A program made the position numbers and the translations under genes. 64,000 nt of DNA from positions 35,032-99,031 of the forward strand of contig JALSGO010000165.1 in assembly GCA_026982655.1 (NCBI GenBank), given 5' to 3'. Source of the stretch: Candidatus Bipolaricaulota bacterium. GTDB lineage: Bacteria > Bipolaricaulota > Bipolaricaulia > RBG-16-55-9. This document shows positions 1 to 64,000 of this stretch, one piece after another; within the stretch, counting starts at the first letter, position 1; each line of letters starts with the position of its first letter. A model generated the notes under the pieces. That model ran no database searches. It saw only the letters and a list, made by a program, of their open reading frames with translations, and was not told the origin of the DNA.

Positions 1-284
1 ATCTGGCGGTGTCCCCGCCGACGGCGGTACCGCTTCTTGGGTTTGTGCTTGAACACCCGGATCTTCTCGCCCTTGAGCTCCTCGGCGATCTCGGCCACCA
101 CGGCGGCCCCCTCGACGTAGGGGGTGCCCACCTTCACCTCGGAGCCGTCGCGCACGAGGAGCACCCGGTCGAACTCGACCCGTTCCCCGGGTCGGCGGTC
201 GGGGAGGCGCTCGATGAGAACGGCGCCGCCCTCCTCCACCCGGTACTGCTTCCCGCCCGTCTCGATGATGGCGTACTTTTCCAT
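1..284 (-). CDS. rplU: 50S ribosomal protein L21 (partial; the 3' end lies beyond the window start)
   Basis: The minus-strand frame gives [19 protein letters not shown]...[14 protein letters not shown], the classic L21 signature. ATG is at 284 with an AAGGA Shine-Dalgarno (SD) sequence upstream. The frame runs off the window edge with no stop. Confidence 0.8.
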
Positions 285-362
285 GATGACGTCCTTCGGT
301 GCTTGGGATTGGAACGCAATATCGTCTTTGCGCGCCTATTGTACGAGAGCGGGGCCGCGAGT

Positions 363-2018
363 TCAAGGACCTTTTGGCTCCTTCAAGCGGGCATAGGTCT
401 CTTGGACCGCCTCGATGTCGACCTTCTGCAGCAGCGGCTCCGGCTCCCCCAGGGCTCTCTCCCGGGGCTCGAAGCGCAGGACGTCCTCCAAGGTGGGGCT
501 CTCCAGCGCCAACACCCGATACGCCCGCTGCGAGAAGGAGGGGACGAAGGGCTCCAGGAGGACGCTTAAGGCTCTCACCAAGGCGTAGGCCGAGGCGATC
601 GCCTCGGGTTTTGAGGACTCCCACGGCTTCTCTCGCTGGACGTACTCGTTGCCCACCACCGCCAGGTCCCCCACCCGGCGCAGCGCCGGGGCGAGCGCTC
701 CCCCCTCTATCGTTTGTTGATAGTCCCGCACCGTCTCCTCGATCGCCCTTTGGATCTCCGGGGCGACGGGGACGCCGGGGACCTTCCCGTCGTAGCGGCG
801 GCGGGTGAGGGTGGCCACCCGGTGGATGAGGTTGGCGATGTTGTTCACCAAGACACCGTTTACGGCGTTATCCAAGTCCTCCCAGCTGAAGTCGATGTCG
901 CGGGTCTCGGGGCGGAACGAGAAGAGGTAGAAGCGCCAGCAGACGGCGGGCAACAACTCCAGGGCTTCATCCCCCCAGATCCCCACCCTCCGCGTCTTGG
1001 AGAACTGCGCCCCGCCGATCCAGTTCAGATACTCGGTAGCCGCGATCTGGTCGGGCAGGTGGTAGGGGTCCCCCGTCGCCAGCAGCTGGGCGGGGAAGAA
1101 GATCGTGTGGAAGGGGATGTTGTCCTTCCCCTGGGTGTAAACGTGCTTGACGCTCCCCTCGTCCTCGGGGAGCCAGTAGCGCTTCCAGCCCTCGGGGTCG
1201 CCCTTCTGCTCGAAGTGCTCGATGGTGGCGGAGACGTACCCCAAGGCCGCCTCTGCCCAGACGTATAACACCTTCCCCTCGGCCCCCTCGAAGGGCGCGG
1301 GGATGCCCCAGCGGAGATCGCGCGTCACCGCCCGGGGGCGCAGGCCCTCTCTCAAGAGGTTCTCCGTAAAATTCTGGACGTTGTCGCTGAACCGGCGTGA
1401 GGCGAGAAACTCCTTGAGCCTTCCCTCGAGCTTGGGCAGGTCCAAATACCAGTTGCGCGTCTGCCGGAAGACGATGCTCTTCCGGCTGCAGAGCCTGCAG
1501 ATGGGGTCCACGAGTTGCTCCGGCTCTAGGAGCGAGCCGCAGTCGTCGCATTGATTGCCGTAGGCGTTGGGCGAGCCGCAGTGGGGGCAGGTCCCCCGGA
1601 TGAAACGATCCGCCAGGAACAGCTGGTCGTTCGTACAATAGGCGCGTTCCTCGTCCTGGGGGAAGATGTAACCGTTCTTCTCGGCCTTCTCATAAACTTC
1701 CCGAACGAAGCGGTAGTGCGTGGGCGTCTCCGTGGTGGTGTAGTGCATGTCGATCTCAAAGCCCTCGAGGATCTGGAGGATCCGCCGGTGGACCCGCTCG
1801 GCGAGCTCCTTAGGGGAGAGGCCCTGTTGGATGGCCTCGTACTCGATGTGGGTGCCGTGCATATCCGACCCGCTCACGTGGAGGGCCTCGTCGCCTCGCA
1901 GGCGATAGTAACGCAGGAAGGCGTCGCCCGACAGCAGCGACCCGATCAGGTTCCCCAGGTGGGGAACCCCCGAGGCGTACGGCCACGCGCTGCAGATGAG
2001 AACTCGGCGGTTCAGCAG
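363..2018 (-). CDS. metG: methionyl-tRNA synthetase (short form, no C-terminal tRNA-binding domain)
   Basis: The class I aaRS HIGH-like motif (PHLGN) follows the N-terminal WPYASG. A CPHCG...CDDCG zinc knuckle and a KFSKT (KMSKS-like) motif are present. A GGGAGGGGGG SD precedes the conserved N-terminus, but no in-frame ATG/GTG/TTG lies between the SD and the conserved VLICSAWPY. The start at 2018 is therefore a guess (CTG). Confidence 0.8.
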   Translation of the reverse strand: MLNRRVLICSAWPYASGVPHLGNLIGSLLSGDAFLRYYRLRGDEALHVSGSDMHGTHIEYEAIQQGLSPKELAERVHRRILQILEGFEIDMHYTTTETPTHYRFVREVYEKAEKNGYIFPQDEERAYCTNDQLFLADRFIRGTCPHCGSPNAYGNQCDDCGSLLEPEQLVDPICRLCSRKSIVFRQTRNWYLDLPKLEGRLKEFLASRRFSDNVQNFTENLLREGLRPRAVTRDLRWGIPAPFEGAEGKVLYVWAEAALGYVSATIEHFEQKGDPEGWKRYWLPEDEGSVKHVYTQGKDNIPFHTIFFPAQLLATGDPYHLPDQIAATEYLNWIGGAQFSKTRRVGIWGDEALELLPAVCWRFYLFSFRPETRDIDFSWEDLDNAVNGVLVNNIANLIHRVATLTRRRYDGKVPGVPVAPEIQRAIEETVRDYQQTIEGGALAPALRRVGDLAVVGNEYVQREKPWESSKPEAIASAYALVRALSVLLEPFVPSFSQRAYRVLALESPTLEDVLRFEPRERALGEPEPLLQKVDIEAVQETYARLKEPKGP

Positions 2019-3190
2019 GACCCCCCTCCCAGTGCCTTCCGCAATCGTTCTAGGCCCTCTTCGATGCGCCTGCGGGCGGTCGCGTAGGAGAAGCGCAGAT
2101 GGCCCTCTCGGCCGAAGGCCGCCCCGGGCACCGTTACGACCCCCACCTCCTCCACGAGATGGGTTGCTAACTCCGCACAGCCGTTCATCCCTCTCTGCTC
2201 CAACACACCCGTAACGTTGGGGAACGCATAGAAGGCCCCCTTGGGCACGGGGCAGCGCACCCCCGGGATCTCGTTTAGTCCTTGTACCATCAGATCGCGG
2301 CGCTTCCGATACTCCTGGATCATCTCGTGAACGCACGCTTGGTCCCCCGTGAGCGCGGCGACCGCCGCCTTCTGCGCGATGGAGGTGGGGTTGGAGGTGG
2401 ACTGACTCTGGACCTTCTCCATCGCCTTGATGACCTCCGAGGGGCCGCAGGCCCAGCCGATCCGCCAGCCCGTCATCGCGTACGTCTTCGAGCAGGAGCC
2501 CGTCACGACCACGTTCTCCTTGCCGAACCGGGAGGCCGAGAGCGGGGGCTCCTCATAGACGAATCGATCGTAGCACTCGTCGGAGATCACGTAGAAGTCG
2601 CGGGCGCGGGCCAGCTCGACGATCGCCCGAAGCTCCGAGGGCGCGATCGTCGCCCCCGAGGGGTTGTTCGGGAAGTTCAAGATGATCGCCTTCGTGCGGG
2701 GGGTGAGGGCTCCCTCGACCTCGGAGGCCGTAAGCGCGAAGCCCGCCTCCTCTCGGGCCTCCAGGGGGACGAGCCGGGCCCCCGCGAGCTGGATCTGCGC
2801 CGGGTACGTCACCCAGTAGGGCGTCGGCAGGAGCACCTCGTCGCCGGGCTCGAAGAGGACCATCGCGATCTCGTACAGGGCGTGCTTGGAGCCGCAGGTG
2901 ATGATGACCTCGCTCTGAGGGTCGAACGAAGCCTCGTACTCCCGCTCGTAGTAGAGGGAGACGGCCTCCTTGAGTTCCGGGATCCCCCCGGCCGGGGTGT
3001 ACTTCGTGAAATCGGAGGCGATCGCCTCCCACCCCGCCCGCTTGACGTGCTCCGGGGTGGGGAAGTCCGGCTCCCCGATCCCGAAGTCCACCAAGTCTTT
3101 CCCCTGGGCCCGCAGCTCCGCAGCCCTCTTCATCACCACCAGGGTGGCCGACGGGGCCAGCCGCTGCACCCGATCCGTCACCGACGGCAT
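2012..3190 (-). CDS. class I/II (aspartate-type) PLP aminotransferase
   Basis: The SCSKTYAMTGWRIGW motif contains the PLP lysine, with the whole fold recognisable over its length. The start is trimmed to the ATG at 3190, which has a GGAGG SD. The ORF-track start at 3247 has no SD. Confidence 0.8.
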   Translation of the reverse strand: MPSVTDRVQRLAPSATLVVMKRAAELRAQGKDLVDFGIGEPDFPTPEHVKRAGWEAIASDFTKYTPAGGIPELKEAVSLYYEREYEASFDPQSEVIITCGSKHALYEIAMVLFEPGDEVLLPTPYWVTYPAQIQLAGARLVPLEAREEAGFALTASEVEGALTPRTKAIILNFPNNPSGATIAPSELRAIVELARARDFYVISDECYDRFVYEEPPLSASRFGKENVVVTGSCSKTYAMTGWRIGWACGPSEVIKAMEKVQSQSTSNPTSIAQKAAVAALTGDQACVHEMIQEYRKRRDLMVQGLNEIPGVRCPVPKGAFYAFPNVTGVLEQRGMNGCAELATHLVEEVGVVTVPGAAFGREGHLRFSYATARRRIEEGLERLRKALGGGSC

Positions 3191-3368
3191 GAAGGACCTC
3201 CTCGACGTTTCTCGTACGAGTCCAACCCGAAATTCCGCGTGTCGCACCCCTCCTCCCCCTGCAGGAGGAGGAATTGGCCTATTCTACCCTCCGTCCCCAT
3301 CAGAAACAACGCATCTACGGACGATCCGTTACCGTTGTCCTCAGGAAAGGGGACGAAGGTGACGGGTA

Positions 3369-3401
3369 CGACTTACGGAGGAGCGCAGAGCCCGCTATAG
3401 T
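3369..3401 (+). promoter_or_regulatory. putative sigma-70 promoter (TTACGG, 16 nt, TATAGT) for the secreted-protein gene
   Basis: -35-like and -10-like hexamers with 16-nt spacing sit about 40 nt upstream of the ATG at 3441. Confidence 0.3.
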
Positions 3402-3440
3402 GCCCTCGATCGACAGACCTACAAAAAGGAGGCCGATCGC

Positions 3441-4385
3441 ATGAAGATGCAGAGCTGGCTGGGTGTGCTCGTTTTCGGGGTCATTCTGGGAGCCTATGGG
3501 ATCCCCGCTCCGGCGCAGGGACCAACATGGGACGTAACGCTTTCTCTGAGCGTTCCCTTCGGCCTCGAGGGGATCGCGATGGAGGAGGCCTCGCTCTCGA
3601 CCACCGCCGCCACGGCGGTGGGGGACGTTCGACTGAAGGCCGTGGCCGTCTTTACGCTCATGGGGCTCTCCGGGGCCTCCGTGAGCGCGAAGACGACGGT
3701 GGAGGAGATCTCGGTCTCTGCGAAGGCCTCCTTCTCGATGGAGGGCTTCCGCTCCGCCCGGCTCTCGCTGAGTCGGACGTTCGATCCTTTTGGGCTTTCG
3801 CTCTCCCTCTCCGTGAACCCGCAGGGCTGGGAAAGCGCGACCTTCTCCGCGCAGACGCAAACGGAGGAAGGGGTCACGTTGAGTGGGAGCACCACGATCA
3901 CGCCCGCGGGCTTCTCCCAGAAAGTTCTGAGCCTGGGGCTTCGGGTGCAGGGGCTACAGCTCCAGCGCACCACGGTGCTCACCCCCCAAGGGCTCGCTCA
4001 GGAAACGTGGAGCCTCACCGCCCAAGTGGGCGATTACACCCTCTCCCGGACGACGGTCTACACCGCCGAGGGCTTCGGCAGCGAGACGATCTCGCTGGCC
4101 ACGACGATCCGAGACATCGATGTCTCTGCCTCGACCACGTTTGATAACACCGGTTTTGCCGGAGCCGACTTGGATCTCAGCGGCCTGCTCCTGGAGGGAG
4201 TCTCCTTCCGCAGCTCCACGAGCTTCGGGCCCGGAGGCTTTCAGGAGGAGACCCTCACCCTCAGCGGCTCGTTGGGAGAGCTCAACGGGGTCGGGACGTT
4301 CCGCTTCTCTCCCGAAGGCTTCACGGGAGGCAGGCTTGACCTTAGGAGCTCCTTCCAGATGGGCGGAGAAGCCAAGGAGCAGTAG
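3441..4385 (+). CDS. secreted beta-rich repeat protein (possible outer-membrane or surface protein)
   Basis: The N-terminal signal peptide is MKMQSWLGVLVFGVILGAYGIPAPAQG, with an AAAAAGGAGG SD upstream. The mature part is Ser/Thr/Gly-rich with repeated ...EGF.../...GF... beta-strand-like modules and alternating hydrophobic residues. Confidence 0.6.
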   Translation: MKMQSWLGVLVFGVILGAYGIPAPAQGPTWDVTLSLSVPFGLEGIAMEEASLSTTAATAVGDVRLKAVAVFTLMGLSGASVSAKTTVEEISVSAKASFSMEGFRSARLSLSRTFDPFGLSLSLSVNPQGWESATFSAQTQTEEGVTLSGSTTITPAGFSQKVLSLGLRVQGLQLQRTTVLTPQGLAQETWSLTAQVGDYTLSRTTVYTAEGFGSETISLATTIRDIDVSASTTFDNTGFAGADLDLSGLLLEGVSFRSSTSFGPGGFQEETLTLSGSLGELNGVGTFRFSPEGFTGGRLDLRSSFQMGGEAKEQ

Positions 4386-4415
4386 CCTGCGGAAGCGTCC
4401 TCCTCTGACTGAGGG

Positions 4416-6215
4416 TTAAGCCGTAAGCTCCTCCAAGCGCGCGACGTAGCGCTCCAGCACGCCGAAGGCCTGCTCGACGGGCTCCCGGGACGTGAGGTCG
4501 ACCCCGGCGCGCTTGAGCGCGTCCAAGGGGTAGAGCGAGCCGCCCGCTTTTAAGAACTCCAAATACCGCTCGGCGGCCCCGGGCTCGCCGGAGAGCACCC
4601 TCTCCGCCAGGGCGTGCGCCCCGGAGATGCCCGTCGCGTACTGATAGACGTAGAAGTTCGCATAGAGGTGGGTGGGGAACTGGGCCCAGGTGATCCCCAC
4701 CCGTTCCTCGTCCAGCTCGACCTCACCGCCGAAACCCTCCTCAAAGAGCTGGGCCATGAGCTCGATGAGCCCCTGGGCGGTGAGGGGCTCGCCCCGCCAG
4801 ACGCGCTCATGAATTTCGTGCTCGAAGCGGGCCAGCGCGGGCATAATGAAGAAGTAGCGGTGGAAGTTGGCCATCGCCTCTTCGAGGACGGCGATCTGGA
4901 ACTCGCGATCCTTCTGAGTCCTTAAGAGATAACCCCGCACGAGGGCCTGGTTGAAGTTGGAAGCCACCTCCGCCACGAAGATGGAGTAGCGCGAGTAGAC
5001 GAAGGGCTGCGTCTTCCAGGTGAAGTACGAGTGGAGCGAGTGCCCCAGCTCATGGGCCAGGGTGCTCAGACTAAAGAGGTCGTCGTTGTAGCTCATGAGG
5101 ATGAAGGGGTGCGTCCCCGGCGACCCAGAGGAGAAGGCCCCCATGCGCTTCCCCTTGTTGGGGTAGACGTCCACCCAGCGTTCTTCCCATACGCCCTTGC
5201 GTAGCGTTTGAACGTACTCTTCACCCAAGGGCGCAAGGCCCTCGCAGATCCACTCGACGGCCTGTTCGTAGGGCACCCGGGGCTGCTTGTCCGTAAGGGG
5301 CGCGCGGGCATCGTAGGGATAGAGCTTGTCGTAGCCCAGCGCCCGCTTGCGCAGCCGCCAGTAGCGGTGCCAGATGGGCAAGCTCTTGCGGTAGACCTCG
5401 ATGAGGTTGTGGAAGACCTCGACGGGAATGTGGTTCGGGTAGAGGGCGGCCTCCAAGGCCGAGGCGTAGCGGCGGGCCTTGGCCAAGAACACGTGTTGCT
5501 TGACCCCGGCGCTCAGACACGCCGCGGCGGTGTTCTTGAACTGCAAATAGGCGTCGGCGTAGTTCTCCCAGGCAGTGCGGCGCAGCTCCCGATCGGGGTC
5601 CGTTAAGAGCTTCCCGAGGGTCCCCTGGGCGATCTCGAACTCCTCGCCCTTGGAGTTGCAGGCGGGCTTGAACCGTAAGTCGGCGTCGGAGAGGATCCCG
5701 TGCACCGAAGCGGCGGTGCGGAACGGGTCCATCACTTGGCTCAAGAGCTCTTCGACCTCGGGGGAGCGCACGTGCGCTTGGCGTCTATACAGGCGGTCGA
5801 AGTAGTGCTCGTAGACGGCGAGCCGGGGCTCCTCCTGCATCCAGCGTTTCAGGGTGTCGAGCCCGATGCTCAGAATTTCCGGCTCGGCGAAGGCCCCGGC
5901 GGCCATCGCGCGGGCCATCAGCCCCCGGGCGCGGTCGTTCATCGCTGCGGCCGCTTGATCTTGGGTGTTGACGGTGTAGTGGAGCGTGGCGTAGACGAGC
6001 ACTTTGCCCACGCGCCGTCCGACGTCCTCGGCGGCCTCGAACCACTCCAACAGCGTTTGGGGGTCCTTTAAGCGCCCTTGGAACCGCCCGAGTTCAGGGA
6101 GCTTCCCCTCAACGTGTTGAATGTCCGCCTCCCAGGCGTCCCTCGAGGGGTAGACGCTCGTGGGGTCCCACTTGTACCGTTCGGGGATCTCGTGTCGTTC
6201 CCGGAGTTTTTGCAT
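4416..6215 (-). CDS. pepF: oligoendopeptidase F (M3B family)
   Basis: A HELGH zinc motif is present and M3 family similarity runs over about 600 aa. The start is trimmed to the ATG at 6215 ([11 protein letters not shown]), which has a GAGGAGGAAG SD. The upstream 210 codons of the track ORF are Arg/Gly/Pro junk. Confidence 0.85.
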
Positions 6216-6262
6216 AGCAGGCTTCCTCCTCTCGTCCTCTCGTGGGTTATCAAGCCGTCGGT

Positions 6263-7519
6263 TCAAGACGTCGCTTCCACGCGGGCCGTGCGAAGGTGGG
6301 GATTCCGCCAGGCGAGCACCCCGGCGAAGATACCCCAAATTCCCCCTAGGACGAATACGGGGCCCGGCCCCCAAAGATCCCCGAGCCAGCCGAAGAGCGC
6401 CGCGCCTAGGGGGGCCAACAAGTTGTTGACGGCCCCCAGGAACCCGAACGCCCGCCCCAGATAGCGCTCGGGAACGGTGGACTGAACCAGAGCCGTAAAG
6501 GGAGCATTTCCCCAAGCTTCGGCCACGCCGAGCGCGAGGAAGCAGAGCGCCGTCAAGGGAAGCCAGACCGAGAGCCCAACCCCTATGAGGGCGATCCCCA
6601 TGCCTACTAGGGACAGGATCCAGATCGGACCGGCTCCGAGGCGCTCGTTGACCCAACCCACCGTCAGGCCGCCCACGATGATCCCGCCCAGGAGGATCGC
6701 CTCCAGGAGGCCGTAGATTTCCGGGCCCCCTTGGAGGTTGCGCTGCACGATGGCCGGGACCAGCGCACCGATGGCCACCAAATTGACAACCAGAGCTACC
6801 ACCATCATCCCCCGAAAGACGGGAAAGACGTGGAGCACCTCCCACCCCTCTCGCAGGGATGACCTAAATCCCCGAAGGCCGGAATCGCCGGAATCTCTCC
6901 TCCCCTGACCGGAGGGGCTAGGCCGTATGTCCTCGGGCAGGGTGCGAACGCCGAGGGCCCCCAACAGGAAGGAGAGAGCATCCACCAGGAACGCCCACAG
7001 GGTTCCCACGGCGGCGATCACGATCCCGGCCAAGCCCTTACCGACGATCTCTGCGCCCGTCAACGTGCTGCTCAGGAGGCCGTGGGCGACGACTAAGTCG
7101 CCGCGCGCGATGATGCGGGGGAGGAAGGCCATCGCGGCTTGGGAGAAGAACTGCCCTAGGACTTGCAGGACGAAGACGGCTCCAAAGGCCAGCCAGGGGG
7201 TTAACATCCCCTTCCAGGCCGCCAGGGCAACGAGCGCGACAACCCCGGCCCGCCAAAGATCCGCGTGGATCATGATCCGACGACGATCCCAGCGGTCGAC
7301 CAGCGTACCGCTCACGAGGTTGATTAGGATGACCGCCACGCGGTTTGCGATGGTCACCCCGGCCGCGGCCAACGTTGAGCCGGTGCCGGTGTAGACCAGC
7401 CACAGGAGCGCCAGATCGAAGAAGGCATCCCCCAGCCGTGAGCCCCCTCGCGTGAGGAGGAAGACGGAGAAGGCTCGGTTCTTCAGCACACGCACATAGG
7501 ATTCAGCCTTGGTCCTCAT
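6263..7519 (-). CDS. MFS transporter
   Basis: The protein has about 12 predicted TM helices and an MFS-like GxLxDRxGRR motif ([11 protein letters not shown]). The start is trimmed to the ATG at 7519 (MRTKAESYV). The gene overlaps the thrC 3' end by 17 nt. Confidence 0.7.
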
Positions 7520-8738
7520 GGTCGCGTGAACGTCGAGCGGCAGCGTCGAGCACCGGCGGCTCCGGCCCCTCGATGAGGTCCACGTGCTTGAGCAGCGTGC
7601 CGGAGTTGAGCAGCACAACTCGCTCATCCCGCTGTAGAAAGCCCTCGCGGACGAGCTTGCGGACGACAGCCACCGTGGCTGCCCCCTCGGGCGACGCGAG
7701 AAGCCCTTCCGCGCGTGCCAGCTGCTTCATGCTCTCCAAAATCTCGCGGTCCGAGACGGCCACGGCGGTGCCCCCGCTCTCCCGAAGCACCCTCAAGATC
7801 AAGCGGTCGGCGAAGGGCTTCGGCACCCGCAGGCCCCCGGCGATCGTCCGCGCCCCCTCCCAGGGCTCCGCTTCGTCCCTGCCCTCATGGAAGGCTCTCA
7901 CGATGGGCGCGCAGCCCTCGGCCTGGACGGCGATCATCTGGGGGCGCTTTTCGCTGCGGAGCCACCCGAGCGCCCCCAGCTCCTCGAACGCCTTCCAGAA
8001 GCCCACCAGCCCCGTCCCCCCGCCCGTGGGGTAGACGATGGCGTCGGGGAGCTCCCACCGAAATTGCTCGGCCAGCTCCAGCCCCATCGTCTTCTTGCCC
8101 TCCAGACGATAGGGCTCCTTGAACGTCGAGACGTCGAACCAGCCGTGCTCCTCCCGACCCTGCTGCACGAGGCGTCCGGCGTCGCCGATCAAACCCTTCA
8201 CCCGAAAGACCCGAGCTCCTGCGGCCTGACAAACGCGCCGATTCGCCAAGGGCGCATCTTCAGGCAGGAAGACGAAGCACTCGAGCCCGGCGCGGGCGGC
8301 GTACGCACTTAACGCCTCCGCGGCGTTCCCCGCCGAGGGGATAGCCACTCTCTTGATCCCGAGCTCCACGCACTTCGAGACGGCCATCGCCAGGCCCCGG
8401 GCTTTAAAGGTCCCTGTGGGGAGGCGCGTCTCGTCCTTGAGCCACAGGTCCGTAAGCCCGAGGGCTTCGCCCAGGCGGGGCAGGGGCAACAGGGGAGTGA
8501 TCGTCTCGCCCAGGCTCACGATGTTCCGCTCGTCGAAGACGGGCAGGAGCTCCCGGTAGCGCCACATCGTCGCGGGACGCTCCTCCCATCGCTCCGGAGA
8601 GAAGGAGCGCCTTAGAGTCGCGAGGTCGTAGCGGGCGAGCAGGGGCTGTCCGCAGTCGGGGCAGGTCGTCTGCACCCTGCGGGGATCGCACGCCTGCCCG
8701 CAGGCGCTGCACTCGAGATGCGTAAAGTAGCTCTTCAT
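7503..8738 (-). CDS. thrC: threonine synthase
   Basis: The PLP-lysine motif FKARGLAMAVS is present, with an N-terminal Cys-rich MKSYFTHLECSACGQ...CPDCG and the full-length PLP fold type II. Confidence 0.85.
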   Translation of the reverse strand: MKSYFTHLECSACGQACDPRRVQTTCPDCGQPLLARYDLATLRRSFSPERWEERPATMWRYRELLPVFDERNIVSLGETITPLLPLPRLGEALGLTDLWLKDETRLPTGTFKARGLAMAVSKCVELGIKRVAIPSAGNAAEALSAYAARAGLECFVFLPEDAPLANRRVCQAAGARVFRVKGLIGDAGRLVQQGREEHGWFDVSTFKEPYRLEGKKTMGLELAEQFRWELPDAIVYPTGGGTGLVGFWKAFEELGALGWLRSEKRPQMIAVQAEGCAPIVRAFHEGRDEAEPWEGARTIAGGLRVPKPFADRLILRVLRESGGTAVAVSDREILESMKQLARAEGLLASPEGAATVAVVRKLVREGFLQRDERVVLLNSGTLLKHVDLIEGPEPPVLDAAARRSRDHEDQG

Positions 8739-9008
8739 CTACTCGAAACCGGGATCGTGGGAGGTGACGATGTGGGTGTTCGTGCTGAGCACCCCCTTGA
8801 TCTTTCCGATTTCATCCAGCACGATCTCCTCCAGGCGCTGAATGGACAGAAACGACGGGAGCTCCTCGACGCTGACCCGGGCGATGATGTCGTAATCCCC
8901 GAAGACGGTGTTCGCCCGGGCGACGTGCTCCTGCTTGCGCAGCTTCTCCACGACCTCCTTCGAGCGACCTCCTTCGCAGCGGATGAGCACATACGCTTGA
9001 ACGGCCAT
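8739..9008 (-). CDS. stand-alone Lrp/AsnC-type RAM (ligand-binding) domain protein, 89 aa
   Basis: Only the last 89 codons of the 430-aa track ORF look coding. The sequence MAVQAYVLIRCEGG...VFGDYDIIARVSVEEL matches the AsnC C-terminal domain pattern. ATG is at 9008 with a GAAGGAGG SD. Confidence 0.55.
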   Translation of the reverse strand: MAVQAYVLIRCEGGRSKEVVEKLRKQEHVARANTVFGDYDIIARVSVEELPSFLSIQRLEEIVLDEIGKIKGVLSTNTHIVTSHDPGFE

Positions 9009-9080
9009 CCGGTCCTCCTTCTCTTCCTCGGGAATGTGCCCTATCATACACGGCGGATCGGCTCGGGGAAAGGGACCGCT

Positions 9081-9983
9081 ATGCGCGAACGCGAGATGAT
9101 CCGGCTGCTGCAACGGAAGCTCCCCACGATCGGGGACGACGCCGCAGTGCTGCCCTTCGGGGAGACGCACTTGGTGCTCACCACGGACATGCTCTATCGG
9201 GGGAGCGATATCCCCGAAGGAGCGAGGCCGTGGGCGATCGGCTGGCGGGCCGTGGCCGTCTCGCTGAGCGATCTGGCCGCGATGGGTGCCCGGCCCCTGG
9301 GCGTGGTGCTCGCCCTGGGGGCGCCCCGCTTCGACTTCGAGCGCGGGCTTCTGGAGGGCGTTCTGGAGGGAGCGTTGGCCTGTTGCGACTCCGTGGACGC
9401 CCCTTACGTGGGCGGCGACCTCTCCGCGCACCGCGAGCTTACGCTGGTGAGCGCCGCCGTGGGCGAGGCCGAAAGGCCCGTCCTGCGGAAGGGGGCGCGG
9501 GTGGGCGACCTCGTGTGCGTCACGGGCGCCATGGGGCGCACCGCCGCCGCCTTGAAGCTCTTCGAGCGCGGGGACCGAGAGCGGGCCAACAGGTTGTTCG
9601 CGTTCCCGCCCCGGGTGCGCGAGGGGCGGGCGCTGGCCCCGTACGCCACGAGCCTGATCGACGTAAGCGACGGCTTGGCCCGCTCGCTCCACCTCTTGGG
9701 GGAGGCGGGCGAAGTGGGCTTTCGGGTGGAGTACGAGGCGATCCCCGTCGTGCCCGAAGTGGAGGAGCTGGCCCAAAGCGCCGAAGAACGGCGGGAGATG
9801 GCCCTCTTTTGGGGAGAGGACTTCGAGCTGCTCTTCACCCTGCCCCCCGGGTACCTTCGGCGAGCAGGGGAAGCCGTAGAGTTTGCGGTCATCGGGGAAG
9901 TCGTTCCCCCAAGCGAGGGCATCCGACTGGAGGAGGCACCGGGCAGGGCGAATCCCCTGGAGGACCGAGGCTATGAGCACTAA
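9081..9983 (+). CDS. thiL: thiamine-monophosphate kinase
   Basis: The N-terminus MREREMIRLLQRKLP is typical of ThiL. The AIR-synthase-related fold includes DAAVL...TTDMLY...DLAAMGA. The start is trimmed to the ATG at 9081. Confidence 0.8.
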   Translation: MREREMIRLLQRKLPTIGDDAAVLPFGETHLVLTTDMLYRGSDIPEGARPWAIGWRAVAVSLSDLAAMGARPLGVVLALGAPRFDFERGLLEGVLEGALACCDSVDAPYVGGDLSAHRELTLVSAAVGEAERPVLRKGARVGDLVCVTGAMGRTAAALKLFERGDRERANRLFAFPPRVREGRALAPYATSLIDVSDGLARSLHLLGEAGEVGFRVEYEAIPVVPEVEELAQSAEERREMALFWGEDFELLFTLPPGYLRRAGEAVEFAVIGEVVPPSEGIRLEEAPGRANPLEDRGYEH

Positions 9984-10133
9984 GCCCAAAGAGGGAGGGG
10001 AGGAGGTGAAGGGGAGGGCGGCTGCCAGCACGTGCGGGGGGTATTCCGCCCTCCCCTTGTGCGAAGGAGGGGAAGAGCTATCGCGGCATCTCGTCTCCCT
10101 TGCTCGGGAACCGCATCGGCATCCCCATCAGCA

Positions 10134-10637
10134 TCAGAGTCCCCATCCCATCAGGAGGGAGGCGAGCACCCGGCGGGAGAGCTCCGGGGTCCGATCCAGG
10201 ACGTACCAGAACGACCGCGGGTGGAAGGCCAGAAGCTCCACGGGCGTCTCGCTCACGTAGGAGGCGACCTGGGGCCCGCCGCTCACGATCGCCAAGCCCC
10301 CCAGAAGCGCCCCGGGGCCGAGGCGCGCCAGCGGCTTGCCCGCCTTTTGCACCCGCACGGTCCCCTCCACGATCACGAGGAACTCCCAGGAGTAGCTCCC
10401 CTCGGTGAGGATCTCTCGACCCGCTTCGACGTTCACGAGGTCGGCGTGCCGGGCGATCCGCTCCAGCTCTCGGGTGCTCAGTCCCCGAAAGAGCGGAACT
10501 CCTCTCAGGGTTTCGACCTTCTCGTCCGCACGCCCGCGCAGCGAGAGCGAGCGCCACATCCCCCGGCGCTCCTCCGCCCGCGGGCTCCGCTCCTTGCCGC
10601 TCTCTAGCCCCTGCTCCAAGACCATTTCTCCTTTCAT
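10134..10637 (-). CDS. single-domain cyclic-nucleotide-binding (cNMP) protein
   Basis: A Crp-type effector domain (FRGLSTRELERIA...GEGSYSWEFLVIVEGTVRV) is present with no HTH. A strong AAGGAAAGGAGAAG SD precedes the ATG at 10637. Confidence 0.7.
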   Translation of the reverse strand: MKGEMVLEQGLESGKERSPRAEERRGMWRSLSLRGRADEKVETLRGVPLFRGLSTRELERIARHADLVNVEAGREILTEGSYSWEFLVIVEGTVRVQKAGKPLARLGPGALLGGLAIVSGGPQVASYVSETPVELLAFHPRSFWYVLDRTPELSRRVLASLLMGWGL

Positions 10638-11200
10638 CTTCTCTTCTCCTTTCCTTTGCTTTCACTTCACTTATGGATCACGACGGACATCGCGTTCACG
10701 CTGCGCCCCTCGCTCCGGCCCCATAGGCGGGATCACGGCACAAAAGACCGCCCGACTTGAGCTCAGCTCAGGCCTTCTGCCTCAGCTCCGGGGCACGAGC
10801 GAAAGGACGATTACTGGATCTGGGTCTTCTGGGACTTCGTACAGATCGGGCCTCGCAGGCCCAGGACGATATGTCCCCATCCAGTGGGGCTCGGAAGGAC
10901 AAAGACCGAGGAAGGGGAATAAAGACAGAGGAGAGATCCGGGGGAACCGACAATCTGCGTAGTACCGTCTGACCGTCTGAACACCACAAGACTCCCCCTT
11001 TCGCAAGGATGTGGGGACTCATTATACCTGGGGAGGATGGGCTTGTCAAAAGGGGGAGACGACTCGTCGAATCTGCCCCCTGATGGTACAATCCGAAAGG
11101 TTGTACGGCATCGTGGGACGGCGCAGGGGTATCGATGGGGTCTCTGGGGGTTGCGGAAGCGACGCGTCCGAAGGGCGATGACCAAGAGAAAGGGGTGTCA

Positions 11201-13630
11201 ATGAAGGCCGACACCGGCCCGCTCCGGCGAGCGCGGCTCCGGGTGCGGGTCTACGGCGCGGTGCAAGGTGTAGGCTTCCGCCCCTTTGTCTACCGTCTGG
11301 CTCAGGAGCTGGGTCTGACCGGATACGTCCAAAACTCTGCCTCCGGTGTCACGCTGGAGGTGGAGGGCCCCTTGGACCGGCTGGAGGCGTTTCGGGAGCG
11401 GCTCATCACGGAAGCTCCCCCTAACGCTGTGATCCACCGCGTTGAGTGTGAGTCCTGTGCGGTCCGGGGGGATTCCCGCTTCGTCATCCGCGCCAGCGAT
11501 GCAGAGGGGGGACAGACCGCCTTTGTGCTCCCCGATGTGGCGACTTGCTCCGATTGCTTGCGGGAGATCTTCGATCCCTCGGACCGAAGGTATCGCTATC
11601 CCTTCACAAACTGCACGAACTGCGGACCCCGCTTCACGATCCTAGAGGCCTTGCCTTATGACCGTTCCAACACGACCATGAAGGCGTTCTCCATGTGCGC
11701 CGCCTGCCGCGAGGAGTATGAAGATCCCCGAAATCGCCGGTTCCATGCTCAACCGAATGCCTGCCCGGCGTGCGGTCCGCATGTGGAGCTTTGGGGGCCC
11801 GATGGGGTCCCGCTTGCCCGGGAGGACGAGGCCCTGCGGCAGACGGTGGAGGCCCTGCGCAGCGGGCAGATCGTGGCGGTGAAGGGGTTGGGGGGCTTCC
11901 ACCTCTGGGTGGACGCTCGGGACGGCCGAGCCGTGTCGGAGCTGCGACGGCGCAAACGGCGAGGAGAGAAACCGTTTGCCCTGTTATATCCCTCCCTTGC
12001 GGTCTTGGAAGCCCATGCCTACCTCTCCCCGCTGGAGGCCGATCTCCTCCAGTCCCCTGAAGCTCCGATCGTGTTGCTGCGACGCACGAGCCGCGGAGAG
12101 CGGGAGATCGCCTCCGAGCAGATCGCTCCCTATACCCCGTACTTGGGAGCGATGCTCCCCTACACCCCACTCCATCATCTGTTGCTCCACGATCTGGGGA
12201 CTCCCGTGGTGGCCACCAGCGGCAACCTCGCAGAGGAGCCCCTTTGCATTGACGAGAGGGAGGCGCAAGAGCGCTTAGCGGGCATCGCGGACCTGTTCCT
12301 CGTGCACAACCGGCCCATCGCTCGTCCTTGTGATGACTCTGTCGTGCGGGTCATTGGGGGACGGCCCGTCCTCCTGAGGAGGGCTCGAGGGTACGCTCCC
12401 CTGCCCCTCACCCTGCCGGAGGCGTGGCCCTTGCCCCCCGTCTTGAAGGGCTCCGGAGCGCTGCTGGCCGTCGGTGGACACCTCAAGAACACCGTGGCTC
12501 TGGCGATCGGACGCCACGTCTTTTTGAGCCAACACGTCGGCGACCTCGACACGGCCTTGACTCGACGAGCGTTCCTGCAGGCGATACGCGACCTGACCGC
12601 GCTCTACCGGCGTGAGCCGTCGGGCGTGATTTGCGATGCCCATCCGGATTACGCCTCCACCCAACACGCCCGTCGGCTTGGGAAACCTCTCCAGCGGGTG
12701 CAGCACCACGTAGCCCACGTATGGGGCTGCGTGGCGGAGCACGACGTGGAGCTCCCGGCGCTGGGTGTCGCGTGGGACGGGACGGGTTACGGGCCCGATG
12801 GGACCGTCTGGGGAGGAGAGTTCTTCGTCCTCACCCCTCCGGGGCGGGCGGAAAGGGTGGCTCACCTGCGACGCTTCCCTTTGCCGGGGGGCGAGCAAGC
12901 CGTCCGGGAGCCCCGTCGTGCTGCTCTGGGGCTGCTGTACGCCCTGTGGGGGGATCGGGCCTTCGCTCGTCGCGACATCCCTACGCTCCGGGCCTTCTCG
13001 CCTCCGGAGCTCGAGGTCCTCCGCGGAATGCTCCGCAAGCGGGTGCGCTGCCCGGAGACCTCCAGCGCCGGCCGGCTCTTCGACGCGGTGGCTTCCCTAG
13101 CAGGGGTCCGACAGCGCACGAGCTTTGAAGGCCAAGCGGCGGTCGAGCTGGAGCATCGGGCGGAGCAGGTCTCCGCGCTGGCTCCCGACCTTCCCGAGGA
13201 GAACCTGCCTCGCTGGGGCTTCGCCCTCCTCCGCCGGGGAGGGATGTGGACCGTCGACTGGGAACCTTTCGTGATAGCCCTCCTAGGGGATCCCGAACGC
13301 CCGTCGGGGGAGCGCCGACCGAGAGCGGAGGAGATCGCTTGGGCGTTCCATCGCGCGTGTGTAGAGGCCATAGTCACGCTGTCTCGACAGATCGGTCTTC
13401 CTCGGGTGGTGCTGAGCGGCGGGTGCTTTCAGAACCGCCTGCTCACGGAATGGAGCCTCCGACGGTTGAAGGAGGAGGGAATAGACGCCTTCGTCCCCGA
13501 GCGGGTTCCCCCCGGCGACGGGGGCCTAGCGCTGGGCCAAGTCGCGGCGGCGATCTGGCAACTCACCCAACTCCCGTCCCGGCGCGGAGGAGGAGAGGAT
13601 GTGCCTAGCCGTCCCCGGACGGATCGTTGA
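11201..13630 (+). CDS. hypF: [NiFe]-hydrogenase maturation carbamoyltransferase HypF
   Basis: An acylphosphatase domain (VQGVGFRPFVYRLA) is followed by two CxxC...CxxC zinc-finger pairs, YrdC-like and Kae1-like domains. The start is trimmed to the ATG at 11201, which has an SD. Confidence 0.9.
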   Translation: MKADTGPLRRARLRVRVYGAVQGVGFRPFVYRLAQELGLTGYVQNSASGVTLEVEGPLDRLEAFRERLITEAPPNAVIHRVECESCAVRGDSRFVIRASDAEGGQTAFVLPDVATCSDCLREIFDPSDRRYRYPFTNCTNCGPRFTILEALPYDRSNTTMKAFSMCAACREEYEDPRNRRFHAQPNACPACGPHVELWGPDGVPLAREDEALRQTVEALRSGQIVAVKGLGGFHLWVDARDGRAVSELRRRKRRGEKPFALLYPSLAVLEAHAYLSPLEADLLQSPEAPIVLLRRTSRGEREIASEQIAPYTPYLGAMLPYTPLHHLLLHDLGTPVVATSGNLAEEPLCIDEREAQERLAGIADLFLVHNRPIARPCDDSVVRVIGGRPVLLRRARGYAPLPLTLPEAWPLPPVLKGSGALLAVGGHLKNTVALAIGRHVFLSQHVGDLDTALTRRAFLQAIRDLTALYRREPSGVICDAHPDYASTQHARRLGKPLQRVQHHVAHVWGCVAEHDVELPALGVAWDGTGYGPDGTVWGGEFFVLTPPGRAERVAHLRRFPLPGGEQAVREPRRAALGLLYALWGDRAFARRDIPTLRAFSPPELEVLRGMLRKRVRCPETSSAGRLFDAVASLAGVRQRTSFEGQAAVELEHRAEQVSALAPDLPEENLPRWGFALLRRGGMWTVDWEPFVIALLGDPERPSGERRPRAEEIAWAFHRACVEAIVTLSRQIGLPRVVLSGGCFQNRLLTEWSLRRLKEEGIDAFVPERVPPGDGGLALGQVAAAIWQLTQLPSRRGGGEDVPSRPRTDR

Positions 13631-13865
13631 ACTCCAGGAGGAAGGGCCGTTGGCCCGGCAGGGGCGCGTCGACTTCGGCGGCCTCGTCAAGACCGTGAAC
13701 TTGACGCTTGTCCCCGAGGCGCGGGTTGGGGACTACGTCTTGGTCCACGTGGGGATTGCGATCAGCGTGGTGGACGAGCGCGAAGCCCGACGAGTCCTGG
13801 AGTTCCTCCAGCAAGAAGCTCCCGAAGATCTGGAAGAGCTTCGGATCCCCGAGGAGGGAGGCTGA
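13599..13865 (+). CDS. hypC: hydrogenase maturation factor HypC
   Basis: The invariant N-terminus MCLAVPGRIVE is present. A GGAGGAGAGG SD precedes the gene, which overlaps the hypF 3' end by 32 nt. Confidence 0.9.
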   Translation: MCLAVPGRIVELQEEGPLARQGRVDFGGLVKTVNLTLVPEARVGDYVLVHVGIAISVVDEREARRVLEFLQQEAPEDLEELRIPEEGG

Positions 13866-13871
13866 GCTGAG

Positions 13872-15002
13872 ATGCGGTTCCTAGAGGAGTACCGTGATCG
13901 GCGGTGGGCCCAACGCTACGCCCGCCTGATCGCCCGGACCGTAACCCGTCCCTGGACCCTCATGGAAGTTTGTGGAGGGCAGACGCACGCCATTGTGCGC
14001 TTTGGAATTGATGAACTCCTGCCCGACGAGATCACCCTGGTCCACGGACCGGGATGCCCGGTCTGCGTCACGCCCGTGGAGATCTTGGACAAGGCCCTGT
14101 ACCTCGCAGCCCAGCCGGGGGTGATCTTCTGCTCGTTCGGGGACATGTTGCGGGTGCCGGGCAGCCAAGGCGACCTCCTCCGCGTAAAAGCACAGGGCGC
14201 AGATGTGCGCATCGTATACTCTCCCTTGGACGCGGTCCGCTTGGCCCAGCGCTATCCCGATCGCGAGGTCGTCTTCTTCGCGGTGGGCTTCGAGACCACC
14301 GCGCCGGCGAATGCCTTGGCGGTGCGGCAGGCGCACGCCCTGGGGCTGAAGAACTTCTCGCTGCTGGTGGCCCACGTCCTCGTCCCTCCCGCGATGGAAG
14401 CGATCCTGCGTTCTCCGGCCAACCGGGTCCAAGGGTTCCTCGCCGCAGGTCACGTGTGCACCGTGATGGGCTACGAGGAATACCGCCCACTCGCCCGCCG
14501 CTACCGGGTGCCCATCGTCGTAACGGGCTTCGAGCCCCTAGACCTCCTCCAAGGGATCTATCTCTGTGTGCGGCAGTTGGAGGAAGAACGCTTCGAGGTG
14601 GAGAACCAGTATGCACGATCGGTACGGCCGAAGGGCAACCGAGAGGCCCAACGACTGATCCGGGAGGTCTTCGAGGTCGTGCCCCGGAAGTGGCGGGGCA
14701 TGGGGGAGCTGCCCCGGAGCGGCTTGGGGCTGCGCGCCCCCTATCGGCAATACGACGCCGAGCACAAGTTCGCGCTGTACAGCTCCGGCTCCGATGAGCC
14801 GGAGGACTGCATCGCCGGGCTTGTCCTTCAAGGGATCAAGAAGCCTCCGGACTGCCCCGCCTTTGGGACCCGTTGTACCCCGGAGCATCCCTTGGGAGCT
14901 CCCATGGTCTCCTCCGAGGGGGCTTGTGCGGCGTACTATCGCTACCGCCGCCGTCCGTCCGAAGGCCACGGGCGCCGGGAGGAGGTGTCTGCCTCCGAAT
15001 GA
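13872..15002 (+). CDS. hypD: hydrogenase maturation factor HypD
   Basis: HypD motifs CGGQTH and GPGCPVC plus C-terminal Cys clusters are present. Confidence 0.9.
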
Positions 15003-16066
15003 CGGAACGGGAAGCTCGATTCTCCTGCCCCCTTCCCCGGGACGACTCCCCCCACGTCTTGCTGGCCCACGGAGGGGGAGGTCGCCTGATGGGGCGGCTC
15101 CTCGAAGGGATCGTATCGGCGCTGGGCGGCCCGCCGCTTGAGCATCGCCACGATGGAGCCGTCCTGGCCCTCCCCCTGGAGGGAGGGGACCGAGCGGCGT
15201 TCACCACCGACTCCTATGTGGTGAGCCCCCTCTTCTTCCCCGGCGGCGACATCGGAAAGCTCGCCGTTTACGGAACGGTGAACGACTTGGCCATGTGCGG
15301 CGCGCGCCCGGCCTACCTGAGCGTGGGGATGATCCTGGAGGAAGGCCTGCCTTGGGAGACGCTCGAGCGCGTGGTGGAATCGCTGCGAGAGGCTGCCGAC
15401 CGAGCTGGGGTCTACATCGTGACCGGCGACACGAAGGTCGTGGACAAGGGAAAGGGCGACGGCCTGTTCCTCAACACCGCGGGCTTGGGGATCGTGCCGT
15501 CGGGCGTAGAGGTCCGTCCTTCGGAGGTCCGGCCGGGAGACGTCGTGCTGCTCAGCGGGGACTTGGGACGCCACGGGATCGCCATCCTCGCCACCCGGGA
15601 AGGGCTGGAGTTCGAGACCGCCATCGAGAGCGACTGCGCTCCGCTGCACGAGCCGGTCCTCCGGCTCCTAGCCGAAGGGGTCGAGGTGCACTGCATGCGC
15701 GATCTGACCCGGGGAGGACTGGCCAGCGCGTTGCTGGAGATCGCGCAAAGCACTCAACTGCACATCGAGATCGAGGAGACCGCGATCCCCGTGCGGCCCG
15801 AGGTCCAGGCTGCCTGCGAGCTGCTGGGCCTCGATCCCCTCTATGTGGCGAACGAGGGGCGCTGGGTCACCTTCGTGCCCGAGGGGGAAGCGGAGCGCGC
15901 GTTGACCCTCTTAAGGGACTACCCCGTAAGCGCGGAAGCCTGCGCGATCGGTCGCGTCCTGCCCGCCTCGGAGGCCCTCGGCGGGCTCGTGACGCTGCGC
16001 ACCGCGATCGGGACAACCCGAACGGTGGACTGGCTAAGCGGCGAGCAGCTTCCCCGCATCTGCTAG
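14999..16066 (+). CDS. hypE: hydrogenase maturation factor HypE
   Basis: A PurM-like fold with a C-terminal PRIC is present. The start is trimmed to the ATG at 14999 (ATGA overlap with the hypD stop), which has a GGAGGAGG SD. Confidence 0.9.
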
Positions 16067-16086
16067 GGGGGGCCTTCATCCCCCCC
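16066..16086 (+). terminator. GC hairpin (GGGGGGG-CCTTCAT-CCCCCCC) directly after the hypE stop, with no U-tract
   Basis: A perfect 7-bp G/C stem starts in the TAG stop codon. The lack of a T-run makes intrinsic termination uncertain. Confidence 0.3.
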
Positions 16087-16153
16087 AGGTGCAATGACTC
16101 CCTTCGCGCTCTATACTGACCCCTCAGAGGGATAGGCGACCACAGAGGAGGCG

Positions 16154-17221
16154 TTGCCCATGTTCTACGCCGTCGTGCTCGCGGGGGGAAGCGGGACGCG
16201 CTTTTGGCCCAAAAGCCGCAAAGATCAGCCCAAACAGCTCTTGGACATCATCGGGACCAGCCCCCTGATCGCCCAGACCTTGGAACGCCTCGAGGGCCTG
16301 TTCACCCGGGAGCGCGTCCTGGTGGTCACCCAAGCCCGGCAGCTCGAGGGGGTCCGCAGGCACATCGACCTCCCGGAGGAGAACCTCCTCGGGGAACCCT
16401 ACTCCCGCAACACGGCGGCGGCCATCGGGTTGGCCGCCCTCGAGCTGAAGCGCCGCGAGGGCGAAGAGGCCGTCTTCGCCGTCCTCCCCTCCGATCACTA
16501 CATCGACGACCTCGACGCCTTCTTAAAGACGCTGCTCTTGGCCAAGGAGGTCGCCCGGATGGGCTTTCTGGTCACCATCGGCATCCGGCCCCGCTACCCC
16601 GAGACGGGCTACGGCTACCTCGAGCTGGGCGAGCCCCTCTTGGACCTGGGCTTCCAGGGCATCTATCACGTGAAGCGCTTCGTGGAGAAGCCCGACCTCC
16701 CCACCGCCGCCCGCTACGTCGAGCAGGGGACCTTCCTCTGGAACAGCGGGACGTTCGTCTGGCAGGTCCAGACCCTGCTGGAGGCAATCGCCCGCCACCT
16801 CCCCGATCTCCACCGGGGACTCCAGCGGATCGAGCAGGCGGACCACGACCCCGACGAGATCGAGCGCATCTACAAGGACCTCCCCGACATCAGCATCGAC
16901 TACGGGGTGATGGAGAAGGCGGACAACTGCGCCGTGGTCATCGGGGACTACGGCTGGAGCGACGTGGGCTCCTGGTCGGCTCTGGCCGAACTCCTGGAGA
17001 AGGACGAACGGGGGAACGTCCGGCGGGGCGAGGTCGTGGCGGTGGACTGCTCCAACTCCGTCTTGTACAGCGACGACGGGCTCATCGGCGCCTTGGGCCT
17101 GCGGGACATGGTCGTCGTATACTCCGGCGGGGCCGTCTTGGTCTGCCCCGTGGAGCGCTCCCAGGACGTCCGCAAAGTGGTGGAGAAGCTCAAGGAGCTG
17201 GGAAAGGAACGGTATCTCTAG
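16154..17221 (+). CDS. manC: mannose-1-phosphate guanylyltransferase (GDP-mannose pyrophosphorylase), no isomerase domain
   Basis: The N-terminus MFYAVVLAGGSGTRFWPKSR carries the nucleotidyltransferase G-loop. The C-terminal left-handed beta-helix region and a GAGGAGG SD are also present. Confidence 0.85.
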   Translation: MPMFYAVVLAGGSGTRFWPKSRKDQPKQLLDIIGTSPLIAQTLERLEGLFTRERVLVVTQARQLEGVRRHIDLPEENLLGEPYSRNTAAAIGLAALELKRREGEEAVFAVLPSDHYIDDLDAFLKTLLLAKEVARMGFLVTIGIRPRYPETGYGYLELGEPLLDLGFQGIYHVKRFVEKPDLPTAARYVEQGTFLWNSGTFVWQVQTLLEAIARHLPDLHRGLQRIEQADHDPDEIERIYKDLPDISIDYGVMEKADNCAVVIGDYGWSDVGSWSALAELLEKDERGNVRRGEVVAVDCSNSVLYSDDGLIGALGLRDMVVVYSGGAVLVCPVERSQDVRKVVEKLKELGKERYL

Positions 17222-17230
17222 CTCAAACCC

Positions 17231-19594
17231 ATGAAGCCAGGGGGGAAGCCGCGTTCGGCCCGTTGGGTGCGGAGGATCGCCTTCATCGGCGATTACCCCC
17301 CGCGCCGCTGCGGGATCGCGGCGTTTACCCACGACCTCTGCGAGGCGATCGCGGAGCAGTACCCCGACATCGACTGCTTCGCCGTCGCCGTCACGGACCG
17401 CGAGGAGGGGTACGACTATCCCCCCCGAGTCCGCTTCGAGATCCCCGAGGAGAACCTGGCCTCCTATCGACGGGCCGCGGAGTTCCTCAACACCAACCAC
17501 GTCGATCGGGTCTGCGTCCAGCACGAGTACGGCATCTACGGCGGCCCGGAGGGGCGCTACCTCTTGGCCCTCTTACACGAGCTGCACATGCCCACCGTCA
17601 CCACCCTCCACACGATCCTCAAGGAGCCCAACCCCGAGCAGCGGCACGTGCTCGAGGAGCTGGCCCGCCTCTCGGATCGCCTGGTGACCCTCAGCCGCAA
17701 GGGGGCCGAATTCCTCACGGAGATCTACGGGGTCCCCCCGGAGAAGATCGACCCCATCCCCCACGGCATCCCCGACATGCCCTTCGTGGACCCCAACTTC
17801 TACAAGGACCAGTTCGGGGTCGAGGGGCGCACCGTCTTGCTGACCTTCGGCCTCCTCTCCCGGAACAAGGGGATCGAATACGTATTGGACGCGCTCCCTG
17901 CGATCGTGAAGCGCCACCCCGAGGTGGTGTACATCGTGCTCGGCCCCACCCATCCCGGCGTGGTCCGCCACGAGGGGGAGGTCTACCGCCGCTCCCTCGA
18001 GGAGCGCGTCGCGAAGCTCCGCCTCGAGGAGCACGTGATCTTCGACGCCCGCTTCGTGAGCTTAGAGGAGCTGATCGCCTACATCGGGGCCGCCGATGTC
18101 TATATCACGCCCTACCCCAACAAGGAGCAGATCTCCTCGGGGACGCTCTCCTACGCCCTGGGGGCGGGCAAGGCGATCGTCTCGACCCCCTATTGGTACG
18201 CCGAGGAGCTGCTGGCCGACGGGCGCGGCGTGCTGGTGCCCTTCCGCGACTCGGAGGCCCTCGCCGAGGCCGTCTGTGAGCTTTTGGAGAACGAGACGGA
18301 GCGGCACGCGATGCGCAAGCGCGCGTATCTCTTCGGTCGGGAGATGATCTGGCCCAAGGTGGCCCAACGGTATCTGGAGAGCTTCAAGCGGGCGCTGGAG
18401 GAGCGGCTGCGGTCGCCTCGGCCTCGGGTCTCTTTGAGAACCCCAAGCTCCCGGGAGCTTCCGCCCCTCAAGCTCGACCACCTCCTGCGCCTCACGGACG
18501 ACACGGGCCTGCTGCAGCACGCCTCCTTTGGGGTTCCCCACTACCAAGAGGGCTACACCACGGACGACAACGCGCGGGCCCTCTTGCTGGCGGTCACCCT
18601 GGAGCAGCTGGGCGAGCCCTCGGGGAACGCGCAGCACGCGCAAGGGGTTCAAGCCCGCGTCCGGGAGCTGGCCCCTCGGTATTTGGCCTTCCTGCGCTAC
18701 GCCTTTGACCCGGGGACGGGCCGCTTTCGGAACGTCTTGGGGTATGACCGTCGCTGGCGGGAGGAGGTCGGGTCCGAGGACAGCCACGGACGGGCGCTCT
18801 GGGCGCTGGGGGCCGTGCTCCACCGCTCGCACCGCCACGATCTTCGGGGCCTGGCGGCCTGGCTCTTCGAGGGGGCCCTCCCCGCGGCCCTTGAGCTCAA
18901 GAGCCCTCGGGCGTGGGCCTTCGGTCTGCTGGGGCTGTGGGAGTACCTCCAAGCGTTCCCCGGGAGCCGCGAGGCCCTGCGCGCCGCCCAGGAGCTGGGC
19001 GAGCGGCTCTTTAAGCTTTACGAGAGGAACGCATCGAAGGAGTGGCCCTGGTTCGAAGATCAACTCACGTACGACAACGCGACGCTCCCCCACGGGCTGC
19101 TGCTCGCCGGGGAGGTCCTCAAGCGCTCGGAGATGAGGGACGCGGCACTCGAAGCCCTGGAGTGGCTGGTGGGCGTTCAAAAGGCCGAGGAGGGGCATTT
19201 TGTCCCCATCGGCAATCGGGGGTTCTACCCGCGGGGGGGCGAGCGGGCGCGCTTCGATCAGCAGCCCATCGAAGCTTATGCAACCGTGGCCGCGGCCCTG
19301 ACGGCCCACCGGCTCACGGGGAAGGGACGGTGGCACGAGGAGGCCCACCGGGCGTTTGAGTGGTTCTTGGGGCGAAACGACCTGGGCCTGCCGCTGTACG
19401 ACCCGCAGACGGGGGGCTGCCGGGATGGGCTTCAGCCCGACGGCGTCAACGAGAACCAGGGGGCCGAGTCGACGTTGGCGTTTCTCCTCTCGCGGGTGGA
19501 GCTGGCACGACACGAGGACACTCATCGCCTGGCGCTCGTGGACGCACGCGTACAACCCTCTAACGGGAACGGGAACGGAAAGGGGGAAGACTAG
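17231..19594 (+). CDS. two-domain protein with an N-terminal GT4 glycosyltransferase and a C-terminal (alpha/alpha)6 glycosidase-like domain
   Basis: The first roughly 390 aa have a GT-B/GT4 fold (EX7E-like ...FGLSMVE-type motif near ...SSGTLSYALGAGKAIV). The last roughly 390 aa resemble six-hairpin glycosidase or debranching-enzyme C-terminal domains (DDNARALLLAV...). The ATG at 17231 lacks a clear SD, so the start is uncertain. Confidence 0.65.
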   Translation: MKPGGKPRSARWVRRIAFIGDYPPRRCGIAAFTHDLCEAIAEQYPDIDCFAVAVTDREEGYDYPPRVRFEIPEENLASYRRAAEFLNTNHVDRVCVQHEYGIYGGPEGRYLLALLHELHMPTVTTLHTILKEPNPEQRHVLEELARLSDRLVTLSRKGAEFLTEIYGVPPEKIDPIPHGIPDMPFVDPNFYKDQFGVEGRTVLLTFGLLSRNKGIEYVLDALPAIVKRHPEVVYIVLGPTHPGVVRHEGEVYRRSLEERVAKLRLEEHVIFDARFVSLEELIAYIGAADVYITPYPNKEQISSGTLSYALGAGKAIVSTPYWYAEELLADGRGVLVPFRDSEALAEAVCELLENETERHAMRKRAYLFGREMIWPKVAQRYLESFKRALEERLRSPRPRVSLRTPSSRELPPLKLDHLLRLTDDTGLLQHASFGVPHYQEGYTTDDNARALLLAVTLEQLGEPSGNAQHAQGVQARVRELAPRYLAFLRYAFDPGTGRFRNVLGYDRRWREEVGSEDSHGRALWALGAVLHRSHRHDLRGLAAWLFEGALPAALELKSPRAWAFGLLGLWEYLQAFPGSREALRAAQELGERLFKLYERNASKEWPWFEDQLTYDNATLPHGLLLAGEVLKRSEMRDAALEALEWLVGVQKAEEGHFVPIGNRGFYPRGGERARFDQQPIEAYATVAAALTAHRLTGKGRWHEEAHRAFEWFLGRNDLGLPLYDPQTGGCRDGLQPDGVNENQGAESTLAFLLSRVELARHEDTHRLALVDARVQPSNGNGNGKGED

Positions 19595-20796
19595 TGGCTG
19601 CAGTGCTCATCATCCCGGAGCGGAACGAGGGAGAAGCGCCCCTCTTCGTGGCGGAGCAGGGGTTGCGGGCGCAGCCCATCAAGGCCGTCTTCCTCGTCGA
19701 CGGCTGGTCCTCCGACGACACGTTCGTGAAGCTCTCGCGCGCGATCCCGGAGATGCAGCTGCGCCATCCCAACCGTCGCATCGAGCTCTTTCGGAGCTAT
19801 CTTAGGGCCACGGGCAAGGGGGGCGCGATGGTGACGGGGCTCCAGCGCGCCTTGGCCGCCGGATACGATCCGATCGTCTTTTTAGACGGGGACATCCAAT
19901 CCGTGACCCCGCGTTGGTGTGAGCTCCTCCTGGAGGCGCTCCACGAGCAGGGGGCCGCGATGGCCCGGGGGTACTTCGACCGCAGCCCCTTGGACGCCCA
20001 GATCACCCGCCACGTCACCCGGCCCCTGATGGCCCTCTACTTCCCCGAGGGACGCCGCATCCAACAGCCCTTAGGGGGAGAACTCGCCCTGACCGCGGAG
20101 CTGGCCCGCTTCTTGCTCGAGGGCCAGATGATCGACCCGCCCCATCACTGGGGGATCGACACCTTCTTCACTGTGAACACCGTGGTGGAGGGCTTCCCCG
20201 TCGTGGAGGTCTACCTCACCCAGAAGACCCACAAGCCCAAGAGCCTGACGCAGCTGCGGCAGATGTTCATCGAGTGCTTCGACGAGATGTGCCGCCAGAT
20301 CGACTTCCACGGGCGGCTGGAGCGGGTCCCCGAGCTGGGGGAGATCTCCGTCACCGTGGTGCGCCCGGAGCGCCCGCCTGAGCGGGTGGGGCAAGACGTC
20401 CGGACCCTGCAGTACGTCAAGCTCGAGGAGCAGCGGGAGCGCTTCTTCACCTTCGTGCGGGGGCTGCGCCACCCTCAGGAGCGGCTGGAGGAGCTGGAGG
20501 TCTCCCCCGAGCTGCGGGCGTTGGTGCTCGCGCTCTTCGACCCCGAGCAGTTCGAGAAGCGCAGCTCCGAACTCAACCCCGAGACGTGGGTTCCCCTTCT
20601 GGATCAGCTGGCCCGCGGGTACATCCGGCGGAACTACCACGTAGTGTATCACGACGTCCTCTTCGCCTGCTGGCAGCTGCGGGCCCTGGCGTTCGCCCAC
20701 CACGAAGCCGAAAGCTTTGAGAAGGCCGAAGAGGCCACGGAACGTCAAGCCCAGTACGCCTACGAGTACGGGGAGCGGTATCGTGCTTCTCGCTGA
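19594..20796 (+). CDS. GT78-like glycosyltransferase, putative mannosylglycerate synthase homologue
   Basis: A DxD-like FLDGDIQ motif is present. The motifs ...IQQPLGGELAL... and ...WGIDTFFTVNT... match my recollection of Rhodothermus-type mannosylglycerate synthase (about 400 aa). The GTG start at 19594 overlaps the upstream stop and has an AAAGGGGGAAG SD. Confidence 0.55.
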   Translation: MAAVLIIPERNEGEAPLFVAEQGLRAQPIKAVFLVDGWSSDDTFVKLSRAIPEMQLRHPNRRIELFRSYLRATGKGGAMVTGLQRALAAGYDPIVFLDGDIQSVTPRWCELLLEALHEQGAAMARGYFDRSPLDAQITRHVTRPLMALYFPEGRRIQQPLGGELALTAELARFLLEGQMIDPPHHWGIDTFFTVNTVVEGFPVVEVYLTQKTHKPKSLTQLRQMFIECFDEMCRQIDFHGRLERVPELGEISVTVVRPERPPERVGQDVRTLQYVKLEEQRERFFTFVRGLRHPQERLEELEVSPELRALVLALFDPEQFEKRSSELNPETWVPLLDQLARGYIRRNYHVVYHDVLFACWQLRALAFAHHEAESFEKAEEATERQAQYAYEYGERYRASR

Positions 20797-20799
20797 AGA

Positions 20800-21033
20800 A
20801 TGGCCGAACCCTATCCTCCGCTGCCGGACGGCAGGGAATTTGACCCCGAAGAGTGGGAGCCGATAGCGGAACATACCGAACCCGCCCGCGGAAGGCACAA
20901 GCGCGGATGGAGCATTCAAACCGTATATCGCCACAAGCGTACCGGAGAGATCGTCACTCGACATCGGATTGAGAAAGCGGGTAAGATCGTCCATGACCAC
21001 TTTCGGCCCGGAGGTGCGAAGACTCGACCATGA
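20800..21033 (+). CDS. hypothetical 77-aa basic protein
   Basis: The ATG lies 3 nt after the upstream stop and the gene ends in an ATGA overlap with the next ORF. Codon usage matches its neighbours. No recognisable family. Confidence 0.45.
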   Translation: MAEPYPPLPDGREFDPEEWEPIAEHTEPARGRHKRGWSIQTVYRHKRTGEIVTRHRIEKAGKIVHDHFRPGGAKTRP

Positions 21034-21326
21034 GCCCTACGCCCAAGCTCCCGACGATCGACGAGCTGAAGCACGAGGTCCTTGAGGTGCTCGCCAACGA
21101 TTATGAAGACCTGGAGCAGCTGAGGGACCTCTTGGGCAAAGTCCCTTCCCAGCGATTGCGGGAGGCCCTCTGGGAGCTCATTCAAGAGGGCTTGGTGGAG
21201 TGCCTGAGGCCCTCGAGGACGGCCCTGCATCCCGTGTCGAACCCGAACCCTTCGGAGCTTGCTACCTATTGGTTCGCACTGACCGAGGAGGGCGAACGGC
21301 GCTTAGAACCGTCTTCTCAGCCCTAG
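21030..21326 (+). CDS. hypothetical 98-aa protein with winged-helix-like features
   Basis: It is translationally coupled by an ATGA overlap. The helical N-terminus and the C-terminal ...ATYWFALTEEGERRL resemble a winged HTH (wHTH) wing. Confidence 0.45.
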   Translation: MSPTPKLPTIDELKHEVLEVLANDYEDLEQLRDLLGKVPSQRLREALWELIQEGLVECLRPSRTALHPVSNPNPSELATYWFALTEEGERRLEPSSQP

Positions 21327-21352
21327 CGTTTGATCTCGTTGCAAGCAGGTCC

Positions 21353-22366
21353 ATGCGCATCGGGATGCTGGCGCCCATCGCCTGGCGGGTCCCGCCCCGG
21401 CACTACGGCCCCTGGGAGCGGGTCGTCTCCCTCCTCACGGAGGGGCTCGTCGAGCGCGGGGTAGAGGTCACGCTGTTCGCCACCGCCGACTCCCTCACCC
21501 GAGCGCGGCTGGTGGCCGTCTGCCCCCGCCCCTACGAGGAGGATCCCGAGATCGACCCCAAGGTCTGGGAGGGGCTCCACATCGCGGAGGCCTTCGAGCG
21601 CGCCCGCGCCGGGGAGTTCGACCTCTTGCACAACCACTTCGACTTCCTGCCCCTCACGTACAGCGGTCTGGTGGACATCCCCGTGCTCACCACGATCCAC
21701 GGCTTCTCCTCGGAGAAGATCCTGCCCGTCTACGAGAAGTACAACGGACAGGTCTATTACGTCTCGATCAGCCACGCCGACCGCCACCCGAAGCTCGACT
21801 ACGTCGCCACGGTCTATCACGGCATCCCCGTCGAGGAGTTCACCCTGCGCCGCGAGCGCGGGGACTATCTGCTCTTCTTCGGGAGGATTCATCCCGACAA
21901 GGGGGCTGCGGAGGCCATCGAGGTCGCCCGGCGCTCCGGGAGGAGGCTGGTGATCGCGGGCATCGTCCAAGACGAGAAGTACTTCGAGGAGCGGGTGAAG
22001 CCTCATCTCAACGGAAACATTGAGTACATAGGCTCCGTCGGGGGTCGGGAGCGGGACAAACTCCTCGGGGGCGCGTACGCTCTACTGCACCTCATCAACT
22101 TTGACGAACCCTTCGGGCTCAGCATGGTGGAGGCGATGGCCTGCGGCACGCCCGTGATCGCCCGCCCGCGCGGGGCGGTCCCCGAGGTCGTAAGAGACGG
22201 GGAGACCGGCTTCCTCGTCCACACGGTGGACGAGGCCGTCGAGGTCCTCCCCCGGGTGGCGCAGCTCGACCGCGGGAGGATCCGCCGACACGTGGAGGAG
22301 CGCTTCCGCGCCGAGCGGATGGTGGAGGACTACCTCCGGGTCTACCGGCAGATCCTGGGCTCATGA
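21353..22366 (+). CDS. GT4 family glycosyltransferase
   Basis: A GT-B fold with the EX7E region (DEPFGLSMVEAMACGTPV) is present. The start is trimmed to the ATG at 21353 (MRIGMLAP). The ORF-track GTG at 21200 would add 51 non-homologous residues. Confidence 0.8.
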   Translation: MRIGMLAPIAWRVPPRHYGPWERVVSLLTEGLVERGVEVTLFATADSLTRARLVAVCPRPYEEDPEIDPKVWEGLHIAEAFERARAGEFDLLHNHFDFLPLTYSGLVDIPVLTTIHGFSSEKILPVYEKYNGQVYYVSISHADRHPKLDYVATVYHGIPVEEFTLRRERGDYLLFFGRIHPDKGAAEAIEVARRSGRRLVIAGIVQDEKYFEERVKPHLNGNIEYIGSVGGRERDKLLGGAYALLHLINFDEPFGLSMVEAMACGTPVIARPRGAVPEVVRDGETGFLVHTVDEAVEVLPRVAQLDRGRIRRHVEERFRAERMVEDYLRVYRQILGS

Positions 22367-23580
22367 CGGAGTTCGTCCTGGGGATCAACTACTGGCCCAT
22401 CTCGAGCGCGATGGGCTGGTGGAAGCGCTTTCCGCCGGAGGAGGTGGAGCGGGACTTCGCCCGCATTCGGAGCGCGGGATTGGAGATCGTACGCATCTTC
22501 TTGCTGTGGGAAGACTTTCAGCCCGCCCCTCAGGAGATCTCCGAAGGAGCCCTTCATCGTCTTCAGACGACGGCCCATATCGCGAGCGCTCACGGGCTGA
22601 AACTGCTGATCACGCTCTTTACGGGTCACATGAGCGGGGCCAATTGGCTCCCCGCGTGGGCCCTCTCCTCCCGATCGGGGGCGGGGGCAAACGCCTCGCA
22701 GCGATTTCCGACGATCTCGCAGGGGCGCGTCGGGGATGCCCTTCCCCGCAACTGGTACACGGACGAGGAGGTACAGCGAGCACAGGAAGTCCTGGCCGAG
22801 CGCGTGGGCGAGGAGCTGAAAGACCACCCCGCCGTCTGGGCCTGGGACCTGGGGAACGAGAACTCGAACGTCTGCGTGCCGCCCTCGCGGGAGCTGGGGC
22901 TGCGATGGCTTAAGCGCATGGCCGGGGCGCTCCGCCGCGCGGGCGCGCGGCAGCCCCTCACGCTGGGACTGCACATGGAAGACTTAGAAGAGGACCGCCG
23001 TCTGGGCCCCGCCGAGGCGGCTCCAGTCTGCGATTTCCTCTCCATGCACGGGTACCCGGTGTACGTCTCCTGGGCCGACGGCCCCAAGGACCCCTGGGTG
23101 CTCCCCTTCTTGGGGATGATCACCCACTGGCTCGGCGGCGGAAAGCCCGTCTTGTTCGAGGAGTTCGGGGCACCCACCCGACTTCCCTCCGAGGTTCCTA
23201 CCGAATCGCTCCCCGTACCCCTTCTTACCGAGGAGGAGGCAGCAGGGCTCATCGCACAGGCCCTCACGCTCTTGAGGCGCTTTGGGATGGTGGGCGCGCT
23301 CCTCTGGTGCTACGGGGACTACGATCCCGCCCTCCGGCACGATCCCCCCTTCGATCGCGCGCCCCACGAGCTGCGCTTCGGACTCTGGCGCGCCGACGGC
23401 TCGGAGAAGCCCGCCGTGGGCGTCGTCCGCCGCTTCGCCCAAACCCCCTCCCGGAACCGCGAACCCGAGGGAGGCCCGGACACGGGTTGGATTGACATCC
23501 CGCCCGAGAGGTTTTATACAGATCCCCGTGCGCATCTCGTGCGCCTCTACCGGCGCTTCCGGGAGCGCTTTTCGTCTTGA
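22363..23580 (+). CDS. GH-A clan TIM-barrel glycoside hydrolase (GH5/GH113-like, possible beta-mannanase)
   Basis: GINYWP, WDLGNENS (acid/base Glu) and VLFEEFG (nucleophile Glu) motifs are present. The gene has an ATGA overlap with the upstream GT4. Confidence 0.65.
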   Translation: MTEFVLGINYWPISSAMGWWKRFPPEEVERDFARIRSAGLEIVRIFLLWEDFQPAPQEISEGALHRLQTTAHIASAHGLKLLITLFTGHMSGANWLPAWALSSRSGAGANASQRFPTISQGRVGDALPRNWYTDEEVQRAQEVLAERVGEELKDHPAVWAWDLGNENSNVCVPPSRELGLRWLKRMAGALRRAGARQPLTLGLHMEDLEEDRRLGPAEAAPVCDFLSMHGYPVYVSWADGPKDPWVLPFLGMITHWLGGGKPVLFEEFGAPTRLPSEVPTESLPVPLLTEEEAAGLIAQALTLLRRFGMVGALLWCYGDYDPALRHDPPFDRAPHELRFGLWRADGSEKPAVGVVRRFAQTPSRNREPEGGPDTGWIDIPPERFYTDPRAHLVRLYRRFRERFSS

Positions 23581-23616
23581 GCCAAACCACGAGCACCGGA
23601 GACGAGGAGGCCGAGG

Positions 23617-24597
23617 ATGAGGACCACCACGAATCGCCGTTATGAGACGCTCTTTCACCGCCACGAGCGAAATCCCATCCTGACGGCGGCGGACTGGCCC
23701 TATCCCGTCAACTCCGTCTTCAACGCCGGGGCGACCCTCCTGCCCGACGGCACCACGCTCCTGTTGTGTCGGGTGGAGGACCGCCGCGGCCACTCCCACC
23801 TCTGCGCCGCCCGCTCCCGAAACGGGGTGGACGGCTGGAAGATCGACCCCGAGCCCACCCTCCTGCCCGACCCCGAACGCCACCCCGAGGAGCTGTGGGG
23901 CATCGAAGACCCCCGGATCACCTACGTGCCCGAGCTGGAGAAGTACGCCGTGGTGTACACGGCCTACTCCCGCAGCGGTCCCGCGGTCGCGCTGGCTTTG
24001 ACCCAAGACTTTCGACACTTCGAGCGCTGCGGCGTGATCATGCCCCCGGAGGACAAGGACGCCGCTTTGCTGCCGCGGCGCATCCGGGATCGCTGGGCGC
24101 TCATCCACCGGCCTGTGGGCCCGATGGGGGCCCACATCTGGGTTTCGTACTCGCCGGACCTCACCCACTGGGGGGAGCAGAAGCTCGTGCTGGAGACCCG
24201 CCGCGGCGGGTGGTGGGACTCCGAGCGCATCGGCTTGAGCCCGCCGCCCCTCGAGACCCCCGAAGGGTGGCTCATCATCTACCACGGCGTCCGGCGGACG
24301 GTCTCGGGGGCCATCTACCGCCTGGGATTGGCGCTGTTGGACCTTGAGAAGCCCGAGAAATGCTTATTGCGCAGCGACGACTGGGTCTTCGGCCCCGAGG
24401 AGCCCTACGAGCGCTTCGGGGACGTGAACAACGTGGTGTTCCCCTGCGGCTACGTCCTCGAGCCCGACGGCGACACCCTGCGGCTCTACTACGGCGCGGC
24501 GGACACCTGCATCGCGCTGGCTACCGGAAGCGTCCGGGCGCTCTTGGGGTGGCTCAAGCGCCACGGTCGGGAGCCGGTGATCCCTCCGGCCCTTTGA
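23617..24597 (+). CDS. GH130 family beta-mannoside phosphorylase/hydrolase
   Basis: NPIL...NSVFNAGA...GIEDPRITYV...IIYHGV motifs are characteristic of GH130 five-bladed propeller enzymes. Confidence 0.8.
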   Translation: MRTTTNRRYETLFHRHERNPILTAADWPYPVNSVFNAGATLLPDGTTLLLCRVEDRRGHSHLCAARSRNGVDGWKIDPEPTLLPDPERHPEELWGIEDPRITYVPELEKYAVVYTAYSRSGPAVALALTQDFRHFERCGVIMPPEDKDAALLPRRIRDRWALIHRPVGPMGAHIWVSYSPDLTHWGEQKLVLETRRGGWWDSERIGLSPPPLETPEGWLIIYHGVRRTVSGAIYRLGLALLDLEKPEKCLLRSDDWVFGPEEPYERFGDVNNVVFPCGYVLEPDGDTLRLYYGAADTCIALATGSVRALLGWLKRHGREPVIPPAL

Positions 24598-25438
24598 GAT
24601 CCCGGAGCCGGTGGATCGCCAGCAGCAAAACCCCTACCGCGAGGAGGACGACGGGCCAGGGATACAGCCCCATCACCACGTCCATAGGGGTGACGCCGGG
24701 CTCGGCCTGCCAATAGGCCGCCTCCACGGTGCTCCAGAGGTTGTTCAACGCGTGGGCGACGATGGCGGGATACAGGCTTCCCGTGCGCACCACGAGCCAC
24801 GCCAGCCAGAGGCCCGCAGGGAACGTGAGGAGCACGTGCAAAGGGTCGATGTGCATAAGGGCGAAGAGCAGGGCGCTTAAGCCCATGGCCGCGGCGGGGG
24901 AGTACCGGGAGCGGAAGCCCGCCAGGATGAGCCCGCGGAAGGCCAGTTCCTCGCTGACCCCCGGACCTACGCTCACGGCCAAGGCGTACACGAGAAAGCT
25001 TCCCAGGCCCGTGAAGCGAGAGAGCCGCACGAGCTCTTGGAGGTTCTCGGAGGCGAGCTCCGGCGCGATCCGCAGGAGCAGGGCTCCGAGCTGGGCCACC
25101 ACCACCCCGAGGGCGATCATCCCTATCGGGCCCCACCAATACGCCGTCCGGGGGGCCGGACGGAGGTAGAGCGCCTCCCGATACGGGAAGCGTCCCATGC
25201 TCGCGAACGCCAGAGTAGCCCCTACGCTCACCAGCGCTTGGAGGGCGATGAGTAGCGCGTTCGTCACTTGGGAGTCCGCCTCCAGCGGGATGCCCAGCAG
25301 CTCCGACAAGAACACCAAAGCGAAGGCGGACAGGAAAAGCACCCCGATGAGGACGAAGAAGAACCCCACCGCGTGACGGGGCTGGGGGAGGCGGGTCTCC
25401 GTCACCTTACGATCGTCCTCCGGAAGCCGAGGCGTCAT
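24554..25438 (-). CDS. CPBP family intramembrane metalloprotease (CAAX protease/Abi)
   Basis: EELAFRG and HALNN motifs are present within multiple TM helices. The start is trimmed to the ATG at 25438, which has an AAGGAG SD. Confidence 0.7.
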   Translation of the reverse strand: MTPRLPEDDRKVTETRLPQPRHAVGFFFVLIGVLFLSAFALVFLSELLGIPLEADSQVTNALLIALQALVSVGATLAFASMGRFPYREALYLRPAPRTAYWWGPIGMIALGVVVAQLGALLLRIAPELASENLQELVRLSRFTGLGSFLVYALAVSVGPGVSEELAFRGLILAGFRSRYSPAAAMGLSALLFALMHIDPLHVLLTFPAGLWLAWLVVRTGSLYPAIVAHALNNLWSTVEAAYWQAEPGVTPMDVVMGLYPWPVVLLAVGVLLLAIHRLRDLKGPEGSPAPDRGA

Positions 25439-25502
25439 CGCATTTCCACTCCTTGGGGGCGAGGCCCTAGATCCATGGGCGTGTTGTCCCTTATGATTAA
25501 GA

Positions 25503-26381
25503 ATGGGCATGACCTTGCGCAAGAGCGGGTTGCGGGTTGGACTGGGTCTGCTGGCGCTCGTGCTGTTGGCGATGGGGCTTTCGAACCTCACGCTCCAGCC
25601 GGGCCACCCCTTCGCCGTCGGGGGAGCTCCGCCCGAGGCTGGAGAAACAAAGCCCGTAACGCCCTGGACGCCCGATCTCAGCGAGCTGGGGAAGGTTCTG
25701 CTGGCCGTGCTCATCTGGGTCCTCTTCCCTGCTTCGGTGATCTATTTTCTCATCTCGCCGGAGGCCCGACGGCGCGTGCTACGCGATCTGCTCTGGGTCG
25801 TGGGCACGATGGTCGTGCTCTACTTCTTCATGAGGGGGTTCGCCCGCCGGCACCTCGGGGGGGAGTCCGCCGTCGAGACCCCTGGGGAGGTCTTGCCTCC
25901 CGTCCCGCCGGAGTTCGTCGTCTCGCCGGGGGAGTGGATCACGCATCCGCCGGAGTGGCTCGTCCTCCTGGTGAGCCTGCTCTTTCTGGGCGGGCTCTCC
26001 TTAGGGATCTTCCTCCTCTGGCGGGCGCTCCGCCCCGCGCCGCAGACCGAACCGCTCCCTCGGCTGGCGGAGGAGGCCGAAAGCGCTCTCAGGGAGCTGC
26101 GGGCCGGTGGGGATCTGCGCGACGTCGTGCTGCGGTGCTACCGCGAGATGGCCCGCGTTCTCCAAGAGGAGCGGGGCCTGCGCCGCCCGAGGGCGATGAC
26201 CCCGCGGGAGTTCGAGCGCCGCCTCCGGGAAGCGGGCTTGGCCGAGCGGCCCGTAAGCCGACTCACCCGGCTCTTCGAGCGCGTCCGCTATGGAGGGCAC
26301 CGCCCGGATGCCCGCGAGGAACGGGAGGCCCAAGAGTGCCTCGAGGAGATCGCCGCCGCCTGCCGGAGGGGATCCTCTTGA
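25503..26381 (+). CDS. DUF4129 domain membrane protein
   Basis: An N-terminal signal/TM segment and three TM segments precede a C-terminal MTPREFERRL...LFERVRYGGHRPD motif typical of DUF4129. Confidence 0.6.
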   Translation: MGMTLRKSGLRVGLGLLALVLLAMGLSNLTLQPGHPFAVGGAPPEAGETKPVTPWTPDLSELGKVLLAVLIWVLFPASVIYFLISPEARRRVLRDLLWVVGTMVVLYFFMRGFARRHLGGESAVETPGEVLPPVPPEFVVSPGEWITHPPEWLVLLVSLLFLGGLSLGIFLLWRALRPAPQTEPLPRLAEEAESALRELRAGGDLRDVVLRCYREMARVLQEERGLRRPRAMTPREFERRLREAGLAERPVSRLTRLFERVRYGGHRPDAREEREAQECLEEIAAACRRGSS

Positions 26382-26998
26382 CGCTGTCCCACGTCAACGA
26401 ACGATCCAGCGCTCGCGCGCGAATCGCGCTGCTCCTCCTCCCCGTGGTCTTGGCGCTTGTATTCCGGGACTTCTTCCGTGAGTCGCTGGTGGTGCCCTTG
26501 TTGTACGTCCTCTGGCTCGGGTACGAGTACGTGCGGAGCCTGCCGCAGGCGGCGCTGTGGGGCCTCTTCTTGTTCTTGGGGTTGGTGTGGATCCTGCGCA
26601 GCGGACTACGAGTCCCCGTAAGGCGGAAACGCAAGAGGCCGGAGGAAGAGGAGCCGCCGGGACGGGTGGAGGCGTGGCGCGAGCGGGTGCGTCTGGCCCG
26701 CCGCAGCCGCGGGGGGTACGGGGAGCGCTACTTCGCGAACCACCTGACCAAGCTGGCCCTTCAGGTCCTGGCCGACCGCCGTCGGGTCGAGCCGCAGCGG
26801 CTGCGGCAGGCGCTCTCTCGGGGACGCCCCCATCCGGAACTCGACCTCCCCGACGAGGCGGTCCGGGTGGTGTTGACGGGACTCTCCCGTCCGCCGGAGC
26901 GGCCCTCCCACGGTGCCTTAGATCCGGAGCCGCTCCTGCGGGTGCTCGAAGAGGAGCTGCGCATCCTGCCTTCGGACGGGAGGAGTCAAGCGGGATGA
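26378..26998 (+). CDS. hypothetical membrane protein (2-3 TM helices plus Arg-rich tail), translationally coupled
   Basis: The TTG start overlaps the upstream TGA, and the stop overlaps the moxR ATG (ATGA). It is the last part of the 576-aa track ORF, whose upstream part is shadow. Confidence 0.45.
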   Translation: MTLSHVNERSSARARIALLLLPVVLALVFRDFFRESLVVPLLYVLWLGYEYVRSLPQAALWGLFLFLGLVWILRSGLRVPVRRKRKRPEEEEPPGRVEAWRERVRLARRSRGGYGERYFANHLTKLALQVLADRRRVEPQRLRQALSRGRPHPELDLPDEAVRVVLTGLSRPPERPSHGALDPEPLLRVLEEELRILPSDGRSQAG

Positions 26999-27969
26999 CG
27001 GTGGGCGTGCGGGAAGTCTCCGAGATCGGGCGGCGGGTCCTTGCGGAGGTGGAGCGGGCCATCGTGGGCAAGCGCGCGCTCCTCGAGCAGATCCTGGCCG
27101 CGGCGCTCGCCGGAGGGCACGTGCTCTTAGAGGACTATCCGGGCTTGGCCAAGACGCTCACCGCCAAGAGCTTCGCCGCCGCCCTGGGGCTCCGCTTTAA
27201 GCGCATTCAGTTTACGCCCGATCTCCTGCCCGGAGACATCACGGGCGGCTACGTCTACGATCGCGCGGAGGGGAAGTTCGTGCTCCGCCGCGGGCCGATC
27301 TTCGCCCACCTCGTCTTGGCCGATGAGATCAACCGGGCCTCCCCCAAGACCCAGTCCGCGCTCTTAGAAGCGATGCAGGAGCTCCAGGTCACTTTAGAGG
27401 GGGAGACGCTGAAGCTCCCGGAGCCGTTCATCGTGCTGGCTACCCAGAACCCCATCGAGTACGAGGGGACCTTTCCCCTGCCGGAGGCCCAGCTCGACCG
27501 CTTTCTGGTAAAACTGTCCGTAGGCTACCCCTCTCCTCAAGAAGAGCAGGAGATCCTGCGCCGCCGCCGGGAGCGGCGGACCGAAGAGGCGCAGCTGCAA
27601 AGGGTGACGGACGCCGAGGAGTTCCTGGCGATGCGAAAGAGCTTGGAGGACGTCTACGTCCACCCCGATATCGAGGGTTACATCGTGGAACTCGTCCACG
27701 AGACGCGCCGGGACCCGCGGGTGGCCGTGGGCGCAAGCCCCCGAGGGTCGCTCGCGCTTTTGAAGTTGGCCCGCGCCCGGGCTGCCTTAGAGGGCCGCGA
27801 TTACGTGCTCCCCGACGACGTGAAGGCGTTCGCCGTGCCCGCCCTCTCTCATCGGCTTATCTTGGAGCCGGACCTGTGGATGAAGCGCCGCGCGGCGGAG
27901 GAGATCGTCGAATCGCTCCTCGAGCGGGTCCCTGTGCCCGTGATCGAGGACGAGGGAGAGAGCCCTTAA
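26995..27969 (+). CDS. MoxR-family AAA+ ATPase
   Basis: Walker A (DYPGLAKT), Walker B (LVLADEINRA), sensor motifs and a MoxR C-terminal helical lid are present. The start is trimmed to the ATG at 26995. Confidence 0.85.
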   Translation: MTVGVREVSEIGRRVLAEVERAIVGKRALLEQILAAALAGGHVLLEDYPGLAKTLTAKSFAAALGLRFKRIQFTPDLLPGDITGGYVYDRAEGKFVLRRGPIFAHLVLADEINRASPKTQSALLEAMQELQVTLEGETLKLPEPFIVLATQNPIEYEGTFPLPEAQLDRFLVKLSVGYPSPQEEQEILRRRRERRTEEAQLQRVTDAEEFLAMRKSLEDVYVHPDIEGYIVELVHETRRDPRVAVGASPRGSLALLKLARARAALEGRDYVLPDDVKAFAVPALSHRLILEPDLWMKRRAAEEIVESLLERVPVPVIEDEGESP

Positions 27970-28064
27970 CCCTGATTTTGAGCTATGAGATGGATGCGCT
28001 CGGTACGGGGAGCGCAGGAGGTGTGGGCACAGATATAGGCCTAGGGAAGGGTGGGAAACGACGT

Positions 28065-28853
28065 ATGGCTCAAGGGAGGGGTCGCTATCTGGAAGCCGGC
28101 TTGAGATCATCGGGGACCGCGGTCGTCTTCCTGCACGGGCTCTTCGGAAGCCCCGACAACTGGCGACCCGTGATGGACGCTCTGGCCGATGGATATTACT
28201 GCCTCGCGCCTCCGTTCCCCATTGACCATCGGCCCCACCGCCGCCCGCAGGACTTCCGCTCGATCCACCAGCTCACCGACGGGATACGAGAGCTCTTCGA
28301 GGAGATGAGGTTGGAGCGGGCCGTCCTCTGCGGGAACTCCTTAGGAGGACAGGTCGCGATCGACTTCTGCCTCCGTTACCCCGAGCGGGCCGAGGGGCTC
28401 GTCCTCACCGGGAGCGCCGGACTCTTCGAGCGGAACCTAAGCGGGGGAGAACTCCCCAAGGTGACCCGGGAGTTCATCCGGGAGAAGGCCCGCGAGATCT
28501 TCTACGATCCCGACCCCATCGTCACGGAGGAGATGATTGCCGACGTCCAGAGGATGCTCTCGGATCGGCAGTACGTGCGCTTTCTGCTCCGGGTGGCCAA
28601 GGCCACCCGGAACTACAACGTGCGCGAGGCGCTCGCGAAGCTCCGGCTGCCCACGCTGGTCCTCTGGGGACGGGACGATCGGATCACCCCGCCGTCGGTG
28701 GCCCGCGAGTTCTATGAGCGCCTGCCGCACGCCCGGCTCGTGTTCTTGGAACGCTGCGGCCACTCCCCGCCCATCGAGAGGCCGCGGGCCTTCAGCCGCG
28801 CGCTGCGGGCTTTCCTGCAAACCTTACGAACAACCCCTGGCGAGCCCCGTTGA
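28065..28853 (+). CDS. alpha/beta-fold hydrolase
   Basis: The oxyanion-hole motif HGLFGS and the nucleophile elbow GNSLGG are present, with catalytic Asp and His near the C-terminus. The start is trimmed to the ATG at 28065. Confidence 0.7.
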   Translation: MAQGRGRYLEAGLRSSGTAVVFLHGLFGSPDNWRPVMDALADGYYCLAPPFPIDHRPHRRPQDFRSIHQLTDGIRELFEEMRLERAVLCGNSLGGQVAIDFCLRYPERAEGLVLTGSAGLFERNLSGGELPKVTREFIREKAREIFYDPDPIVTEEMIADVQRMLSDRQYVRFLLRVAKATRNYNVREALAKLRLPTLVLWGRDDRITPPSVAREFYERLPHARLVFLERCGHSPPIERPRAFSRALRAFLQTLRTTPGEPR

Positions 28854-28882
28854 CCTCCTCGTAGGCCTCGTGGTATAAACTA
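28851..28882 (+). promoter_or_regulatory. putative sigma-70 promoter (TTGACC, 17 nt, TATAAA)
   Basis: A near-consensus -35/-10 pair lies about 50 nt upstream of the ORF at 28931. Confidence 0.35.
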
Positions 28883-28930
28883 GGGCATCTCAAACCCGTC
28901 GGAACGAAGGGTATCGTGTGAGGCATCGCC

Positions 28931-29287
28931 ATGACCGACATCCAGACGCAACCGGACGCGCTCCTCGACGTGGAGGCGGAGATCCTCCGCCATCTGTGGT
29001 ATGAGGGAAAGGCCACGCCCACGGCGCTGTCCGAGGCCCTCGGCCCGGAGCGGGACCTCTCCCTGCTCCACGAGGGCATTGAAGACTTGGCCGCCCGCGG
29101 GCTGATCTTCGAGTTCATCATGGCCCCCCAAGCGGGGGAGGAGTCGATCTACTGCCTCACCCGGCGGGCCCACCGGCGCATCCAAGAGGCGCTCCGGGGG
29201 TACAACCGCTACCGGCTGCGGGGGTTCTGGGACGCCCTGCGCTACGAGCAGAAGCTGCTGCGCACCGTCTTCCAGCTCGATTCTTGA
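28931..29287 (+). CDS. hypothetical 118-aa protein (possible winged-helix)
   Basis: Codon usage is consistent with its neighbours and a promoter-like element lies upstream. No family assignment was possible. Confidence 0.45.
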   Translation: MTDIQTQPDALLDVEAEILRHLWYEGKATPTALSEALGPERDLSLLHEGIEDLAARGLIFEFIMAPQAGEESIYCLTRRAHRRIQEALRGYNRYRLRGFWDALRYEQKLLRTVFQLDS

Positions 29288-29336
29288 CAGGGATCCGGAT
29301 CCTTCCGGTAAAATAAAAAAGGACCATCGAAAACGA

Positions 29337-30521
29337 ATGAGCCGCTCCTCTCCGCCCCCTCCCGACGGAAAGGCGCTCTCCGCGGAGCTGCTCTCCTGGT
29401 ACGCACATCATAAGCGGAGGCTCCCCTGGCGGGACCACCCCGATCCCTATCGCATCTGGATCTCGGAGGTCATGCTCCAGCAGACGCGCGTGGCCTCCGT
29501 AGAGCCCTACTACGAGCGCTTTTTGAAGGAATTTCCCACGGTCGAGGCGCTGGCCCGCGCGCCCTTGGACCGGGTGCTCAAGCTCTGGGAGGGCTTAGGG
29601 TATTACAGCCGCGCTCGGAACCTCCACCGGGCCGCCCGAGTCGTGGTCGAGCGCCACGGGGGCCGCCTTCCCGCCCAGAAAGACGAGCTGTTGAAGCTCC
29701 CGGGGATCGGGCGCTACACCGCCGCGGCCATCCTCAGCTTGGCCTTCGAGCAAGACGAGGTCGTCCTCGACGGGAACGTCCGCCGGGTGGCCAGCCGGGT
29801 GCTCGCGGTGCGGGAGGACCCCCGCAAAGCCTCGGTGGAGCGACAGCTGGAGGAAGCTTTGAAAGGTTGGCTCCCCCCGGGCCGGGCGCGGGACTTCAAC
29901 CAGGCGCTCATGGAGCTGGGCTCCTTGATCTGCCTCCCCAAAGCCCCTCGGTGCTCGATCTGCCCCATCGCGGAGCGCTGCCGGGCGAGGGCCCTGGGGC
30001 TCCAGGGGGAGATCCCCCGGCGGGCGAGGCGACGTCCCCTGCCCCACAAGGACGTCGCCGTGGGGCTCCTGCAGAAGGGGGGCAAGCTGCTCATCGTAAG
30101 GCGTCCCCCTCAGGGGCTGCTCGGCGGGCTGTGGGACCTCCCCCAAGCGCCGTACGCGTACGAGGGCTCCCCTCGGGAGGCCCTACAGCGGGCTTTCCGG
30201 GAACTGGGAATTTCAACGGATGTCGGGGAGGAGTTGACCCGCGTGGAGCACGGGTACTCCCACTTTCGCGTGACCCTGCACGTCTTTCGCTGCGCCCTCC
30301 AAGACGGCGCGGATCCCGCTCCCCCCCTCAAGCCCGAGGGCGAATGGGCTTGGGTCCGCCCGCGGGAACTCCCGCGCTACGCCTTCCCCAAGGGGGCGCA
30401 GAAGGTCTTTTCCGCGCTCGGGCTCTCTGGGCTAGATCCCGATCAAGAACGGGAAGAGGAACAGAAGCAGCAGGATTTGCAGCAGGAAGAGCAGGAATCC
30501 CGAGAGCGGCGGCGGGCTTGA
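29337..30521 (+). CDS. mutY: A/G-specific adenine DNA glycosylase
   Basis: A HhH-GPD domain (LPGIGRYTAAAIL) and a 4Fe-4S loop (CSICPIAERC) are followed by a C-terminal NUDIX-like domain. A roughly 34-aa acidic low-complexity tail is unusual. Confidence 0.85.
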   Translation: MSRSSPPPPDGKALSAELLSWYAHHKRRLPWRDHPDPYRIWISEVMLQQTRVASVEPYYERFLKEFPTVEALARAPLDRVLKLWEGLGYYSRARNLHRAARVVVERHGGRLPAQKDELLKLPGIGRYTAAAILSLAFEQDEVVLDGNVRRVASRVLAVREDPRKASVERQLEEALKGWLPPGRARDFNQALMELGSLICLPKAPRCSICPIAERCRARALGLQGEIPRRARRRPLPHKDVAVGLLQKGGKLLIVRRPPQGLLGGLWDLPQAPYAYEGSPREALQRAFRELGISTDVGEELTRVEHGYSHFRVTLHVFRCALQDGADPAPPLKPEGEWAWVRPRELPRYAFPKGAQKVFSALGLSGLDPDQEREEEQKQQDLQQEEQESRERRRA

Positions 30522-31085
30522 CTCCCCCGGGACGGATCGGGTGGGGTCGGGCCCTTGGGGCGAGAGGGTGGTGCGGAATTCGCCGCGGTAGCGGATCTCG
30601 AAGGGTCGGCCCTCGTCCACCCCCATGGGAAGCAGGAGGACCCCGGCGCTCACCGCGTTCGCCTCCAAGTTCCCCGGCCTGAAGTCCTCCGTGATGGGGT
30701 GGATCCGGTCGTCTCCCAGGAGGTAGACGACGCCGTCTTGGGCGAAGGAGATCTCCAGGGGGCTGAAGTACGAGGTGCGGGTGGGGACCACCAGGGCCAG
30801 AAGCGCCCGCCGGTCCACGTAAGGGGCGATCGCCTCTTTGAGGTCGGGCTTAAGGTCGCTTTGCAGGACCTCCTCCGTGATGTAGACGAAGGCGATCAAG
30901 AACTGATCGGAGCCGTCGGTCACGAACAGCGTGGCCAACAGCTGGGGATCGATCCCGGTCTTCTCGCTGATCTGCTGCTTGGCCCACTCCTCGAGGGCGG
31001 ATTGGGCCGAGGTCTCCGCGCTCAGCAGGCCCAGCAAGAGCAACACACCTAGGGCAACGAGCGCCCCGGTCCTTCGGCGAACCAT
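30432..31085 (-). CDS. secreted/membrane-anchored hypothetical protein
   Basis: A signal peptide (MVRRRTGALVALGVLLLLGLLSAETSAQS) and an AAAGGAGGG SD are present. The hydrophobic C-terminal tail is encoded antisense to the mutY tail. Confidence 0.5.
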   Translation of the reverse strand: MVRRRTGALVALGVLLLLGLLSAETSAQSALEEWAKQQISEKTGIDPQLLATLFVTDGSDQFLIAFVYITEEVLQSDLKPDLKEAIAPYVDRRALLALVVPTRTSYFSPLEISFAQDGVVYLLGDDRIHPITEDFRPGNLEANAVSAGVLLLPMGVDEGRPFEIRYRGEFRTTLSPQGPDPTRSVPGESSPPPLSGFLLFLLQILLLLFLFPFLIGI

Positions 31086-31124
31086 TGAACCCTCCTTTGG
31101 GCCTTCCTGGTAAGGGTTAAGGGC

Positions 31125-31214
31125 TTAGACGCCCACGAGGAAGGCGAACAGCACGGCGAGGAAGACGAACCAGAACGCGAAGAGGAGGAGCAACGTAGCG
31201 TCCACCACGACCAT
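31125..31214 (-). CDS. candidate 29-aa hydrophobic micro-protein (MVVVDATLLLLFAFWFVFLAVLFAFLVGV)
   Basis: The ATG is preceded by a GGGGAAAGGGGGTG SD and an upstream TATATAAT box. It codes for a single TM helix. It is too short for the ORF track and is unverified. Confidence 0.3.
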   Translation of the reverse strand: MVVVDATLLLLFAFWFVFLAVLFAFLVGV

Positions 31215-31272
31215 CTGCAGCACCCCCTTTCCCCTGTTTCCCAAAGATTATATACATCGTCTTCTCACAGCG

Positions 31273-33639
31273 CTAGTCGCACTCGGAGAAGCCGCAGTCC
31301 CCGCAGACGTAGCAGCCGTTGGTGAACATCAACAACCCCCCGCAGCTGGGGCAGAGCTCCGCCTCGCGCTTCGGCTCGTGACCATTGGTGGCCACCTCGG
31401 GATGCGGCTTTCCGGTCCCGGTGGGTTTGACCTCCACCTCCTCCAGGAGGGCCAGCTGCTCGCCGCCTTTCAAATACTCTTCCATCGCCTTGGCGATCGC
31501 GTCCGGGACGGAGAAGACGACCTTGCCGTCTTCCTGGACCACGGGCCGCAGGCCCCGGATGAGCGAGAGCTCGTCGATCACCGCCGTGGGCTTCACCCCG
31601 GAGCGCAGGGCCAGCGAGATCAGGCGCCCGATGGCTTCCGTAAAGGCCATCGCCGACGACCCCGATTTGCCCAGGTTGGCGAAGACCTCGACCATGCCCT
31701 TCTCATCGGCGTTGATTGTCACATAGAGGTTGCCCATCTCCGTCTTCATGCGGTAGGTCCGCCCGGAGACGACCTTGGGACGGGGGCGCGGGGTGCGGGT
31801 GGCCCGCACCGTCTCTTGTTCTTGGGCCCTGGCCTTCCCCTCCGTGAGGAGGATCCCCTCCCGCGAGCCCTCGCGGTAGACGGTGATCCCCTTACATCCC
31901 AGCTTCCACCCCAAGAAGTAGATCTTGGCCACCTCCTCGGGGGTGATCTCCTCGGGGAGGTTGACCGTGGAGCTGATCGCGTGGTCGATGTGCTTCTGGA
32001 TGGTCGCCTGCATCCTCACCCGGAACTCGGGGGTGATCTCGTGGGCCGTCACAAACGTGGGCGGCAGCTCCTTCTCGCTCTTGAGGTTGAACTTCCGCAA
32101 ATATTGGCGCACCAGGGGGTGGTAGACGTCGAACTCGTCCTTGCTTAAGGATTTGGACTTGCGCACGTACTTCAAAGCGAAGATGGGCTCGATCCCCGAG
32201 GTGCAGCCCGCCAGCACCGAGCCCGATCCCACGGGCGGGACCGTGAGCAGCGCGGCGTTGCGCAGGCCGTGTTCCTTGATGCGCTTGAGCACCTTCTTGT
32301 CGAGCCTCTGCACGAACGGGTTCTTGAGGTGTTTCTTAAGGTCGAAGGCGGGGAAGGTCCCCTTCTCCCGGGCTAGGTTGACGCTCTCGTCGTAGACGAC
32401 ATTCTTGATGCGCTCAAAGAGCTTGTCCGTGAACTCGACGGCCTCCTCGGTGTCGTACTTGAGCCCGAGCTGGATGAGCATGTCGCCGAAGCCCGTAAAG
32501 CCCACGCCGATGCGGCGGGACCACAACGACGCTTCCCGCTGCTGGGGTAGGGGGTGCTTGTCCGCGTTGTAGTCCAGGACGTTGTCGAGGAAGCGGGTGG
32601 CGTAGCGCAGCGCCTTCTCGAGGTGGGGCCAGTCCACCTTCGCATCGGGCTCGAAGGGGTCCTTGACGAACTTGGCCAAGTTGATGTTTCCCAGACAGCA
32701 GCAGCCGTAGGGCTCCAGCGGGATCTCCGAGCACGGGTTGGTGGTGATCACTTCCATGCCGTTGTACTCCGTGGTGGACTCCCGCTTGATCGTGTCCCAG
32801 AAGAGGAGCCCCGGCTCGGCGGAGGCCCAGGCGTTATAGATGAGCTTCTCCCAGAGCTTGCGGGCGTCCACCGTGCGCTCGAAGCGCCCGATGACCTCGT
32901 TCTCGTAGCGCAGCGTGAATTTTTCGCCCTTCTGGACGGCCTCCATGAACTCGTCCGTAAGGCGCACGCTGATGTTGGCGTACTTTACCTTCTGCCGGGC
33001 CGGATCGTTCTTGACCTCGATGAACTCTTCCACGTCGGGGTGGTCGACGGCGATGGTGATCATCAGCGCCCCGCGCCGCCCGGCTTGGCCGATGGTGCCC
33101 GTGGTCATCGAGAAGAGGTCCATGAACGAGACGGAGCCCGTAGAGTACAGAGCGGAGTTGTTGACGGGCGCGCCCTTGGGCCTTAGGATCGAGATGTCTG
33201 TCCCCACGCCGCCGCCCAGGGAGTACGTTCGGGCCGCCTCCTTACACCACTCGAAGATCCCCTCGATGCTGTCTTCTTTAATGGGGATCACGTAGCAGTT
33301 CAGGAGGGTGGCGCGGCGGGGCTGGCCGGCGCCGAACAGGATGCGCCCGCCGGGGATGAACTTGAAATCTTTGAGCAACCAGTGGAACTTCTCCCGCCAG
33401 GCCTTTTGCGCGGCCTTCGTCGCCTCCACGGACGCGATCTCGCGGGCCAAACGCTTCCACATCTCCTCCGGCGTCTTCTCCACCACCCGCCCCTCGCGGT
33501 CGCGCAGGGCGTACTTGTCCCAGAAGACCCGGATGCGGAGCTCATCCCCCTCGAAGAACTCCACCGTCTCCGGGGCCACCCCACCGGTGTCCCGGCCTTC
33601 GAGTTCGCGTCTCCGGTTCGCCGAGGTGCGATGTGCCAT
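31273..33639 (-). CDS. nrdJ: class II (adenosylcobalamin-dependent) ribonucleoside reductase
   Basis: The thiyl-radical loop TNPCSEIPL and class II RNR 10-stranded barrel motifs are present. The C-terminal CPSCGG...CYVCGDCG zinc ribbon is also present. Confidence 0.9.
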   Translation of the reverse strand: MAHRTSANRRRELEGRDTGGVAPETVEFFEGDELRIRVFWDKYALRDREGRVVEKTPEEMWKRLAREIASVEATKAAQKAWREKFHWLLKDFKFIPGGRILFGAGQPRRATLLNCYVIPIKEDSIEGIFEWCKEAARTYSLGGGVGTDISILRPKGAPVNNSALYSTGSVSFMDLFSMTTGTIGQAGRRGALMITIAVDHPDVEEFIEVKNDPARQKVKYANISVRLTDEFMEAVQKGEKFTLRYENEVIGRFERTVDARKLWEKLIYNAWASAEPGLLFWDTIKRESTTEYNGMEVITTNPCSEIPLEPYGCCCLGNINLAKFVKDPFEPDAKVDWPHLEKALRYATRFLDNVLDYNADKHPLPQQREASLWSRRIGVGFTGFGDMLIQLGLKYDTEEAVEFTDKLFERIKNVVYDESVNLAREKGTFPAFDLKKHLKNPFVQRLDKKVLKRIKEHGLRNAALLTVPPVGSGSVLAGCTSGIEPIFALKYVRKSKSLSKDEFDVYHPLVRQYLRKFNLKSEKELPPTFVTAHEITPEFRVRMQATIQKHIDHAISSTVNLPEEITPEEVAKIYFLGWKLGCKGITVYREGSREGILLTEGKARAQEQETVRATRTPRPRPKVVSGRTYRMKTEMGNLYVTINADEKGMVEVFANLGKSGSSAMAFTEAIGRLISLALRSGVKPTAVIDELSLIRGLRPVVQEDGKVVFSVPDAIAKAMEEYLKGGEQLALLEEVEVKPTGTGKPHPEVATNGHEPKREAELCPSCGGLLMFTNGCYVCGDCGFSECD

Positions 33640-33929
33640 GGACCTTCGAATCCTCCTTTATGCGAATACCAGTTTGCCGTCGTTGCGCCGCCGCTGCCGG
33701 ATCGGACTGCGAGGTTGGGATAGTCAAAGCCTACGCTGCGATGCCCCAGCCGGGTGGATGGGAATCCCAAGCGGCGAAAAAGGGTTGATCGCTCTCTCTC
33801 CATTGTAAAAAATCCGACTTCGTAGGTCTGTGATCCGGGGCACCCCCGACCGCGTTCCAGGGTAGGCACCCTCAGGGGGGGAGGTCAACCCCGACAGCGG
33901 TCACTCCGTGGGATCTTCCGGGAGAATCT

Positions 33930-34610
33930 TCAGAAGGAATGGCTCTCTCCCGGTTGGAGGACGACCACCCGGGCGGACGTCCGTCCCTCCACCTGCTCCT
34001 TGAACTTCTTGGGGTCTTGTCGAATCAGATCGAAGGTGTTGTAGTGGATGGGGATCACTTCCTTGGGCCGGAGGAGCTCCACGGCCACCGCGGCGTCCTC
34101 CGGGTCCATGGTGAAGTGGCTCCCGATGGGGAGAAGAGCCAGGTCTATCCCTTTCTTGCCGATCAGCTCCATGTCCCCGAAGAGGGCCGTATCCCCGGCG
34201 TGGTAAACCGTCTTGCCGTCCCGGGTCGTGAAGAGGATCCCGCAGGCCTGTCCCATGTACTGCCCGTCCAGGCTGGAGCTGTGGAAGGCTTGCACGAACT
34301 GGACCGTGCCGAAGTCGAATGCCTTCTTCCCCCCGGTGTTCATCCCCACCCCCTTGGGCGCGCCCTGGGACTGGCAGTAGCTGGCCAGCTCGAAGGTGGC
34401 CACGATGGGGCACTTTACCCGTCGGGCGATCTCCACGGCGTCGCCCACGTGGTCGAAGTGGCCGTGGGTGAGCAGGATCGCGTTCGGCCGAAAGTCCTCG
34501 GGCTTCCGCTTGGCGACCGGGTTTTGGGAGATGAAGGGGTCGATCAGGACGGAGTAGCCTTCGCTTTCGATCTCAACGGCCGCGTGGCCGATGAAGGTGA
34601 TCTTCGCCAT
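33930..34610 (-). CDS. metallo-beta-lactamase-fold hydrolase (UPF0173 family)
   Basis: The THGHFDH metal-binding motif is present. The start is trimmed to the ATG at 34610 (MAKITFIGHAA), which has a GAAGGAGG SD. Confidence 0.75.
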   Translation of the reverse strand: MAKITFIGHAAVEIESEGYSVLIDPFISQNPVAKRKPEDFRPNAILLTHGHFDHVGDAVEIARRVKCPIVATFELASYCQSQGAPKGVGMNTGGKKAFDFGTVQFVQAFHSSSLDGQYMGQACGILFTTRDGKTVYHAGDTALFGDMELIGKKGIDLALLPIGSHFTMDPEDAAVAVELLRPKEVIPIHYNTFDLIRQDPKKFKEQVEGRTSARVVVLQPGESHSF

Positions 34611-34670
34611 CTGGGGCCTCCTTCTCTCTTGCTTGCGTGCGTTGCAGGCTGCAGCGGTCGGGTGATAGGG

Positions 34671-34748
34671 TGGTCGGGACGGCCGGATTTGAACCGGCGA
34701 CCTCTGGCCCCCCATGCCAGCGCGCTATCCAGGCTGCGCCACGTCCCG
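34671..34748 (-). tRNA. tRNA-Pro(GGG)
   Basis: The cloverleaf was folded by hand. The acceptor is CGGGACG/CGTCCCG, the anticodon stem is CTGGC/GCCAG with loop ATGGGGG, the T-loop is TTCAAAT and the 3' CCA is encoded. Confidence 0.8.
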
Positions 34749-34762
34749 AGAGGTCCTCTTGT

Positions 34763-34790
34763 TTATAACAGCTTTCCGGAGGCCTTGCAA
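34763..34790 (-). promoter_or_regulatory. putative promoter (TTGCAA, 16 nt, TATAAA) driving tRNA-Pro(GGG) and the MBL hydrolase
   Basis: The hexamers lie on the minus strand about 15 nt upstream of the tRNA 5' end. Confidence 0.35.
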
Positions 34791-34982
34791 CCGGGTTGCC
34801 GATGCGGGGCGTATCGAAAAGCGTGCGTCTTTCCTTATAATGAGGCTCGCCGACGCGGTGCCCTAGAGCAAGCGTGCGGACGACGGGAGAGGGGACTCCT
34901 CAAGAGGAGACCGTACCGTATCGAAGCCGTTCGAGGACACCGGCTTGATCAACACAACAAACAACAAGGAGGAGATCGGACG

Positions 34983-36599
34983 ATGAAACGATGGATGATC
35001 TGGCCCGTAATGGCGGGGATCGCCCTTCTCGTTGGGCTCGCCTGGGCTTTCCTGTCTCCCGGGGGCCTCTTCGGCGGCGTGGGCGGGAGCCCTGCGGCGG
35101 GCCCGGACCGGGCTGTGAGCACGATGCCTTCGCCCCCACCGGAACCCGAGGTCCGGTGGGCCCAAGCTCCCCCCGCTACGGAAGCCCCGCCCGCACCGGG
35201 ACGCCGCCCGGAGGACTTGTTGGCCTCGCTCTCCCGGGAGGACCTCCAAGCGCTGATCGTGGCGGCGGGCCAGGAGGCGATCAAGACGGCCATCGAGCGG
35301 GTGGCCCCGTCCGTCGTGAGGATCGAGGTCATTCGTCGAGGGGCTTCGCCCTTGGCCCGCTTCTTTGACGACCCGATGTTCCGTTGGTTCTTCGACATCC
35401 CCGAGGAGCAGCCGCGTCAGACCTCGCTGGGGTCGGGCTTCTTCGTCGCCTATCAGGGGCAGAAGTTCATCCTCACCAACAACCACGTGGTGGCGGGCGC
35501 CGAGACCATCCGTGTGGTGCCGCCCGACCTCCGAGAGCTGGAAGCCGAGGTGGTCGGCGCGGACGAGAAACTGGATATCGCCGTGCTGCGCGTCGTGGGC
35601 GGACCGGTGGAGGACCTGCCCGCGGTGGAGCTGGGCGACTCCGACGCCCTGGAGATCGGCGACTGGGTGATAGCCATCGGGAACCCCTTTGGTCTGGACT
35701 ATACGGTGACGGCGGGGATCGTGAGCGCCCTGAACCGGGACATCCGCCGGCCGGACGGTTCGGGGTACTTCGAGGACATGATCCAGACGGATGCGGCCAT
35801 CAACCCGGGCAACTCCGGTGGCCCCTTGGTGGACGCCCAAGGCCGCGTAGTAGGGATCAACACCGCGATCGTGGCCGGTGCGGGCGGAGGGTCCCTGGGG
35901 CTGGGCTTCGCCACGCCCATCAATCCGGTAAAACGGGTGCTCGACCAACTGATCACCCAAGGAAAGGTCACCCGAGCGTGGCTTGGGGTCTACATCGCAG
36001 AGACGACCCCTCGGGTGGCCGAGTACCTCAAGATCGAACCCTACAGCGGGGTGCTGGTCAACGACGTCGTCCCTAACGGCCCCTCCCACGGAGTCCTGCA
36101 GCCGGAGGACGTCATCGTGAGCGTGAACGGAGAGCCCACCCCTAGGATCCGGGACCTCCAGAACGCCATTCAATATCGAACGCCCGGGGAGCGGGTCACC
36201 CTCGAGGTGCTGCGGAAGGGGGAGCGCCTCGCCGTAGAGGTCACGCTGGGCGAACGCCCCTCCGAGGAGGAGCTCTCTCAGATGCCGCCTCCGGGAGCTC
36301 CCGAGCAGGAGGAGCCGAAGCAGGCCTTTGGGCTTACGGTCCGGCCCAACTCCCCCGAGCTGGCCCGACGGCTCGGGTTGCGTACCGACCAAGGCATGGT
36401 CATCATGGAAGTCGAGCCGGGCAGCCCGGCGGACTTCGCGCGGCTTCGGCCGGGCGAGGTCATCCTCTCGATCAACAACCGGCCGATACGCTCCGTGGAC
36501 GAATGGAACGAGGCCGTCACGGAGGCGGAGGAGGAGAGCTTGGTGGCCCTGCGGGTGCTCCGCGGCCAGGTCCAACGCCTAGTGATCCTCTCCCCGTAG
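34983..36599 (+). CDS. degP: periplasmic serine endoprotease DegP/HtrA
   Basis: A signal/TM N-terminus and a trypsin-like domain with GNSGGPL are followed by two PDZ domains. The start is trimmed to the ATG at 34983, which has a GGAGGAG SD. Confidence 0.85.
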   Translation: MKRWMIWPVMAGIALLVGLAWAFLSPGGLFGGVGGSPAAGPDRAVSTMPSPPPEPEVRWAQAPPATEAPPAPGRRPEDLLASLSREDLQALIVAAGQEAIKTAIERVAPSVVRIEVIRRGASPLARFFDDPMFRWFFDIPEEQPRQTSLGSGFFVAYQGQKFILTNNHVVAGAETIRVVPPDLRELEAEVVGADEKLDIAVLRVVGGPVEDLPAVELGDSDALEIGDWVIAIGNPFGLDYTVTAGIVSALNRDIRRPDGSGYFEDMIQTDAAINPGNSGGPLVDAQGRVVGINTAIVAGAGGGSLGLGFATPINPVKRVLDQLITQGKVTRAWLGVYIAETTPRVAEYLKIEPYSGVLVNDVVPNGPSHGVLQPEDVIVSVNGEPTPRIRDLQNAIQYRTPGERVTLEVLRKGERLAVEVTLGERPSEEELSQMPPPGAPEQEEPKQAFGLTVRPNSPELARRLGLRTDQGMVIMEVEPGSPADFARLRPGEVILSINNRPIRSVDEWNEAVTEAEEESLVALRVLRGQVQRLVILSP

Positions 36600-36654
36600 G
36601 GGTTGCCAGAGGGAGCGGGGCCGGTTAGAATAGCAGCGTCTAAAGGCAGGATCT

Positions 36655-36729
36655 CGGGGAGTGGCGCAGCCTGGTTAGCGCGCAGCGTTCGGGACGCTGA
36701 GGTCGCCGGTTCGAATCCGGCCTCCCCGA
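36655..36729 (+). tRNA. tRNA-Pro(CGG)
   Basis: The acceptor is CGGGGAG/CTCCCCG, the anticodon loop is TTCGGGA and the T-loop is TTCGAAT. The CCA is not fully encoded. Confidence 0.8.
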
Positions 36730-36736
36730 CCCGAAA

Positions 36737-37387
36737 TTACGCTGAGGCGTTGATCCACCAGACGAAGGCGGCCACGAGGGCCAAAGCGAGCAGAATCCCC
36801 AGGAGGTCTACGGCCGAGAGCCTCCGTTCTTGGAAGGGGCGTACGCCGGGGGTCGACTCCTCCTCTAAGACCTGGATGATCTCCTGAATGCCTCGGACCA
36901 TTCCCTCTTCGAAGGCCCCCCGCTCGAAGGCCGGGAGGATCGACCGCTCGAGGATCTGCGCGAGTCGCTCGTCGGGGAGCACCCCCTTGAGCCCCTCGCT
37001 CGTGGAGAGCATCACCTGCCCGTCCTCCACGGCGACCAAGAAGATCAACGTCCGGAGCTGGGGGTCCTCCTTGTTCAGCCCCCAGCTCTCCCAGACGCGC
37101 CGGATGTACTTCTTGAGGGGCAGCGGCTCGGTAAACGGGACCGTGAGCACGTAGATCCGGACGCCGCGCTCCTCCTCGACACGGGCGAGGGCCCGGTTGA
37201 GCCCCGCCTCCACCTCGTCCCTGAGGACTTGAGCCCGGTCCACGACGTACGCCGTCCGCTCGGGGATGACCACCTCCGCGGCTTCTCCCTCTTGGTCCCC
37301 TTGTGCCCCTGCCGACACCGCCCCGCCCGCGAGGAGCCCGACCAATCCGATCCAGACCGCAAGCCATCCACGTCGTCGACGTCGCAC
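36737..37387 (-). CDS. TPM-domain protein (TLP18.3/Psb32-like phosphatase fold)
   Basis: A signal peptide and a TPM-like core (YVVDRAQVL...RIYVLTV) are followed by a C-terminal TM helix. A GTG start at 37387 with a G-rich SD is suggested. Confidence 0.6.
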   Translation of the reverse strand: MRRRRRGWLAVWIGLVGLLAGGAVSAGAQGDQEGEAAEVVIPERTAYVVDRAQVLRDEVEAGLNRALARVEEERGVRIYVLTVPFTEPLPLKKYIRRVWESWGLNKEDPQLRTLIFLVAVEDGQVMLSTSEGLKGVLPDERLAQILERSILPAFERGAFEEGMVRGIQEIIQVLEEESTPGVRPFQERRLSAVDLLGILLALALVAAFVWWINASA

Positions 37388-37523
37388 GAGCGAATCCCCC
37401 CCTTGATGCACGTGATCGGATGTGAGCGCGAACGGCTGCGAGGGTAGCACAGCTTCCCCTACGGCGCAAACCCTCCGGGGTTTGACGGAGACGGGAGGGA
37501 CCGCTAGAATACGTAGTACCTGT

Positions 37524-37597
37524 GCGGATGTAGCTCAATGGTAGAGCACCGGCCTTCCAAGCCGGAGACGCGGGTTCGATTCCCGTCATCCGCTCCA
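37524..37597 (+). tRNA. tRNA-Gly(TCC)
   Basis: The hand-folded cloverleaf has anticodon loop CTTCCAA and an encoded CCA. Confidence 0.85.
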
Positions 37598-37626
37598 GTG
37601 ACCGGTGATATGCGCTTAGAAAGCGC

Positions 37627-37702
37627 GCGCCCGTAGCTCAATCGGAAGAGCAGCGGCCTTCTAAGCCGCAGGTTGCAGGTTCGAGCCCTGCCGGGCGTAC
37701 CA
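37627..37702 (+). tRNA. tRNA-Arg(TCT)
   Basis: The anticodon loop is CTTCTAA and the CCA is encoded. Confidence 0.85.
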
Positions 37703-37709
37703 TCCGCGT

Positions 37710-37782
37710 GAGGGACGTAGCTCAAGGGCAGAGCACCGGCCTGTGGAGCCGGGCGTTGCGGGTTCGAGTCCCGTCGTCCCTC
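37710..37782 (+). tRNA. tRNA-His(GTG)
   Basis: The anticodon loop is CTGTGGA. The extra G at position -1 pairing with discriminator C is characteristic of tRNA-His. Confidence 0.85.
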
Positions 37783-37791
37783 CCCGCGCGT

Positions 37792-37867
37792 GCGCCCGTA
37801 GCTCAATCGGAAGAGCAGCGGCCTTCGGAGCCGCGGGTTGGGGGTTCGAGTCCCTCCGGGCGTACCA
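37792..37867 (+). tRNA. tRNA-Arg(TCG)
   Basis: The anticodon loop is CTTCGGA and the CCA is encoded. The body is near-identical to the Arg(TCT) gene apart from the anticodon and T-arm. Confidence 0.8.
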
Positions 37868-37869
37868 GG

Positions 37870-37951
<82 letters not shown>

Positions 37952-37966
37952 CCCCTCGCTTGCCCC

Positions 37967-37994
37967 TTGACAAGGGACGCCTAAAGCGTATAAT
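37967..37994 (+). promoter_or_regulatory. consensus sigma-70 promoter (TTGACA, 16 nt, TATAAT) for tRNA-Gly(GCC)
   Basis: Perfect -35 and -10 hexamers lie about 16 nt upstream of the tRNA 5' end. Confidence 0.6.
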
Positions 37995-38010
37995 CCTTAG
38001 CGGGAGACGA

Positions 38011-38086
38011 GCGGGCGTAGCTCAGTTGGTAGAGCGTTGGCTTGCCATGCCAAAGGTCGCGGGTTCAAGTCCCGTCGCCCGCTCCA
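38011..38086 (+). tRNA. tRNA-Gly(GCC)
   Basis: The anticodon loop is TTGCCAT and the CCA is encoded. Confidence 0.85.
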
Positions 38087-38094
38087 ATCTTTTT

Positions 38095-38505
38095 TCACCA
38101 CCCCGAGGGCAATCCCCAACATCCCGGCGTGATCAGCTCCACCGAGTTCCCATCGGGGTCTCGGAAGTAGAGCGAACGACCGCCCCGCGGCCAACGCTGC
38201 TCCTGCTCCACCTCAATCCCGTGCGCCTGTAGGCGTTCTCTCCATCCTTCCAATGCGTCCGCAGGCACGCCGAGAGCCACGTGCCCCGGGCCGTGAGCCC
38301 CATGCGGGGGGACGCTCCCTCCGCCCTGTAGGGTGGCTTCCGGTCGGAAGATCAAGAGCATGCTCTCCCCTACGCGGAAGAAGAGGTGTCTCCCTGGCTC
38401 TTTGTCCACCAGAGGAAGTCCCAGGACGCCGCGATAGAAGGACTCCGCCCGCTCCAGGTCCTCTGCGTACAGGGCAGCTTCCACCAGATGGCGAATCGGT
38501 TCCAT
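38095..38505 (-). CDS. VOC (glyoxalase/bleomycin-resistance) family protein
   Basis: Paired beta-alpha-beta-beta-beta modules carry the metal ligands His and Glu (HVALGV...ELITP). Confidence 0.7.
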   Translation of the reverse strand: MEPIRHLVEAALYAEDLERAESFYRGVLGLPLVDKEPGRHLFFRVGESMLLIFRPEATLQGGGSVPPHGAHGPGHVALGVPADALEGWRERLQAHGIEVEQEQRWPRGGRSLYFRDPDGNSVELITPGCWGLPSGW

Positions 38506-38636
38506 TGCAGACCCTCCCGCAGCCGTCCATAATAGACCCGGTCATGCGTCCGATCAACACGAGAACCTCTCCCGCCTCGAGCCGCCGACCGAGGAGGCGC
38601 TCGACCTCGGCTCGAGACCGCCCCCCCGGAGGAGGG

Positions 38637-39566
38637 ATGCGCACCGTAGACGCAGCCCTGGTAGGCGTCGTCCTCATCTGGGGAGCGAACTTCGTGATCA
38701 TGAAGCAGGCTTTCGAAGCGATCTCGCCTTGGGCGTTCAACGCGGTGCGTCTGACCCTGGCTGCCGGGTTGCTCCTGGGAGTCCTCCGGGCTCGGGAGGG
38801 CTGGCCCGTCCTCTCCCGGCAAGACGTCCTCAAGCTCATCGGGCTCGGGATCGTAGGGAACACCCTGTACCAGATCCCGTTCGTTGTGGGGCTTAACCTG
38901 ACGACCCCGGCGAACTCGGCGCTGATCCTGGCTACCATTCCCGTCTGGTCGGCGCTGCTGGCCTGGGCCCTGCGGTGGGAGAGGGTCACCCCACGCATGT
39001 GGGGGGGCATCGCGCTCTCCTTCGTAGGGGTCGGCCTGGTCACGGTGGCCTCCCCCAACGGCTTCTCCCTGCGCAGTACCGGCTTCGTAGGCGACCTCTT
39101 GACGTTGCTGGCCGCCGCCTGTTGGGCCGGATATACCGTCTTCTCCAAAGACCTCCTACGGCGCTACTCGCCCCTGCAAGTCAGCGCTCTCGCCCTCCTA
39201 CCGGGGGTCCTGGCCCTATGGATCCCCTCCTTGCCCCACGTCGCAGGCACGGACTGGCTGCGGGTGCCCTGGTGGGCCTGGATGGCCCTGCTGTACTCCG
39301 CCGTCTTCCCCATCGCGGTTGCCTACGTCCTCTGGGCCACGGCGGTGCAGCGGGTGGGGGCAGCCCGCACCGCGATCTATAACAACCTCGTCCCCGTGGT
39401 GACGTTTGGGCTCGCCTACCTCGCGTTCCGACAACCGGTTTCGTCCTGGCAGCTCGTCGGTGGGGCCGTCGTACTCCTCGGGGTTTGGCTCACGGCGATT
39501 TCCTCTTCTTCTCCGCCCTCCCTCTCTTCGGATCCCGCTCCGTCGTCGGCCCGGGGGCGTGGTTGA
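38637..39566 (+). CDS. EamA/DMT superfamily transporter
   Basis: Ten TM helices and duplicated EamA domains are present. The start is trimmed to the ATG at 38637. Confidence 0.7.
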   Translation: MRTVDAALVGVVLIWGANFVIMKQAFEAISPWAFNAVRLTLAAGLLLGVLRAREGWPVLSRQDVLKLIGLGIVGNTLYQIPFVVGLNLTTPANSALILATIPVWSALLAWALRWERVTPRMWGGIALSFVGVGLVTVASPNGFSLRSTGFVGDLLTLLAAACWAGYTVFSKDLLRRYSPLQVSALALLPGVLALWIPSLPHVAGTDWLRVPWWAWMALLYSAVFPIAVAYVLWATAVQRVGAARTAIYNNLVPVVTFGLAYLAFRQPVSSWQLVGGAVVLLGVWLTAISSSSPPSLSSDPAPSSARGRG

Positions 39567-39611
39567 TCCCCTTGCGGGGGTCTGGTATAGTGAAATTCAG
39601 GGGAATTCGCG

Positions 39612-40355
39612 ATGCTACGGAAGTTGCGGGCGATCTTCTTCAGTGGCCTTCTGGTCGTCCTCCCTTTGGGGCTGACCTTCTACCTCCTTCTGCTCCTCTA
39701 CAAGCTGATCGAGGGGTGGTTGGGCTCGGGCGGCTACATCGGGGGGCTCATCCGCACCACCTTCGGGCGGGGGCTTCCCGAGCCCGCGATCAACGCCTTG
39801 AGCATCCTCCTTACGCTGTTGATCATCCTCCTAGTAGGGGCGCTCGTGCGGATGTACGGCGGGCGCTTGGTATACCACCAGGTGGAACGTCTCCTGTTGA
39901 CCATCCCCGTGTTGCGCAAGATCTATGCGACCGTAAAACAGCTCACGGACGCCGTGTTCAACCGGGACATGAGCGCGTTCAAGCGCGTGGTGTTGGTCGA
40001 GTACCCGAGCAAGGGGCTCTACATGGTGGGCTTCGTGACCAACCCGCGGGTGCCCGGCATCGAGGAGGTGGTCGGCGACCGACTCATCTCGGTCTTCATC
40101 ATGAGCCCCCCCAACCCCTTCACCGGGGTGTGGCTGATCGTGCCCGAGCGGGATGTGGTCTATCTGGATCACATCACCGTAGAGGAAGGGTTCCGCATGG
40201 TGCTCTCCATGGGGATCTCGGTCCCCACGGAGGTGGCCGAGCGCTTGAGAGGACGGACGCGATCGGAGGAATCGAAGCGGACTCCGATCCTCTCACCCCC
40301 TGCCGCCCCCGACCCGGAGCACGCCCCGCCTCGGGACGGGGCCGAGGAGGTGTAA
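39612..40355 (+). CDS. DUF502 family membrane protein
   Basis: The N-terminus is typical of DUF502 (FFSGLLVVLPLGLTFYLL). Confidence 0.65.
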   Translation: MLRKLRAIFFSGLLVVLPLGLTFYLLLLLYKLIEGWLGSGGYIGGLIRTTFGRGLPEPAINALSILLTLLIILLVGALVRMYGGRLVYHQVERLLLTIPVLRKIYATVKQLTDAVFNRDMSAFKRVVLVEYPSKGLYMVGFVTNPRVPGIEEVVGDRLISVFIMSPPNPFTGVWLIVPERDVVYLDHITVEEGFRMVLSMGISVPTEVAERLRGRTRSEESKRTPILSPPAAPDPEHAPPRDGAEEV

Positions 40356-40364
40356 ACCGACGGA

Positions 40365-41273
40365 ATGGCCCTCTTTCGCAAGCAGTACTTCAAGGTGGAG
40401 TTGGACGAGAAGCGGCGCGAGGAGGACGCGCTCTGGCTGAAGTGCAAGGCGTGCGGGCAGCTTGTCTACAAGAAACGGGTGGAGCAGAACAAGAGCATAT
40501 GCCCTAAGTGTGGGGAGTATTTCTTCCTCACCGCCCGCGAGCGCATCAAGTTGCTCGTCGATGAGGGGTCCTTCGAGGACATCTCTAAGCCCATTGTGGC
40601 CCGGGACCCCTTGAACTTCGTGGGGGCTAAGCCCTACGTCCAAAGCCTTCAGGAAGCGCAGGAAGCCACCGGGCTGCTCAACGAGATCATCGTGGGGCGG
40701 GCCGCCATCGAGGGGATCCCGGTCATCCTGGCGGTCATGGACTTCCGCTTCATCGGCGGGAGCATGGGGAGCGTCATGGGGGAGCAGATCGCCCACGGGA
40801 TCCGCACGGCTGCTCAGGAGCGCTGCCCCTTCATCTTGGTGTCTGCCACGGGCGGCGCTCGAATGCAGGAGGGCATCTTAAGCCTCATGCAGATGGCCAA
40901 GACCGCCTCCGCGCGCCATCTCTTGGAGGAGGCTCAGGTCCCCTTCATCTCCGTGATGACCTATCCGACCACCGCAGGGGTAGAGGCGAGCATCGCCAGC
41001 TTGGGCGATGTCACCCTTGCCGAGCGCGGAGCGCTGATCGGGTTTACGGGGCAGCGGGTGATCCAACAGACCCTGGGCCAGGAGCTGCCGCCGGAGTTTC
41101 AGACGGATCGCTTCGCTCTGGAGCACGGCATCGTCGACGCCGTAGTCCGCCGTCAGGATCTACGGGCGGAGATCGCCCGCATCTTGCGGTTTTTCCGCGT
41201 TGCAGCCTCCTCTTCGGCGTCTCCGCCTGCGGATTCCACGCGGACGAGGTCGACAAGGAGGCTACGGTCATGA
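40365..41273 (+). CDS. accD: acetyl-CoA carboxylase carboxyltransferase beta subunit
   Basis: An N-terminal CxxC...CxxC zinc ribbon and a crotonase-fold CT domain are present. Confidence 0.85.
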   Translation: MALFRKQYFKVELDEKRREEDALWLKCKACGQLVYKKRVEQNKSICPKCGEYFFLTARERIKLLVDEGSFEDISKPIVARDPLNFVGAKPYVQSLQEAQEATGLLNEIIVGRAAIEGIPVILAVMDFRFIGGSMGSVMGEQIAHGIRTAAQERCPFILVSATGGARMQEGILSLMQMAKTASARHLLEEAQVPFISVMTYPTTAGVEASIASLGDVTLAERGALIGFTGQRVIQQTLGQELPPEFQTDRFALEHGIVDAVVRRQDLRAEIARILRFFRVAASSSASPPADSTRTRSTRRLRS

Positions 41274-42388
41274 AGGAGAAGCCCTCCATCCGCGCTCTGG
41301 AACGCAAGATCGCGGAGCTCAAAGAGCTCAGCCGGCTGGACGGCATCGACCTCTCGGAGGAGATCGCCCGGCTGGAGGAGAAGCTTCGGGGCCTGCGTTC
41401 CGCCGCCGAGGGGGCCTCGGCCCTTACCGTCCCCTCCGAGACCGGGGACCGTTCGGAGGGAGCGATCGACGACTGGGAAAGGGTGAAGTTGGCCCGCCAC
41501 CCTCAGCGGCCCTACACGCTCGACTACGTGGAGAGGCTGATGGAGGACTTCTACGAGCTGCGAGGGGACCGACTCTACGGCGATGACCCGGCGATGGTCG
41601 CCGGTCTGGCGCGCTTTGAGGGCCGCACCGTCGTGGTCGTCGGCCACCAGAAGGGGCGTACGTTGGAAGAGAACCAGCGGAGGAACTTCGGGATGCCCCA
41701 CCCCGAGGGATACCGGAAGGCCCTGCGAGTGATGAAGCTCGCGGAGCGCTTTGGCTTTCCCATCCTCTCGTTCGTGGACACCGCCGGGGCCTATCCCGGG
41801 ATCGGGGCGGAGGAGCGTCACATCGGCGGAGCGCTTGCCCAGAACATCTATGAGATGTTCCGGCTTCGGGTCCCTATCGTGGTGACCGTCATCGGGGAGG
41901 GGGGAAGCGGTGGAGCGCTGGGCATCGGGGTGGGGGATCGCGTCCTCATGTTGGAGAATGCCATCTACTCCGTGATCAGCCCCGAGGGCTGCGCGGCCAT
42001 CCTGTGGCGGGATCGTGCCAAGGCTCCGGAGGCCGCGCGGGCCCTGAAGCTTACGGCACCCCATCTGCTCGAGTTGGGCGTGATCGACGAGGTCGTGCCG
42101 GAACCCCCCGGGGGAGCCCACACGGATCCCGACCGGGCGGCGGAGCGGTTGCGTTCGGCTCTGCAGCGTCACTTGGAAGCGGTGGAATCCCTGGATCCCG
42201 ACGAGCGGATCGCCGCGCGGCATCGGAAGTTTCAATCCATAGGGATATACGAGGAACTTCCGGCGGCGGGGTCTCAAGAGGCCTCCGCGGTAGGGAAGGG
42301 AAGGTCCGGGCGCGGGCGCCGACAGACAGCCACAGGGATCCAGCGCCCTGCGGCTGCGAAGCCGAAGTCAGATGGGCGAAAGGGGTGA
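41270..42388 (+). CDS. accA: acetyl-CoA carboxylase carboxyltransferase alpha subunit
   Basis: The AccA fold is present and the gene has an ATGA overlap with accD. The C-terminal roughly 40-aa basic tail is non-canonical. Confidence 0.85.
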   Translation: MKEKPSIRALERKIAELKELSRLDGIDLSEEIARLEEKLRGLRSAAEGASALTVPSETGDRSEGAIDDWERVKLARHPQRPYTLDYVERLMEDFYELRGDRLYGDDPAMVAGLARFEGRTVVVVGHQKGRTLEENQRRNFGMPHPEGYRKALRVMKLAERFGFPILSFVDTAGAYPGIGAEERHIGGALAQNIYEMFRLRVPIVVTVIGEGGSGGALGIGVGDRVLMLENAIYSVISPEGCAAILWRDRAKAPEAARALKLTAPHLLELGVIDEVVPEPPGGAHTDPDRAAERLRSALQRHLEAVESLDPDERIAARHRKFQSIGIYEELPAAGSQEASAVGKGRSGRGRRQTATGIQRPAAAKPKSDGRKG

Positions 42389-42394
42389 TGCGCG

Positions 42395-43159
42395 GTGGCA
42401 CCTCCTCCCTCCTCCCCCTTGGAGGACCGAGGCCCAACCCCTCCGGGGCGGACGACGTGCTACGGGGAGTGCTCCTGGCTCTTCACGGATTTAGGACGGG
42501 AAGCGCGGGCGCGGCTGGCCCGGATGAGTCGAACGCTGCAGTTCGGACGGCGCGAGGTCATCTTCCACGAAGGCGAGCCCGCGTACGGGCTCTATATCGT
42601 CTGCAAGGGGAAGGTGAAGCTGGCCAAGCACTCGCTCAAGGGGAAGAAGCAGATCCTCAAGCTCCTCGGCCCGGGGGAGATCCTCGGCGAAAAGACGCTC
42701 TTTGACCGGGAGGTCTACACGGCCTACGCCGAGACCCTAGAGGAGACGGAACTCCACTTCATCCAACGGGAGCCTTTTGTGGAGTTCCTCCGGGAACATC
42801 CCGAGGTAGCACTGCGCCTGATCGAAAAGCTCTCTCGCGAGCTTAAGGCGTTCCAGGGCAAGCTGATGGAGGCTTCCTACGAGGGAAGCTTGGAGCGTCT
42901 GGCCCGGCTGCTCCTCCTCATAGGGAACAAATACGGCCGCGAGACGGAGAAGGGGCTGGACATCGGGGTCCGTCTGAGCCGCCAGGAGCTGGCGGAGATG
43001 GCGGGCATCTCCACCGAGACGGCGATCCGGGTTCTATCCCGAATGAAACAGCGCGGCTTGCTGGCCCTTGAGGGATCCAAGATCTACCTCCTCGATCGAG
43101 AGGGGCTTGAGGAGCTTGCGGATCCGCTCCTGGTGCCCCTTAAGGAGAACCTGCTCTGA
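42395..43159 (+). CDS. Crp/Fnr-family transcriptional regulator
   Basis: A cNMP-binding beta-roll is followed by a C-terminal HTH (RQELAEMAGISTETAIRVLSRM). The N-terminus carries a Cys pair (CYGEC). The start at GTG 42395 is uncertain. Confidence 0.7.
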   Translation: MAPPPSSPLEDRGPTPPGRTTCYGECSWLFTDLGREARARLARMSRTLQFGRREVIFHEGEPAYGLYIVCKGKVKLAKHSLKGKKQILKLLGPGEILGEKTLFDREVYTAYAETLEETELHFIQREPFVEFLREHPEVALRLIEKLSRELKAFQGKLMEASYEGSLERLARLLLLIGNKYGRETEKGLDIGVRLSRQELAEMAGISTETAIRVLSRMKQRGLLALEGSKIYLLDREGLEELADPLLVPLKENLL

Positions 43160-43165
43160 CCTCCC

Positions 43166-43891
43166 ATGAGGGAACGGAGGGTGGCGTTGGGGTTGGTCCT
43201 GACGGTGAGCGTCCTGGCGGCGGTCGTGCTGTTGACGGTCGCCTTTCGCATCAAGCAGCAGCGTTGGGAAGGGGCTCAAGGGGTCGCAGGTCCGCCCCCG
43301 CCTGCAGCGGCCGAGGCTCACCCTGCGGGGGAATCCGGTGGCGAGCCGGCAAGGGAAGGCCTCCCCCGCCTGGACGGGCAGATCTCCAAGGGGGAGTACC
43401 GCTATCGCTATTTCGACGAGCGGATCCACGCCTCCCTCTATTGGACCATCGACGAGGAGGCGGGGGTCATCTACCTGGGACTGGTGAGCCCGGCCTCCGG
43501 CTGGGTGGCTCTCTCGCTGGCCCCCACCGGCCCCCGCATGAAGGGCGGGGACATCCTCATCGGATACGTCAAGGACGGACAGGTCTTCGCCCGCGACGAC
43601 TACGCCCACGAGGTGGTCAGCCACACCGCAGACGGAGAGCTCAGCCCCGAAGCCGGGGACGATATCCTGGGGAAGGCCGGCTCTTCCGGGCCGGCCGGCA
43701 CGGTTCTCGAGCTGATGCGGCCTCTGGTGGCCTCCGATGCCTATGACAAGCCGATCCTAAAGGACCGGATGCGTGCCCAGATCGCCTACTCCGAGGTCGC
43801 GGACTTCGAGAGCTATCACGTAGCGCGCACGTCCATCGAGATCAACTTCTACACCGGGGAGGTCTTTCCCACCCCCCCGGAGGAGGAGTAG
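43166..43891 (+). CDS. DOMON-domain membrane-anchored protein
   Basis: An N-terminal TM helix is followed by a DOMON-like beta-sandwich signature (GWVALSLAP...MKGGDILIGYV). Confidence 0.55.
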   Translation: MRERRVALGLVLTVSVLAAVVLLTVAFRIKQQRWEGAQGVAGPPPPAAAEAHPAGESGGEPAREGLPRLDGQISKGEYRYRYFDERIHASLYWTIDEEAGVIYLGLVSPASGWVALSLAPTGPRMKGGDILIGYVKDGQVFARDDYAHEVVSHTADGELSPEAGDDILGKAGSSGPAGTVLELMRPLVASDAYDKPILKDRMRAQIAYSEVADFESYHVARTSIEINFYTGEVFPTPPEEE

Positions 43892-43904
43892 GAGCAAGAC
43901 GGGG

Positions 43905-44837
43905 ATGATCCTGCGAAGTGCGATCTTGCATCTCGCACAGAACGCCCGAATCCGACGTTGGATGTCGACCGTTCCGGCCGCTCGGCGGGCCGCTCGACGC
44001 TTCGTGGCCGGGGAGGAGCTCCCGGAGGCGATCGAGGTCGTGAGGGCCTTGAACGCCCAAGGCCTGCGAGCCACGATCGACCACCTCGGGGAGAACACCC
44101 GCTCCCCCGAGGAGGCCATCCGAGCTGCGCGGGAGTACCTGCGCATCCTGGACGCGATTGACGAACACCGACTCTGTGCGAACGTCTCGCTGAAGCCGAC
44201 CCAGATGGGACTCGATGTCGATGAGGAGCTCTGCTATGCGAACGTCCGCCGCATCGTCCAGCACGCCAAGGAGAAGGGGAAGTGCGTGTGGATCGACATG
44301 GAGAGCTCGGCGTATACGGACCGTACGCTCACGCTCTACGAACGCTTGCGCCGGGCGGGGCAGGACAACGTGGGCGTGGCGATTCAAGCCTATCTTTACC
44401 GAAGCGAGAGGGATGTGGAGCGTCTGAAGGAGCAGGGGGCGAGGATACGACTGTGCAAGGGGGCCTATGCGGAGCCTCCCGACGTCGCCTTCCCCCGCAA
44501 GCGCGACGTCGACCGAAACTTCCGGAGACTCCTGGAGAAGCTGTGGAGCCCGGAAGCGCGCGCCTGCGGGGTCTACGTCGCCGTGGCCACGCACGATCCC
44601 CAGATCCTGGCGTGGGCTCAGGGGTTCATCCGCGCGCATAAGATCCCCGGCGAGACCTTCGAGTTCCAGATGCTTTACGGGATCCGAAGGGACCTGCAAC
44701 GACGGCTCGCGGAGGCAGGGTATCGCGTCCGGGTCTACGTCTCCTACGGTCGGGAGTGGTATCCATACTTCATGCGCCGCCTGGCGGAGCGCCCGGCGAA
44801 TCTGGGGTTCCTGCTGCGCCATCTGCTGCGGGCTTGA
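43905..44837 (+). CDS. monofunctional proline dehydrogenase (about 310 aa)
   Basis: It resembles small bacterial PRODHs with an FAD (beta/alpha)8 barrel. Motifs VAVATHDP and FQMLYGIR are present. Confidence 0.8.
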   Translation: MILRSAILHLAQNARIRRWMSTVPAARRAARRFVAGEELPEAIEVVRALNAQGLRATIDHLGENTRSPEEAIRAAREYLRILDAIDEHRLCANVSLKPTQMGLDVDEELCYANVRRIVQHAKEKGKCVWIDMESSAYTDRTLTLYERLRRAGQDNVGVAIQAYLYRSERDVERLKEQGARIRLCKGAYAEPPDVAFPRKRDVDRNFRRLLEKLWSPEARACGVYVAVATHDPQILAWAQGFIRAHKIPGETFEFQMLYGIRRDLQRRLAEAGYRVRVYVSYGREWYPYFMRRLAERPANLGFLLRHLLRA

Positions 44838-44860
44838 GGCGTTCGATGAGGCTGGAGACG

Positions 44861-44903
44861 AAAAGAGCGACCGGAGGCCCGCAGGGCCTCCGGTCGCTCT
44901 TGG
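44861..44903. terminator. bidirectional intrinsic terminator (16-bp perfect stem)
   Basis: AGAGCGACCGGAGGCC-cgca-GGGCCTCCGGTCGCTCT is followed by TTTTC on the minus strand. On the plus strand only TTGGG follows. It sits between convergent genes. Confidence 0.6.
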
Positions 44904-45081
44904 GCTAAGACCCCCTACGCTCTGCTTGCCGCCAAAGGGGTGATCCTAGCTCGTTCTCACCGTTGGGTTCACCGTCCCGTTGACCTCACCCTAGGAGGTC
45001 GCCTGTCTTCTCTGTGGTTCCGTCTGTTCGGTTCGCGTTCTCACGGCCCTAGGGGTGTTGTGCGCAGGTAACGGATTAGAC

Positions 45082-46509
45082 TTAGAAGAGGAAGGCCACG
45101 GCGATCCCGGCCAAGCCGGCGAGCAGGGCCACGATGGCCAACCCTTGAGCGGCGTCCGCACGCGCCTGGGCTTCCTTGATCTGGCGTGCGGCGATCTGGG
45201 CCTGCTCCGCGGTGGCTTCCTCGATCTGGAGACGGATCTCCTCGGAGCTGGGAACACGCGGTAGGGCCGCGAGGACCTCTGCGCGGACCTCTTCCTTGAG
45301 GGTCTCGATGGTGGCCAGCCCTTCTTCTAAGCTCTGTTGGAGACCCTGCATGGCCTGTCGGTTGCTCTCCAGCTCGAGGAGGACCTCGGCGAGCTTGGCC
45401 TCCAGTCGCTCGACGCGCTTCTGGAGTTGTGCCACCTGGGGGGACTCCTGCGGTTCGCGCCGGAGTTGCTCTTGGAGCTGCTCCTGCAGTTGATCCAGGG
45501 CGGCACGGAGGGCTTGGATCTGGGAGGCGTTCTCCTCCGATCGCTTGCCCATCTCGGTGATCTGACGTGCGTTTACCTGGATCTGGGAGTTGAGCTGCTG
45601 GAGCTGCTCGGCCAGGCTCTGAATGCGGGGATGGATCTCCCGCATCTGCTGCATGGCGTCTTGGATCTGCGCCGTTCGGGCTTGCAAACCCTCGATACGG
45701 GCGTCGATCTCCGCGATCTTCGCCTGCAGCTGGGCGGTGGTGTTGGCCAGGCTCTCGACCTGGTCGAGTTGGTCCCGCACGGCCCCGATTTGCGCCTCGA
45801 GGTCCTCCAGGCGCGCGGAGAGCGAGCCGATCTGGGAATCGAGCCGGGCCGACAGCCCCTCCAGGCCCGTCTGCAGACCGCGGGTGTTGCTCTCCAGCTG
45901 TGAAGAGAGCCCCTCCAGGCCCGTCTGCAGACCGGCGAGGAAGCCGCGCAGCTGCTCGCGCTCGGACCGGGCCACATCCAGCTGACCAAAGATCGTTCCC
46001 AAGTTCTCCTGGAACGTCTGGACGACGATGAGCGCGTTCTCCACCGACTCTTGGAGCTTGGCGATGCTGAGCTCGTTGGTCTGGATGCGGTTGGAGAGGG
46101 CCTCCACATCGGCGTCGAGGCGCTCGTTCAGCGCCCGGACCGAGCTCTTGAGGGCCTGGACCCTCTCCGGGAGTTCGCGGAGCACGGCGACTTCGTCCGC
46201 CAGCTGCGCGACCGTTCCGGAGAGCTTCTTGATCTCGAAGGTGTTGTCCTTGGCCACCCGCTCGGCGGCGAAGAGTCGAGGACGGAAGTTCTCCAAGTCG
46301 GAGACGACGTCCTCCGACACCCGCTGCACCTGCAGGGTGAGCGACTTGACCAAGGACTCCAAACCGTCTACCGTGGCCTCCAGCTGCGCCAACTGCTCCT
46401 TCAGGGCCGCCGTCTCGTCCGCGTAGGCAGAGCTGATGAGGGTAAAGCCCAAGAGAGTGACAAGCAGCGAGGCCAAAGCCGTCCGCTTGTACGCTTTGCG
46501 TATGCGCAT
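45082..46509 (-). CDS. membrane-anchored long coiled-coil protein with internal repeats
   Basis: An N-terminal signal/TM segment and a C-terminal TM (LAIVALLAGLAGIAVAFLF) flank heptad-rich repeats such as LQTGLEGLSSQLESN. A 26-nt direct DNA repeat lies inside. Confidence 0.65.
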   Translation of the reverse strand: MRIRKAYKRTALASLLVTLLGFTLISSAYADETAALKEQLAQLEATVDGLESLVKSLTLQVQRVSEDVVSDLENFRPRLFAAERVAKDNTFEIKKLSGTVAQLADEVAVLRELPERVQALKSSVRALNERLDADVEALSNRIQTNELSIAKLQESVENALIVVQTFQENLGTIFGQLDVARSEREQLRGFLAGLQTGLEGLSSQLESNTRGLQTGLEGLSARLDSQIGSLSARLEDLEAQIGAVRDQLDQVESLANTTAQLQAKIAEIDARIEGLQARTAQIQDAMQQMREIHPRIQSLAEQLQQLNSQIQVNARQITEMGKRSEENASQIQALRAALDQLQEQLQEQLRREPQESPQVAQLQKRVERLEAKLAEVLLELESNRQAMQGLQQSLEEGLATIETLKEEVRAEVLAALPRVPSSEEIRLQIEEATAEQAQIAARQIKEAQARADAAQGLAIVALLAGLAGIAVAFLF

Positions 46510-46762
46510 GTGTCTTATCCCCCCTTTAGCGTTGTCCTGATTCTAAGCGGCTTTTTAGGGGGTATCAGTAATCGAAGTCACGCTCGCGATCGGACATCGG
46601 AGCCACAGGGAGAGGGGTCCCGCTGTACGGGGGATATTTGGCCTGTGGGGGCCCGGCCCCTAGGGAAAGGGCGGGGAGGTCCTGCGAAAGGCAACTACGG
46701 GCCTCTGAGCAGGACTTCAAGGATGTGCGCTTCTGCAGGGGAATTATGCCCGTTTCGCGGCG

Positions 46763-46795
46763 AGGAGTCCGTTAATATTTCTTAACGGACTCCTC
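46763..46795. repeat. perfect 14-bp inverted repeat overlapping the CoA-transferase stop codon
   Basis: GAGGAGTCCGTTAA-tattt-cTTAACGGACTCCTC. No U-tract follows on either strand. Confidence 0.4.
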
Positions 46796-48004
46796 GACTC
46801 GAAGGACCCCCCGCTCCCGAAGCGCCTCGATCCGGGCATCGTCGTAGCCCAGCTCTTGTAAGATCTCTCGGGTGTGCTCCCCCAAACCCGGCGGATGGCG
46901 ACGCAACCGGGGCGGCGTCCTCTCCAGCTTTAGGGGGGAGCCAAGGATGGAGAGCTCCCCGATCGTCGGGTGCTCCACCGTGCCCATCATCCCCCGGGCC
47001 CGAAGCGGGGGGAGACCCCAGATGGCGGCCAAATCGTTCACCGGCGTGGCCGGGACGTCATGCTCGTTCAAGATCTCGAGCCATTCCTCAAGGGGCTTCC
47101 GGCGGAAGACCTCCACAAGCAGGCGCTCCAGTTCCTCACGGTGCTTCACGCGGGCTGCGTTGTCCACAAAGCGCGGGTCATCCGTCCACTCCGGGTGCCC
47201 CAGCGCCCGACAGAAGCGCTCCCAGATCGCCGGGCTCCCGACAGCGACCACGAGATGCTTCTCGTCTTGAGCCGGGAAGGCTTGATAGGGCACGATCGTC
47301 GGGTGGCGGGAGCCGAGGCGCCGCGGGGGCTCCCCCGTGGCCCAGTAGTACTGGGCCATGTAGGTGAGGGAAGCCACGCCGCAGTCGAGCATGGCCAGGT
47401 CGATCCGCTGTCCGCGGCCCGTGCGCTCCCGCGCCCAGAGGGCCGCCAGCACGGCCTGGACGGCGTAGTGAGCCGTAAAGAGGTCGACGATGGCGACCCC
47501 GATGCGCACCGGCTCTCCCCCCTCCTCGCCCGTGATGCTCATCCAGCCCGATTCCGCTTGTAAGGCAATGTCGTACGCGGGCCGCTCCGCCCAGGGGCTT
47601 TGACGTCCGTAGCCCGTGATCGAGCACCAGATCAGCCTTGGGTTCCTCGGAGTCAAAGCCTCGTAGTCCAGCCCCAGTCGCTCGAGGGCGCCCGGTCGAA
47701 AGTTCTCGATGACGACGTCGCTGCGCTCGGCGAGCTTTCGAAAGATCTCTTGGCCTTCCGGGGCCTTTAGGTTCAAGGCTACGCTGCGCTTGTTGCGGTT
47801 GACGCTCAGATAATACGCGCTTTCGCCCTTCACGAACGGCGGACCCCAAGCCCGGGTCTGATCGCCCCCGTCGGGGTGCTCCAGCTTGATAACATCGGCC
47901 CCCAGGTCGCCGAGCATCATGGCCGCGTATGGCCCCGCCAGCACCCGCGAGGCGTCCAACACCCGCACACCCGCCAGCGGTGGTTCTTGCCGTCGATCAG
48001 CCAT
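46772..48004 (-). CDS. family III CoA-transferase (CaiB/BaiF)
   Basis: The N-terminal motif LAGVRVLDASRVLAGPYAAMMLGDLGADVIKLE is typical, and the full-length interlocked-dimer fold is present. Confidence 0.8.
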   Translation of the reverse strand: MADRRQEPPLAGVRVLDASRVLAGPYAAMMLGDLGADVIKLEHPDGGDQTRAWGPPFVKGESAYYLSVNRNKRSVALNLKAPEGQEIFRKLAERSDVVIENFRPGALERLGLDYEALTPRNPRLIWCSITGYGRQSPWAERPAYDIALQAESGWMSITGEEGGEPVRIGVAIVDLFTAHYAVQAVLAALWARERTGRGQRIDLAMLDCGVASLTYMAQYYWATGEPPRRLGSRHPTIVPYQAFPAQDEKHLVVAVGSPAIWERFCRALGHPEWTDDPRFVDNAARVKHREELERLLVEVFRRKPLEEWLEILNEHDVPATPVNDLAAIWGLPPLRARGMMGTVEHPTIGELSILGSPLKLERTPPRLRRHPPGLGEHTREILQELGYDDARIEALRERGVLRVEESVKKY

Positions 48005-48434
48005 CGGCCGTCGCCTCGCTCTCGCTTTCGGCCTCCAAGAGGACGGCGATCGCTTCCACCTCGACGAGCATGGCCGGGTCGACGAGCGCCCGGACCCCGA
48101 CCATGGTTAGAGCGGGACGGACGTCCCCGAAGGCCTCCGCGTGCGCCCGACCGTACTCCTCCCAGCGCGAGATGTCCGTGACGTACATCCGCGTGCACAC
48201 CACATCTTGGAGGGAGGCCCCGGCCTGCTCCAGCGCCCGTTGCACTTTCTGCAAAGCGTAGCGCGTCTGGGCGTAGGCGTCGTCCCCGCCCACCACGCGG
48301 CCCTGCTCATCCGTAGCCGTCGTCCCCGCCACGAACACCCAAGGCCCTACGCGCACCGCCCGGGAATAACCCACCACGGGCTCCCACGGCGTCCCCGACG
48401 AGATCTTTAGGCGCCTCTCGGTCATCGCGCCCAC
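47997..48434 (-). CDS. RidA/YjgF family enamine/imine deaminase
   Basis: A chorismate-mutase-like trimer fold is present. The start may be at the second ATG. Confidence 0.75.
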   Translation of the reverse strand: MGAMTERRLKISSGTPWEPVVGYSRAVRVGPWVFVAGTTATDEQGRVVGGDDAYAQTRYALQKVQRALEQAGASLQDVVCTRMYVTDISRWEEYGRAHAEAFGDVRPALTMVGVRALVDPAMLVEVEAIAVLLEAESESEATADG

Positions 48435-49891
48435 TCCTCTCGATGCGGATCGTGAAGGCCCACCGGGCGCTTTCGGTACTCGCCCTGGGGCTCCCCCACG
48501 ACGTCCCCCTCCCGCATCACCACGCGGCCCCGCAGCACGGTGTGCGTCGGCCAGCCCCGCAGGCGCATCCCCTCAAAGGGCGTAAAGTCCTGAGAGGAGC
48601 GGAGGACCTCGGGGGTCACGATCTGTTCCCGCTCCAGGTCGACGAGGGTAAGGTCGGCGTCGCTCCCGACGGCGAGCGTCCCCTTACGCGGATAGAGCCC
48701 GAACGCGCGGGCCGGATTGGCGCTCACCAGCTCCGCAATCCGTGTGAGGGAGAGGCCTCTCTGCCGCCCTTCGGAGAGCAGATACGGGTAGAGGAGGGCC
48801 GTCCCGCCGAAGCCGGGGAGCGCTTTCCAGAGGTCTTCTCCCTTCTGTTCCTCGAAGCAGCAGGCGTGGTCGCTGACGATCGTATCGACGTCGCCGCGCA
48901 GGACCGCCTCCCAAAGGGCTTGGCGGTCTTCCTCGGAGCGGATCGGCGGGTTTACCTTGCCCCGCAGCCCGCCCGCGGCCGTCTCGTAGGTGAGCGCCAG
49001 GTGGTGCACCGTCGTCTCCAGGCGGATGTCGAGGTGGGGGTAATCTCGCTTGGCCTCCGCCGCTGCTTCGACGGCCTCGCGGCTGCTTAAGTGGAGCAAA
49101 TTCAAGGGACAACGGGTGACGTCTCCCAAGAGCACGGCTTCGGCCATGGAGAGGCGCTCCGTGAGCGGCGGGCGCGCTCGATGATAGCCCTCCAGAGTGT
49201 GGAGCCCTAGGCGCTTGACCTCGTCGATGAAGACCCGGATGAGCTCCGCGTGCTCGCAGTGGAGGCTGAGCGAGACCCGCCCGTGGTGCCCGTACGCGCG
49301 GGCCGCTTCGGCCACCCGCTGCATGAGCAAGTACAGGTGCCCTAGATCGTAGTGCTCGGCCAGGGTGTAGTCGCTTCCGCGGGTGGAGTCGGCCGTAAGA
49401 TTTAACCCCTTGTAGAACATGTAGTACTTGAAGGAGCCGACGCCCTGCTCGCGGACGAGCCAGTCTACCTCCCCAAGCTGCTCGGACGTCATGATCGCGA
49501 TGTGGTAGCCGTAGTCGGTGTACGCGTGCCCTCGAGTGATGCGCAGCACCTCGGGGAAGATGTCGCGATAGGGACCGCTCTTGTTGAGATAATGATGCCC
49601 CGTGCGGAAGTAGCTGATCACGGTGGTGACCCCGCCCACGAGCGCCGAGGCCGTCTCGCTCAGAGCATCTTCGGCCAATGATCGGTAAATCCCCAGGTGG
49701 AAATGGGAGTCCACAGCTCCGGGGAGGACGACCTTTCCGCGGGCGTCGAGCACCTCTTCGGCTTGGGAGGAGTCGATCCGTTCGTCCAGGGCGACGACCC
49801 TCCCGTTGCGGATCCCGATGTCGCAGCGGAGCGGCCCTACGTACGGGAGAATCACTGTCCCCCCTAACACCGCCAAATCGTAGCGTCTCAC
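48422..49891 (-). CDS. cyclic amidohydrolase (hydantoinase/dihydropyrimidinase/allantoinase superfamily)
   Basis: The HxH metal motif (PGAVDSHFH) and amidohydrolase barrel are present. The start is trimmed to the GTG at 49891, which has a GAGGAGGG SD. The upstream 180 codons are Arg/Gly/Pro junk. Confidence 0.75.
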   Translation of the reverse strand: MRRYDLAVLGGTVILPYVGPLRCDIGIRNGRVVALDERIDSSQAEEVLDARGKVVLPGAVDSHFHLGIYRSLAEDALSETASALVGGVTTVISYFRTGHHYLNKSGPYRDIFPEVLRITRGHAYTDYGYHIAIMTSEQLGEVDWLVREQGVGSFKYYMFYKGLNLTADSTRGSDYTLAEHYDLGHLYLLMQRVAEAARAYGHHGRVSLSLHCEHAELIRVFIDEVKRLGLHTLEGYHRARPPLTERLSMAEAVLLGDVTRCPLNLLHLSSREAVEAAAEAKRDYPHLDIRLETTVHHLALTYETAAGGLRGKVNPPIRSEEDRQALWEAVLRGDVDTIVSDHACCFEEQKGEDLWKALPGFGGTALLYPYLLSEGRQRGLSLTRIAELVSANPARAFGLYPRKGTLAVGSDADLTLVDLEREQIVTPEVLRSSQDFTPFEGMRLRGWPTHTVLRGRVVMREGDVVGEPQGEYRKRPVGLHDPHREEWAR

Positions 49892-49926
49892 GCTGAGTTT
49901 CCCTCCTCGTTTGGATCTTACGTGCG

Positions 49927-50451
49927 TTACGTCCGCAGGCGTTCCCCGCGGCGCAGCAGCTCCAAGAGCCCTCCGGCCTTCATGAGCTGCCGGACGAAGG
50001 GCGGGAGCGGCTCGGCCTGCAACTCTTCCCCCGTCGTGAGGTTGCGAACGCGGCCGATGAGGGGCTCGACCTCCAGCTCGTCGCCGTCCCGGACGGCCTT
50101 TGTGATCCCGGTACAGACCAGCACGGGATAGCCCAGGTTGATCGCGTTGCGGAAGAAGAGCCGCGAGAAGGACTCCGCCAAGACGCAGGCCACGCCCAGC
50201 TCCTTGAGCACCCGCGCGGCCGGACGGCTTGATCCGCATCCGAAATTTACGCCCGCGACGACCAGGTCTCCCGGCTTCACGTGCTCGGCGAACTCCGGTC
50301 GGATCGCTCGGAAGACGAAGCGCTTGATCTCCTCCTCGGGGACCTTCCCGTACATCGTCTCGCTCGGCAGGATGAGGTCCGTGTTGATGTGGTCCCCGAA
50401 GACCCACGCCCGCCCGCGATACCGCCACGCCGTCTCGCTCTCCTCGCTCAT
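49927..50451 (-). CDS. aconitase-family dehydratase small subunit (LeuD-like)
   Basis: It matches the LeuD swivel domain (...GDNIDTD-like HINTDLI). Confidence 0.8.
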   Translation of the reverse strand: MSEESETAWRYRGRAWVFGDHINTDLILPSETMYGKVPEEEIKRFVFRAIRPEFAEHVKPGDLVVAGVNFGCGSSRPAARVLKELGVACVLAESFSRLFFRNAINLGYPVLVCTGITKAVRDGDELEVEPLIGRVRNLTTGEELQAEPLPPFVRQLMKAGGLLELLRRGERLRT

Positions 50452-50485
50452 CGAGTCCCCTCCTCTCCCCCTATTTTCGTTGGCG

Positions 50486-51763
50486 TCACAGAAGGTACTT
50501 CCTCGGGTCGGCGATGTACCCTTCCAGGGCCGAGGCGGCCACGGTGGCCGCTGAGGCCAAATAGATCTGGGCCTTGGGGCTCCCCATTCGCCCTCGGTAG
50601 TTGCGGTTCTGCGAGGCGATGCAGACCTCGCCGTCCCCCAACAACCCTAAGTGGAACCCCGGACAGGCCCCGCAGTCGGCGTGGGTGATCACGGCCCCCG
50701 CCTCCGCCAGCACCTGCAAAATCCCCTGCTTGAGGGCTTCTTCGTACACGGATTGCGAGGCGGGAGTTACCAACAACCGCGTGTCGGGATGGATCCGTCG
50801 TCCCCTCAGGATGCGGGCCGCCACCTCCAGGTCTTCCAAGCGGGCGTTCGTGCACGACCCCAAGAAGGCCTGGTCGATCTTCACGTTCTCGGTCTCCAGG
50901 GCGCTTACGGGCTGTACGTTGCCCACGTCGTGAGGACAGGCGACCATCGGTTCCAGCCGGGAGACGTCCATCTCGATCACCCGCTCATAGTGGGCGTCGG
51001 GGTCGGGCCCTATGGGCTCCAAGGTCTCCCGCTCCCCCTCGGGAACCCGGGCGCGTACGTACTCCAGCACGACCTCGTCCGGCGGCTGGAGGGCGAACTT
51101 CGCCCCCAACTCAACGCCCATATTGGAGAGCACGATGCGGCTCTCCAAGCTCATCTCGCGAAGGGCCGGACCGTCCCACTCCAGGGACTTATAGAGCGCG
51201 ACGTCCTCCCCATACGTCCCCGCGATATACAGGACGACGTCCTTGGAGGAGACTCCCGGAGGGAGTTCTCCCTCCAGGAGGATTCGGAGAGATTCCGGGA
51301 CGCGGAACCACGTCTCCCCGTAGGCGAGTACGTAGGGGGTCTCCACGTTGATCCCGCAGGCGGCAGCCCCCAGCGCCCCGGCGGTGCAGGTGTGCGAGTC
51401 CGCGCCGACGACGAGCTCGCCAGGCCGGGCAAACCCCTCCTCCAAAAAGACCTGGTGGCAGATGCCGCGGCCCACCTCGTAGACGTAGCGCAGGCCCAGC
51501 TCTTTGACGAGCTTTCGGGCCTCAGCGAAGGCGTTGGCCGCGCTCACCGTGGGGGGTGGGGCCACGTGGTCGAAGACGACCACCACCCGCTCCGGGTCCC
51601 AAACGCGCCCTCCGGCCTGCTGGGCGAACGTTGCGAACCGCCAGCCCGTCATCAGCAGGCGATCCACCCGGGCGATCACCAAGTCGCCGGGGCGCACCCG
51701 CTCCCGGCCCGAGGCCCGTGCCAGGATCTTCTCGGCCATCGTCATGCCTGGGTGCGTGCTCAT
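50486..51763 (-). CDS. aconitase-family dehydratase large subunit (LeuC-like)
   Basis: The Fe-S ligand region (CTNARLEDL / ADCGACPG) is present, with LeuC/HacA-type similarity throughout. Confidence 0.8.
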   Translation of the reverse strand: MSTHPGMTMAEKILARASGRERVRPGDLVIARVDRLLMTGWRFATFAQQAGGRVWDPERVVVVFDHVAPPPTVSAANAFAEARKLVKELGLRYVYEVGRGICHQVFLEEGFARPGELVVGADSHTCTAGALGAAACGINVETPYVLAYGETWFRVPESLRILLEGELPPGVSSKDVVLYIAGTYGEDVALYKSLEWDGPALREMSLESRIVLSNMGVELGAKFALQPPDEVVLEYVRARVPEGERETLEPIGPDPDAHYERVIEMDVSRLEPMVACPHDVGNVQPVSALETENVKIDQAFLGSCTNARLEDLEVAARILRGRRIHPDTRLLVTPASQSVYEEALKQGILQVLAEAGAVITHADCGACPGFHLGLLGDGEVCIASQNRNYRGRMGSPKAQIYLASAATVAASALEGYIADPRKYLL

Positions 51764-52722
51764 TGGCCCCTCCTCGCTCCCTCTCTCTCGGGGGAGTCTT
51801 CATCTCGTCCGACTTGCATCTGTTGCCGAGCCTGCCGACGGAAGCCCTCCTCCCGCTCTTGCAGCTCGGGAAGCTCCGTGATCTCATCGCGGTCGTGGAA
51901 CGTAATCAGCTCTTCCAGGAGGTCCAGGGAGGTGCCCCGCTCCAGGAGGTGGCGGTAGACGCGGGCCATCGTCTTGGCCGCGGCCCGCAGCGCCGTGTTC
52001 GCATGCACCACCACCCGATAGCCGAAGCGCTCGAATTCCCTCAGCGGGAGGAACGGCGTCTTGCCGCCCTCCGGGAGGTTGACGAGAAGGGGCGCAGGGA
52101 TCTCTCGGGGGATACGGGCCAGCTCCTCCCAACTGCGTGGGGCTTCGATGAACACGAGATCCGCTCCCGCTTCCGCAAAGGCCCGTCCGCGCCGCAGGGC
52201 TTCCTCCAGGCCGTGGGTGGCCCGCGCGTCCGTACGGGCGATGATCAGGACGTTCTCGTCCTCGCGGGCGTCGAGAGCCGCATAGAGCTTGGCCAGCATC
52301 TCCTCCAAGGGGATGACGCGCTTCCCCTCGAAGTGGCCGCAGCGTTTGGGGAAGACCTGGTCCTCCAGCTGGATCGCAGACGCTCCGGCCCGCTCGAACG
52401 CTCGCACGGTCCGCACGACGTTCAGGGGACCGCCGTAGCCGGTGTCCGCGTCGGCTATGACGGGCACCTGGACCACATCGACGATTTGGGCCAAGCGCTC
52501 CCGCATCTCGTTGAACGCTAGGAGCCCGATGTCCGGTACCCCCATGCTGGAGGCGACCCCGGAGCCCGAGAGGTAGACGGCCTCGGCCCCGGCCCGCTCG
52601 GCTAAGCGGGCGCTCAGCCCGTCGTAGACGCCCGGCACGAGCAGAATCTTCCCGTCTTGCACGCGCGCCCGCAACCGGGCGTTCCGCTCCCGTTGTCGAA
52701 GGGGATGGATCATCTCGCTCAC
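51760..52722 (-). CDS. isocitrate-lyase/PEP-mutase family C-C lyase (methylisocitrate-lyase-like)
   Basis: PrpB-like motifs (GVYDGLSARL, IADADTGYG, KRCGH) and a C-terminal acidic tail are present. Confidence 0.75.
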   Translation of the reverse strand: MSEMIHPLRQRERNARLRARVQDGKILLVPGVYDGLSARLAERAGAEAVYLSGSGVASSMGVPDIGLLAFNEMRERLAQIVDVVQVPVIADADTGYGGPLNVVRTVRAFERAGASAIQLEDQVFPKRCGHFEGKRVIPLEEMLAKLYAALDAREDENVLIIARTDARATHGLEEALRRGRAFAEAGADLVFIEAPRSWEELARIPREIPAPLLVNLPEGGKTPFLPLREFERFGYRVVVHANTALRAAAKTMARVYRHLLERGTSLDLLEELITFHDRDEITELPELQEREEGFRRQARQQMQVGRDEDSPEREGARRGQ

Positions 52723-53432
52723 CCTCCTACGTAGGCGCGCTTGACCCGCTCGTCCTCTCGAAGGGTCTCGATCGGCCCTTCGAGGACGATCCGTCCGTTC
52801 TCCAGTACGTATCCCCGCTCGGCGACGGCAAACGCCACGTGGACGTTCTGCTCCACGAGTAGAACGCTTATCCCCTGCCGGTGGAGCTGCCCGATGGCCT
52901 CGGTGACCTCGTCCACGAGATAGGGAGCCAAGCCCATGGTCGGCTCGTCGAAGAGGAGCAGCTTGGGCCGGGACATGAGCGCTCGTCCGATGGCGAGCAT
53001 CTGCTGTTCGCCGCCGCTTAGGTTCCCCGCCCGCTGGTGCCGCCGCTCCCGCAATCGAGGGAAGAGCGCGTAGACCCGCTCGATGTCCGCTGCGATCTCC
53101 GGATCGTCTCGTGTGAAGGCTCCCATCTCGAGGTTCTCGAGCACCGTCATCTCGGGGAAGAGCTGCCGCCCCTCGGGGCAGTGGGCGATCCCCAAGCGCA
53201 CGATGGCCGCCGGGGAGAGGCGCGCAAGGTCCCCTCCCCCAAACCGGATGCGACCCGAGCGCGGGCGCAGCAGCCCCGAGATTGCCCGTAGCGTCGTCGT
53301 CTTGCCCGCGCCGTTGGCCCCCAACAGCGCGATCAGCTCCCCCGGCCCGACGCGCAGGGAGATCCCCTGCAGCGCGGGAACCCGACCGTAGCAGACCGAA
53401 ACGTCCTCGAGCAGGAGCTCACATCCGCTCAT
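52719..53432 (-). CDS. livF: branched-chain-type ABC transporter ATPase
   Basis: Walker A (GANGAGKTT), signature (LSGGEQQ) and Walker B motifs are present. Confidence 0.85.
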   Translation of the reverse strand: MSGCELLLEDVSVCYGRVPALQGISLRVGPGELIALLGANGAGKTTTLRAISGLLRPRSGRIRFGGGDLARLSPAAIVRLGIAHCPEGRQLFPEMTVLENLEMGAFTRDDPEIAADIERVYALFPRLRERRHQRAGNLSGGEQQMLAIGRALMSRPKLLLFDEPTMGLAPYLVDEVTEAIGQLHRQGISVLLVEQNVHVAFAVAERGYVLENGRIVLEGPIETLREDERVKRAYVGG

Positions 53433-55317
53433 GGGTGGACTCCCTCCGTCCTTCCGCCTCTCGCTCCCGCCGTCGCTGCCGGGAGCGGCCCAAGTAGACC
53501 TCGATGACCCGGGGATCGTCCTTCACCTCGTCGGGTCGGCCCTCGACGAGCTTCTCGCCGTGGTGGAGCACCACCAAGCGATCGCAGTGGCGAACTAGGG
53601 TTTCCATATGGTGATCCACCAGGAGCACGGTGATTCCCAGCTCCCGAAGGCGGTGGAGGAGCGTCATGCACCGCTCGGCCTCCGCCGGACTCATGCCCGC
53701 GAAGGGCTCATCCAGCAGGAGCAGCTTCGGTTTCGCCCCTAGAGCGATCGCGATCTCCAGCACGCGCTGCTCTCCGTAGGGCAGGTCGGCCGCAGCCTTG
53801 TGACGGGAGCCCTGAAGCCCGGATAGACACAGGATGGCCTCTGTGCGCCCCTCGACATTCGCAGGGTGCAGATGGCATCCGATCCGCACGTTCTGTTCGA
53901 CGGTGAGCCGGGGGAACACTTTGGTGTTCTGGAAGGTGCGCACGATTCCCAAGCGGGCGCGCTCGTGGGGTGCCCGGCGGGTGATCTCCTGCCCCTGGAA
54001 GAGGACCCGGCCTGATGTAGGCCGCAAGAACCCTGTAATGATGTTGAAGAGGGTCGTCTTGCCCGCGCCGTTCGGGCCCACAAGGCCGACGATCTCCCCC
54101 GGGCGAACGTCGAAGCTAACCTCCGCCACGGCCCGGAAGCCCCCAAAGTCCTTTACGACTTGCTCCACCCGCAACAGGGCCGTCCCCTTCTCCGCCGGTG
54201 GATCCTGCGAGGAAGAGGACAAAAGAGCGTTCAGGTTGGGATCGGAACGGGAGGGGGTTAGCTCCGGTGTCGCTTCCCCCGGAGGAGCGTTCGGGACACC
54301 TGCCGGGCTCCTCTCGGGAGTGAGGAGCCCGGAGGCGACGGCGGGAGCAAGGCGGGTTCGCAAACGCCGGAGTCCCCCCACAAGGCCCTGCGGCAGGAAG
54401 GCGATCGTTAGGATGAGGAGCACGCCGAAAAGGATTTCCGAAAAGGCGGGGTGCACCTGCCGGGTCAGCTCGTTGAGGAGAGTGAGGAACGCGGGCCCTA
54501 AAATCGGCCCTAAGGTGGAACCCGCGCCTCCCACCAAGTTCATCACGAAGAGGTCAAACGACTCGCGAAAGGTGAAGCTCTCCGGGCTGATAAACGTCAC
54601 ATAGTGGGCGAACAACGAGCCCGTCATCCCCGCGATCCCCGCGCTCAGGGCGAACACCGCGACCTTGTAGCGATGGGTGGGGATTCCCACAGCTTGCGCA
54701 AGGTCCTCGTCCTCGCGGATGGCGATAAGGGCTTCTCCGAAGCGGGAGCGCACGAGCCGCTCCTTGGTCCACAGCACGAGGAGGGCGAGCGCCAGGACCA
54801 GATAGTAATACCCCAGCTTGTCGCGGAAGGGGTTGAACGTGTAGGCAAGCACCCCCGGGATCTCCACCGAGGCGAAGGGAATGCCGGGGATCCCGTGGGG
54901 ACCGCGGGTAAGGCCGCTCAGCACGTTCATCAAGATGGTGATCACGATCCCCGCGATGAAGGTGACGACCACGAAGTAGTGGCCGCGCAGCCGGAGGGCC
55001 GGGTACCCCAGCGCGAGGCCACACGCCCACGCGACCCCGCCCGCCAAGAGCAGCGCTCCTAGGAACGGAAAACCGGCTTTGACGAGCAGCGCGGAGGTAT
55101 AGGCCCCGATCCCCCAGAATCCCGCGTGCGCGAGAGAAAGCAGCCCCGTATACCCGATGAGAAGGTCCAAGCTGGCCACCAAGGCGACGTTCATGGCGAT
55201 GAGCACCAGCAAGTGGCGCTCCAGGGTCGTGGGGAAGATGTGGGGAAGGGCGAGCGCTCCTAAGAGACTCGCTCCTATGAGCACGATGCGCAGGCCCTTT
55301 GCGCTCCAGCGCCTCAC
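53419..55317 (-). CDS. fused ABC permease-ATPase (LivM-LivG)
   Basis: An N-terminal LivM-type permease with about 8 TM helices is followed by a Pro/Ser-rich linker of about 70 aa and a LivG-type ATPase (GPNGAGKTT, YGEQR). The start is trimmed to the GTG at 55317 (GTGA overlap with livH, GGAGGGGG SD). Confidence 0.75.
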   Translation of the reverse strand: MRRWSAKGLRIVLIGASLLGALALPHIFPTTLERHLLVLIAMNVALVASLDLLIGYTGLLSLAHAGFWGIGAYTSALLVKAGFPFLGALLLAGGVAWACGLALGYPALRLRGHYFVVVTFIAGIVITILMNVLSGLTRGPHGIPGIPFASVEIPGVLAYTFNPFRDKLGYYYLVLALALLVLWTKERLVRSRFGEALIAIREDEDLAQAVGIPTHRYKVAVFALSAGIAGMTGSLFAHYVTFISPESFTFRESFDLFVMNLVGGAGSTLGPILGPAFLTLLNELTRQVHPAFSEILFGVLLILTIAFLPQGLVGGLRRLRTRLAPAVASGLLTPERSPAGVPNAPPGEATPELTPSRSDPNLNALLSSSSQDPPAEKGTALLRVEQVVKDFGGFRAVAEVSFDVRPGEIVGLVGPNGAGKTTLFNIITGFLRPTSGRVLFQGQEITRRAPHERARLGIVRTFQNTKVFPRLTVEQNVRIGCHLHPANVEGRTEAILCLSGLQGSRHKAAADLPYGEQRVLEIAIALGAKPKLLLLDEPFAGMSPAEAERCMTLLHRLRELGITVLLVDHHMETLVRHCDRLVVLHHGEKLVEGRPDEVKDDPRVIEVYLGRSRQRRREREAEGRRESTHERM

Positions 55318-56192
55318 GCGGTTCGCCCCCCTCCGCCGAAGAGCCCCTGCGGGCGCACCAGCAGAATTGCGATCATGAGTCCGAAGGCAACGAGGTCGCT
55401 GTACTGGGCCGCGGTGAAGGCAGCCACCAGCGTCTCCGTAAGGCCGATGATGAGCGCGCCTACAAGGGCCCCCTTGATGCTGCCCATGCCGCCGAAGATC
55501 ACGATGGCGAACGACTTCAGGATGATGATCCCTCCGATGGTCGGGTTGAACGCCCGCGTCGGGGAGACCAGCGCGCCCGCGATCCCCGCAAGGGCTGCCG
55601 CCAAGGTGAAGGTGAGGAGGGCGACCTTGTGCATCTCCACCCCGACCAGCGCGGCGGCGTCGCGGTTTTGAGACATGGCCCGCAGGGCCTTCCCCATCTT
55701 CGTACGCTGAAGGAAGAGCCACACAGCCCCCAAGAGCAGCCCGGTCATCCCGATCGTAAAGACTTGATGGTAGGTGAGGACCGCACCCCCGAGGGCGAGC
55801 TTGGCGTGACCGAACGGCGAGGGGAGCAGCCGAAAATCGGCTCCGAACCTGAAGATCGCCGCATTCTCCAGGATGAGCAAGATCCCCAAGGCCGCGATGA
55901 ACGTCGTCGCCCCGCCTACCCGATGGAGCGGCCGGTAGACCAACAGATAGTTGAGCACCCCGATCGCGGCCATGCCCAGTCCTGCCAGTCCCAGGGAGAG
56001 GAAATAGGGCAATCCTAGAAGCTGAGAGGCGTAGAACGCAACGTAGGCTCCCAGCATGTAGAGGGCTCCCTGGGCAAAGTCGGCAATGTCCATCACCCCG
56101 AAGATCAGGGTGAGTCCCAGGGCTACGAGGGCGTAGACGCTGCTGTTGAACAGCCCCAGCAGTACGGCTTGCACGAGGATGTCAAGGTCCAT
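55314..56192 (-). CDS. livH: branched-chain-type ABC transporter permease
   Basis: A LivH-like permease with 8 TM helices is present. The start is trimmed to the ATG at 56192. Confidence 0.8.
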   Translation of the reverse strand: MDLDILVQAVLLGLFNSSVYALVALGLTLIFGVMDIADFAQGALYMLGAYVAFYASQLLGLPYFLSLGLAGLGMAAIGVLNYLLVYRPLHRVGGATTFIAALGILLILENAAIFRFGADFRLLPSPFGHAKLALGGAVLTYHQVFTIGMTGLLLGAVWLFLQRTKMGKALRAMSQNRDAAALVGVEMHKVALLTFTLAAALAGIAGALVSPTRAFNPTIGGIIILKSFAIVIFGGMGSIKGALVGALIIGLTETLVAAFTAAQYSDLVAFGLMIAILLVRPQGLFGGGGRTA

Positions 56193-56338
56193 GATCTCAA
56201 CCGTCCACTGTACTCCCGACGGCTCTTTTGCCCAACCCGGCTCTTGACAGATGTATGATGTCTGTGATACGATCACAAGCATAAACGATGACCGCCTCCC
56301 CCGCAAGAGGCAACTCAAGGAAAAAGGAGGTCTTCGGT

Positions 56339-57625
56339 ATGGCATCCAAGGAGAGGGGATCCTCCCAGGGAGGGATGAGTCGCCGGGGGTTCCTCAAGCT
56401 CGCAGGCGTCGGGCTGGTCGGGGTAAGCCTGGGGACGGGATGGAGCCGCACGGGATGGTCCCAACTGCCGGATACGATTCGTATCGGGGCGATGTTTCCG
56501 CTCAACCTTGCCGAGGGGGCCCAGGCCCAAGAGGGGGCGGAGCTGGCCGTCCGGCTCATCAACGAGGCCGGTGGCATAGCCGGGCAGACACAGATCGAGC
56601 TGGTGACCGTGGACGACAAGTGCAGCGGCTCGGAGGCCACCAAGGTGGCCAACGACCTCATTTCGCAGGGCGTGCAGTTCGTGATCGGGAACTTCTGCAG
56701 CGGGGCGGCGCTGGCCACGCAGCCGATCCTCGCCGCCGCCGGCATCCCCCAGATCCTCTGGGCGTTCGCCACGGACCTTACCGGAGCGTCCCGGGAGGAA
56801 AACAACGCCATCCTCTCCGTGCGGTTGGGCCCGCAGGCCAAGATCGAGATGGCCCCTCTGGCCAAGTACGCTGTCGTCGCAAACGGCCACAAGCGCTTCT
56901 TCGCCTTCGCGCAGGACACGGGCTTCGGCCGCTCTATGGTCGAGGCGTTCCGCCAGACGTTGGAGGGCTTGGGCGGCGAGTTCGTCGAGGAGCCGCAGTT
57001 CTTTCCCATCTTCCAGCTGGGGGCCATCGGGCCGCTGATCACCGCGGCCAAGGCCTCGGGCGCCGAGGCCGTCCTCGGCATCGGGCTTGCCCCCGAGGAG
57101 ATCGAGATGGTGACCCAATTCAACACCCAGGGGCTGCGCGAGGCAGGCATGACGTTCTACGGGACGGACTTGCTGAACGACACCGCCTTCCAAGAGGCCG
57201 TCCCCGACTCGGAGAAGGACGGGATCTACTTCCCCTGGGTCTACGACAACGGGGACTCCCCTCGGACCTTCGATCGAGCGGAGCCGGAGCCCGGCGCGCG
57301 GAGGATGGACGAGGCCTTCCGCACGCACTTCGGAAGGCCCGCCGTGCGCAACAACGGCTGGGGCTGGGGGAGCATCGAGCTGATCCGTCAGTCCATCGAG
57401 CAACTCGGGAGCGCGGTCCCCACAGCCGTCGCGGAATACTGGCTCCAAGGGGCAACCGAGGCGACCACGGGACCCACCTTTGAACTTCCCTTCGGGAACT
57501 ACGGATTCCTGATCTGTGGGCAGGCCAACATGCGCACCGGGGTAGGGACGTATCGTGAGGGGGTGCGCACCCTGGTAGCCGATCGAGACTTCGGGAACGA
57601 CGTGGTGATCGACCTGTGTTCCTAG
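56339..57625 (+). CDS. livK: ABC transporter periplasmic substrate-binding protein (Leu/Ile/Val-binding family) with Tat-like signal
   Basis: A perfect AAAAAGGAGG SD and an SRRGFLKLAGVG twin-arginine signal are present, with a type I periplasmic-binding-protein fold. Confidence 0.8.
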   Translation: MASKERGSSQGGMSRRGFLKLAGVGLVGVSLGTGWSRTGWSQLPDTIRIGAMFPLNLAEGAQAQEGAELAVRLINEAGGIAGQTQIELVTVDDKCSGSEATKVANDLISQGVQFVIGNFCSGAALATQPILAAAGIPQILWAFATDLTGASREENNAILSVRLGPQAKIEMAPLAKYAVVANGHKRFFAFAQDTGFGRSMVEAFRQTLEGLGGEFVEEPQFFPIFQLGAIGPLITAAKASGAEAVLGIGLAPEEIEMVTQFNTQGLREAGMTFYGTDLLNDTAFQEAVPDSEKDGIYFPWVYDNGDSPRTFDRAEPEPGARRMDEAFRTHFGRPAVRNNGWGWGSIELIRQSIEQLGSAVPTAVAEYWLQGATEATTGPTFELPFGNYGFLICGQANMRTGVGTYREGVRTLVADRDFGNDVVIDLCS

Positions 57626-57725
57626 CCCTGTCAAGGAGCGGGATTTCCTCTCTTTGCCCATCCCTTGATCGCCCGTTGAGAGGCGGATAGACGCACCTGG
57701 ACAGGGAGGCCTAGGGCCTACGGGG

Positions 57726-57769
57726 AACAAGAGGGGAGAAGTCTCCTTCTCCCCTCTTGTTCTTTGCTT
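57726..57769 (+). terminator. intrinsic terminator after livK
   Basis: AACAAGAGGGGAGAAG-tct-CCTTCTCCCCTCTTGTT is followed by CTTTGCTT. Confidence 0.65.
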
Positions 57770-57812
57770 CCTCCGGCCGGGTGGACGGAGCCCTCTTCCC
57801 TCGGCTTCCGAC

Positions 57813-57844
57813 ATTTTGTCGGTCTTTCGAAGATCTGTGATAAT
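57813..57844 (+). promoter_or_regulatory. putative promoter for the GntR gene with extended -10 (TTGTCG, 17 nt, TGTGATAAT)
   Basis: The hexamers lie about 30 nt upstream of the ATG at 57876. Confidence 0.35.
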
Positions 57845-57875
57845 AGTCTTACCAGAGCGAGGAGAGACGATCGGC

Positions 57876-58619
57876 ATGCGCGAGGAACGAACACCCTTCC
57901 GGCAGTTCACGGGCAAGAGCAAGAGAGACTACGTGATCGAGCAGATCCAAGGAGCCATTCTCGGGGGCATCTACCGCCCCGGAGATCGGCTCCCCTCGGA
58001 GGGGGAACTGGCCCGCCAGTTGGGGGTGAGCCGGACCACGATTCGGGAGGCCTTGAGCGCTCTGGAGCTCCTGGGGATTGTGGAGATCCTCCACGGCGAA
58101 GGGACCTACGTGCGCAAGGCGGTCCGTCTGCCCAAGGAGGAACCGGAGTTCTTGGAGCATCTCGAGGAGGGGAGTGGGTTTCGGGACGCACTGGAGGTGC
58201 GCAAGGCCCTGGATGAGCTGACGGCCTGCCTGGCGGTGGAGCGGGCCACCGACGAGGAACTCGATCACCTCCGTCGACTCGTGCGTCAGATGGAGGAAGC
58301 CGTCGCCCGGCGGGAGTACGAACGCTATCTCGATGCCAACATGAGGTTTCACCTGCTCTTGGCGGAGGCGGCCCGCAATGCGATCCTGGTGCGGCTGACG
58401 CACTACATGGTGCGGGTGATGGAGCTCCTCCAAGAGAAGAGGCTGGAGTACTATCTGCAGGATCCGTCCCGTGCTCAGGAGACCCTCGGGGCACATCAGC
58501 GTCTCCTGGCCGCCTTGGAGGCGAGGGACCGGGACGCGACGCGGGAAGCGATGCGCGCACACTACGACGTCGTCCTGGAGAAGCTCCGCTCCCTCGAGAG
58601 CGAGGGGGACGGAGATTAG
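57876..58619 (+). CDS. GntR-family transcriptional regulator (FadR/FCD subfamily)
   Basis: An N-terminal wHTH (LPSEGELARQLGVSRTTIREAL) and a C-terminal all-helical FCD domain are present. The start is trimmed to the ATG at 57876, which has a GAGGAG SD. Confidence 0.8.
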   Translation: MREERTPFRQFTGKSKRDYVIEQIQGAILGGIYRPGDRLPSEGELARQLGVSRTTIREALSALELLGIVEILHGEGTYVRKAVRLPKEEPEFLEHLEEGSGFRDALEVRKALDELTACLAVERATDEELDHLRRLVRQMEEAVARREYERYLDANMRFHLLLAEAARNAILVRLTHYMVRVMELLQEKRLEYYLQDPSRAQETLGAHQRLLAALEARDRDATREAMRAHYDVVLEKLRSLESEGDGD

Positions 58620-58620
58620 A

Positions 58621-59520
58621 TTAGATCTCGATCCGGTCCTCCACCGGGTTCTCGAGCCGCCCGTGCTCGTGGAAGTAGATCATCGTCGTCTGGATGGAGC
58701 GGTGCCGCGCCGCCGTCTGCGCTTCTAAGAGGGAGGCTCCGCCCTCGATGGCCAGCGTGACGAAGCTGTGCCGGAGGGAGTGGGGCGAGGTCCGGTCCGT
58801 CTTGACCCCGGCCCGCTTCATGTAGTGCGTCACCCGTCTGCGGATGTGGCGGGTGCTCAGACGCCCCTCTTCCGTGTGGGTGCCCACTTTGGTGAACAGG
58901 GGTGCCTCCGGCGGTACCTCCCCCCGACGGCTCAGGTACTCCAGCAGGGCGCGCTCGGTGGGCTCGGCCAGCACCACGAACTCGTCACGCTCATCTCGTC
59001 CCTTGCCCCAGATGTGCAGGATCTTGCGGCCCTGACGGGTGTCCAGGTCTCCCACGTTCGCCCGGTGGATCTCGATAATCCGCAGTCCGTTGCGCACCAT
59101 CAGGGTGATCATCGCATAATCCCGCAACCCCAGCTCCGTGCTCCGGTCGATCACCTCGAAGAGCCGGCGCAGCTCCGTGCGGGTGAGATCCCGCTTCAGG
59201 TGCCCCCGGGGTCGGCGCAGGCCCTTGATCCCCTCCACGGGGTTGCGCTCCGCCAGCCCCTCGGCCACGGCGAACTGGAAGAAGCGTCGGAGCGCGACCC
59301 AGTAGGTGAGCACGGTGTTGGCTGCCCGATGCGTCCGCAGCCACTCGCGGTAGGCCTTGAGCGTCTCCGGGGTGAGCGGGGGCGGCGGGGAGCCCTGCTC
59401 CCGCCACCAGCGGGTGAAGGTCTTGAGCGCCTCCCGGTACGTGCGGGCCGTGCTGGGGGAGACGTCGATCTGCTGCAGGAACCTCTCACAGGCCTCCGGC
59501 CACGACACCCACGACACCAT
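58621..59520 (-). CDS. tyrosine site-specific recombinase (XerC/XerD-like integrase)
   Basis: The catalytic R...HxxR...Y region is present (LRHSFVTLAIEGG...IQTTMIYFH). The start is trimmed to the ATG at 59520, which has a GGGGGAGGAGAGG SD. Confidence 0.8.
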   Translation of the reverse strand: MVSWVSWPEACERFLQQIDVSPSTARTYREALKTFTRWWREQGSPPPPLTPETLKAYREWLRTHRAANTVLTYWVALRRFFQFAVAEGLAERNPVEGIKGLRRPRGHLKRDLTRTELRRLFEVIDRSTELGLRDYAMITLMVRNGLRIIEIHRANVGDLDTRQGRKILHIWGKGRDERDEFVVLAEPTERALLEYLSRRGEVPPEAPLFTKVGTHTEEGRLSTRHIRRRVTHYMKRAGVKTDRTSPHSLRHSFVTLAIEGGASLLEAQTAARHRSIQTTMIYFHEHGRLENPVEDRIEI

Positions 59521-59727
59521 GGACGGGTCGCCTCTCCTCCCCCAGTCCTTTTGAGGAAGGATTGTACGAGAAACGAGGGATCTCGGCAAGCCGAGCAGGA
59601 AGGGGTGAACCCACGGGATGCCGGGGTGTGACCAACTTCACGCCTCCCGTTGACAGACCTCCTCCCCCCCGCGACGGGATGCCCGTTACAGTGAGGCACA
59701 GTCTATGCCCAAGGAGGAGGCAGATCT

Positions 59728-60666
59728 ATGAACAAGCAGCTACGACAGGTTCTTACGGCGATCTTCCTCACCGGCATGCTGCTCCTCCCGGTCCGCGCCG
59801 GGACGGCAGAGGATGTCGAACTCGCGAAGAAGGTGGAGGAGCTGGCGAGCAACGTCCAGGAACTGGAGGGGCTGGTCAAGGACCTCGCCTTCCAACTCCA
59901 ACAGACGCAGGCCATATCCTCTATCGTCAAGGAGGTCTCCTTCGAGCTCAAGAAGCTCGAGAGTAGCGTACGGGATCTCCAGATGATGGACGAGAAGGTC
60001 GAAGCCCTCCAACCCCGCCTCCTCACGCTCGAGGGGACGATTCAGGGCTTGGCCGCGAGCACCAACGAGAAGTTCAGCATGTTCCAAGGGCGGGTCTTCG
60101 ACCTAGAGACCTCCGTCCAGGGATTGGACGCCCGCCTCCAGACCGTCGAGGGCAAGATCCGTGAGCTCTTCGCCCTGGAGGACCGAGTCCAGGCGACGGA
60201 ACAGCGCCTCCGCGAGCTGGAGGCCCGGGTTGCTCAACTGGCCCAGATGCCGGGACGGGCCCCCCAGAAGAAGGACGGCAAGGAAGGCGAGCGCCTCCTC
60301 GCGGAGGTCCAGAGAAGGATCGATGCGCTCCGGATGGAACTGGCCGGTCAGCTCTATGACCTCTCGGCCGAGGTGGAGGCTCTCCGAGCCGGGCTGGCGG
60401 CGCTCCCGCTGGACGAGTTGCAGGGGCAAATCGAAGAGCTGGCCACCCAGATGGACCGAAACCGCAGTCGCATCACCTCCCTGGAAGTCGAGAAGGCCGA
60501 AGCCGAGGAGATCGACGCGCTGCGCGCCCGCATCGCTCAGATGGAGCAGCAGCTCCAGGAACGGATCGAGGAGGCCCAAGCGAAGGCTCAGACGAACATG
60601 ATCCTCGCCGGTCTAGGCATCGCCGTGGGGCTTACGGCCCTGGCCAGCATCTTTGGCGTCTTCTGA
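59728..60666 (+). CDS. membrane-anchored coiled-coil protein (paralogue of 45082..46509)
   Basis: A signal peptide and a C-terminal TM (MILAGLGIAVGLTALASIFGVF) flank Glu/Leu/Gln-rich heptad repeats. Confidence 0.65.
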   Translation: MNKQLRQVLTAIFLTGMLLLPVRAGTAEDVELAKKVEELASNVQELEGLVKDLAFQLQQTQAISSIVKEVSFELKKLESSVRDLQMMDEKVEALQPRLLTLEGTIQGLAASTNEKFSMFQGRVFDLETSVQGLDARLQTVEGKIRELFALEDRVQATEQRLRELEARVAQLAQMPGRAPQKKDGKEGERLLAEVQRRIDALRMELAGQLYDLSAEVEALRAGLAALPLDELQGQIEELATQMDRNRSRITSLEVEKAEAEEIDALRARIAQMEQQLQERIEEAQAKAQTNMILAGLGIAVGLTALASIFGVF

Positions 60667-60730
60667 TGGGTGTAGAGAGGCACCCGCGAGGATAGATAAG
60701 AGGCTTCCTCCAAGGAACCACCCGAGACAA

Positions 60731-60768
60731 CCCTCCCGGTTGGCCTCCTCGCCGGGAGGGTTTTCTAT
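60731..60768 (+). terminator. intrinsic terminator
   Basis: CCCTCCCGG-ttggcctcctcg-CCGGGAGGG is followed by TTTTCT. Confidence 0.65.
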
Positions 60769-60794
60769 ATGTGGAGTTTCGGCCCACTGTAGAC

Positions 60795-63623
60795 TCACTT
60801 TCGTCCACAGCAGTGCTTGTATTTCTTCCCCGAACCGCAGGGGCAAGGCTCGTTCCGGCCGACCTTCTGCACGTGGCGGGGCTTGGGCTTAGCTGCGGTC
60901 GCCGCGGCCACGGCCGCGGTCGCGGGCACAAGCCCCGTCCCCTCCGCTGCCCCCGGGGAGGCGGCGGAAGAGGAAGCCGAGAAGGCGTCCACGCTCTCGT
61001 GCTCGTAGCGCAGCCCACCCAGCCCGGAGGAGGTAGCTCCCACGCCCACGCCGACGCCGACGCCGGCGCCCACCGGCGCCGCCTCCAGTCGAATGACGGG
61101 CTTCACCAAGTAGTGGATGATCTGCTCCTCCACGCGGGCGAGCATCTCCTGGAACAAGCGGAAGGACTCCCGGGTGAACTCCACCAGGGGATCCCGCCCC
61201 TGGTAGGCCCGCCAGCCGATCCCCTCCCGCAGATCGTCCAGGGCGTAGAGGTGCTGCCGCCAGTTCTCGTCGATGAGGTTGAGGATCATCCAGCGGGCTA
61301 CGCGGTGGAACTGGCCCCCTAAGCGCTCGACCTGTGCGCGGTAGTTCGCCTCCATCAGCCCGCGGATCCGCTCCCGCAGGTCGGACAGGGAGAGACCCTC
61401 GGTGTCCTGAAGCTCCTCCTCGAACTTGACGTTCTGGAAGCTTCGCAGCTCCTTTTGTAGCCCCTCCAGGTCCCACTCGTAGGGGCGGTTCTCGTCGGGA
61501 CAGTAGCGCTCCAGGAGCGTGTCCGTATAGCTCTCGAACAGCTCCGTCATGTACTCGTCGAGGTCGGCTTGGACCGCTTGGGGGTCCTCATTCCGCCCCA
61601 GCAGGAAGCGGTTGCGCAGCGCGTAGATCGCCTCGCGCTGGCGGGCCATCACCGCGTCGTATTCCAAAAGCCTCTTGCGGATCGAGAAGTTGTGGGCCTC
61701 GACCCGCTGCTGGGCGGTGCGGATCGCCTTGGTGAGCATCTGGTGTTCGATCCCCTGCCCCTCCTCCAGCCCTTTCAGCGCCCACTGGACGAGCTTCTGG
61801 TCCCCGAAGAGCCGGAAGAGGTCGTCCTCCAACGAGACGAAGAACTGGGAGGAGCCGGGGTCCCCCTGGCGTCCGGCCCGCCCCCGGAGCTGGTCGTCGA
61901 TGCGTCTCGATTCGTGCCGCTGGGCCCCGATGACGTGGAGACCCCCCAGCTGGACGACCTCCTCGTGCTCTTTGGCGCACTCCTCGCGCTTCTTCTCCAG
62001 AATCGTTTCGTAGCGCCTCTCCCACTCGGCGCGAGCCTTTTCGTACTCCGGCTCGGTCTGGAAGTCGCGGGGGTCGGGAGGGGAGCCCGCCTCCTCCCGC
62101 GCGAGGAACTCGGGGTTGCCGCCCAGGAGGATGTCGACGCCGCGCCCGGCCATGTTCGTCGCGACCGTCACCGCCCCCTTGCGCCCCGCCTGGGCGATGA
62201 TCATCGCCTCCTTCTCGTGGTGCTTGGCGTTCAAGACGTTATGAGGAATGCCGCGGCGCTTGAGGAGCTTGCTCAGGTGCTCGGAGCGCTCGATGGAGTT
62301 CGTCCCGATGAGCACGGGTCGGCCCTCCTTGTGGAGGCGCTCGATCTCCTCCGCGATGGCCTGCATCTTCTCCTTCTCCGTGCGGAACAGGACGTCGGGG
62401 AGGTCCTGCCGGATCATCGGCTTGTGGGTGGGGATCACCACCACGTCGAGGCCGTAGATCTCCTTGAATTCCTCCTCTTCCGTGGCCGCGGTCCCCGTCA
62501 TCCCCGCCAGACCCTTGTACAGCCGGAAGTAGTGCTGCAGGGTGACCTGGGCCAGGGTCTGGGTCTCGCGCCGGATCTCCAGGCCCTCCTTCGCCTCGAC
62601 GGCCTGGTGGAGCCCGTCGCTCCAGCGGCGGTCGGGCATCAGCCGCCCGGTGAACTCGTCGACGATGACGACCCGCCCGTCCTTGACGATGTAGTCCACG
62701 TCGCGGTGGTACAGATGAAGGGCCCGCAGGGCCAGCTCGATGTGGTGGAGGAGCTCGACGTGCTGCGGGGCGAAGATGTTCTCCACCCCCAACAGCTTCT
62801 CCGCCTTCTTGATCCCCTCCTCCGTGAGGTGGACCCGCCGGGATTTCTCGTCGATCTCGAAGTCCTCGTCCTTGCGGAAGCGGCGGGCCAGCTTGGCGAA
62901 CTGCTTGTAGAGCCGGGCGGTCTCCTCCGTGGAGCCCGAGATGATCAAGGGGGTGCGCGCCTCGTCGATGAGGATGTTGTCGATCTCGTCCACGATCGCG
63001 TAATCCAGCCCCGTCTGGACCCGCTGCTCCCAGGAGATCGCCAAGTTGTCCCTTAGGTAGTCGAACCCGAACTGGGTGTTCGTCCCGTAGATGATGTCGC
63101 ACTCGTACGCCCGCTTGCGCTCCTCCACGCCCATGTCCTCCTGGAGGAGGCCGACTCTCAGCCCCAGAAACTCGTAGATGGGTCCCATCCACTCCCGGTC
63201 GCGCTTGGCCAGGTAGTCGTTGACCGTGACGACGTGGACCTTGCCCACCAAGGCGTTGAGGTAGGCGGGCATCGTGGCCACAAGCGTCTTGCCCTCGCCC
63301 GTCTTCATCTCGGCGATCCTTCGCTGGTGCAGGACGATACCCCCGAGCACTTGGACGTCGTAGGGCCTAAGCCCCACCACCCGGGCGGCGACCTCCCGGA
63401 CCACGGCGAAGGCCTCCGGGAGCAGATCGTCGAGCGTTTCGCCTTGGGTAAGTCTCTGCCGGAACTCTTGGGTCTTGGCCCGAAGCTTCTCGTCGGAGAG
63501 GCGCTTCATCTCGTCGGCGTAGGCGTTGACGGCCTCCAAGAGGGGTTGCAGGCGCTTTAAGCGCTGCTCGTTCGTCTCGCCGAAGATGCGATCCACCGTG
63601 CGTTTGATGATCTCGAGCACCAT
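60795..63623 (-). CDS. secA: preprotein translocase ATPase SecA
   Basis: DEAD-like motor motifs are present throughout, with a C-terminal CPCGSGKKYKHCCG zinc finger. A (Gly-Val)n low-complexity linker lies near the C-terminus. Confidence 0.9.
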   Translation of the reverse strand: MVLEIIKRTVDRIFGETNEQRLKRLQPLLEAVNAYADEMKRLSDEKLRAKTQEFRQRLTQGETLDDLLPEAFAVVREVAARVVGLRPYDVQVLGGIVLHQRRIAEMKTGEGKTLVATMPAYLNALVGKVHVVTVNDYLAKRDREWMGPIYEFLGLRVGLLQEDMGVEERKRAYECDIIYGTNTQFGFDYLRDNLAISWEQRVQTGLDYAIVDEIDNILIDEARTPLIISGSTEETARLYKQFAKLARRFRKDEDFEIDEKSRRVHLTEEGIKKAEKLLGVENIFAPQHVELLHHIELALRALHLYHRDVDYIVKDGRVVIVDEFTGRLMPDRRWSDGLHQAVEAKEGLEIRRETQTLAQVTLQHYFRLYKGLAGMTGTAATEEEEFKEIYGLDVVVIPTHKPMIRQDLPDVLFRTEKEKMQAIAEEIERLHKEGRPVLIGTNSIERSEHLSKLLKRRGIPHNVLNAKHHEKEAMIIAQAGRKGAVTVATNMAGRGVDILLGGNPEFLAREEAGSPPDPRDFQTEPEYEKARAEWERRYETILEKKREECAKEHEEVVQLGGLHVIGAQRHESRRIDDQLRGRAGRQGDPGSSQFFVSLEDDLFRLFGDQKLVQWALKGLEEGQGIEHQMLTKAIRTAQQRVEAHNFSIRKRLLEYDAVMARQREAIYALRNRFLLGRNEDPQAVQADLDEYMTELFESYTDTLLERYCPDENRPYEWDLEGLQKELRSFQNVKFEEELQDTEGLSLSDLRERIRGLMEANYRAQVERLGGQFHRVARWMILNLIDENWRQHLYALDDLREGIGWRAYQGRDPLVEFTRESFRLFQEMLARVEEQIIHYLVKPVIRLEAAPVGAGVGVGVGVGATSSGLGGLRYEHESVDAFSASSSAASPGAAEGTGLVPATAAVAAATAAKPKPRHVQKVGRNEPCPCGSGKKYKHCCGRK

Positions 63624-63689
63624 AAGGGCGATCTCCTCCTCGCGTGCGACGAGATGATTCTAGGGCCGTCCGCGGGGAATCACAAGCAC

Positions 63690-64000
63690 CTAAGGGCTCT
63701 CGGAGGAGAGGCGACGCAGCGCCTGTTCGAGTTCGTCCTTGAGCTCGCGGAGGTTCTCGCGCTCCGCGGTCCAGCGGGCGTAGTCGTCCAAGGGCACCTC
63801 GCGGCCCGGCCGGAGCCTGCGGTCGAGCGTTTGGAGTTTGCGGTTTACGAGGGTCAAAGCGCGTCGGAGCGTCTCCTCTGCCCGTTGGCGTTCCCCCTGG
63901 GCGAGGTAAAGCTGGGCCACCGCCACAAGGAGCCTCTCCTCGTTGGGGTACTCCCGGACGAGTTCCTCCAGCTGGGGGAGGGCCGCTTCCGGCCCCTCGA
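63690..64000 (-). CDS. hypothetical TPR-like helical protein (partial; the 5' end lies beyond the window)
   Basis: The open frame continues past the window end (…EGPEAALPQLEELVREYPNEERLLVAVAQLYLAQGERQRAEETLRRAL…). Confidence 0.4.
   Translation of the reverse strand, partial: EGPEAALPQLEELVREYPNEERLLVAVAQLYLAQGERQRAEETLRRALTLVNRKLQTLDRRLRPGREVPLDDYARWTAERENLRELKDELEQALRRLSSESP

Follow-up and report, generated by a model that had tools for sequence, protein, structure and literature searches.

CC475 and CC312, two paralogous genes in a stretch of 64,000 nucleotides from a Candidatus Bipolaricaulota bacterium (hereafter the window), encode proteins with a signal peptide, a long coiled coil and a single C-terminal hydrophobic helix. 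The proteins are tentatively read as Sec-exported helical rods that carry a C-terminal membrane helix and act as envelope spacers or tethers, resembling Omp-alpha without its SLH domain, a reading to which we assign a probability of roughly 45%. Envelope spacing had been proposed in an earlier note on this DNA, and the analysis supports it as a plausible role. Judging by sequence, the two proteins are members of a small uncharacterised family.

The CC475 reading frame is found exactly as the earlier note gave it, and the architecture described there of signal peptide, long coiled coil and C-terminal membrane helix is upheld (Table 1). The protein starts with MRIRKAYKR, followed by a hydrophobic core of 16 residues and the SSAYA/DE junction. 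Residues S27, A28, A30, D31 and E32 are invariant or nearly so among 19 homologues, a conservation in line with cleavage by type I signal peptidase. Neither CC475 nor CC312 contains a Cys, and CC475 therefore has no lipobox; this sets both proteins apart from the Braun lipoprotein Lpp, which has a lipobox Cys and a C-terminal Lys that links it to the wall and whose model gives 16.5 bits where the cut-off is 108. The coiled coil of CC475 spans ~420 residues in a heptad pattern, with V, I or L at position a and L at position d of the core, and the hydrophobic periodicity of residues 31-450 peaks at 3.50 with a power of 8.0, compared with a 95th percentile of 1.45 after shuffling. Residues 31-175 stay in heptad register, meaning that the conserved N-terminal part is itself coiled coil; a search of this part for Pfam or NCBIfam domains, including SLH, found none, and it is presumed to be the functional tip. 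The last 23 residues (GLAIVALLAGLAGIAVAFLF) form the sole hydrophobic segment besides the signal peptide, and an HMM of the anchor of the CC475 family matches at extreme C-termini only.

Table 1. Positions of the features of the CC475 and CC312 loci in the window
Feature	Position	Strand	Basis or remark
CC475 gene, 475-aa coiled-coil protein, predicted to be exported	45082..46509	-	ORF; 18 strong homologues of 371-466 aa; start, RBS and promoter conserved in 6 loci
Signal peptide, aa 1-30, predicted cleavage between SSAYA and DE	46420..46509	-	basic n-region, hydrophobic core, A-x-A site invariant in alignment A1; no Cys
Most conserved rod part, aa 31-175 (LESLVKSLTLQVQRVS, FRPRLF, KDNTFEIKKLSGTVA, LP)	45985..46419	-	invariant columns concentrated there
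Two 18-residue units, GLQTGLEGLSSQLESNTR and GLQTGLEGLSARLDSQIG, aa 193-228	45826..45933	-	include the exact direct repeat of 26 nt
C-terminal hydrophobic helix, aa 453-475, rich in small residues, no cytoplasmic tail	45085..45153	-	hydropathy; ARADAAQGLAIVALLAG conserved
CC475 promoter: GTGACTTCGATTAC (46568-46581), Crp/FNR-type imperfect palindrome; -10 box TAGAAT (46540-46545)	46540..46581	-	invariant blocks in 6 loci; promoter scan
CC475 5' leader and ribosome-binding site CGCTAAAGGGGGGATA	46516..46531	-	identical in 6/6 aligned loci
Perfect hairpin with 18-nt arms, terminator-like, between the convergent ProDH and CC475 genes	44863..44901		CC475 apparently monocistronic
Palindrome GTCCGTTAA-GAAATA-TTAACGGAC, 9+6+9, candidate dif site	46767..46790		overlaps the stop codon of the CoA-transferase ORF
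Crp/FNR-family regulator	42395..43159	+	cNMP_binding and HTH_Crp_2 domains
Xer-type tyrosine recombinase	58621..59589	-	PF00589 at 90.8 bits and N-terminal SAM-like domains
TGTGACCAACTTCAC, near-consensus Crp-type palindrome in the Xer/CC312 intergenic region	59627..59641	+	unique in the window
CC312 gene, 312-aa paralogue	59728..60666	+	signal peptide aa 1-25; C-terminal helix aa 289-312

CC312 has the same layout and lies divergently from a tyrosine recombinase, as previously described, across an intergenic gap of 138 nt; a Pro/Gly hinge (aa 174-184) connects the two stretches of coiled coil in its rod. The proposed paralogy of CC475 and CC312 is confirmed by BLASTP (E 3e-8) and by a collinear end-to-end profile match in hhalign (98.9%, E 2.4e-17), and further supported by a DNA remnant of 31 nt that is 84% identical between positions 46222-46252 and 59928-59958. 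Homologues number 18 for the CC475 type and 29 for the CC312 type. The members that carry a source organism name, a minority of the family, all come from Ca. Bipolaricaulota, Acetothermia or Fraserbacteria, including six contig loci and three cluster members. An exhaustive profile search, which is dominated by giant generic coiled coils and becomes usable after filtering on layout and anchor HMM, adds ~25 representatives with the same layout. The two types co-occur and are adjacent and divergent in relatives; the paralogues stay together in related genomes, with an Xer-type recombinase between them in three out of four. Their lengths covary with r=0.98 over eight genomes, calculated without phylogenetic correction.

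No curated model fits either protein: searches of Pfam and NCBIfam with the whole proteins and with N- and C-terminal fragments return generic coiled-coil matches only. Among the matches listed, which for the two full-length proteins are the best 25 of 75 and the best 25 of 43 families at E<=1 and for the N-terminal fragment the best 25 of 93 at E<=10, there is no SLH domain (PF00395). As the listed matches are all stronger than the unlisted ones, a true SLH domain would appear, and the same Pfam library detects SLH in the proteins P0051 (37.9 bits) and P0213 (36.8 bits). The NCBIfam model LA_3659, a spirochaete coiled-coil protein, is matched by CC475 at 47.7 bits against a cut-off of 36, in the variable rod (aa 205-352), a cut-off that unrelated giant coiled coils pass as well, so that the match is not diagnostic. 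Models for sortase, exosortase, archaeosortase and rhombosortase sorting signals give no match to the C-terminal 62-70 residues at E<=10; whereas such signals combine a motif and a TM helix with a basic tail, CC475 and CC312 end in a hydrophobic helix without one. The AF2 monomer models are all-helical with low confidence (pLDDT 62 and 54) and do not distinguish a straight from a folded-back rod, and Foldseek finds no match in the PDB at E<=0.001.

According to the spacer reading, CC475 and CC312 would be exported via Sec as alpha-helical coiled-coil rods. An exported chain that contains a hydrophobic helix of at least 20 residues normally stops transfer in the cytoplasmic membrane, and by this default logic the single C-terminal helix would act as a stop-transfer anchor there. 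The distal tip would in that case be made up of the 145 strongly conserved N-terminal residues and may touch another envelope layer, either the cell wall or the toga. Rod length evolves by indels that preserve the coiled-coil register. Architecture, paralogy, the origin of the named members, synteny, indel pattern and promoter conservation are established by the analysis; where the proteins are located, in which membrane the anchor sits, how they oligomerise and whether they act as spacers are the elements of this picture that we infer. A Thermotoga-like toga envelope has been reported for the Bipolaricaulota, the sister phylum of the Thermotogae. However, a canonical SLH-type Omp-alpha/Omp-beta tether beside CsaB has already been reported for these phyla, so that the tether role may be filled already. 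Fully extended, the CC475 rod would measure ~62 nm and that of CC312 ~39 nm, which is awkward if both bridge one gap.

Omp-alpha combines a signal peptide and an SLH domain with a coiled coil of 316 aa and ~20 hydrophobic C-terminal residues, and is present as two paralogues in Thermotogales genomes (PMC3387000). The likeness to Thermotoga maritima Omp-alpha (OmpA1) comprises the signal peptide, a coiled coil of at least 300 residues that is more than 75% helical, the ~20 hydrophobic residues at the C-terminus, the two paralogues per genome and a host phylum with a toga-like envelope. Sequence similarity, in contrast, is limited to a marginal match in the anchor, the conserved N-terminal part is coiled coil, SLH is lacking and neither Omp-beta nor CsaB is a neighbour. 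Spanning of the periplasm and co-purification with the toga are further hallmarks of the Omp-alpha family. Since the C-terminus of Omp-alpha is proposed to anchor in the toga (PMC3387000), the shared layout would also accommodate the opposite orientation, with the C-terminal helix embedded in the toga or outer membrane and the N-terminal part binding the cell wall or inner layer without the help of SLH. We regard this arrangement as unlikely. It draws on a weak match of the family's C-terminal anchor HMM to P0213, a protein with SLH, coiled coil and TM segment (i-E 0.005), which counts for the spacer reading as well, and on the terminal Phe of both window proteins (AFLF and FGVF), although this Phe is conserved in neither the CC475-type nor the CC312-type family. 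Furthermore, neither protein has SLH or another wall-binding domain, no gene for an outer-membrane beta-barrel partner is found nearby, and the stop-transfer behaviour expected of such a hydrophobic stretch after an exported chain points to the cytoplasmic membrane.

Beyond the family itself, the indexed search matches P0051 best, a protein of the OmpM/SlpA type (E 7e-17). OmpM/SlpA proteins of diderm Terrabacteria likewise have a long periplasmic coiled-coil stalk, but they carry an SLH domain as well as a beta-barrel at the C-terminus, while CC475 and CC312 have neither and end in a single hydrophobic helix. Homology to P0051, which combines SLH, coiled coil and beta-barrel, was considered and rejected: the match covers 63 rod columns at 72% probability and reflects resemblance of the rod only. 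To our knowledge, all coiled-coil tethers known so far from Terrabacteria have an SLH domain. Export, a coiled coil and anchoring in a membrane by the C-terminus are also traits of the 'SH3 and anchor' proteins of TIGR04211 (E. coli YgiM type); the window proteins differ in having no SH3 domain and match the model over the coil only, at 32 bits against a cut-off of 65.

The archaeal S-layer stalk proteins SlaB and tetrabrachion, too, carry a signal peptide, a stalk of coiled coil and a TM anchor at the C-terminus. In the manner of these proteins, CC475 and CC312 might be stalks that set how far a surface or S-layer structure, or a recruited partner, stands from the membrane, with no role in tethering two layers to each other. 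An S-layer on the toga has been reported for strain J31, and VWA-headed proteins share the C-terminal module of the CC475/CC312 family, a stalk-plus-head design that also fits an anchor at the base and a head at the tip, as in the spacer reading. Yet CC475 and CC312 themselves have no globular head and none of the beta-sandwich or arm domains of SlaB and tetrabrachion, their coiled-coil matches to SlaB are weak (25 bits against a cut-off of 700), the host is bacterial and no S-layer gene lies nearby, which makes a stalk function improbable.

The genes around CC475 and CC312 encode ProDH, a DOMON-domain protein, Crp, a CoA-transferase, Xer and SecA; no beta-barrel, CsaB or S-layer gene is among these neighbours, and tRNA and Rfam scans give no match near the CC475 locus. 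The terminator-like hairpin downstream suggests that CC475 is monocistronic. The promoters of both genes are strongly conserved and their ribosome-binding sites are strong. The palindrome GTGACTTCGATTAC upstream of CC475 is a unique pattern in the window, and it is centred 29 nt upstream of the -10 box, at about -41.5 as counted from the sequence. In front of CC312, TGTGACCAACTTCAC is conserved in four loci together with a -10-like TA(C/G)AGT and the ribosome-binding site AAGGAGGAGGCA. The Crp/FNR-family regulator is 73-78% identical and syntenic with CC475 in the related loci L004-L007. A Crp/FNR-type palindrome before each gene, combined with a regulator in conserved synteny, makes co-regulation plausible; this protein is a candidate regulator of both promoters, and CC475 and CC312 are possibly under Crp/FNR-type control.

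Conserved Crp/FNR-type sites suggest conditional expression, and the neighbourhood of ProDH and the DOMON-domain protein is metabolic. Both observations would suit a protein of the cytoplasmic membrane that is regulated and serves in membrane stress, signalling or organisation, with the coiled coil as an interaction scaffold. Such a role is nevertheless rather improbable, given that no sensor, HAMP, MCP or kinase domain is among the Pfam and NCBIfam matches listed, that no cytoplasmic part is available to relay a signal and that the strong, invariant ribosome-binding site suits an abundant structural protein. The chemoreceptor-like function suggested in the earlier note is not supported either, as no MCP or HAMP model is among these matches, and the rod follows a signal peptide and would hence be extracytoplasmic, unlike the cytoplasmic hairpin of MCPsignal.

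The direct repeat of 26 nt that had been noticed twice in CC475 is real and belongs to the two 18-residue units. It is the exact core of a 42-nt pair with 86% identity (45839-45880 and 45893-45934), spaced by 54 nt or 18 aa. The repeat has two copies only and is not called by Tandem Repeats Finder. Given identical peptides, the probability of identical codon choice under the window's codon usage is ~6e-4, and the identity of the repeat DNA therefore exceeds chance. The local periodicity of the region is 3.58, close to 18/5, and recalls the value that Engel et al. reportedly gave for Omp-alpha in 1992. The unit is present in exactly two copies in all six sequences of 55-100% identity, and in two, one or no copies across different branches of the family. 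A metagenome scan for strain-level repeat variants returned four loci, each with two copies, and comparison with another assembly of the locus shows 2 differences in 13,428 bases. Across the family, length ranges from 371 to 475 aa, with rod indels of 7, 11, 18 and 29 residues. The length variation that had been proposed thus holds as evolutionary variation within the family; rapid change in repeat number is not supported, with the copy number fixed at two over 55-100% identity and the second assembly nearly identical. Two findings in combination had been named as speaking against the earlier account, a lack of length polymorphism and a clear relationship to a characterised family; length does vary, and no such relationship was found.

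The same earlier account can be read as proposing a surface protein that changes in length or in number of repeats through the action of the tyrosine recombinase next to it. The recombinase does adjoin CC312, the family does vary in length, and the two repeat copies agree at synonymous sites in the window lineage but not in the relative of 81% identity, a pattern suggestive of local gene conversion. Tyrosine recombinases, however, are site-specific and are not known to act on 18-codon repeats. The recombinase scores 139.6 bits with XerC, 135.4 with XerD and 127.6 with XerA, all below the equivalog cut-offs, and 24-26 bits with DNA-invertase models, whose cut-offs are ~220. It occupies the same position in relatives and is 72-76% identical in L003, L004 and L007, where the rod protein is only 35-53% identical. 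A fim-type inverton at the CC475 promoter, which would call for conserved inverted repeats on both sides and an invertase of its own, was also considered and rejected: the only inverted repeat is one of 16 nt and 81%, and its distal arm shows no conservation even in the relative of 81% identity. No inverted repeat lies in the Xer/CC312 spacer, and conserved ones flank neither promoter. With a conserved, syntenic Xer-type gene, a dif-like palindrome, the fixed copy number and two near-identical assemblies, variation driven by the recombinase is largely refuted and very improbable.

The dif-like palindrome can be extended to 11+6+11, is unique in the window even at three mismatches and is matched in 0 of 100 shuffles. 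Its core, with unrelated flanks, recurs upstream of the CC475 orthologue in seven other genomes; in L014 this core follows the Xer stop codon at 4 nt, and in L004 its distance from that stop is 376 nt. In published dif sites a 6-bp centre separates two half-sites of 11 bp each, and difSL is next to xerS (PMC5357621). The locus resembles the single-recombinase modules XerS/difSL and XerH/difH in linking an Xer-type gene, with its tyrosine-recombinase catalytic domain, to a palindrome with an AT-rich centre of ~6 bp. It differs in that the site and the gene lie 12 kb apart in the window and that the spacer is 7 bp in one relative. The recombinase looks like an ordinary chromosome-maintenance enzyme and probably not a driver of variation. 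An IMEX-type island, in which a second dif copy would flank the 12 kb between site and gene, is not supported: neither a second dif copy (up to three mismatches) nor a remnant by the Xer stop was found. In chromosome-dimer resolution, a recombining dif site would be expected once per chromosome, at the replication terminus. GC skew was discarded as a terminus marker: its change of sign at 46-47 kb follows gene strand, and a window of 64 kb is too short.

The vicinity of Xer and the dif-like site, together with JGI names that include 'chromosome segregation ATPase', could be taken to indicate a cytoplasmic SMC-like chromosome-segregation protein linked to the Xer/dif module. This is hardly credible and is refuted by domain content: SMC and Rad50 models match the coil only (30-54 bits against cut-offs of 567-1087), ATPase head domains are lacking, and the conserved cleavable signal peptide and terminal TM helix do not fit a cytoplasmic protein.

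The spacing of the outer layer in deep-branching diderms is an active question that touches outer-membrane tethering, toga biogenesis and diderm-to-monoderm transitions, and a cultured strain of the Bipolaricaulota has now been reported. Carried furthest, the spacer reading would describe an SLH-less tether class in which inner-membrane rods dock with their tips on the wall or toga, rod length sets the width of the periplasm and Crp/FNR-type regulation tunes toga attachment, a scheme that in this full form is doubtful. Without a spacer role, CC475 and CC312 would simply be a further coiled-coil family specific to a lineage. With such a role in the envelope, this pair of SLH-less, membrane-anchored rods would represent a second tether design in the sister phylum of the Thermotogae, and the heptad and hendecad length steps of its covarying paralogues would provide a natural series for relating rod length to periplasm width.

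The N-terminus of CC475 carries four basic residues followed by a 16-residue hydrophobic core and SSAYA↓DE, which looks like a site for type I signal peptidase: S27, A28 and A30 do not vary among 19 aligned homologues, and D31 and E32 hardly do. Neither CC475 nor its paralogue CC312 contains a cysteine, so neither protein is a lipoprotein. Over residues 31–450 of CC475, hydrophobic periodicity is sharp at 3.50 (power 8.0 vs. a shuffle 95th percentile of 1.45), and a confident heptad register can be assigned to about three-quarters of the rod, with a occupied by V, I or L and d mostly by L. The sole other hydrophobic stretch is formed by the last 23 residues, within which the protein terminates and whose helix bears a small-residue face. 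In both proteins, a Sec-type signal peptide precedes a long coiled coil of constrained register and a terminal hydrophobic helix follows it, which agrees with the reading frame and architecture that the earlier note had described from the sequence alone. The AF2 monomer models are all-helical and of low confidence, with breaks at residues 75, 222–230, 351–357 and 415–422 in CC475 and a hinge at 174–184 in CC312; a fold search with these models returned nothing significant.

Features of the window and positions of the dif-like palindrome in related loci
Feature	Position	Strand	Remarks
CC475 ORF	45082..46509	-	475 residues
CC312 ORF	59728..60666	+	312 aa; layout as in CC475
Xer, tyrosine recombinase	58621..59589	-	divergent from CC312
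CC475 promoter	46540-46581		conserved Crp/FNR-type palindrome and TAGAAT
CC312 upstream Crp/FNR-type palindrome	59627-59641		conserved TGTGACCAA(C/G)TTC(A/C)C, with a -10-like box and AAGGAGGAGGCA
Crp/FNR-family regulator	42395-43159		within the conserved neighbourhood
Palindrome GTCCGTTAA-GAAATA-TTAACGGAC	46767-46790		unique in window; candidate dif site
Palindrome in relatives	L002 4151, L004 7756, L006 2219, L007 7669, L014 2526, L015 1978		
SecA gene	60795-63623	-	adjoins CC312
Six-tRNA cluster	37524-38086		Gly, Arg, His, Arg, Leu, Gly
Two tRNA-Pro genes	34.7 and 36.7 kb		

That CC475 and CC312 are paralogues, as proposed earlier, is supported by a BLASTP match (E 3e-8), by family profiles that are collinear from signal peptide to anchor (98.9% probability, E 2.4e-17) and by a motif common to both, K(D/E)xxFE(I/L)KKL, which persists as a 31-nt, 84% identical DNA remnant on opposite strands. 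The two form separate orthologue sets (CC475 type, n = 18, 371–466 aa; CC312 type, n = 29, 217–312 aa). Most members are without an organism name; wherever a source gives one, it is Ca. Bipolaricaulota, Acetothermia or Fraserbacteria. When 1.84 billion representatives were searched exhaustively with the profile, generic coiled-coil proteins came up in their thousands. In the top 150 matches, 36 of the 144 new proteins have hydrophobic segments at both the N- and the C-terminus, and about 25 of these measure 238–477 aa and follow the profile from one end to the other. None of the curated Pfam/NCBIfam models describes the family: all matches lie in coiled-coil regions (SMC, Rad50, EzrA and similar) and far under the cut-offs, except for LA_3659_fam, whose cut-off is formally exceeded. 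As unrelated giant coiled coils exceed this cut-off too, the match is not diagnostic. The label 'chromosome segregation ATPase' given by JGI is a coiled-coil artefact. The finding is a small uncharacterised family of rods predicted to be exported, so far only in Bipolaricaulota where a source names the organism.

Conservation in the CC475 alignment is highest at both protein ends, with a middle of variable length. Residues 31–175 hold the conserved LESLVKSLTLQVQRVS, FRPRLF, KDNTFEIKKLSGTVA and an invariant LP, and the C-terminal module consists of PRVPSxEEIRLQ followed by KEAQARADAAQGLAIVALLAG. Compared with CC475 of the window, other members have indels of 7, 11, 18 and 29 residues in the well-ordered part of the rod, which, being sums of heptads and hendecads, preserve the register; irregular indels occur in a Pro-containing stretch at about residues 344–362. 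Each window protein is the longest of its family, two 7-residue insertions being private to CC475, and the paralogue lengths covary (r = 0.98 over the 8 genomes with a pairable CC475/CC312, kinship ignored), which is only suggestive.

The 26-nt direct repeat noticed earlier in the CC475 gene was recovered as the exact core of a 42-nt pair, 86% identical and at 54 nt spacing, that encodes two 18-residue units; there are two copies only and no tandem array, and Tandem Repeats Finder did not report the pair. The unit is present in two copies in all six sequences of 55–100% identity, in one copy in a second branch and in none in a third. This distribution marks the duplication as an old and stable one and gives no support to rapid variation in repeat number. 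Both window copies use the same codons, the rare GGT included (probability ~6e-4 given the shared peptide), whereas the two copies of the 81% relative are not identical at synonymous sites; this suggests gene conversion on a small scale in the window lineage rather than programmed variation.

The earlier note had seen a possible driver of such variation in the tyrosine recombinase Xer, from which CC312 indeed diverges. Between genomes, Xer keeps 72–76% identity where CC475 falls to 35–53%, and its top-scoring models are XerC, XerD and XerA. Furthermore, a palindrome with an invariant core and unrelated flanks is found in 8 genomes (the window and seven others), always upstream of the CC475 orthologue, at 240–330 nt in the seven others; it lies 4 nt (L014), 376 nt (L004) or 2.5 kb (L007) past the Xer stop codon. 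Published dif sites have two half-sites flanking a 6-bp centre, a layout that the palindrome shares, and in single-recombinase systems the xer gene stands beside its site (PMC5357621). The palindrome is a candidate dif site of such a system; a search for a second copy found none. Given its conservation, its model scores and the linked palindrome, we read Xer as a probable chromosome-dimer resolvase rather than as an enzyme that acts on the rod genes. In addition, no conserved inverted repeats surround the CC475 or CC312 promoter, so that an invertible-promoter assignment fails its defining test, and, of 13,428 positions compared with a second assembly of the locus, 2 differ. These observations speak against recombinase-driven variation.

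The gene order in relatives is CC312 (reverse), Xer, CC475, ProDH, a DOMON-domain protein and the Crp/FNR regulator. Xer is found in the related loci L003, L004 and L007; in L005/L012 it is absent, and the two paralogues are direct divergent neighbours 850 nt apart. The window keeps this order, but ~12 kb of metabolic genes (46800–58620; CoA-transferase, RidA, amidohydrolase, aconitase subunits, PEP-mutase/ICL-like, branched-chain ABC transporter, GntR regulator) separates CC475 and the dif-like site from Xer; in relatives, the gap between site and Xer is 4 nt to 2.5 kb. Of the two flanks of the site, the one towards CC475 is constant and the one towards Xer varies, the pattern expected if DNA were repeatedly inserted on one side of dif. 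In L007, part of this gap is taken up by a 206-aa ORF (5187–5807) that overlaps the stop codon of Xer and may resemble Uma2/DUF820-type putative endonucleases. The palindrome is AT-rich within a 65% GC genome, and its left arm and centre encode the last codons of the CoA-transferase ORF (..VEESVKKY and stop, 46772–46795), whose C-terminus is thus fixed by a non-coding element. In the SecA of the window, the C-terminal zinc-binding CPCGSGKKYKHCC motif is preceded by an unusual insertion of low complexity, (GV)n / Ala-rich in composition (..APVGAGVGVGVGVGATSSGLGG..AAVAAATAAKPKP..).

Within the 75 nt upstream of CC475, the blocks invariant in 6 loci are GTGAC-N4-(G/A)TTAC, TAGAAT (29 nt downstream of the centre of the former) and the leader CGCTAAAGGGGGGAT. 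Counted from the sequence, the palindrome-like element is centred at about -41.5, the position of class II activator sites for CRP and FNR. Upstream of CC312, relatives have a further TGTAACGCGGGTTAC, a site of the GTA-N8-TAC type. Each of the two site patterns occurs once in 64 kb; as the patterns were derived from these very sites, it is conservation that provides real evidence for both. The two genes may plausibly be co-regulated.

Of known proteins, Thermotoga Omp-alpha comes closest: its signal peptide is accompanied by an SLH domain, a coiled coil of 316 aa and a hydrophobic C-terminus, each genome carries two paralogues, and a length of ~50 nm has been reported for it (PMC3387000). CC475 and CC312 share the signal peptide, coiled coil, hydrophobic C-terminus and two paralogues per genome, and their rods, ~62 and ~39 nm if fully extended, are of the same order of length. 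However, the SLH domain was tested for and is absent from both, and their neighbourhood is without Omp-beta/CsaB. As the features match except for these two, the family is Omp-alpha-like yet no member, and by analogy it would work like Omp-alpha from outside the Omp-alpha family. Of two SLH proteins from the homology searches, P0213 (SLH, coiled coil, TM) matches the family anchor HMM marginally (i-E 0.005), and P0051 (SLH, coiled coil, beta-barrel) matches a short rod stretch only. Assignments as MCP, SlaB, sorting-signal protein or Lpp, the last for want of a cysteine, fail their defining tests; the chemoreceptor-like role once considered falls with the first.

The two paralogues are co-inherited and carry strong, conserved expression signals. 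CC475 and CC312 would be abundant structural rods of the cell envelope. By default Sec logic, the C-terminal helix would be a stop-transfer anchor in the cytoplasmic membrane, and the conserved N-terminal part would form the distal end. Four proteins of ~800 aa (P0112, P0113, P0158 and P0218; one labelled Salinibacter MAG) open with a signal peptide and an N-terminal VWA domain, continue as a long coiled coil and share the C-terminal module of CC475 (KEEIxxEVLAxxPxxP and terminal helix); the anchor module thus occurs with other heads, which supports such a base-and-tip polarity. Published work reports Bipolaricaulota and Fraserbacteria to be sister phyla of Thermotogae and ascribes to them a tether of the Omp-alpha/Omp-beta type, and a toga-like sheath has been observed in one enriched and one cultured member, a context that fits an envelope role. 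The opposite orientation, with the anchor helix in the toga, would run against default Sec logic and is improbable; that the rods serve as a stalk for another structure, a use to which a module shared with VWA-headed proteins might lend itself, we consider about equally unlikely. Taken together, the architecture, the paralogy and the possible spacer role of the earlier interpretation are retained, whereas recombinase-driven variation and the chemoreceptor idea are not. The family is best regarded as a putative new form of coiled-coil envelope spacer that lacks SLH.

Follow-up and report, generated by a model that had tools for sequence, protein, structure and literature searches.

The 64,000-nt stretch of Candidatus Bipolaricaulota DNA analyzed here (the window) contains an intact catabolic operon that is substrate-specific and equipped with a Liv-type importer and a FadR-type (FCD) GntR regulator of its own. 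The catalytic motifs of its enzymes are intact, the genes are conserved as a block, and the enzymes are recurrently coupled in other genomes. We tentatively propose, at a probability of roughly 40%, that the operon is induced by its substrate, a small cyclic amide bearing a carboxylate, and breaks it down into central metabolites; the likeliest candidate is a substituted maleate or succinate in the form of its cyclic imide. We infer this substrate class, as well as each chemical step of the pathway.

Architecture and conservation of the operon

The block comprises 11 intact genes, nine on the minus strand and the LivK-like and GntR/FCD genes on the plus strand (Table 1). The sequence-only reading of this DNA had counted ten minus-strand genes, but LivM and LivG form a single ORF, a fusion also present in two relatives (L087 and L089). 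Its overlapping start and stop codons hold for five of the eight junctions (4 to 14 nt), whereas the other three have gaps of 5, 34, and 35 nt. Gene families and positions bear out its view of a catabolic operon with its own importer, running divergently from a binding-protein gene that is followed on the same strand by a FadR-type regulator gene. The LivK-like protein carries a twin-arginine-type signal (SRRGFLK), and its matches among solved binding proteins are all distant (≤57 bits).

A genome-context search found the block again, in identical 11-gene order and with proteins 67 to 93% identical, in three other metagenome contigs (L087, L089, and L091), which indicates that the gene order does not reflect chance alone. 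The flanking genes of the L087 copy differ. The earlier label of "island" was not borne out, as GC content equals that of the surroundings and the L087 copy lacks the integrase; the block borders have no tRNA and no flanking direct repeat resembling an attachment site.

The divergent livH-livK intergenic region contains a block of about 30 nt that is the same in the window, in L089/L091, and in L087, a more distant relative. This block includes a promoter-like TTGACA-18-TACGAT (10 of 12 matches), ACAGA-N9-TCTGT, and a perfect palindrome, TGTGATacgATCACA, at 56263-56277, which occurs once in the window. The search for an operator in this region thus yielded a conserved candidate, but the quality of the palindrome is not statistically rare (an equally good match in 31 of 100 shuffles). 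The best NCBIfam models for the regulator, LldR and PdhR, both score under cutoff. The GntR gene may be separate from the livK transcript, since it has its own promoter-like site (57816-57844) and a hairpin (57733-57752) intervenes. At the other end of the operon, the hairpin around the CoA-transferase stop codon is a putative terminator that probably ends the transcription unit; on reading the sequence, no T-run follows it.

Table 1. Features of the catabolic operon and its control region
Feature	Length	Coordinates	Strand	Assignment
Perfect 14-bp hairpin around CoA-transferase stop codon		46754..46803	-	Inverted repeat I9 and sequence reading
Family III CoA-transferase	410 aa	46772..48004	-	CoA_transf_3, E = 8e-141
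Rid (YjgF/YER057c/UK114) family protein	142 aa	47997..48425	-	Ribonuc_L-PSP; not canonical RidA
Binuclear-metal cyclic amidohydrolase (Amh)	489 aa	48422..49891	-	Amidohydro_1; DHPase/hydantoinase/allantoinase/DHOase group
Aconitase-family small subunit (LeuD/DmdB-like)	174 aa	49927..50451	-	LeuD/DmdB subfamily model, 162 bits
Aconitase-family large subunit (LeuC/HacA/DmdA-like)	425 aa	50486..51763	-	Subfamily models only (PRK00402, 506 bits)
PEP-mutase/isocitrate-lyase-family C-C lyase	317 aa	51760..52713	-	PEP_mutase, E = 2e-55
LivF-type ATPase	237 aa	52719..53432	-	ABC_tran
LivM permease-LivG ATPase fusion	632 aa	53419..55317	-	BPD_transp_2 + ABC_tran + BCA_ABC_TP_C, single ORF
LivH-type permease	292 aa	55314..56192	-	BPD_transp_2
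Conserved promoter and candidate operator block		56243..56277	.	Divergent livH-livK intergenic region
LivK-like periplasmic binding protein	428 aa	56339..57625	+	Peripla_BP_6, E = 1.7e-40
GntR-family regulator, FCD (FadR-type) effector domain	247 aa	57876..58619	+	Pfam GntR + FCD, assigned on the identical gene in L001

The amidohydrolase and its genomic partners

Amh scores under every NCBIfam cutoff, with the DHPase, allantoinase, dihydroorotase (DHOase), and ErtD models roughly alike (192 to 248 bits), and its closest solved relative is the D-hydantoinase 1NFG (198 bits). All 72 family members compared retain H63/H65, K155, Y160, H211, H267, and D341, and also two family-specific residues, R70 and R96. 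With the numbering of Cheon et al. 2002, the alignment places R70 at the position of Leu65, a substituent-pocket residue in Bacillus D-hydantoinase, and R96 in gate loop 2. Judged from alignment and structural numbering rather than from a structure, as is the lyase Arg below, these two invariant residues suggest that the Amh substrate may bear an anionic ring substituent. We rejected biosynthetic dihydroorotase (PyrC) as an identity for Amh, in agreement with the sequence-only reading: besides the missed cutoff, the carboxylate-binding residues are replaced, with HFHLG and DHACC where DHOase has an Arg two residues after HxH and a His in DHAPH.

The imide opening proposed for Amh resembles a side activity of D-hydantoinases, which hydrolyze cyclic imides (PMC11424739, PMC13098106). 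More broadly, N-heterocycle catabolism employs hydrolytic C-N ring opening followed by ammonia loss to a dicarboxylate (PMC9304392), as with HxnM/HxnN in Aspergillus nicotinate use and the HpoH cyclase in Rhodococcus 2-hydroxypyridine use, and cyclase-family genes lie beside Amh in many loci. Unlike the DHPase-type Amh, HxnM is kin to a polysaccharide-deacetylase-like structure, and these pathways end at 2-oxoglutarate or 2-hydroxyglutarate without a hydratase and lyase tail.

Across 82 Amh loci, neighbors included a family III CoA-transferase (at least 39 loci), MmgE/PrpD (30), an HpcH/CitE-type CoA-ester lyase (18 to 24), a cyclase family (15 to 27), a fumarate-reductase-like flavoprotein (17), and the LeuCD-like pair with a PrpB-like lyase (about 10 to 14). 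Amh is thus accompanied by a "hydratase + lyase" tail in three interchangeable forms, all suited to substituted C4-C6 di- or tricarboxylates: LeuCD-like with PrpB-like lyase; PrpD-like with CoA-transferase and CitE-like lyase; and, in L005, MaoC with CoA-transferase and HpcH. Of 53 metagenome loci centered on the lyase, 14 had an Amh-type gene, belonging to one of three subfamilies, and a LeuCD-like pair was present in 8. Minimal operons in Armatimonadota (L006, L014, and L025) and Sulfobacillus (L081) encode, beside a transporter, no enzymes other than Amh, the LeuCD-like pair, and the lyase (plus a flavoprotein in L081), and these three enzymes must therefore suffice. A second amide hydrolase, where present in Amh loci, is of the isochorismatase family (that of NicF), cyclase, or amidase-signature type, and no carbamoylase occurs among the annotated recurrent neighbor clusters, which points to an imide or half-amide rather than a ureide.

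The hydro-lyase, C-C lyase, CoA-transferase, and Rid protein

The LeuCD-like pair fails the curated equivalogs for LEU2 (428 against 611), leuD (144 against 246), HacA (412 against 550), and HacB (143 against 229). Its small subunit has an aberrant specificity loop, PSETMYGKVP rather than the canonical P[AG]RYL.., common only to another lyase-linked pair (L090). These findings support the earlier claim that this is not leucine biosynthesis, and among the flanking genes up to about 10 kb away none has a leucine-pathway Pfam family. In the large subunit, both Fe-S ligand motifs that would be expected, GSCTN302 and CGAC364, are present; the start of its gene and the stop codon of the lyase gene share 4 nt. 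Its clade is rare, with only about six relatives at >60% identity, and a separate LeuCD lineage adjoins Amh and the lyase in other phyla. The closest solved relative of the pair is the M. jannaschii isopropylmalate/citramalate isomerase (large subunit, 400 bits; small subunit, 169 bits). A point against the hydration step proposed below is that LeuCD-type enzymes could equally be isomerases on a saturated hydroxy acid.

The lyase contains the motifs DADTG88, EDQ117, KRCGH123, and a petal-death-protein-like EGGK215. We compared it with the group of carnation petal death protein, fungal 2,3-dimethylmalate lyase, and oxaloacetate acetylhydrolase; petal death protein (1ZLP, 228 bits) is its closest solved relative. 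The two have the EGGKTP motif and catalytic loop in common, but petal death protein has a Tyr where the operon's lyase and methylisocitrate lyases have an Arg, and the operon's lyase has a bacterial, operonic context. Like PrpB methylisocitrate lyase, it retains the Arg of the SAFRA motif, which we take to be Arg241; unlike PrpB, it misses the model cutoff (301.8 against 354.4), has PEGGK in place of TEFG, and has a His at a second Arg position, presumably Arg270. The CoA-transferase is closest to succinate-glutarate CoA-transferase among models (408 against 750) and to succinate-hydroxymethylglutarate CoA-transferase 9BR7 among solved structures (352 bits). Both the SAFRA-aligned Arg and this CoA-transferase fit a dicarboxylate leaving group.

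The Rid-family protein scores 59 against 106 on the RidA model TIGR00004, has PAL104 in place of PAR and thus lacks the defining Arg105, and is closest to 3I7T (129 bits), presumably M. tuberculosis Rv2704. The enamine-deaminase step of the sequence-only reading is therefore unsupported. The missing residue is needed for known imine hydrolysis, and its absence also counts against the pathway that we propose.

Two known systems resemble these tails. In the methylcitrate cycle, PrpD or AcnB hydrates or isomerizes an aconitate-type acid that PrpB cuts to pyruvate and a dicarboxylate, and related Amh loci have an MmgE/PrpD-family protein where LeuCD sits here; unlike that cycle, the operon has no methylcitrate synthase and couples the module to an amidohydrolase. 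The alternative Amh tail of Chloroflexota and Actinomycetota (CoA-transferase, HpcH-type lyase, and MmgE/PrpD protein) resembles, at the family level only, the itaconate/methylsuccinate cluster (Ict, Ich, Ccl, and MmgE/PrpD isomerase; PMC12290011). Those clusters, however, contain no amidohydrolase, and the window has no HpcH lyase, PrpD-family protein, or MaoC hydratase. Our literature search found no paper describing the gene cluster, no study of the Amh family or member with tested activity, and no tested activity for this LeuCD or lyase clade.

Proposed pathway and alternatives

In our model, the GntR/FCD repressor would occupy the conserved livH-livK operator-promoter block until the substrate or a pathway intermediate causes its release, and the exported LivK-like protein with the LivH/LivM-LivG/LivF transporter would import the compound. 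Amh would open the ring, with nitrogen lost as ammonia either spontaneously or with help from the Rid-family protein. The product would be a maleate- or aconitate-type enedioic acid, cis because the ring can yield only that isomer. The window encodes no dedicated half-amidase; Kirby and Lancaster reportedly found in 1972 that dialkylmaleamic acids shed their amide spontaneously through neighboring-carboxyl catalysis, which could explain the missing amidase. The Fe-S LeuCD-like hydro-lyase would then hydrate the cis-enedioate to a substituted malate, the PrpB/petal-death-protein-like lyase would split its C2-C3 bond to a 2-oxo acid (probably pyruvate) and a carboxylic or dicarboxylic acid, and the SUGCT-like CoA-transferase would activate the released acid.

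Ureides are the classical substrates of the Amh group, and the near-equal similarity of Amh to its models would also suit a route in which a carboxylated hydantoin or dihydropyrimidine (dihydroorotate, hydantoin-5-acetate, or hydantoin-5-propionate) is opened to an N-carbamoyl amino-dicarboxylate, which the other enzymes of the operon would process further after its deamination; the succinate-core logic of these partners would suit N-carbamoyl-aspartate. We consider this route doubtful: neither the window nor the recurrent annotated neighbors include an N-carbamoyl amidohydrolase, Amh misses the DHOase, DHPase, and allantoinase cutoffs and lacks the DHOase carboxylate-binding residues, and the LeuCD, lyase, and CoA-transferase tail is needless for aspartate or glutamate.

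The sequence-only reading had likened the operon to the clostridial nicotinate-fermentation tail, known from Eubacterium barkeri. On such a route, tetrahydro-6-oxonicotinate or a similar partly reduced pyridone would be opened, Rid-aided ammonia loss would follow, and a DmdAB/Dml-like tail would complete the breakdown. Part of this analogy stands, as the two-subunit LeuCD-type Fe-S hydro-lyase adjoining a PEP-mutase/ICL-family lyase is a recurrent module fitting DmdAB/Dml logic; the small-subunit model matched is named LeuD/DmdB and the lyase has the KRCGH catalytic loop, a likeness by family models, motif, and gene adjacency rather than by direct sequence comparison with the E. barkeri proteins. 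However, enamidase is an amidohydrolase of another subfamily than the DHPase/hydantoinase-type Amh. The upstream enzymes are also missing, with no molybdenum hydroxylase, ring reductase, hydroxymethylglutarate enzyme, or B12 mutase annotated in the block or among the recurrent neighbor clusters of the 82 related loci, and a CoA-transferase and ABC importer are added. The E. barkeri enamidase couples ring opening with deamination (PMC9304392), and the Amh and Rid genes overlap by 4 nt, but the Rid protein lacks Arg105 and such an opening would give an oxo acid directly rather than a maleate- or malate-type substrate. On balance this route is unlikely. The methylaspartate and citramalate routes also suggested earlier have nothing specific in their favor.

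Aconitase-type enzymes such as AcnX can dehydrate hydroxy-amino acids. By this precedent, the LeuCD-like enzyme might dehydrate a beta-hydroxy amino-dicarboxylate that Amh had set free; hydrolysis of the imine would give an oxaloacetate analogue, on which the lyase would act as an oxaloacetate hydrolase, and oxalate would be activated by the CoA-transferase, which also resembles formyl-CoA/oxalate transferases (288 to 320 bits). As far as its title goes, Lu et al. counts in favor as well. This scheme is nonetheless very improbable, given the missing imine-hydrolysis Arg of the Rid protein, a CoA-transferase nearer to succinate-glutarate/HMG transferases, and alternative PrpD/CitE-type tails ill-suited to oxalate chemistry. 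A reading in which the LeuCD-like pair serves the organism as its normal isopropylmalate or citramalate isomerase, clustered here incidentally, fits the closest solved relative of the pair but is hardly credible against the failed equivalogs, the aberrant loop, the overlap with the lyase gene, the order kept in L087, L089, L090, and L091, the separate LeuCD lineage recruited beside Amh and the lyase elsewhere, and the lack of leucine-pathway genes nearby.

Beyond the imide pathway that we favor, the Amh family may have another or additional role, since about a quarter of its loci, chiefly in Rokubacteria, place Amh amid housekeeping genes without pathway partners. The family is 57 to 77% identical over at least eight phyla, with members in Armatimonadota, Rokubacteria/Methylomirabilota, Acidobacteriota, Chloroflexota, Actinomycetota, Dormibacterota, Bacillota, and others, making the predicted ring-opening enzyme of this operon a member of a widespread family.

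Layout and conservation of the block

We confirmed the block by ORF listing, by scans against Pfam and NCBIfam, and from the gene calls of an identical public contig; it comprises nine minus-strand genes together with a LivK-like gene and a GntR/FCD regulator gene on the plus strand. The sequence-only reading had counted ten minus-strand genes, which we corrected to nine because LivM and LivG form a single ORF of 632 amino acids. Its description of overlapping start and stop codons held for five of the eight junctions (overlaps of 4 to 14 nt) but not for the other three, which are gaps of 5 to 35 nt. We also observed the LivM-LivG fusion ORF in the related blocks of two metagenome contigs, L087 (601 amino acids) and L089 (631 amino acids). 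Solved relatives of the LivK-like protein were too distant to point to a ligand (≤57 bits).

Genes of the block and adjoining features, in window coordinates
Feature	Position	Strand
Coiled-coil paralogue	45082-46509	-
Family III CoA-transferase	46772-48004	-
Rid-family protein	47997-48425	-
Cyclic amidohydrolase (Amh)	48422-49891	-
LeuD-like	49927-50451	-
LeuC-like	50486-51763	-
PEP-mutase/ICL-family lyase	51760-52713	-
LivF	52719-53432	-
LivM-LivG fusion	53419-55317	-
LivH	55314-56192	-
LivK-like binding protein	56339-57625	+
GntR/FCD regulator	57876-58619	+
XerC/D-like tyrosine recombinase	58621-59520	-
Coiled-coil paralogue	59728-60666	+

The regulator is of the FadR type, with a GntR winged helix (PF00392) and an FCD domain (PF07729) identified by Pfam on the identical gene of the public contig. 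Its gene has its own promoter-like site, located 3' of a hairpin. A perfect 14-bp hairpin at 46754-46803, GAGGAGTCCGTTAA-N6-TTAACGGACTCCTC, surrounds the CoA-transferase stop codon and is not followed by a T-run. The divergent livH-livK region, where a GntR operator search had been proposed, contains a consensus-type livK promoter (TTGACA-18-TACGAT), and about 30 nt across this promoter are invariant between the window, L087, L089, and L091, with ACAGA-N9-TCTGT falling inside the invariant stretch. The search thus yielded a conserved candidate, but the perfect palindrome TGTGATacgATCACA that overlies the -10 element in the window was matched equally well in 31% of shuffles and was not conserved in L087. 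We consider the invariant stretch a candidate GntR operator and a better one than the neighboring palindrome.

A genome-context search for the same gene block, also proposed earlier, recovered all eleven genes in the same order in the close relatives L089 and L091 (78 to 93% protein identity) and in the more distant L087 (67 to 84%). The window shares its flanks with L089 (SecA, a coiled-coil protein, and the tyrosine recombinase), whereas the flanks in L087 are entirely different. We therefore regard the block as one cohesive unit. In contrast, its designation as an island could not be demonstrated. The GC content of the block (0.659) equals that of the rest of the window (0.660), the nearest tRNA gene (38011-38086) lies more than 8 kb away, and the direct repeats found were short and imperfect, none of them resembling an attachment site. 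The integrase adjoining the block here and in L089 is missing in L087. Neither composition, tRNA genes, nor direct repeats lent support to a genomic island.

Other features of the window were recorded. The recombinase, which is kept in L089 and L091 and absent from L087, is convergent with the GntR gene, ends 2 nt from its stop codon, and scores below the XerC and XerD equivalog cutoffs. The two coiled-coil paralogues (25% identity, E = 3e-8) bracket the block and recombinase in inverted orientation, and neither occurs beside the L087 block. In both, a signal-like segment lies at the N terminus and a hydrophobic anchor at the C terminus, with a long coiled coil between them, and a 31-nt inverted DNA match links 46222-46252 with 59928-59958. 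Farther away, a tRNA cluster of seven genes (Pro, Gly, Arg, His, Arg, Leu, Gly) spans 36654-38086, and another tRNA-Pro gene (34671-34748) is encoded on the opposite strand. The hydrogenase-maturation genes hypF, hypC, hypD, and hypE, followed by glycosyltransferase genes, occupy about 11135-16066. A database look-up of the protein at 33939-36599 gave no record.

Sequence features of the block enzymes

No block enzyme attained any curated NCBIfam equivalog cutoff. The LeuC-like protein scored 427.9 against the archaeal-type LeuC model TIGR02083 (cutoff, 610.65) and the LeuD-like protein 143.8 against TIGR02084 (cutoff, 245.85); the homoaconitase models were also missed (HacA, 412 versus 550; HacB, 143 versus 229), and both proteins passed subfamily models only. 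The LeuD-like specificity loop, PSETMYGKVP, does not match the P[AG]RY-L-V-[YM] type. Loops of the P[AG]RY type characterize isopropylmalate isomerases and homoaconitase, as in MJ1277 (PARYLVYT) and Pyrococcus horikoshii LeuD (PGRYNLT), and no arginine occupies the YLRT position of homoaconitase HacAB. On these grounds canonical LeuCD was rejected, the pair does not fit HacAB either, and the earlier statement that it does not serve leucine biosynthesis was supported. Judged by sequence, the pair is an Fe-S hydro-lyase of the aconitase superfamily, with Pfam matches to Aconitase (E = 6e-89) and to Aconitase_C (E = 7e-12) and with motifs for the three expected 4Fe-4S cysteine ligands, GSCTN302 and CGAC364. 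The 64-kb window holds no further homologue of LeuC or LeuD, and among the genes that surround the block to a distance of about 10 kb, none has a Pfam family of the leucine pathway.

The aberrant LeuD loop was common only to close relatives and to L090, a Chloroflexota lyase-LeuC-LeuD triad that was found through LeuC similarity to the window and whose LeuC (P0135) is 55% identical to ours. The LeuC clade of the window is rare, with about six relatives above 60% identity and the next at 56%. In other lineages, the LeuCD-like genes next to Amh encode loops of the canonical type and are only 43 to 47% identical to those of the window, and we therefore conclude that two separate LeuCD lineages were recruited to the same Amh context.

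DADTG, EDQ, and KRCGH, the motifs that mark genuine ICL-family lyases, are all present in the lyase. Among solved structures the petal death protein is nearest to it (228 bits), and the two share an EGGKTP motif. Canonical methylisocitrate lyase (PrpB) was rejected due to a missed TIGR02317 cutoff (301.8 versus 354.4) and altered substrate motifs: NLPEGGKTP replaces NITEFGATP and the second PrpB arginine position is a histidine. The arginine aligned with that of the PrpB SAFRA motif is retained. The CoA-transferase matched CoA_transf_3 over its full length (E = 8e-141, profile positions 1 to 366) and was closest to succinate-glutarate (SUGCT) and succinate-hydroxymethylglutarate transferases, missing the succinate-glutarate equivalog (408 versus 750).

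The Rid protein, previously read as RidA or an enamine deaminase, lacks the equivalent of Arg105 that defines imine-hydrolyzing RidA, and the enamine-deaminase assignment is therefore unsupported. Its PAL104 aligns to PAR of PH0854, and it fell short of the RidA TIGR00004 (59.3 versus 106.25) and RutC (64 versus 169) models, leading us to reject canonical RidA. Its best structure match was PDB 3I7T, presumably Mycobacterium tuberculosis Rv2704.

The binuclear-center ligands of Amh are complete, with H63, H65, K155, Y160, H211, H267, and D341 invariant in 72 family members; K155 is the carbamylatable lysine and Y160 the catalytic tyrosine five residues on, as in DHPase and hydantoinases. Amh scored 234.8 against the DHPase/D-hydantoinase model TIGR02033 (cutoff, 393.25), has an insertion of about 25 amino acids, and lacks the ureide-binding asparagine of the PNG motif, LPGFGG replacing IPNGAPG. 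The possibility that it is a biosynthetic dihydroorotase (PyrC), which would have undercut the catabolic reading, was ruled out. Amh missed every DHOase equivalog and scored 235 versus 279 with pyrC_multi, and HFHLG and DHACC replace the HxHxR and DHAPH motifs that supply the substrate-carboxylate residues of DHOase. The family-invariant R70 aligns with Leu65 in the substituent pocket of Bacillus D-hydantoinase, and R96 falls within gate loop 2. These two arginines suggest that the substrate ring carries a carboxylate.

Genomic neighborhoods of the Amh family

Amh homologues with 57 to 77% identity occur in Armatimonadota, Rokubacteria/Methylomirabilota, Acidobacteriota, Chloroflexota, Actinomycetota, Dormibacterota, Bacillota, and others. 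We clustered their neighbors in 82 loci using a GC3-based gene caller and labeled the clusters with Pfam and NCBIfam. Family III CoA-transferases were present in at least 39 of the 82 loci, followed by MmgE/PrpD-family proteins (30), HpcH/CitE-type CoA-ester lyases (18 to 24), cyclase-family proteins (15 to 27), fumarate-reductase/TcuA-like flavoproteins (17), SDRs (16), and the LeuCD-like pair with a PrpB-like lyase (about 10 to 14), all of these counts being approximate lower bounds due to imperfect gene calling in high-GC DNA (antisense shadow ORFs). In a survey centered on the lyase, which covered 53 loci from metagenomes, each 4 kb or longer, an Amh-type gene from one of three subfamilies (33 to 36%, 45%, and >57% identity) was present in 14 loci, a LeuCD-like pair in 8, and a CoA-transferase in 7.

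In Armatimonadota and Sulfobacillus operons, LeuC, LeuD, the lyase, and Amh are the sole enzymes (with a flavoprotein added in Sulfobacillus), and a transporter is present in both, while a Solirubrobacteraceae cluster contains all partner types together. The transporters vary by lineage among Liv-type ABC, Dpp-type ABC, MFS, and TonB-dependent receptor systems, as is typical of a catabolic module. A cultured example is an annotated Amh cluster on Rhodococcus gordoniae plasmid pDND3A (L172, record 121520-137373), a practical entry point for experiments. One strand encodes an FAD-binding protein, a dihydroorotase family protein, a CoA transferase, and an MFS transporter, and the other an IclR regulator, a CoA ester lyase, a cyclase, and MmgE/PrpD, followed by amidase and hydantoinase A/B genes. 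The last two gene types (the hydantoinases being oxoprolinase-type) lie under a FadR/GntR regulator.

Two further arrangements were seen around related lyases. In marine metagenome locus L135 (8873-13337), the lyase gene is followed by an isochorismatase-family amidase gene, two GST-family genes, a CoA-transferase gene (42% identical to that of the window), and a Rid-family gene, and in Solirubrobacteraceae locus L063 an isochorismatase gene (1903-2580) lies between the lyase and an Amh paralogue.

In about one-quarter of loci, mainly from Rokubacteria, Amh lies among housekeeping genes with no partner. Rokubacterial loci L015 to L024, L026, and L028 hold a highly conserved Amh gene in a syntenic neighborhood encoding a HIT protein, a trypsin-like protease, M16 peptidases, an FtsJ-like methyltransferase, and an SMC/RecN-like protein, without pathway partners. 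This setting is unexplained by the pathway model and is a caveat on all readings.

A proposed pathway and its alternatives

The partners of Amh probably all act on acids with a succinate, malate, or aconitate core. Three tails occur beside Amh: a LeuCD-like pair with a PrpB-like lyase; a PrpD-like protein with a CoA-transferase and a CitE-like lyase; and, in locus L005, MaoC with a CoA-transferase and HpcH. We infer that these are interchangeable as a hydratase plus a lyase. The simplest chemistry joining a DHPase-type ring hydrolase to such tails would have Amh hydrolyze a cyclic imide, or a cyclic amide of related kind, to a cis-enedioic acid, whose geometry is the one that aconitase-type and PrpD-type hydratases require in their substrates. 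A dicarboxylate product would be in keeping with both the arginine retained by the lyase and the SUGCT-like transferase.

The accessory amide hydrolases of sister loci are of isochorismatase, cyclase, or amidase-signature type, and we found no carbamoylase among the annotated recurrent neighbor clusters of Amh loci, which favors imide or half-amide over ureide chemistry. A ureide route, in which Amh opens a carboxylated hydantoin or dihydropyrimidine, is thus improbable, with neither a carbamoylase nor DHOase residues to accompany it. For the cyclase type, a precedent is the reported hydrolytic opening of the trihydroxypyridine ring by a cyclase-family enzyme in Rhodococcus (PMC9304392).

No half-amidase was found in the window, and loss of ammonia is the weakest step of the imide scheme. 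Dialkylmaleamic acids deamidate spontaneously, which could make a half-amidase unnecessary; alternatively, the Rid protein may assist.

The sequence-only reading had heard in the block an echo of the end of nicotinate fermentation in Eubacterium barkeri (DmdAB/Dml). The likeness stands for the tail, since in both a LeuCD-type hydratase adjoins an ICL-family lyase with a catalytic cysteine loop (here KRCGH123, in the gene order lyase-LeuC-LeuD with a 4-nt overlap). However, it does not extend upstream, as enamidase, 6-hydroxynicotinate reductase, Mo-hydroxylase, and B12 mutase were found neither in the block nor in L087, L089, or the annotated recurrent neighbor clusters. A nicotinate-type enamide route, which lacks these enzymes and a functional RidA signature, is slightly less probable than the ureide route. 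The closest known logic is that of the DmdAB/Dml tail and of the PrpD/Acn-PrpB segment of the methylcitrate cycle; the block joins it to a ring hydrolase of the DHPase type, to a SUGCT-like transferase, and to an importer of its own.

Cyclic imide hydrolysis by Amh could take a specific form, bacterial scavenging of tetrapyrrole-derived maleimides by the operon and the wider Amh clusters, an unlikely and wholly inferential proposal. Candidate substrates are the monopyrroles in which the oxidation of chlorophyll, bilins, and heme ends, namely hematinic acid, methyl-ethyl-maleimide, and methyl-vinyl-maleimide. For hematinic acid, Amh would open the imide ring, the dialkylmaleamic acid would lose ammonia spontaneously, the LeuCD-like enzyme would hydrate the resulting methyl-homoaconitate-type acid, the lyase would yield pyruvate and glutarate, and the SUGCT-like transferase would make glutaryl-CoA. 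A reduced, succinimide-type ring D product would be handled by the fumarate-reductase-like flavoprotein of sister clusters. Such a route would give each enzyme a role and make sense of the missing amidase. It would also explain the preference of the petal death protein for 2-ethyl-3-methylmalate, which Lu and colleagues reportedly described in 2005. The literature support that we found concerned the natural occurrence of such maleimides (PMC7318184, PMC10343206).

A hydroxy-amino-acid or oxalate route would suit the family of the lyase, though not the alternative tails, and is less probable than any of the foregoing. Least probable of all is a housekeeping LeuCD with incidental clustering, which is contradicted by the curated models, the LeuD loop, the conserved context, and the start/stop overlap with the lyase gene, the search for a second copy having covered the 64-kb window.

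Searches on the enzyme names, cyclic imides, maleate hydratase, nicotinate fermentation, and tetrapyrrole maleimides returned no paper on the gene cluster, and no characterized Amh family member was found in the literature. Every enzyme family of the block is already known; what is uncharacterized is their combination, the specificity of Amh, and the LeuCD loop variant. For annotation, the labels "3-isopropylmalate dehydratase," "methylisocitrate lyase," "dihydroorotase," and "RidA" would all be wrong here. The Amh family is strongly conserved in at least eight phyla, mostly poorly cultured soil and hot-spring lineages, and among them it is consistently placed next to C-C lyase modules. With the substrate identified, thousands of annotations that read "dihydroorotase family protein" would gain a function, a new specificity would be defined in the LeuCD/DmdAB and PrpB/petal death protein families, and the recycling of a common class of nitrogen-containing ring compounds would possibly come to light.
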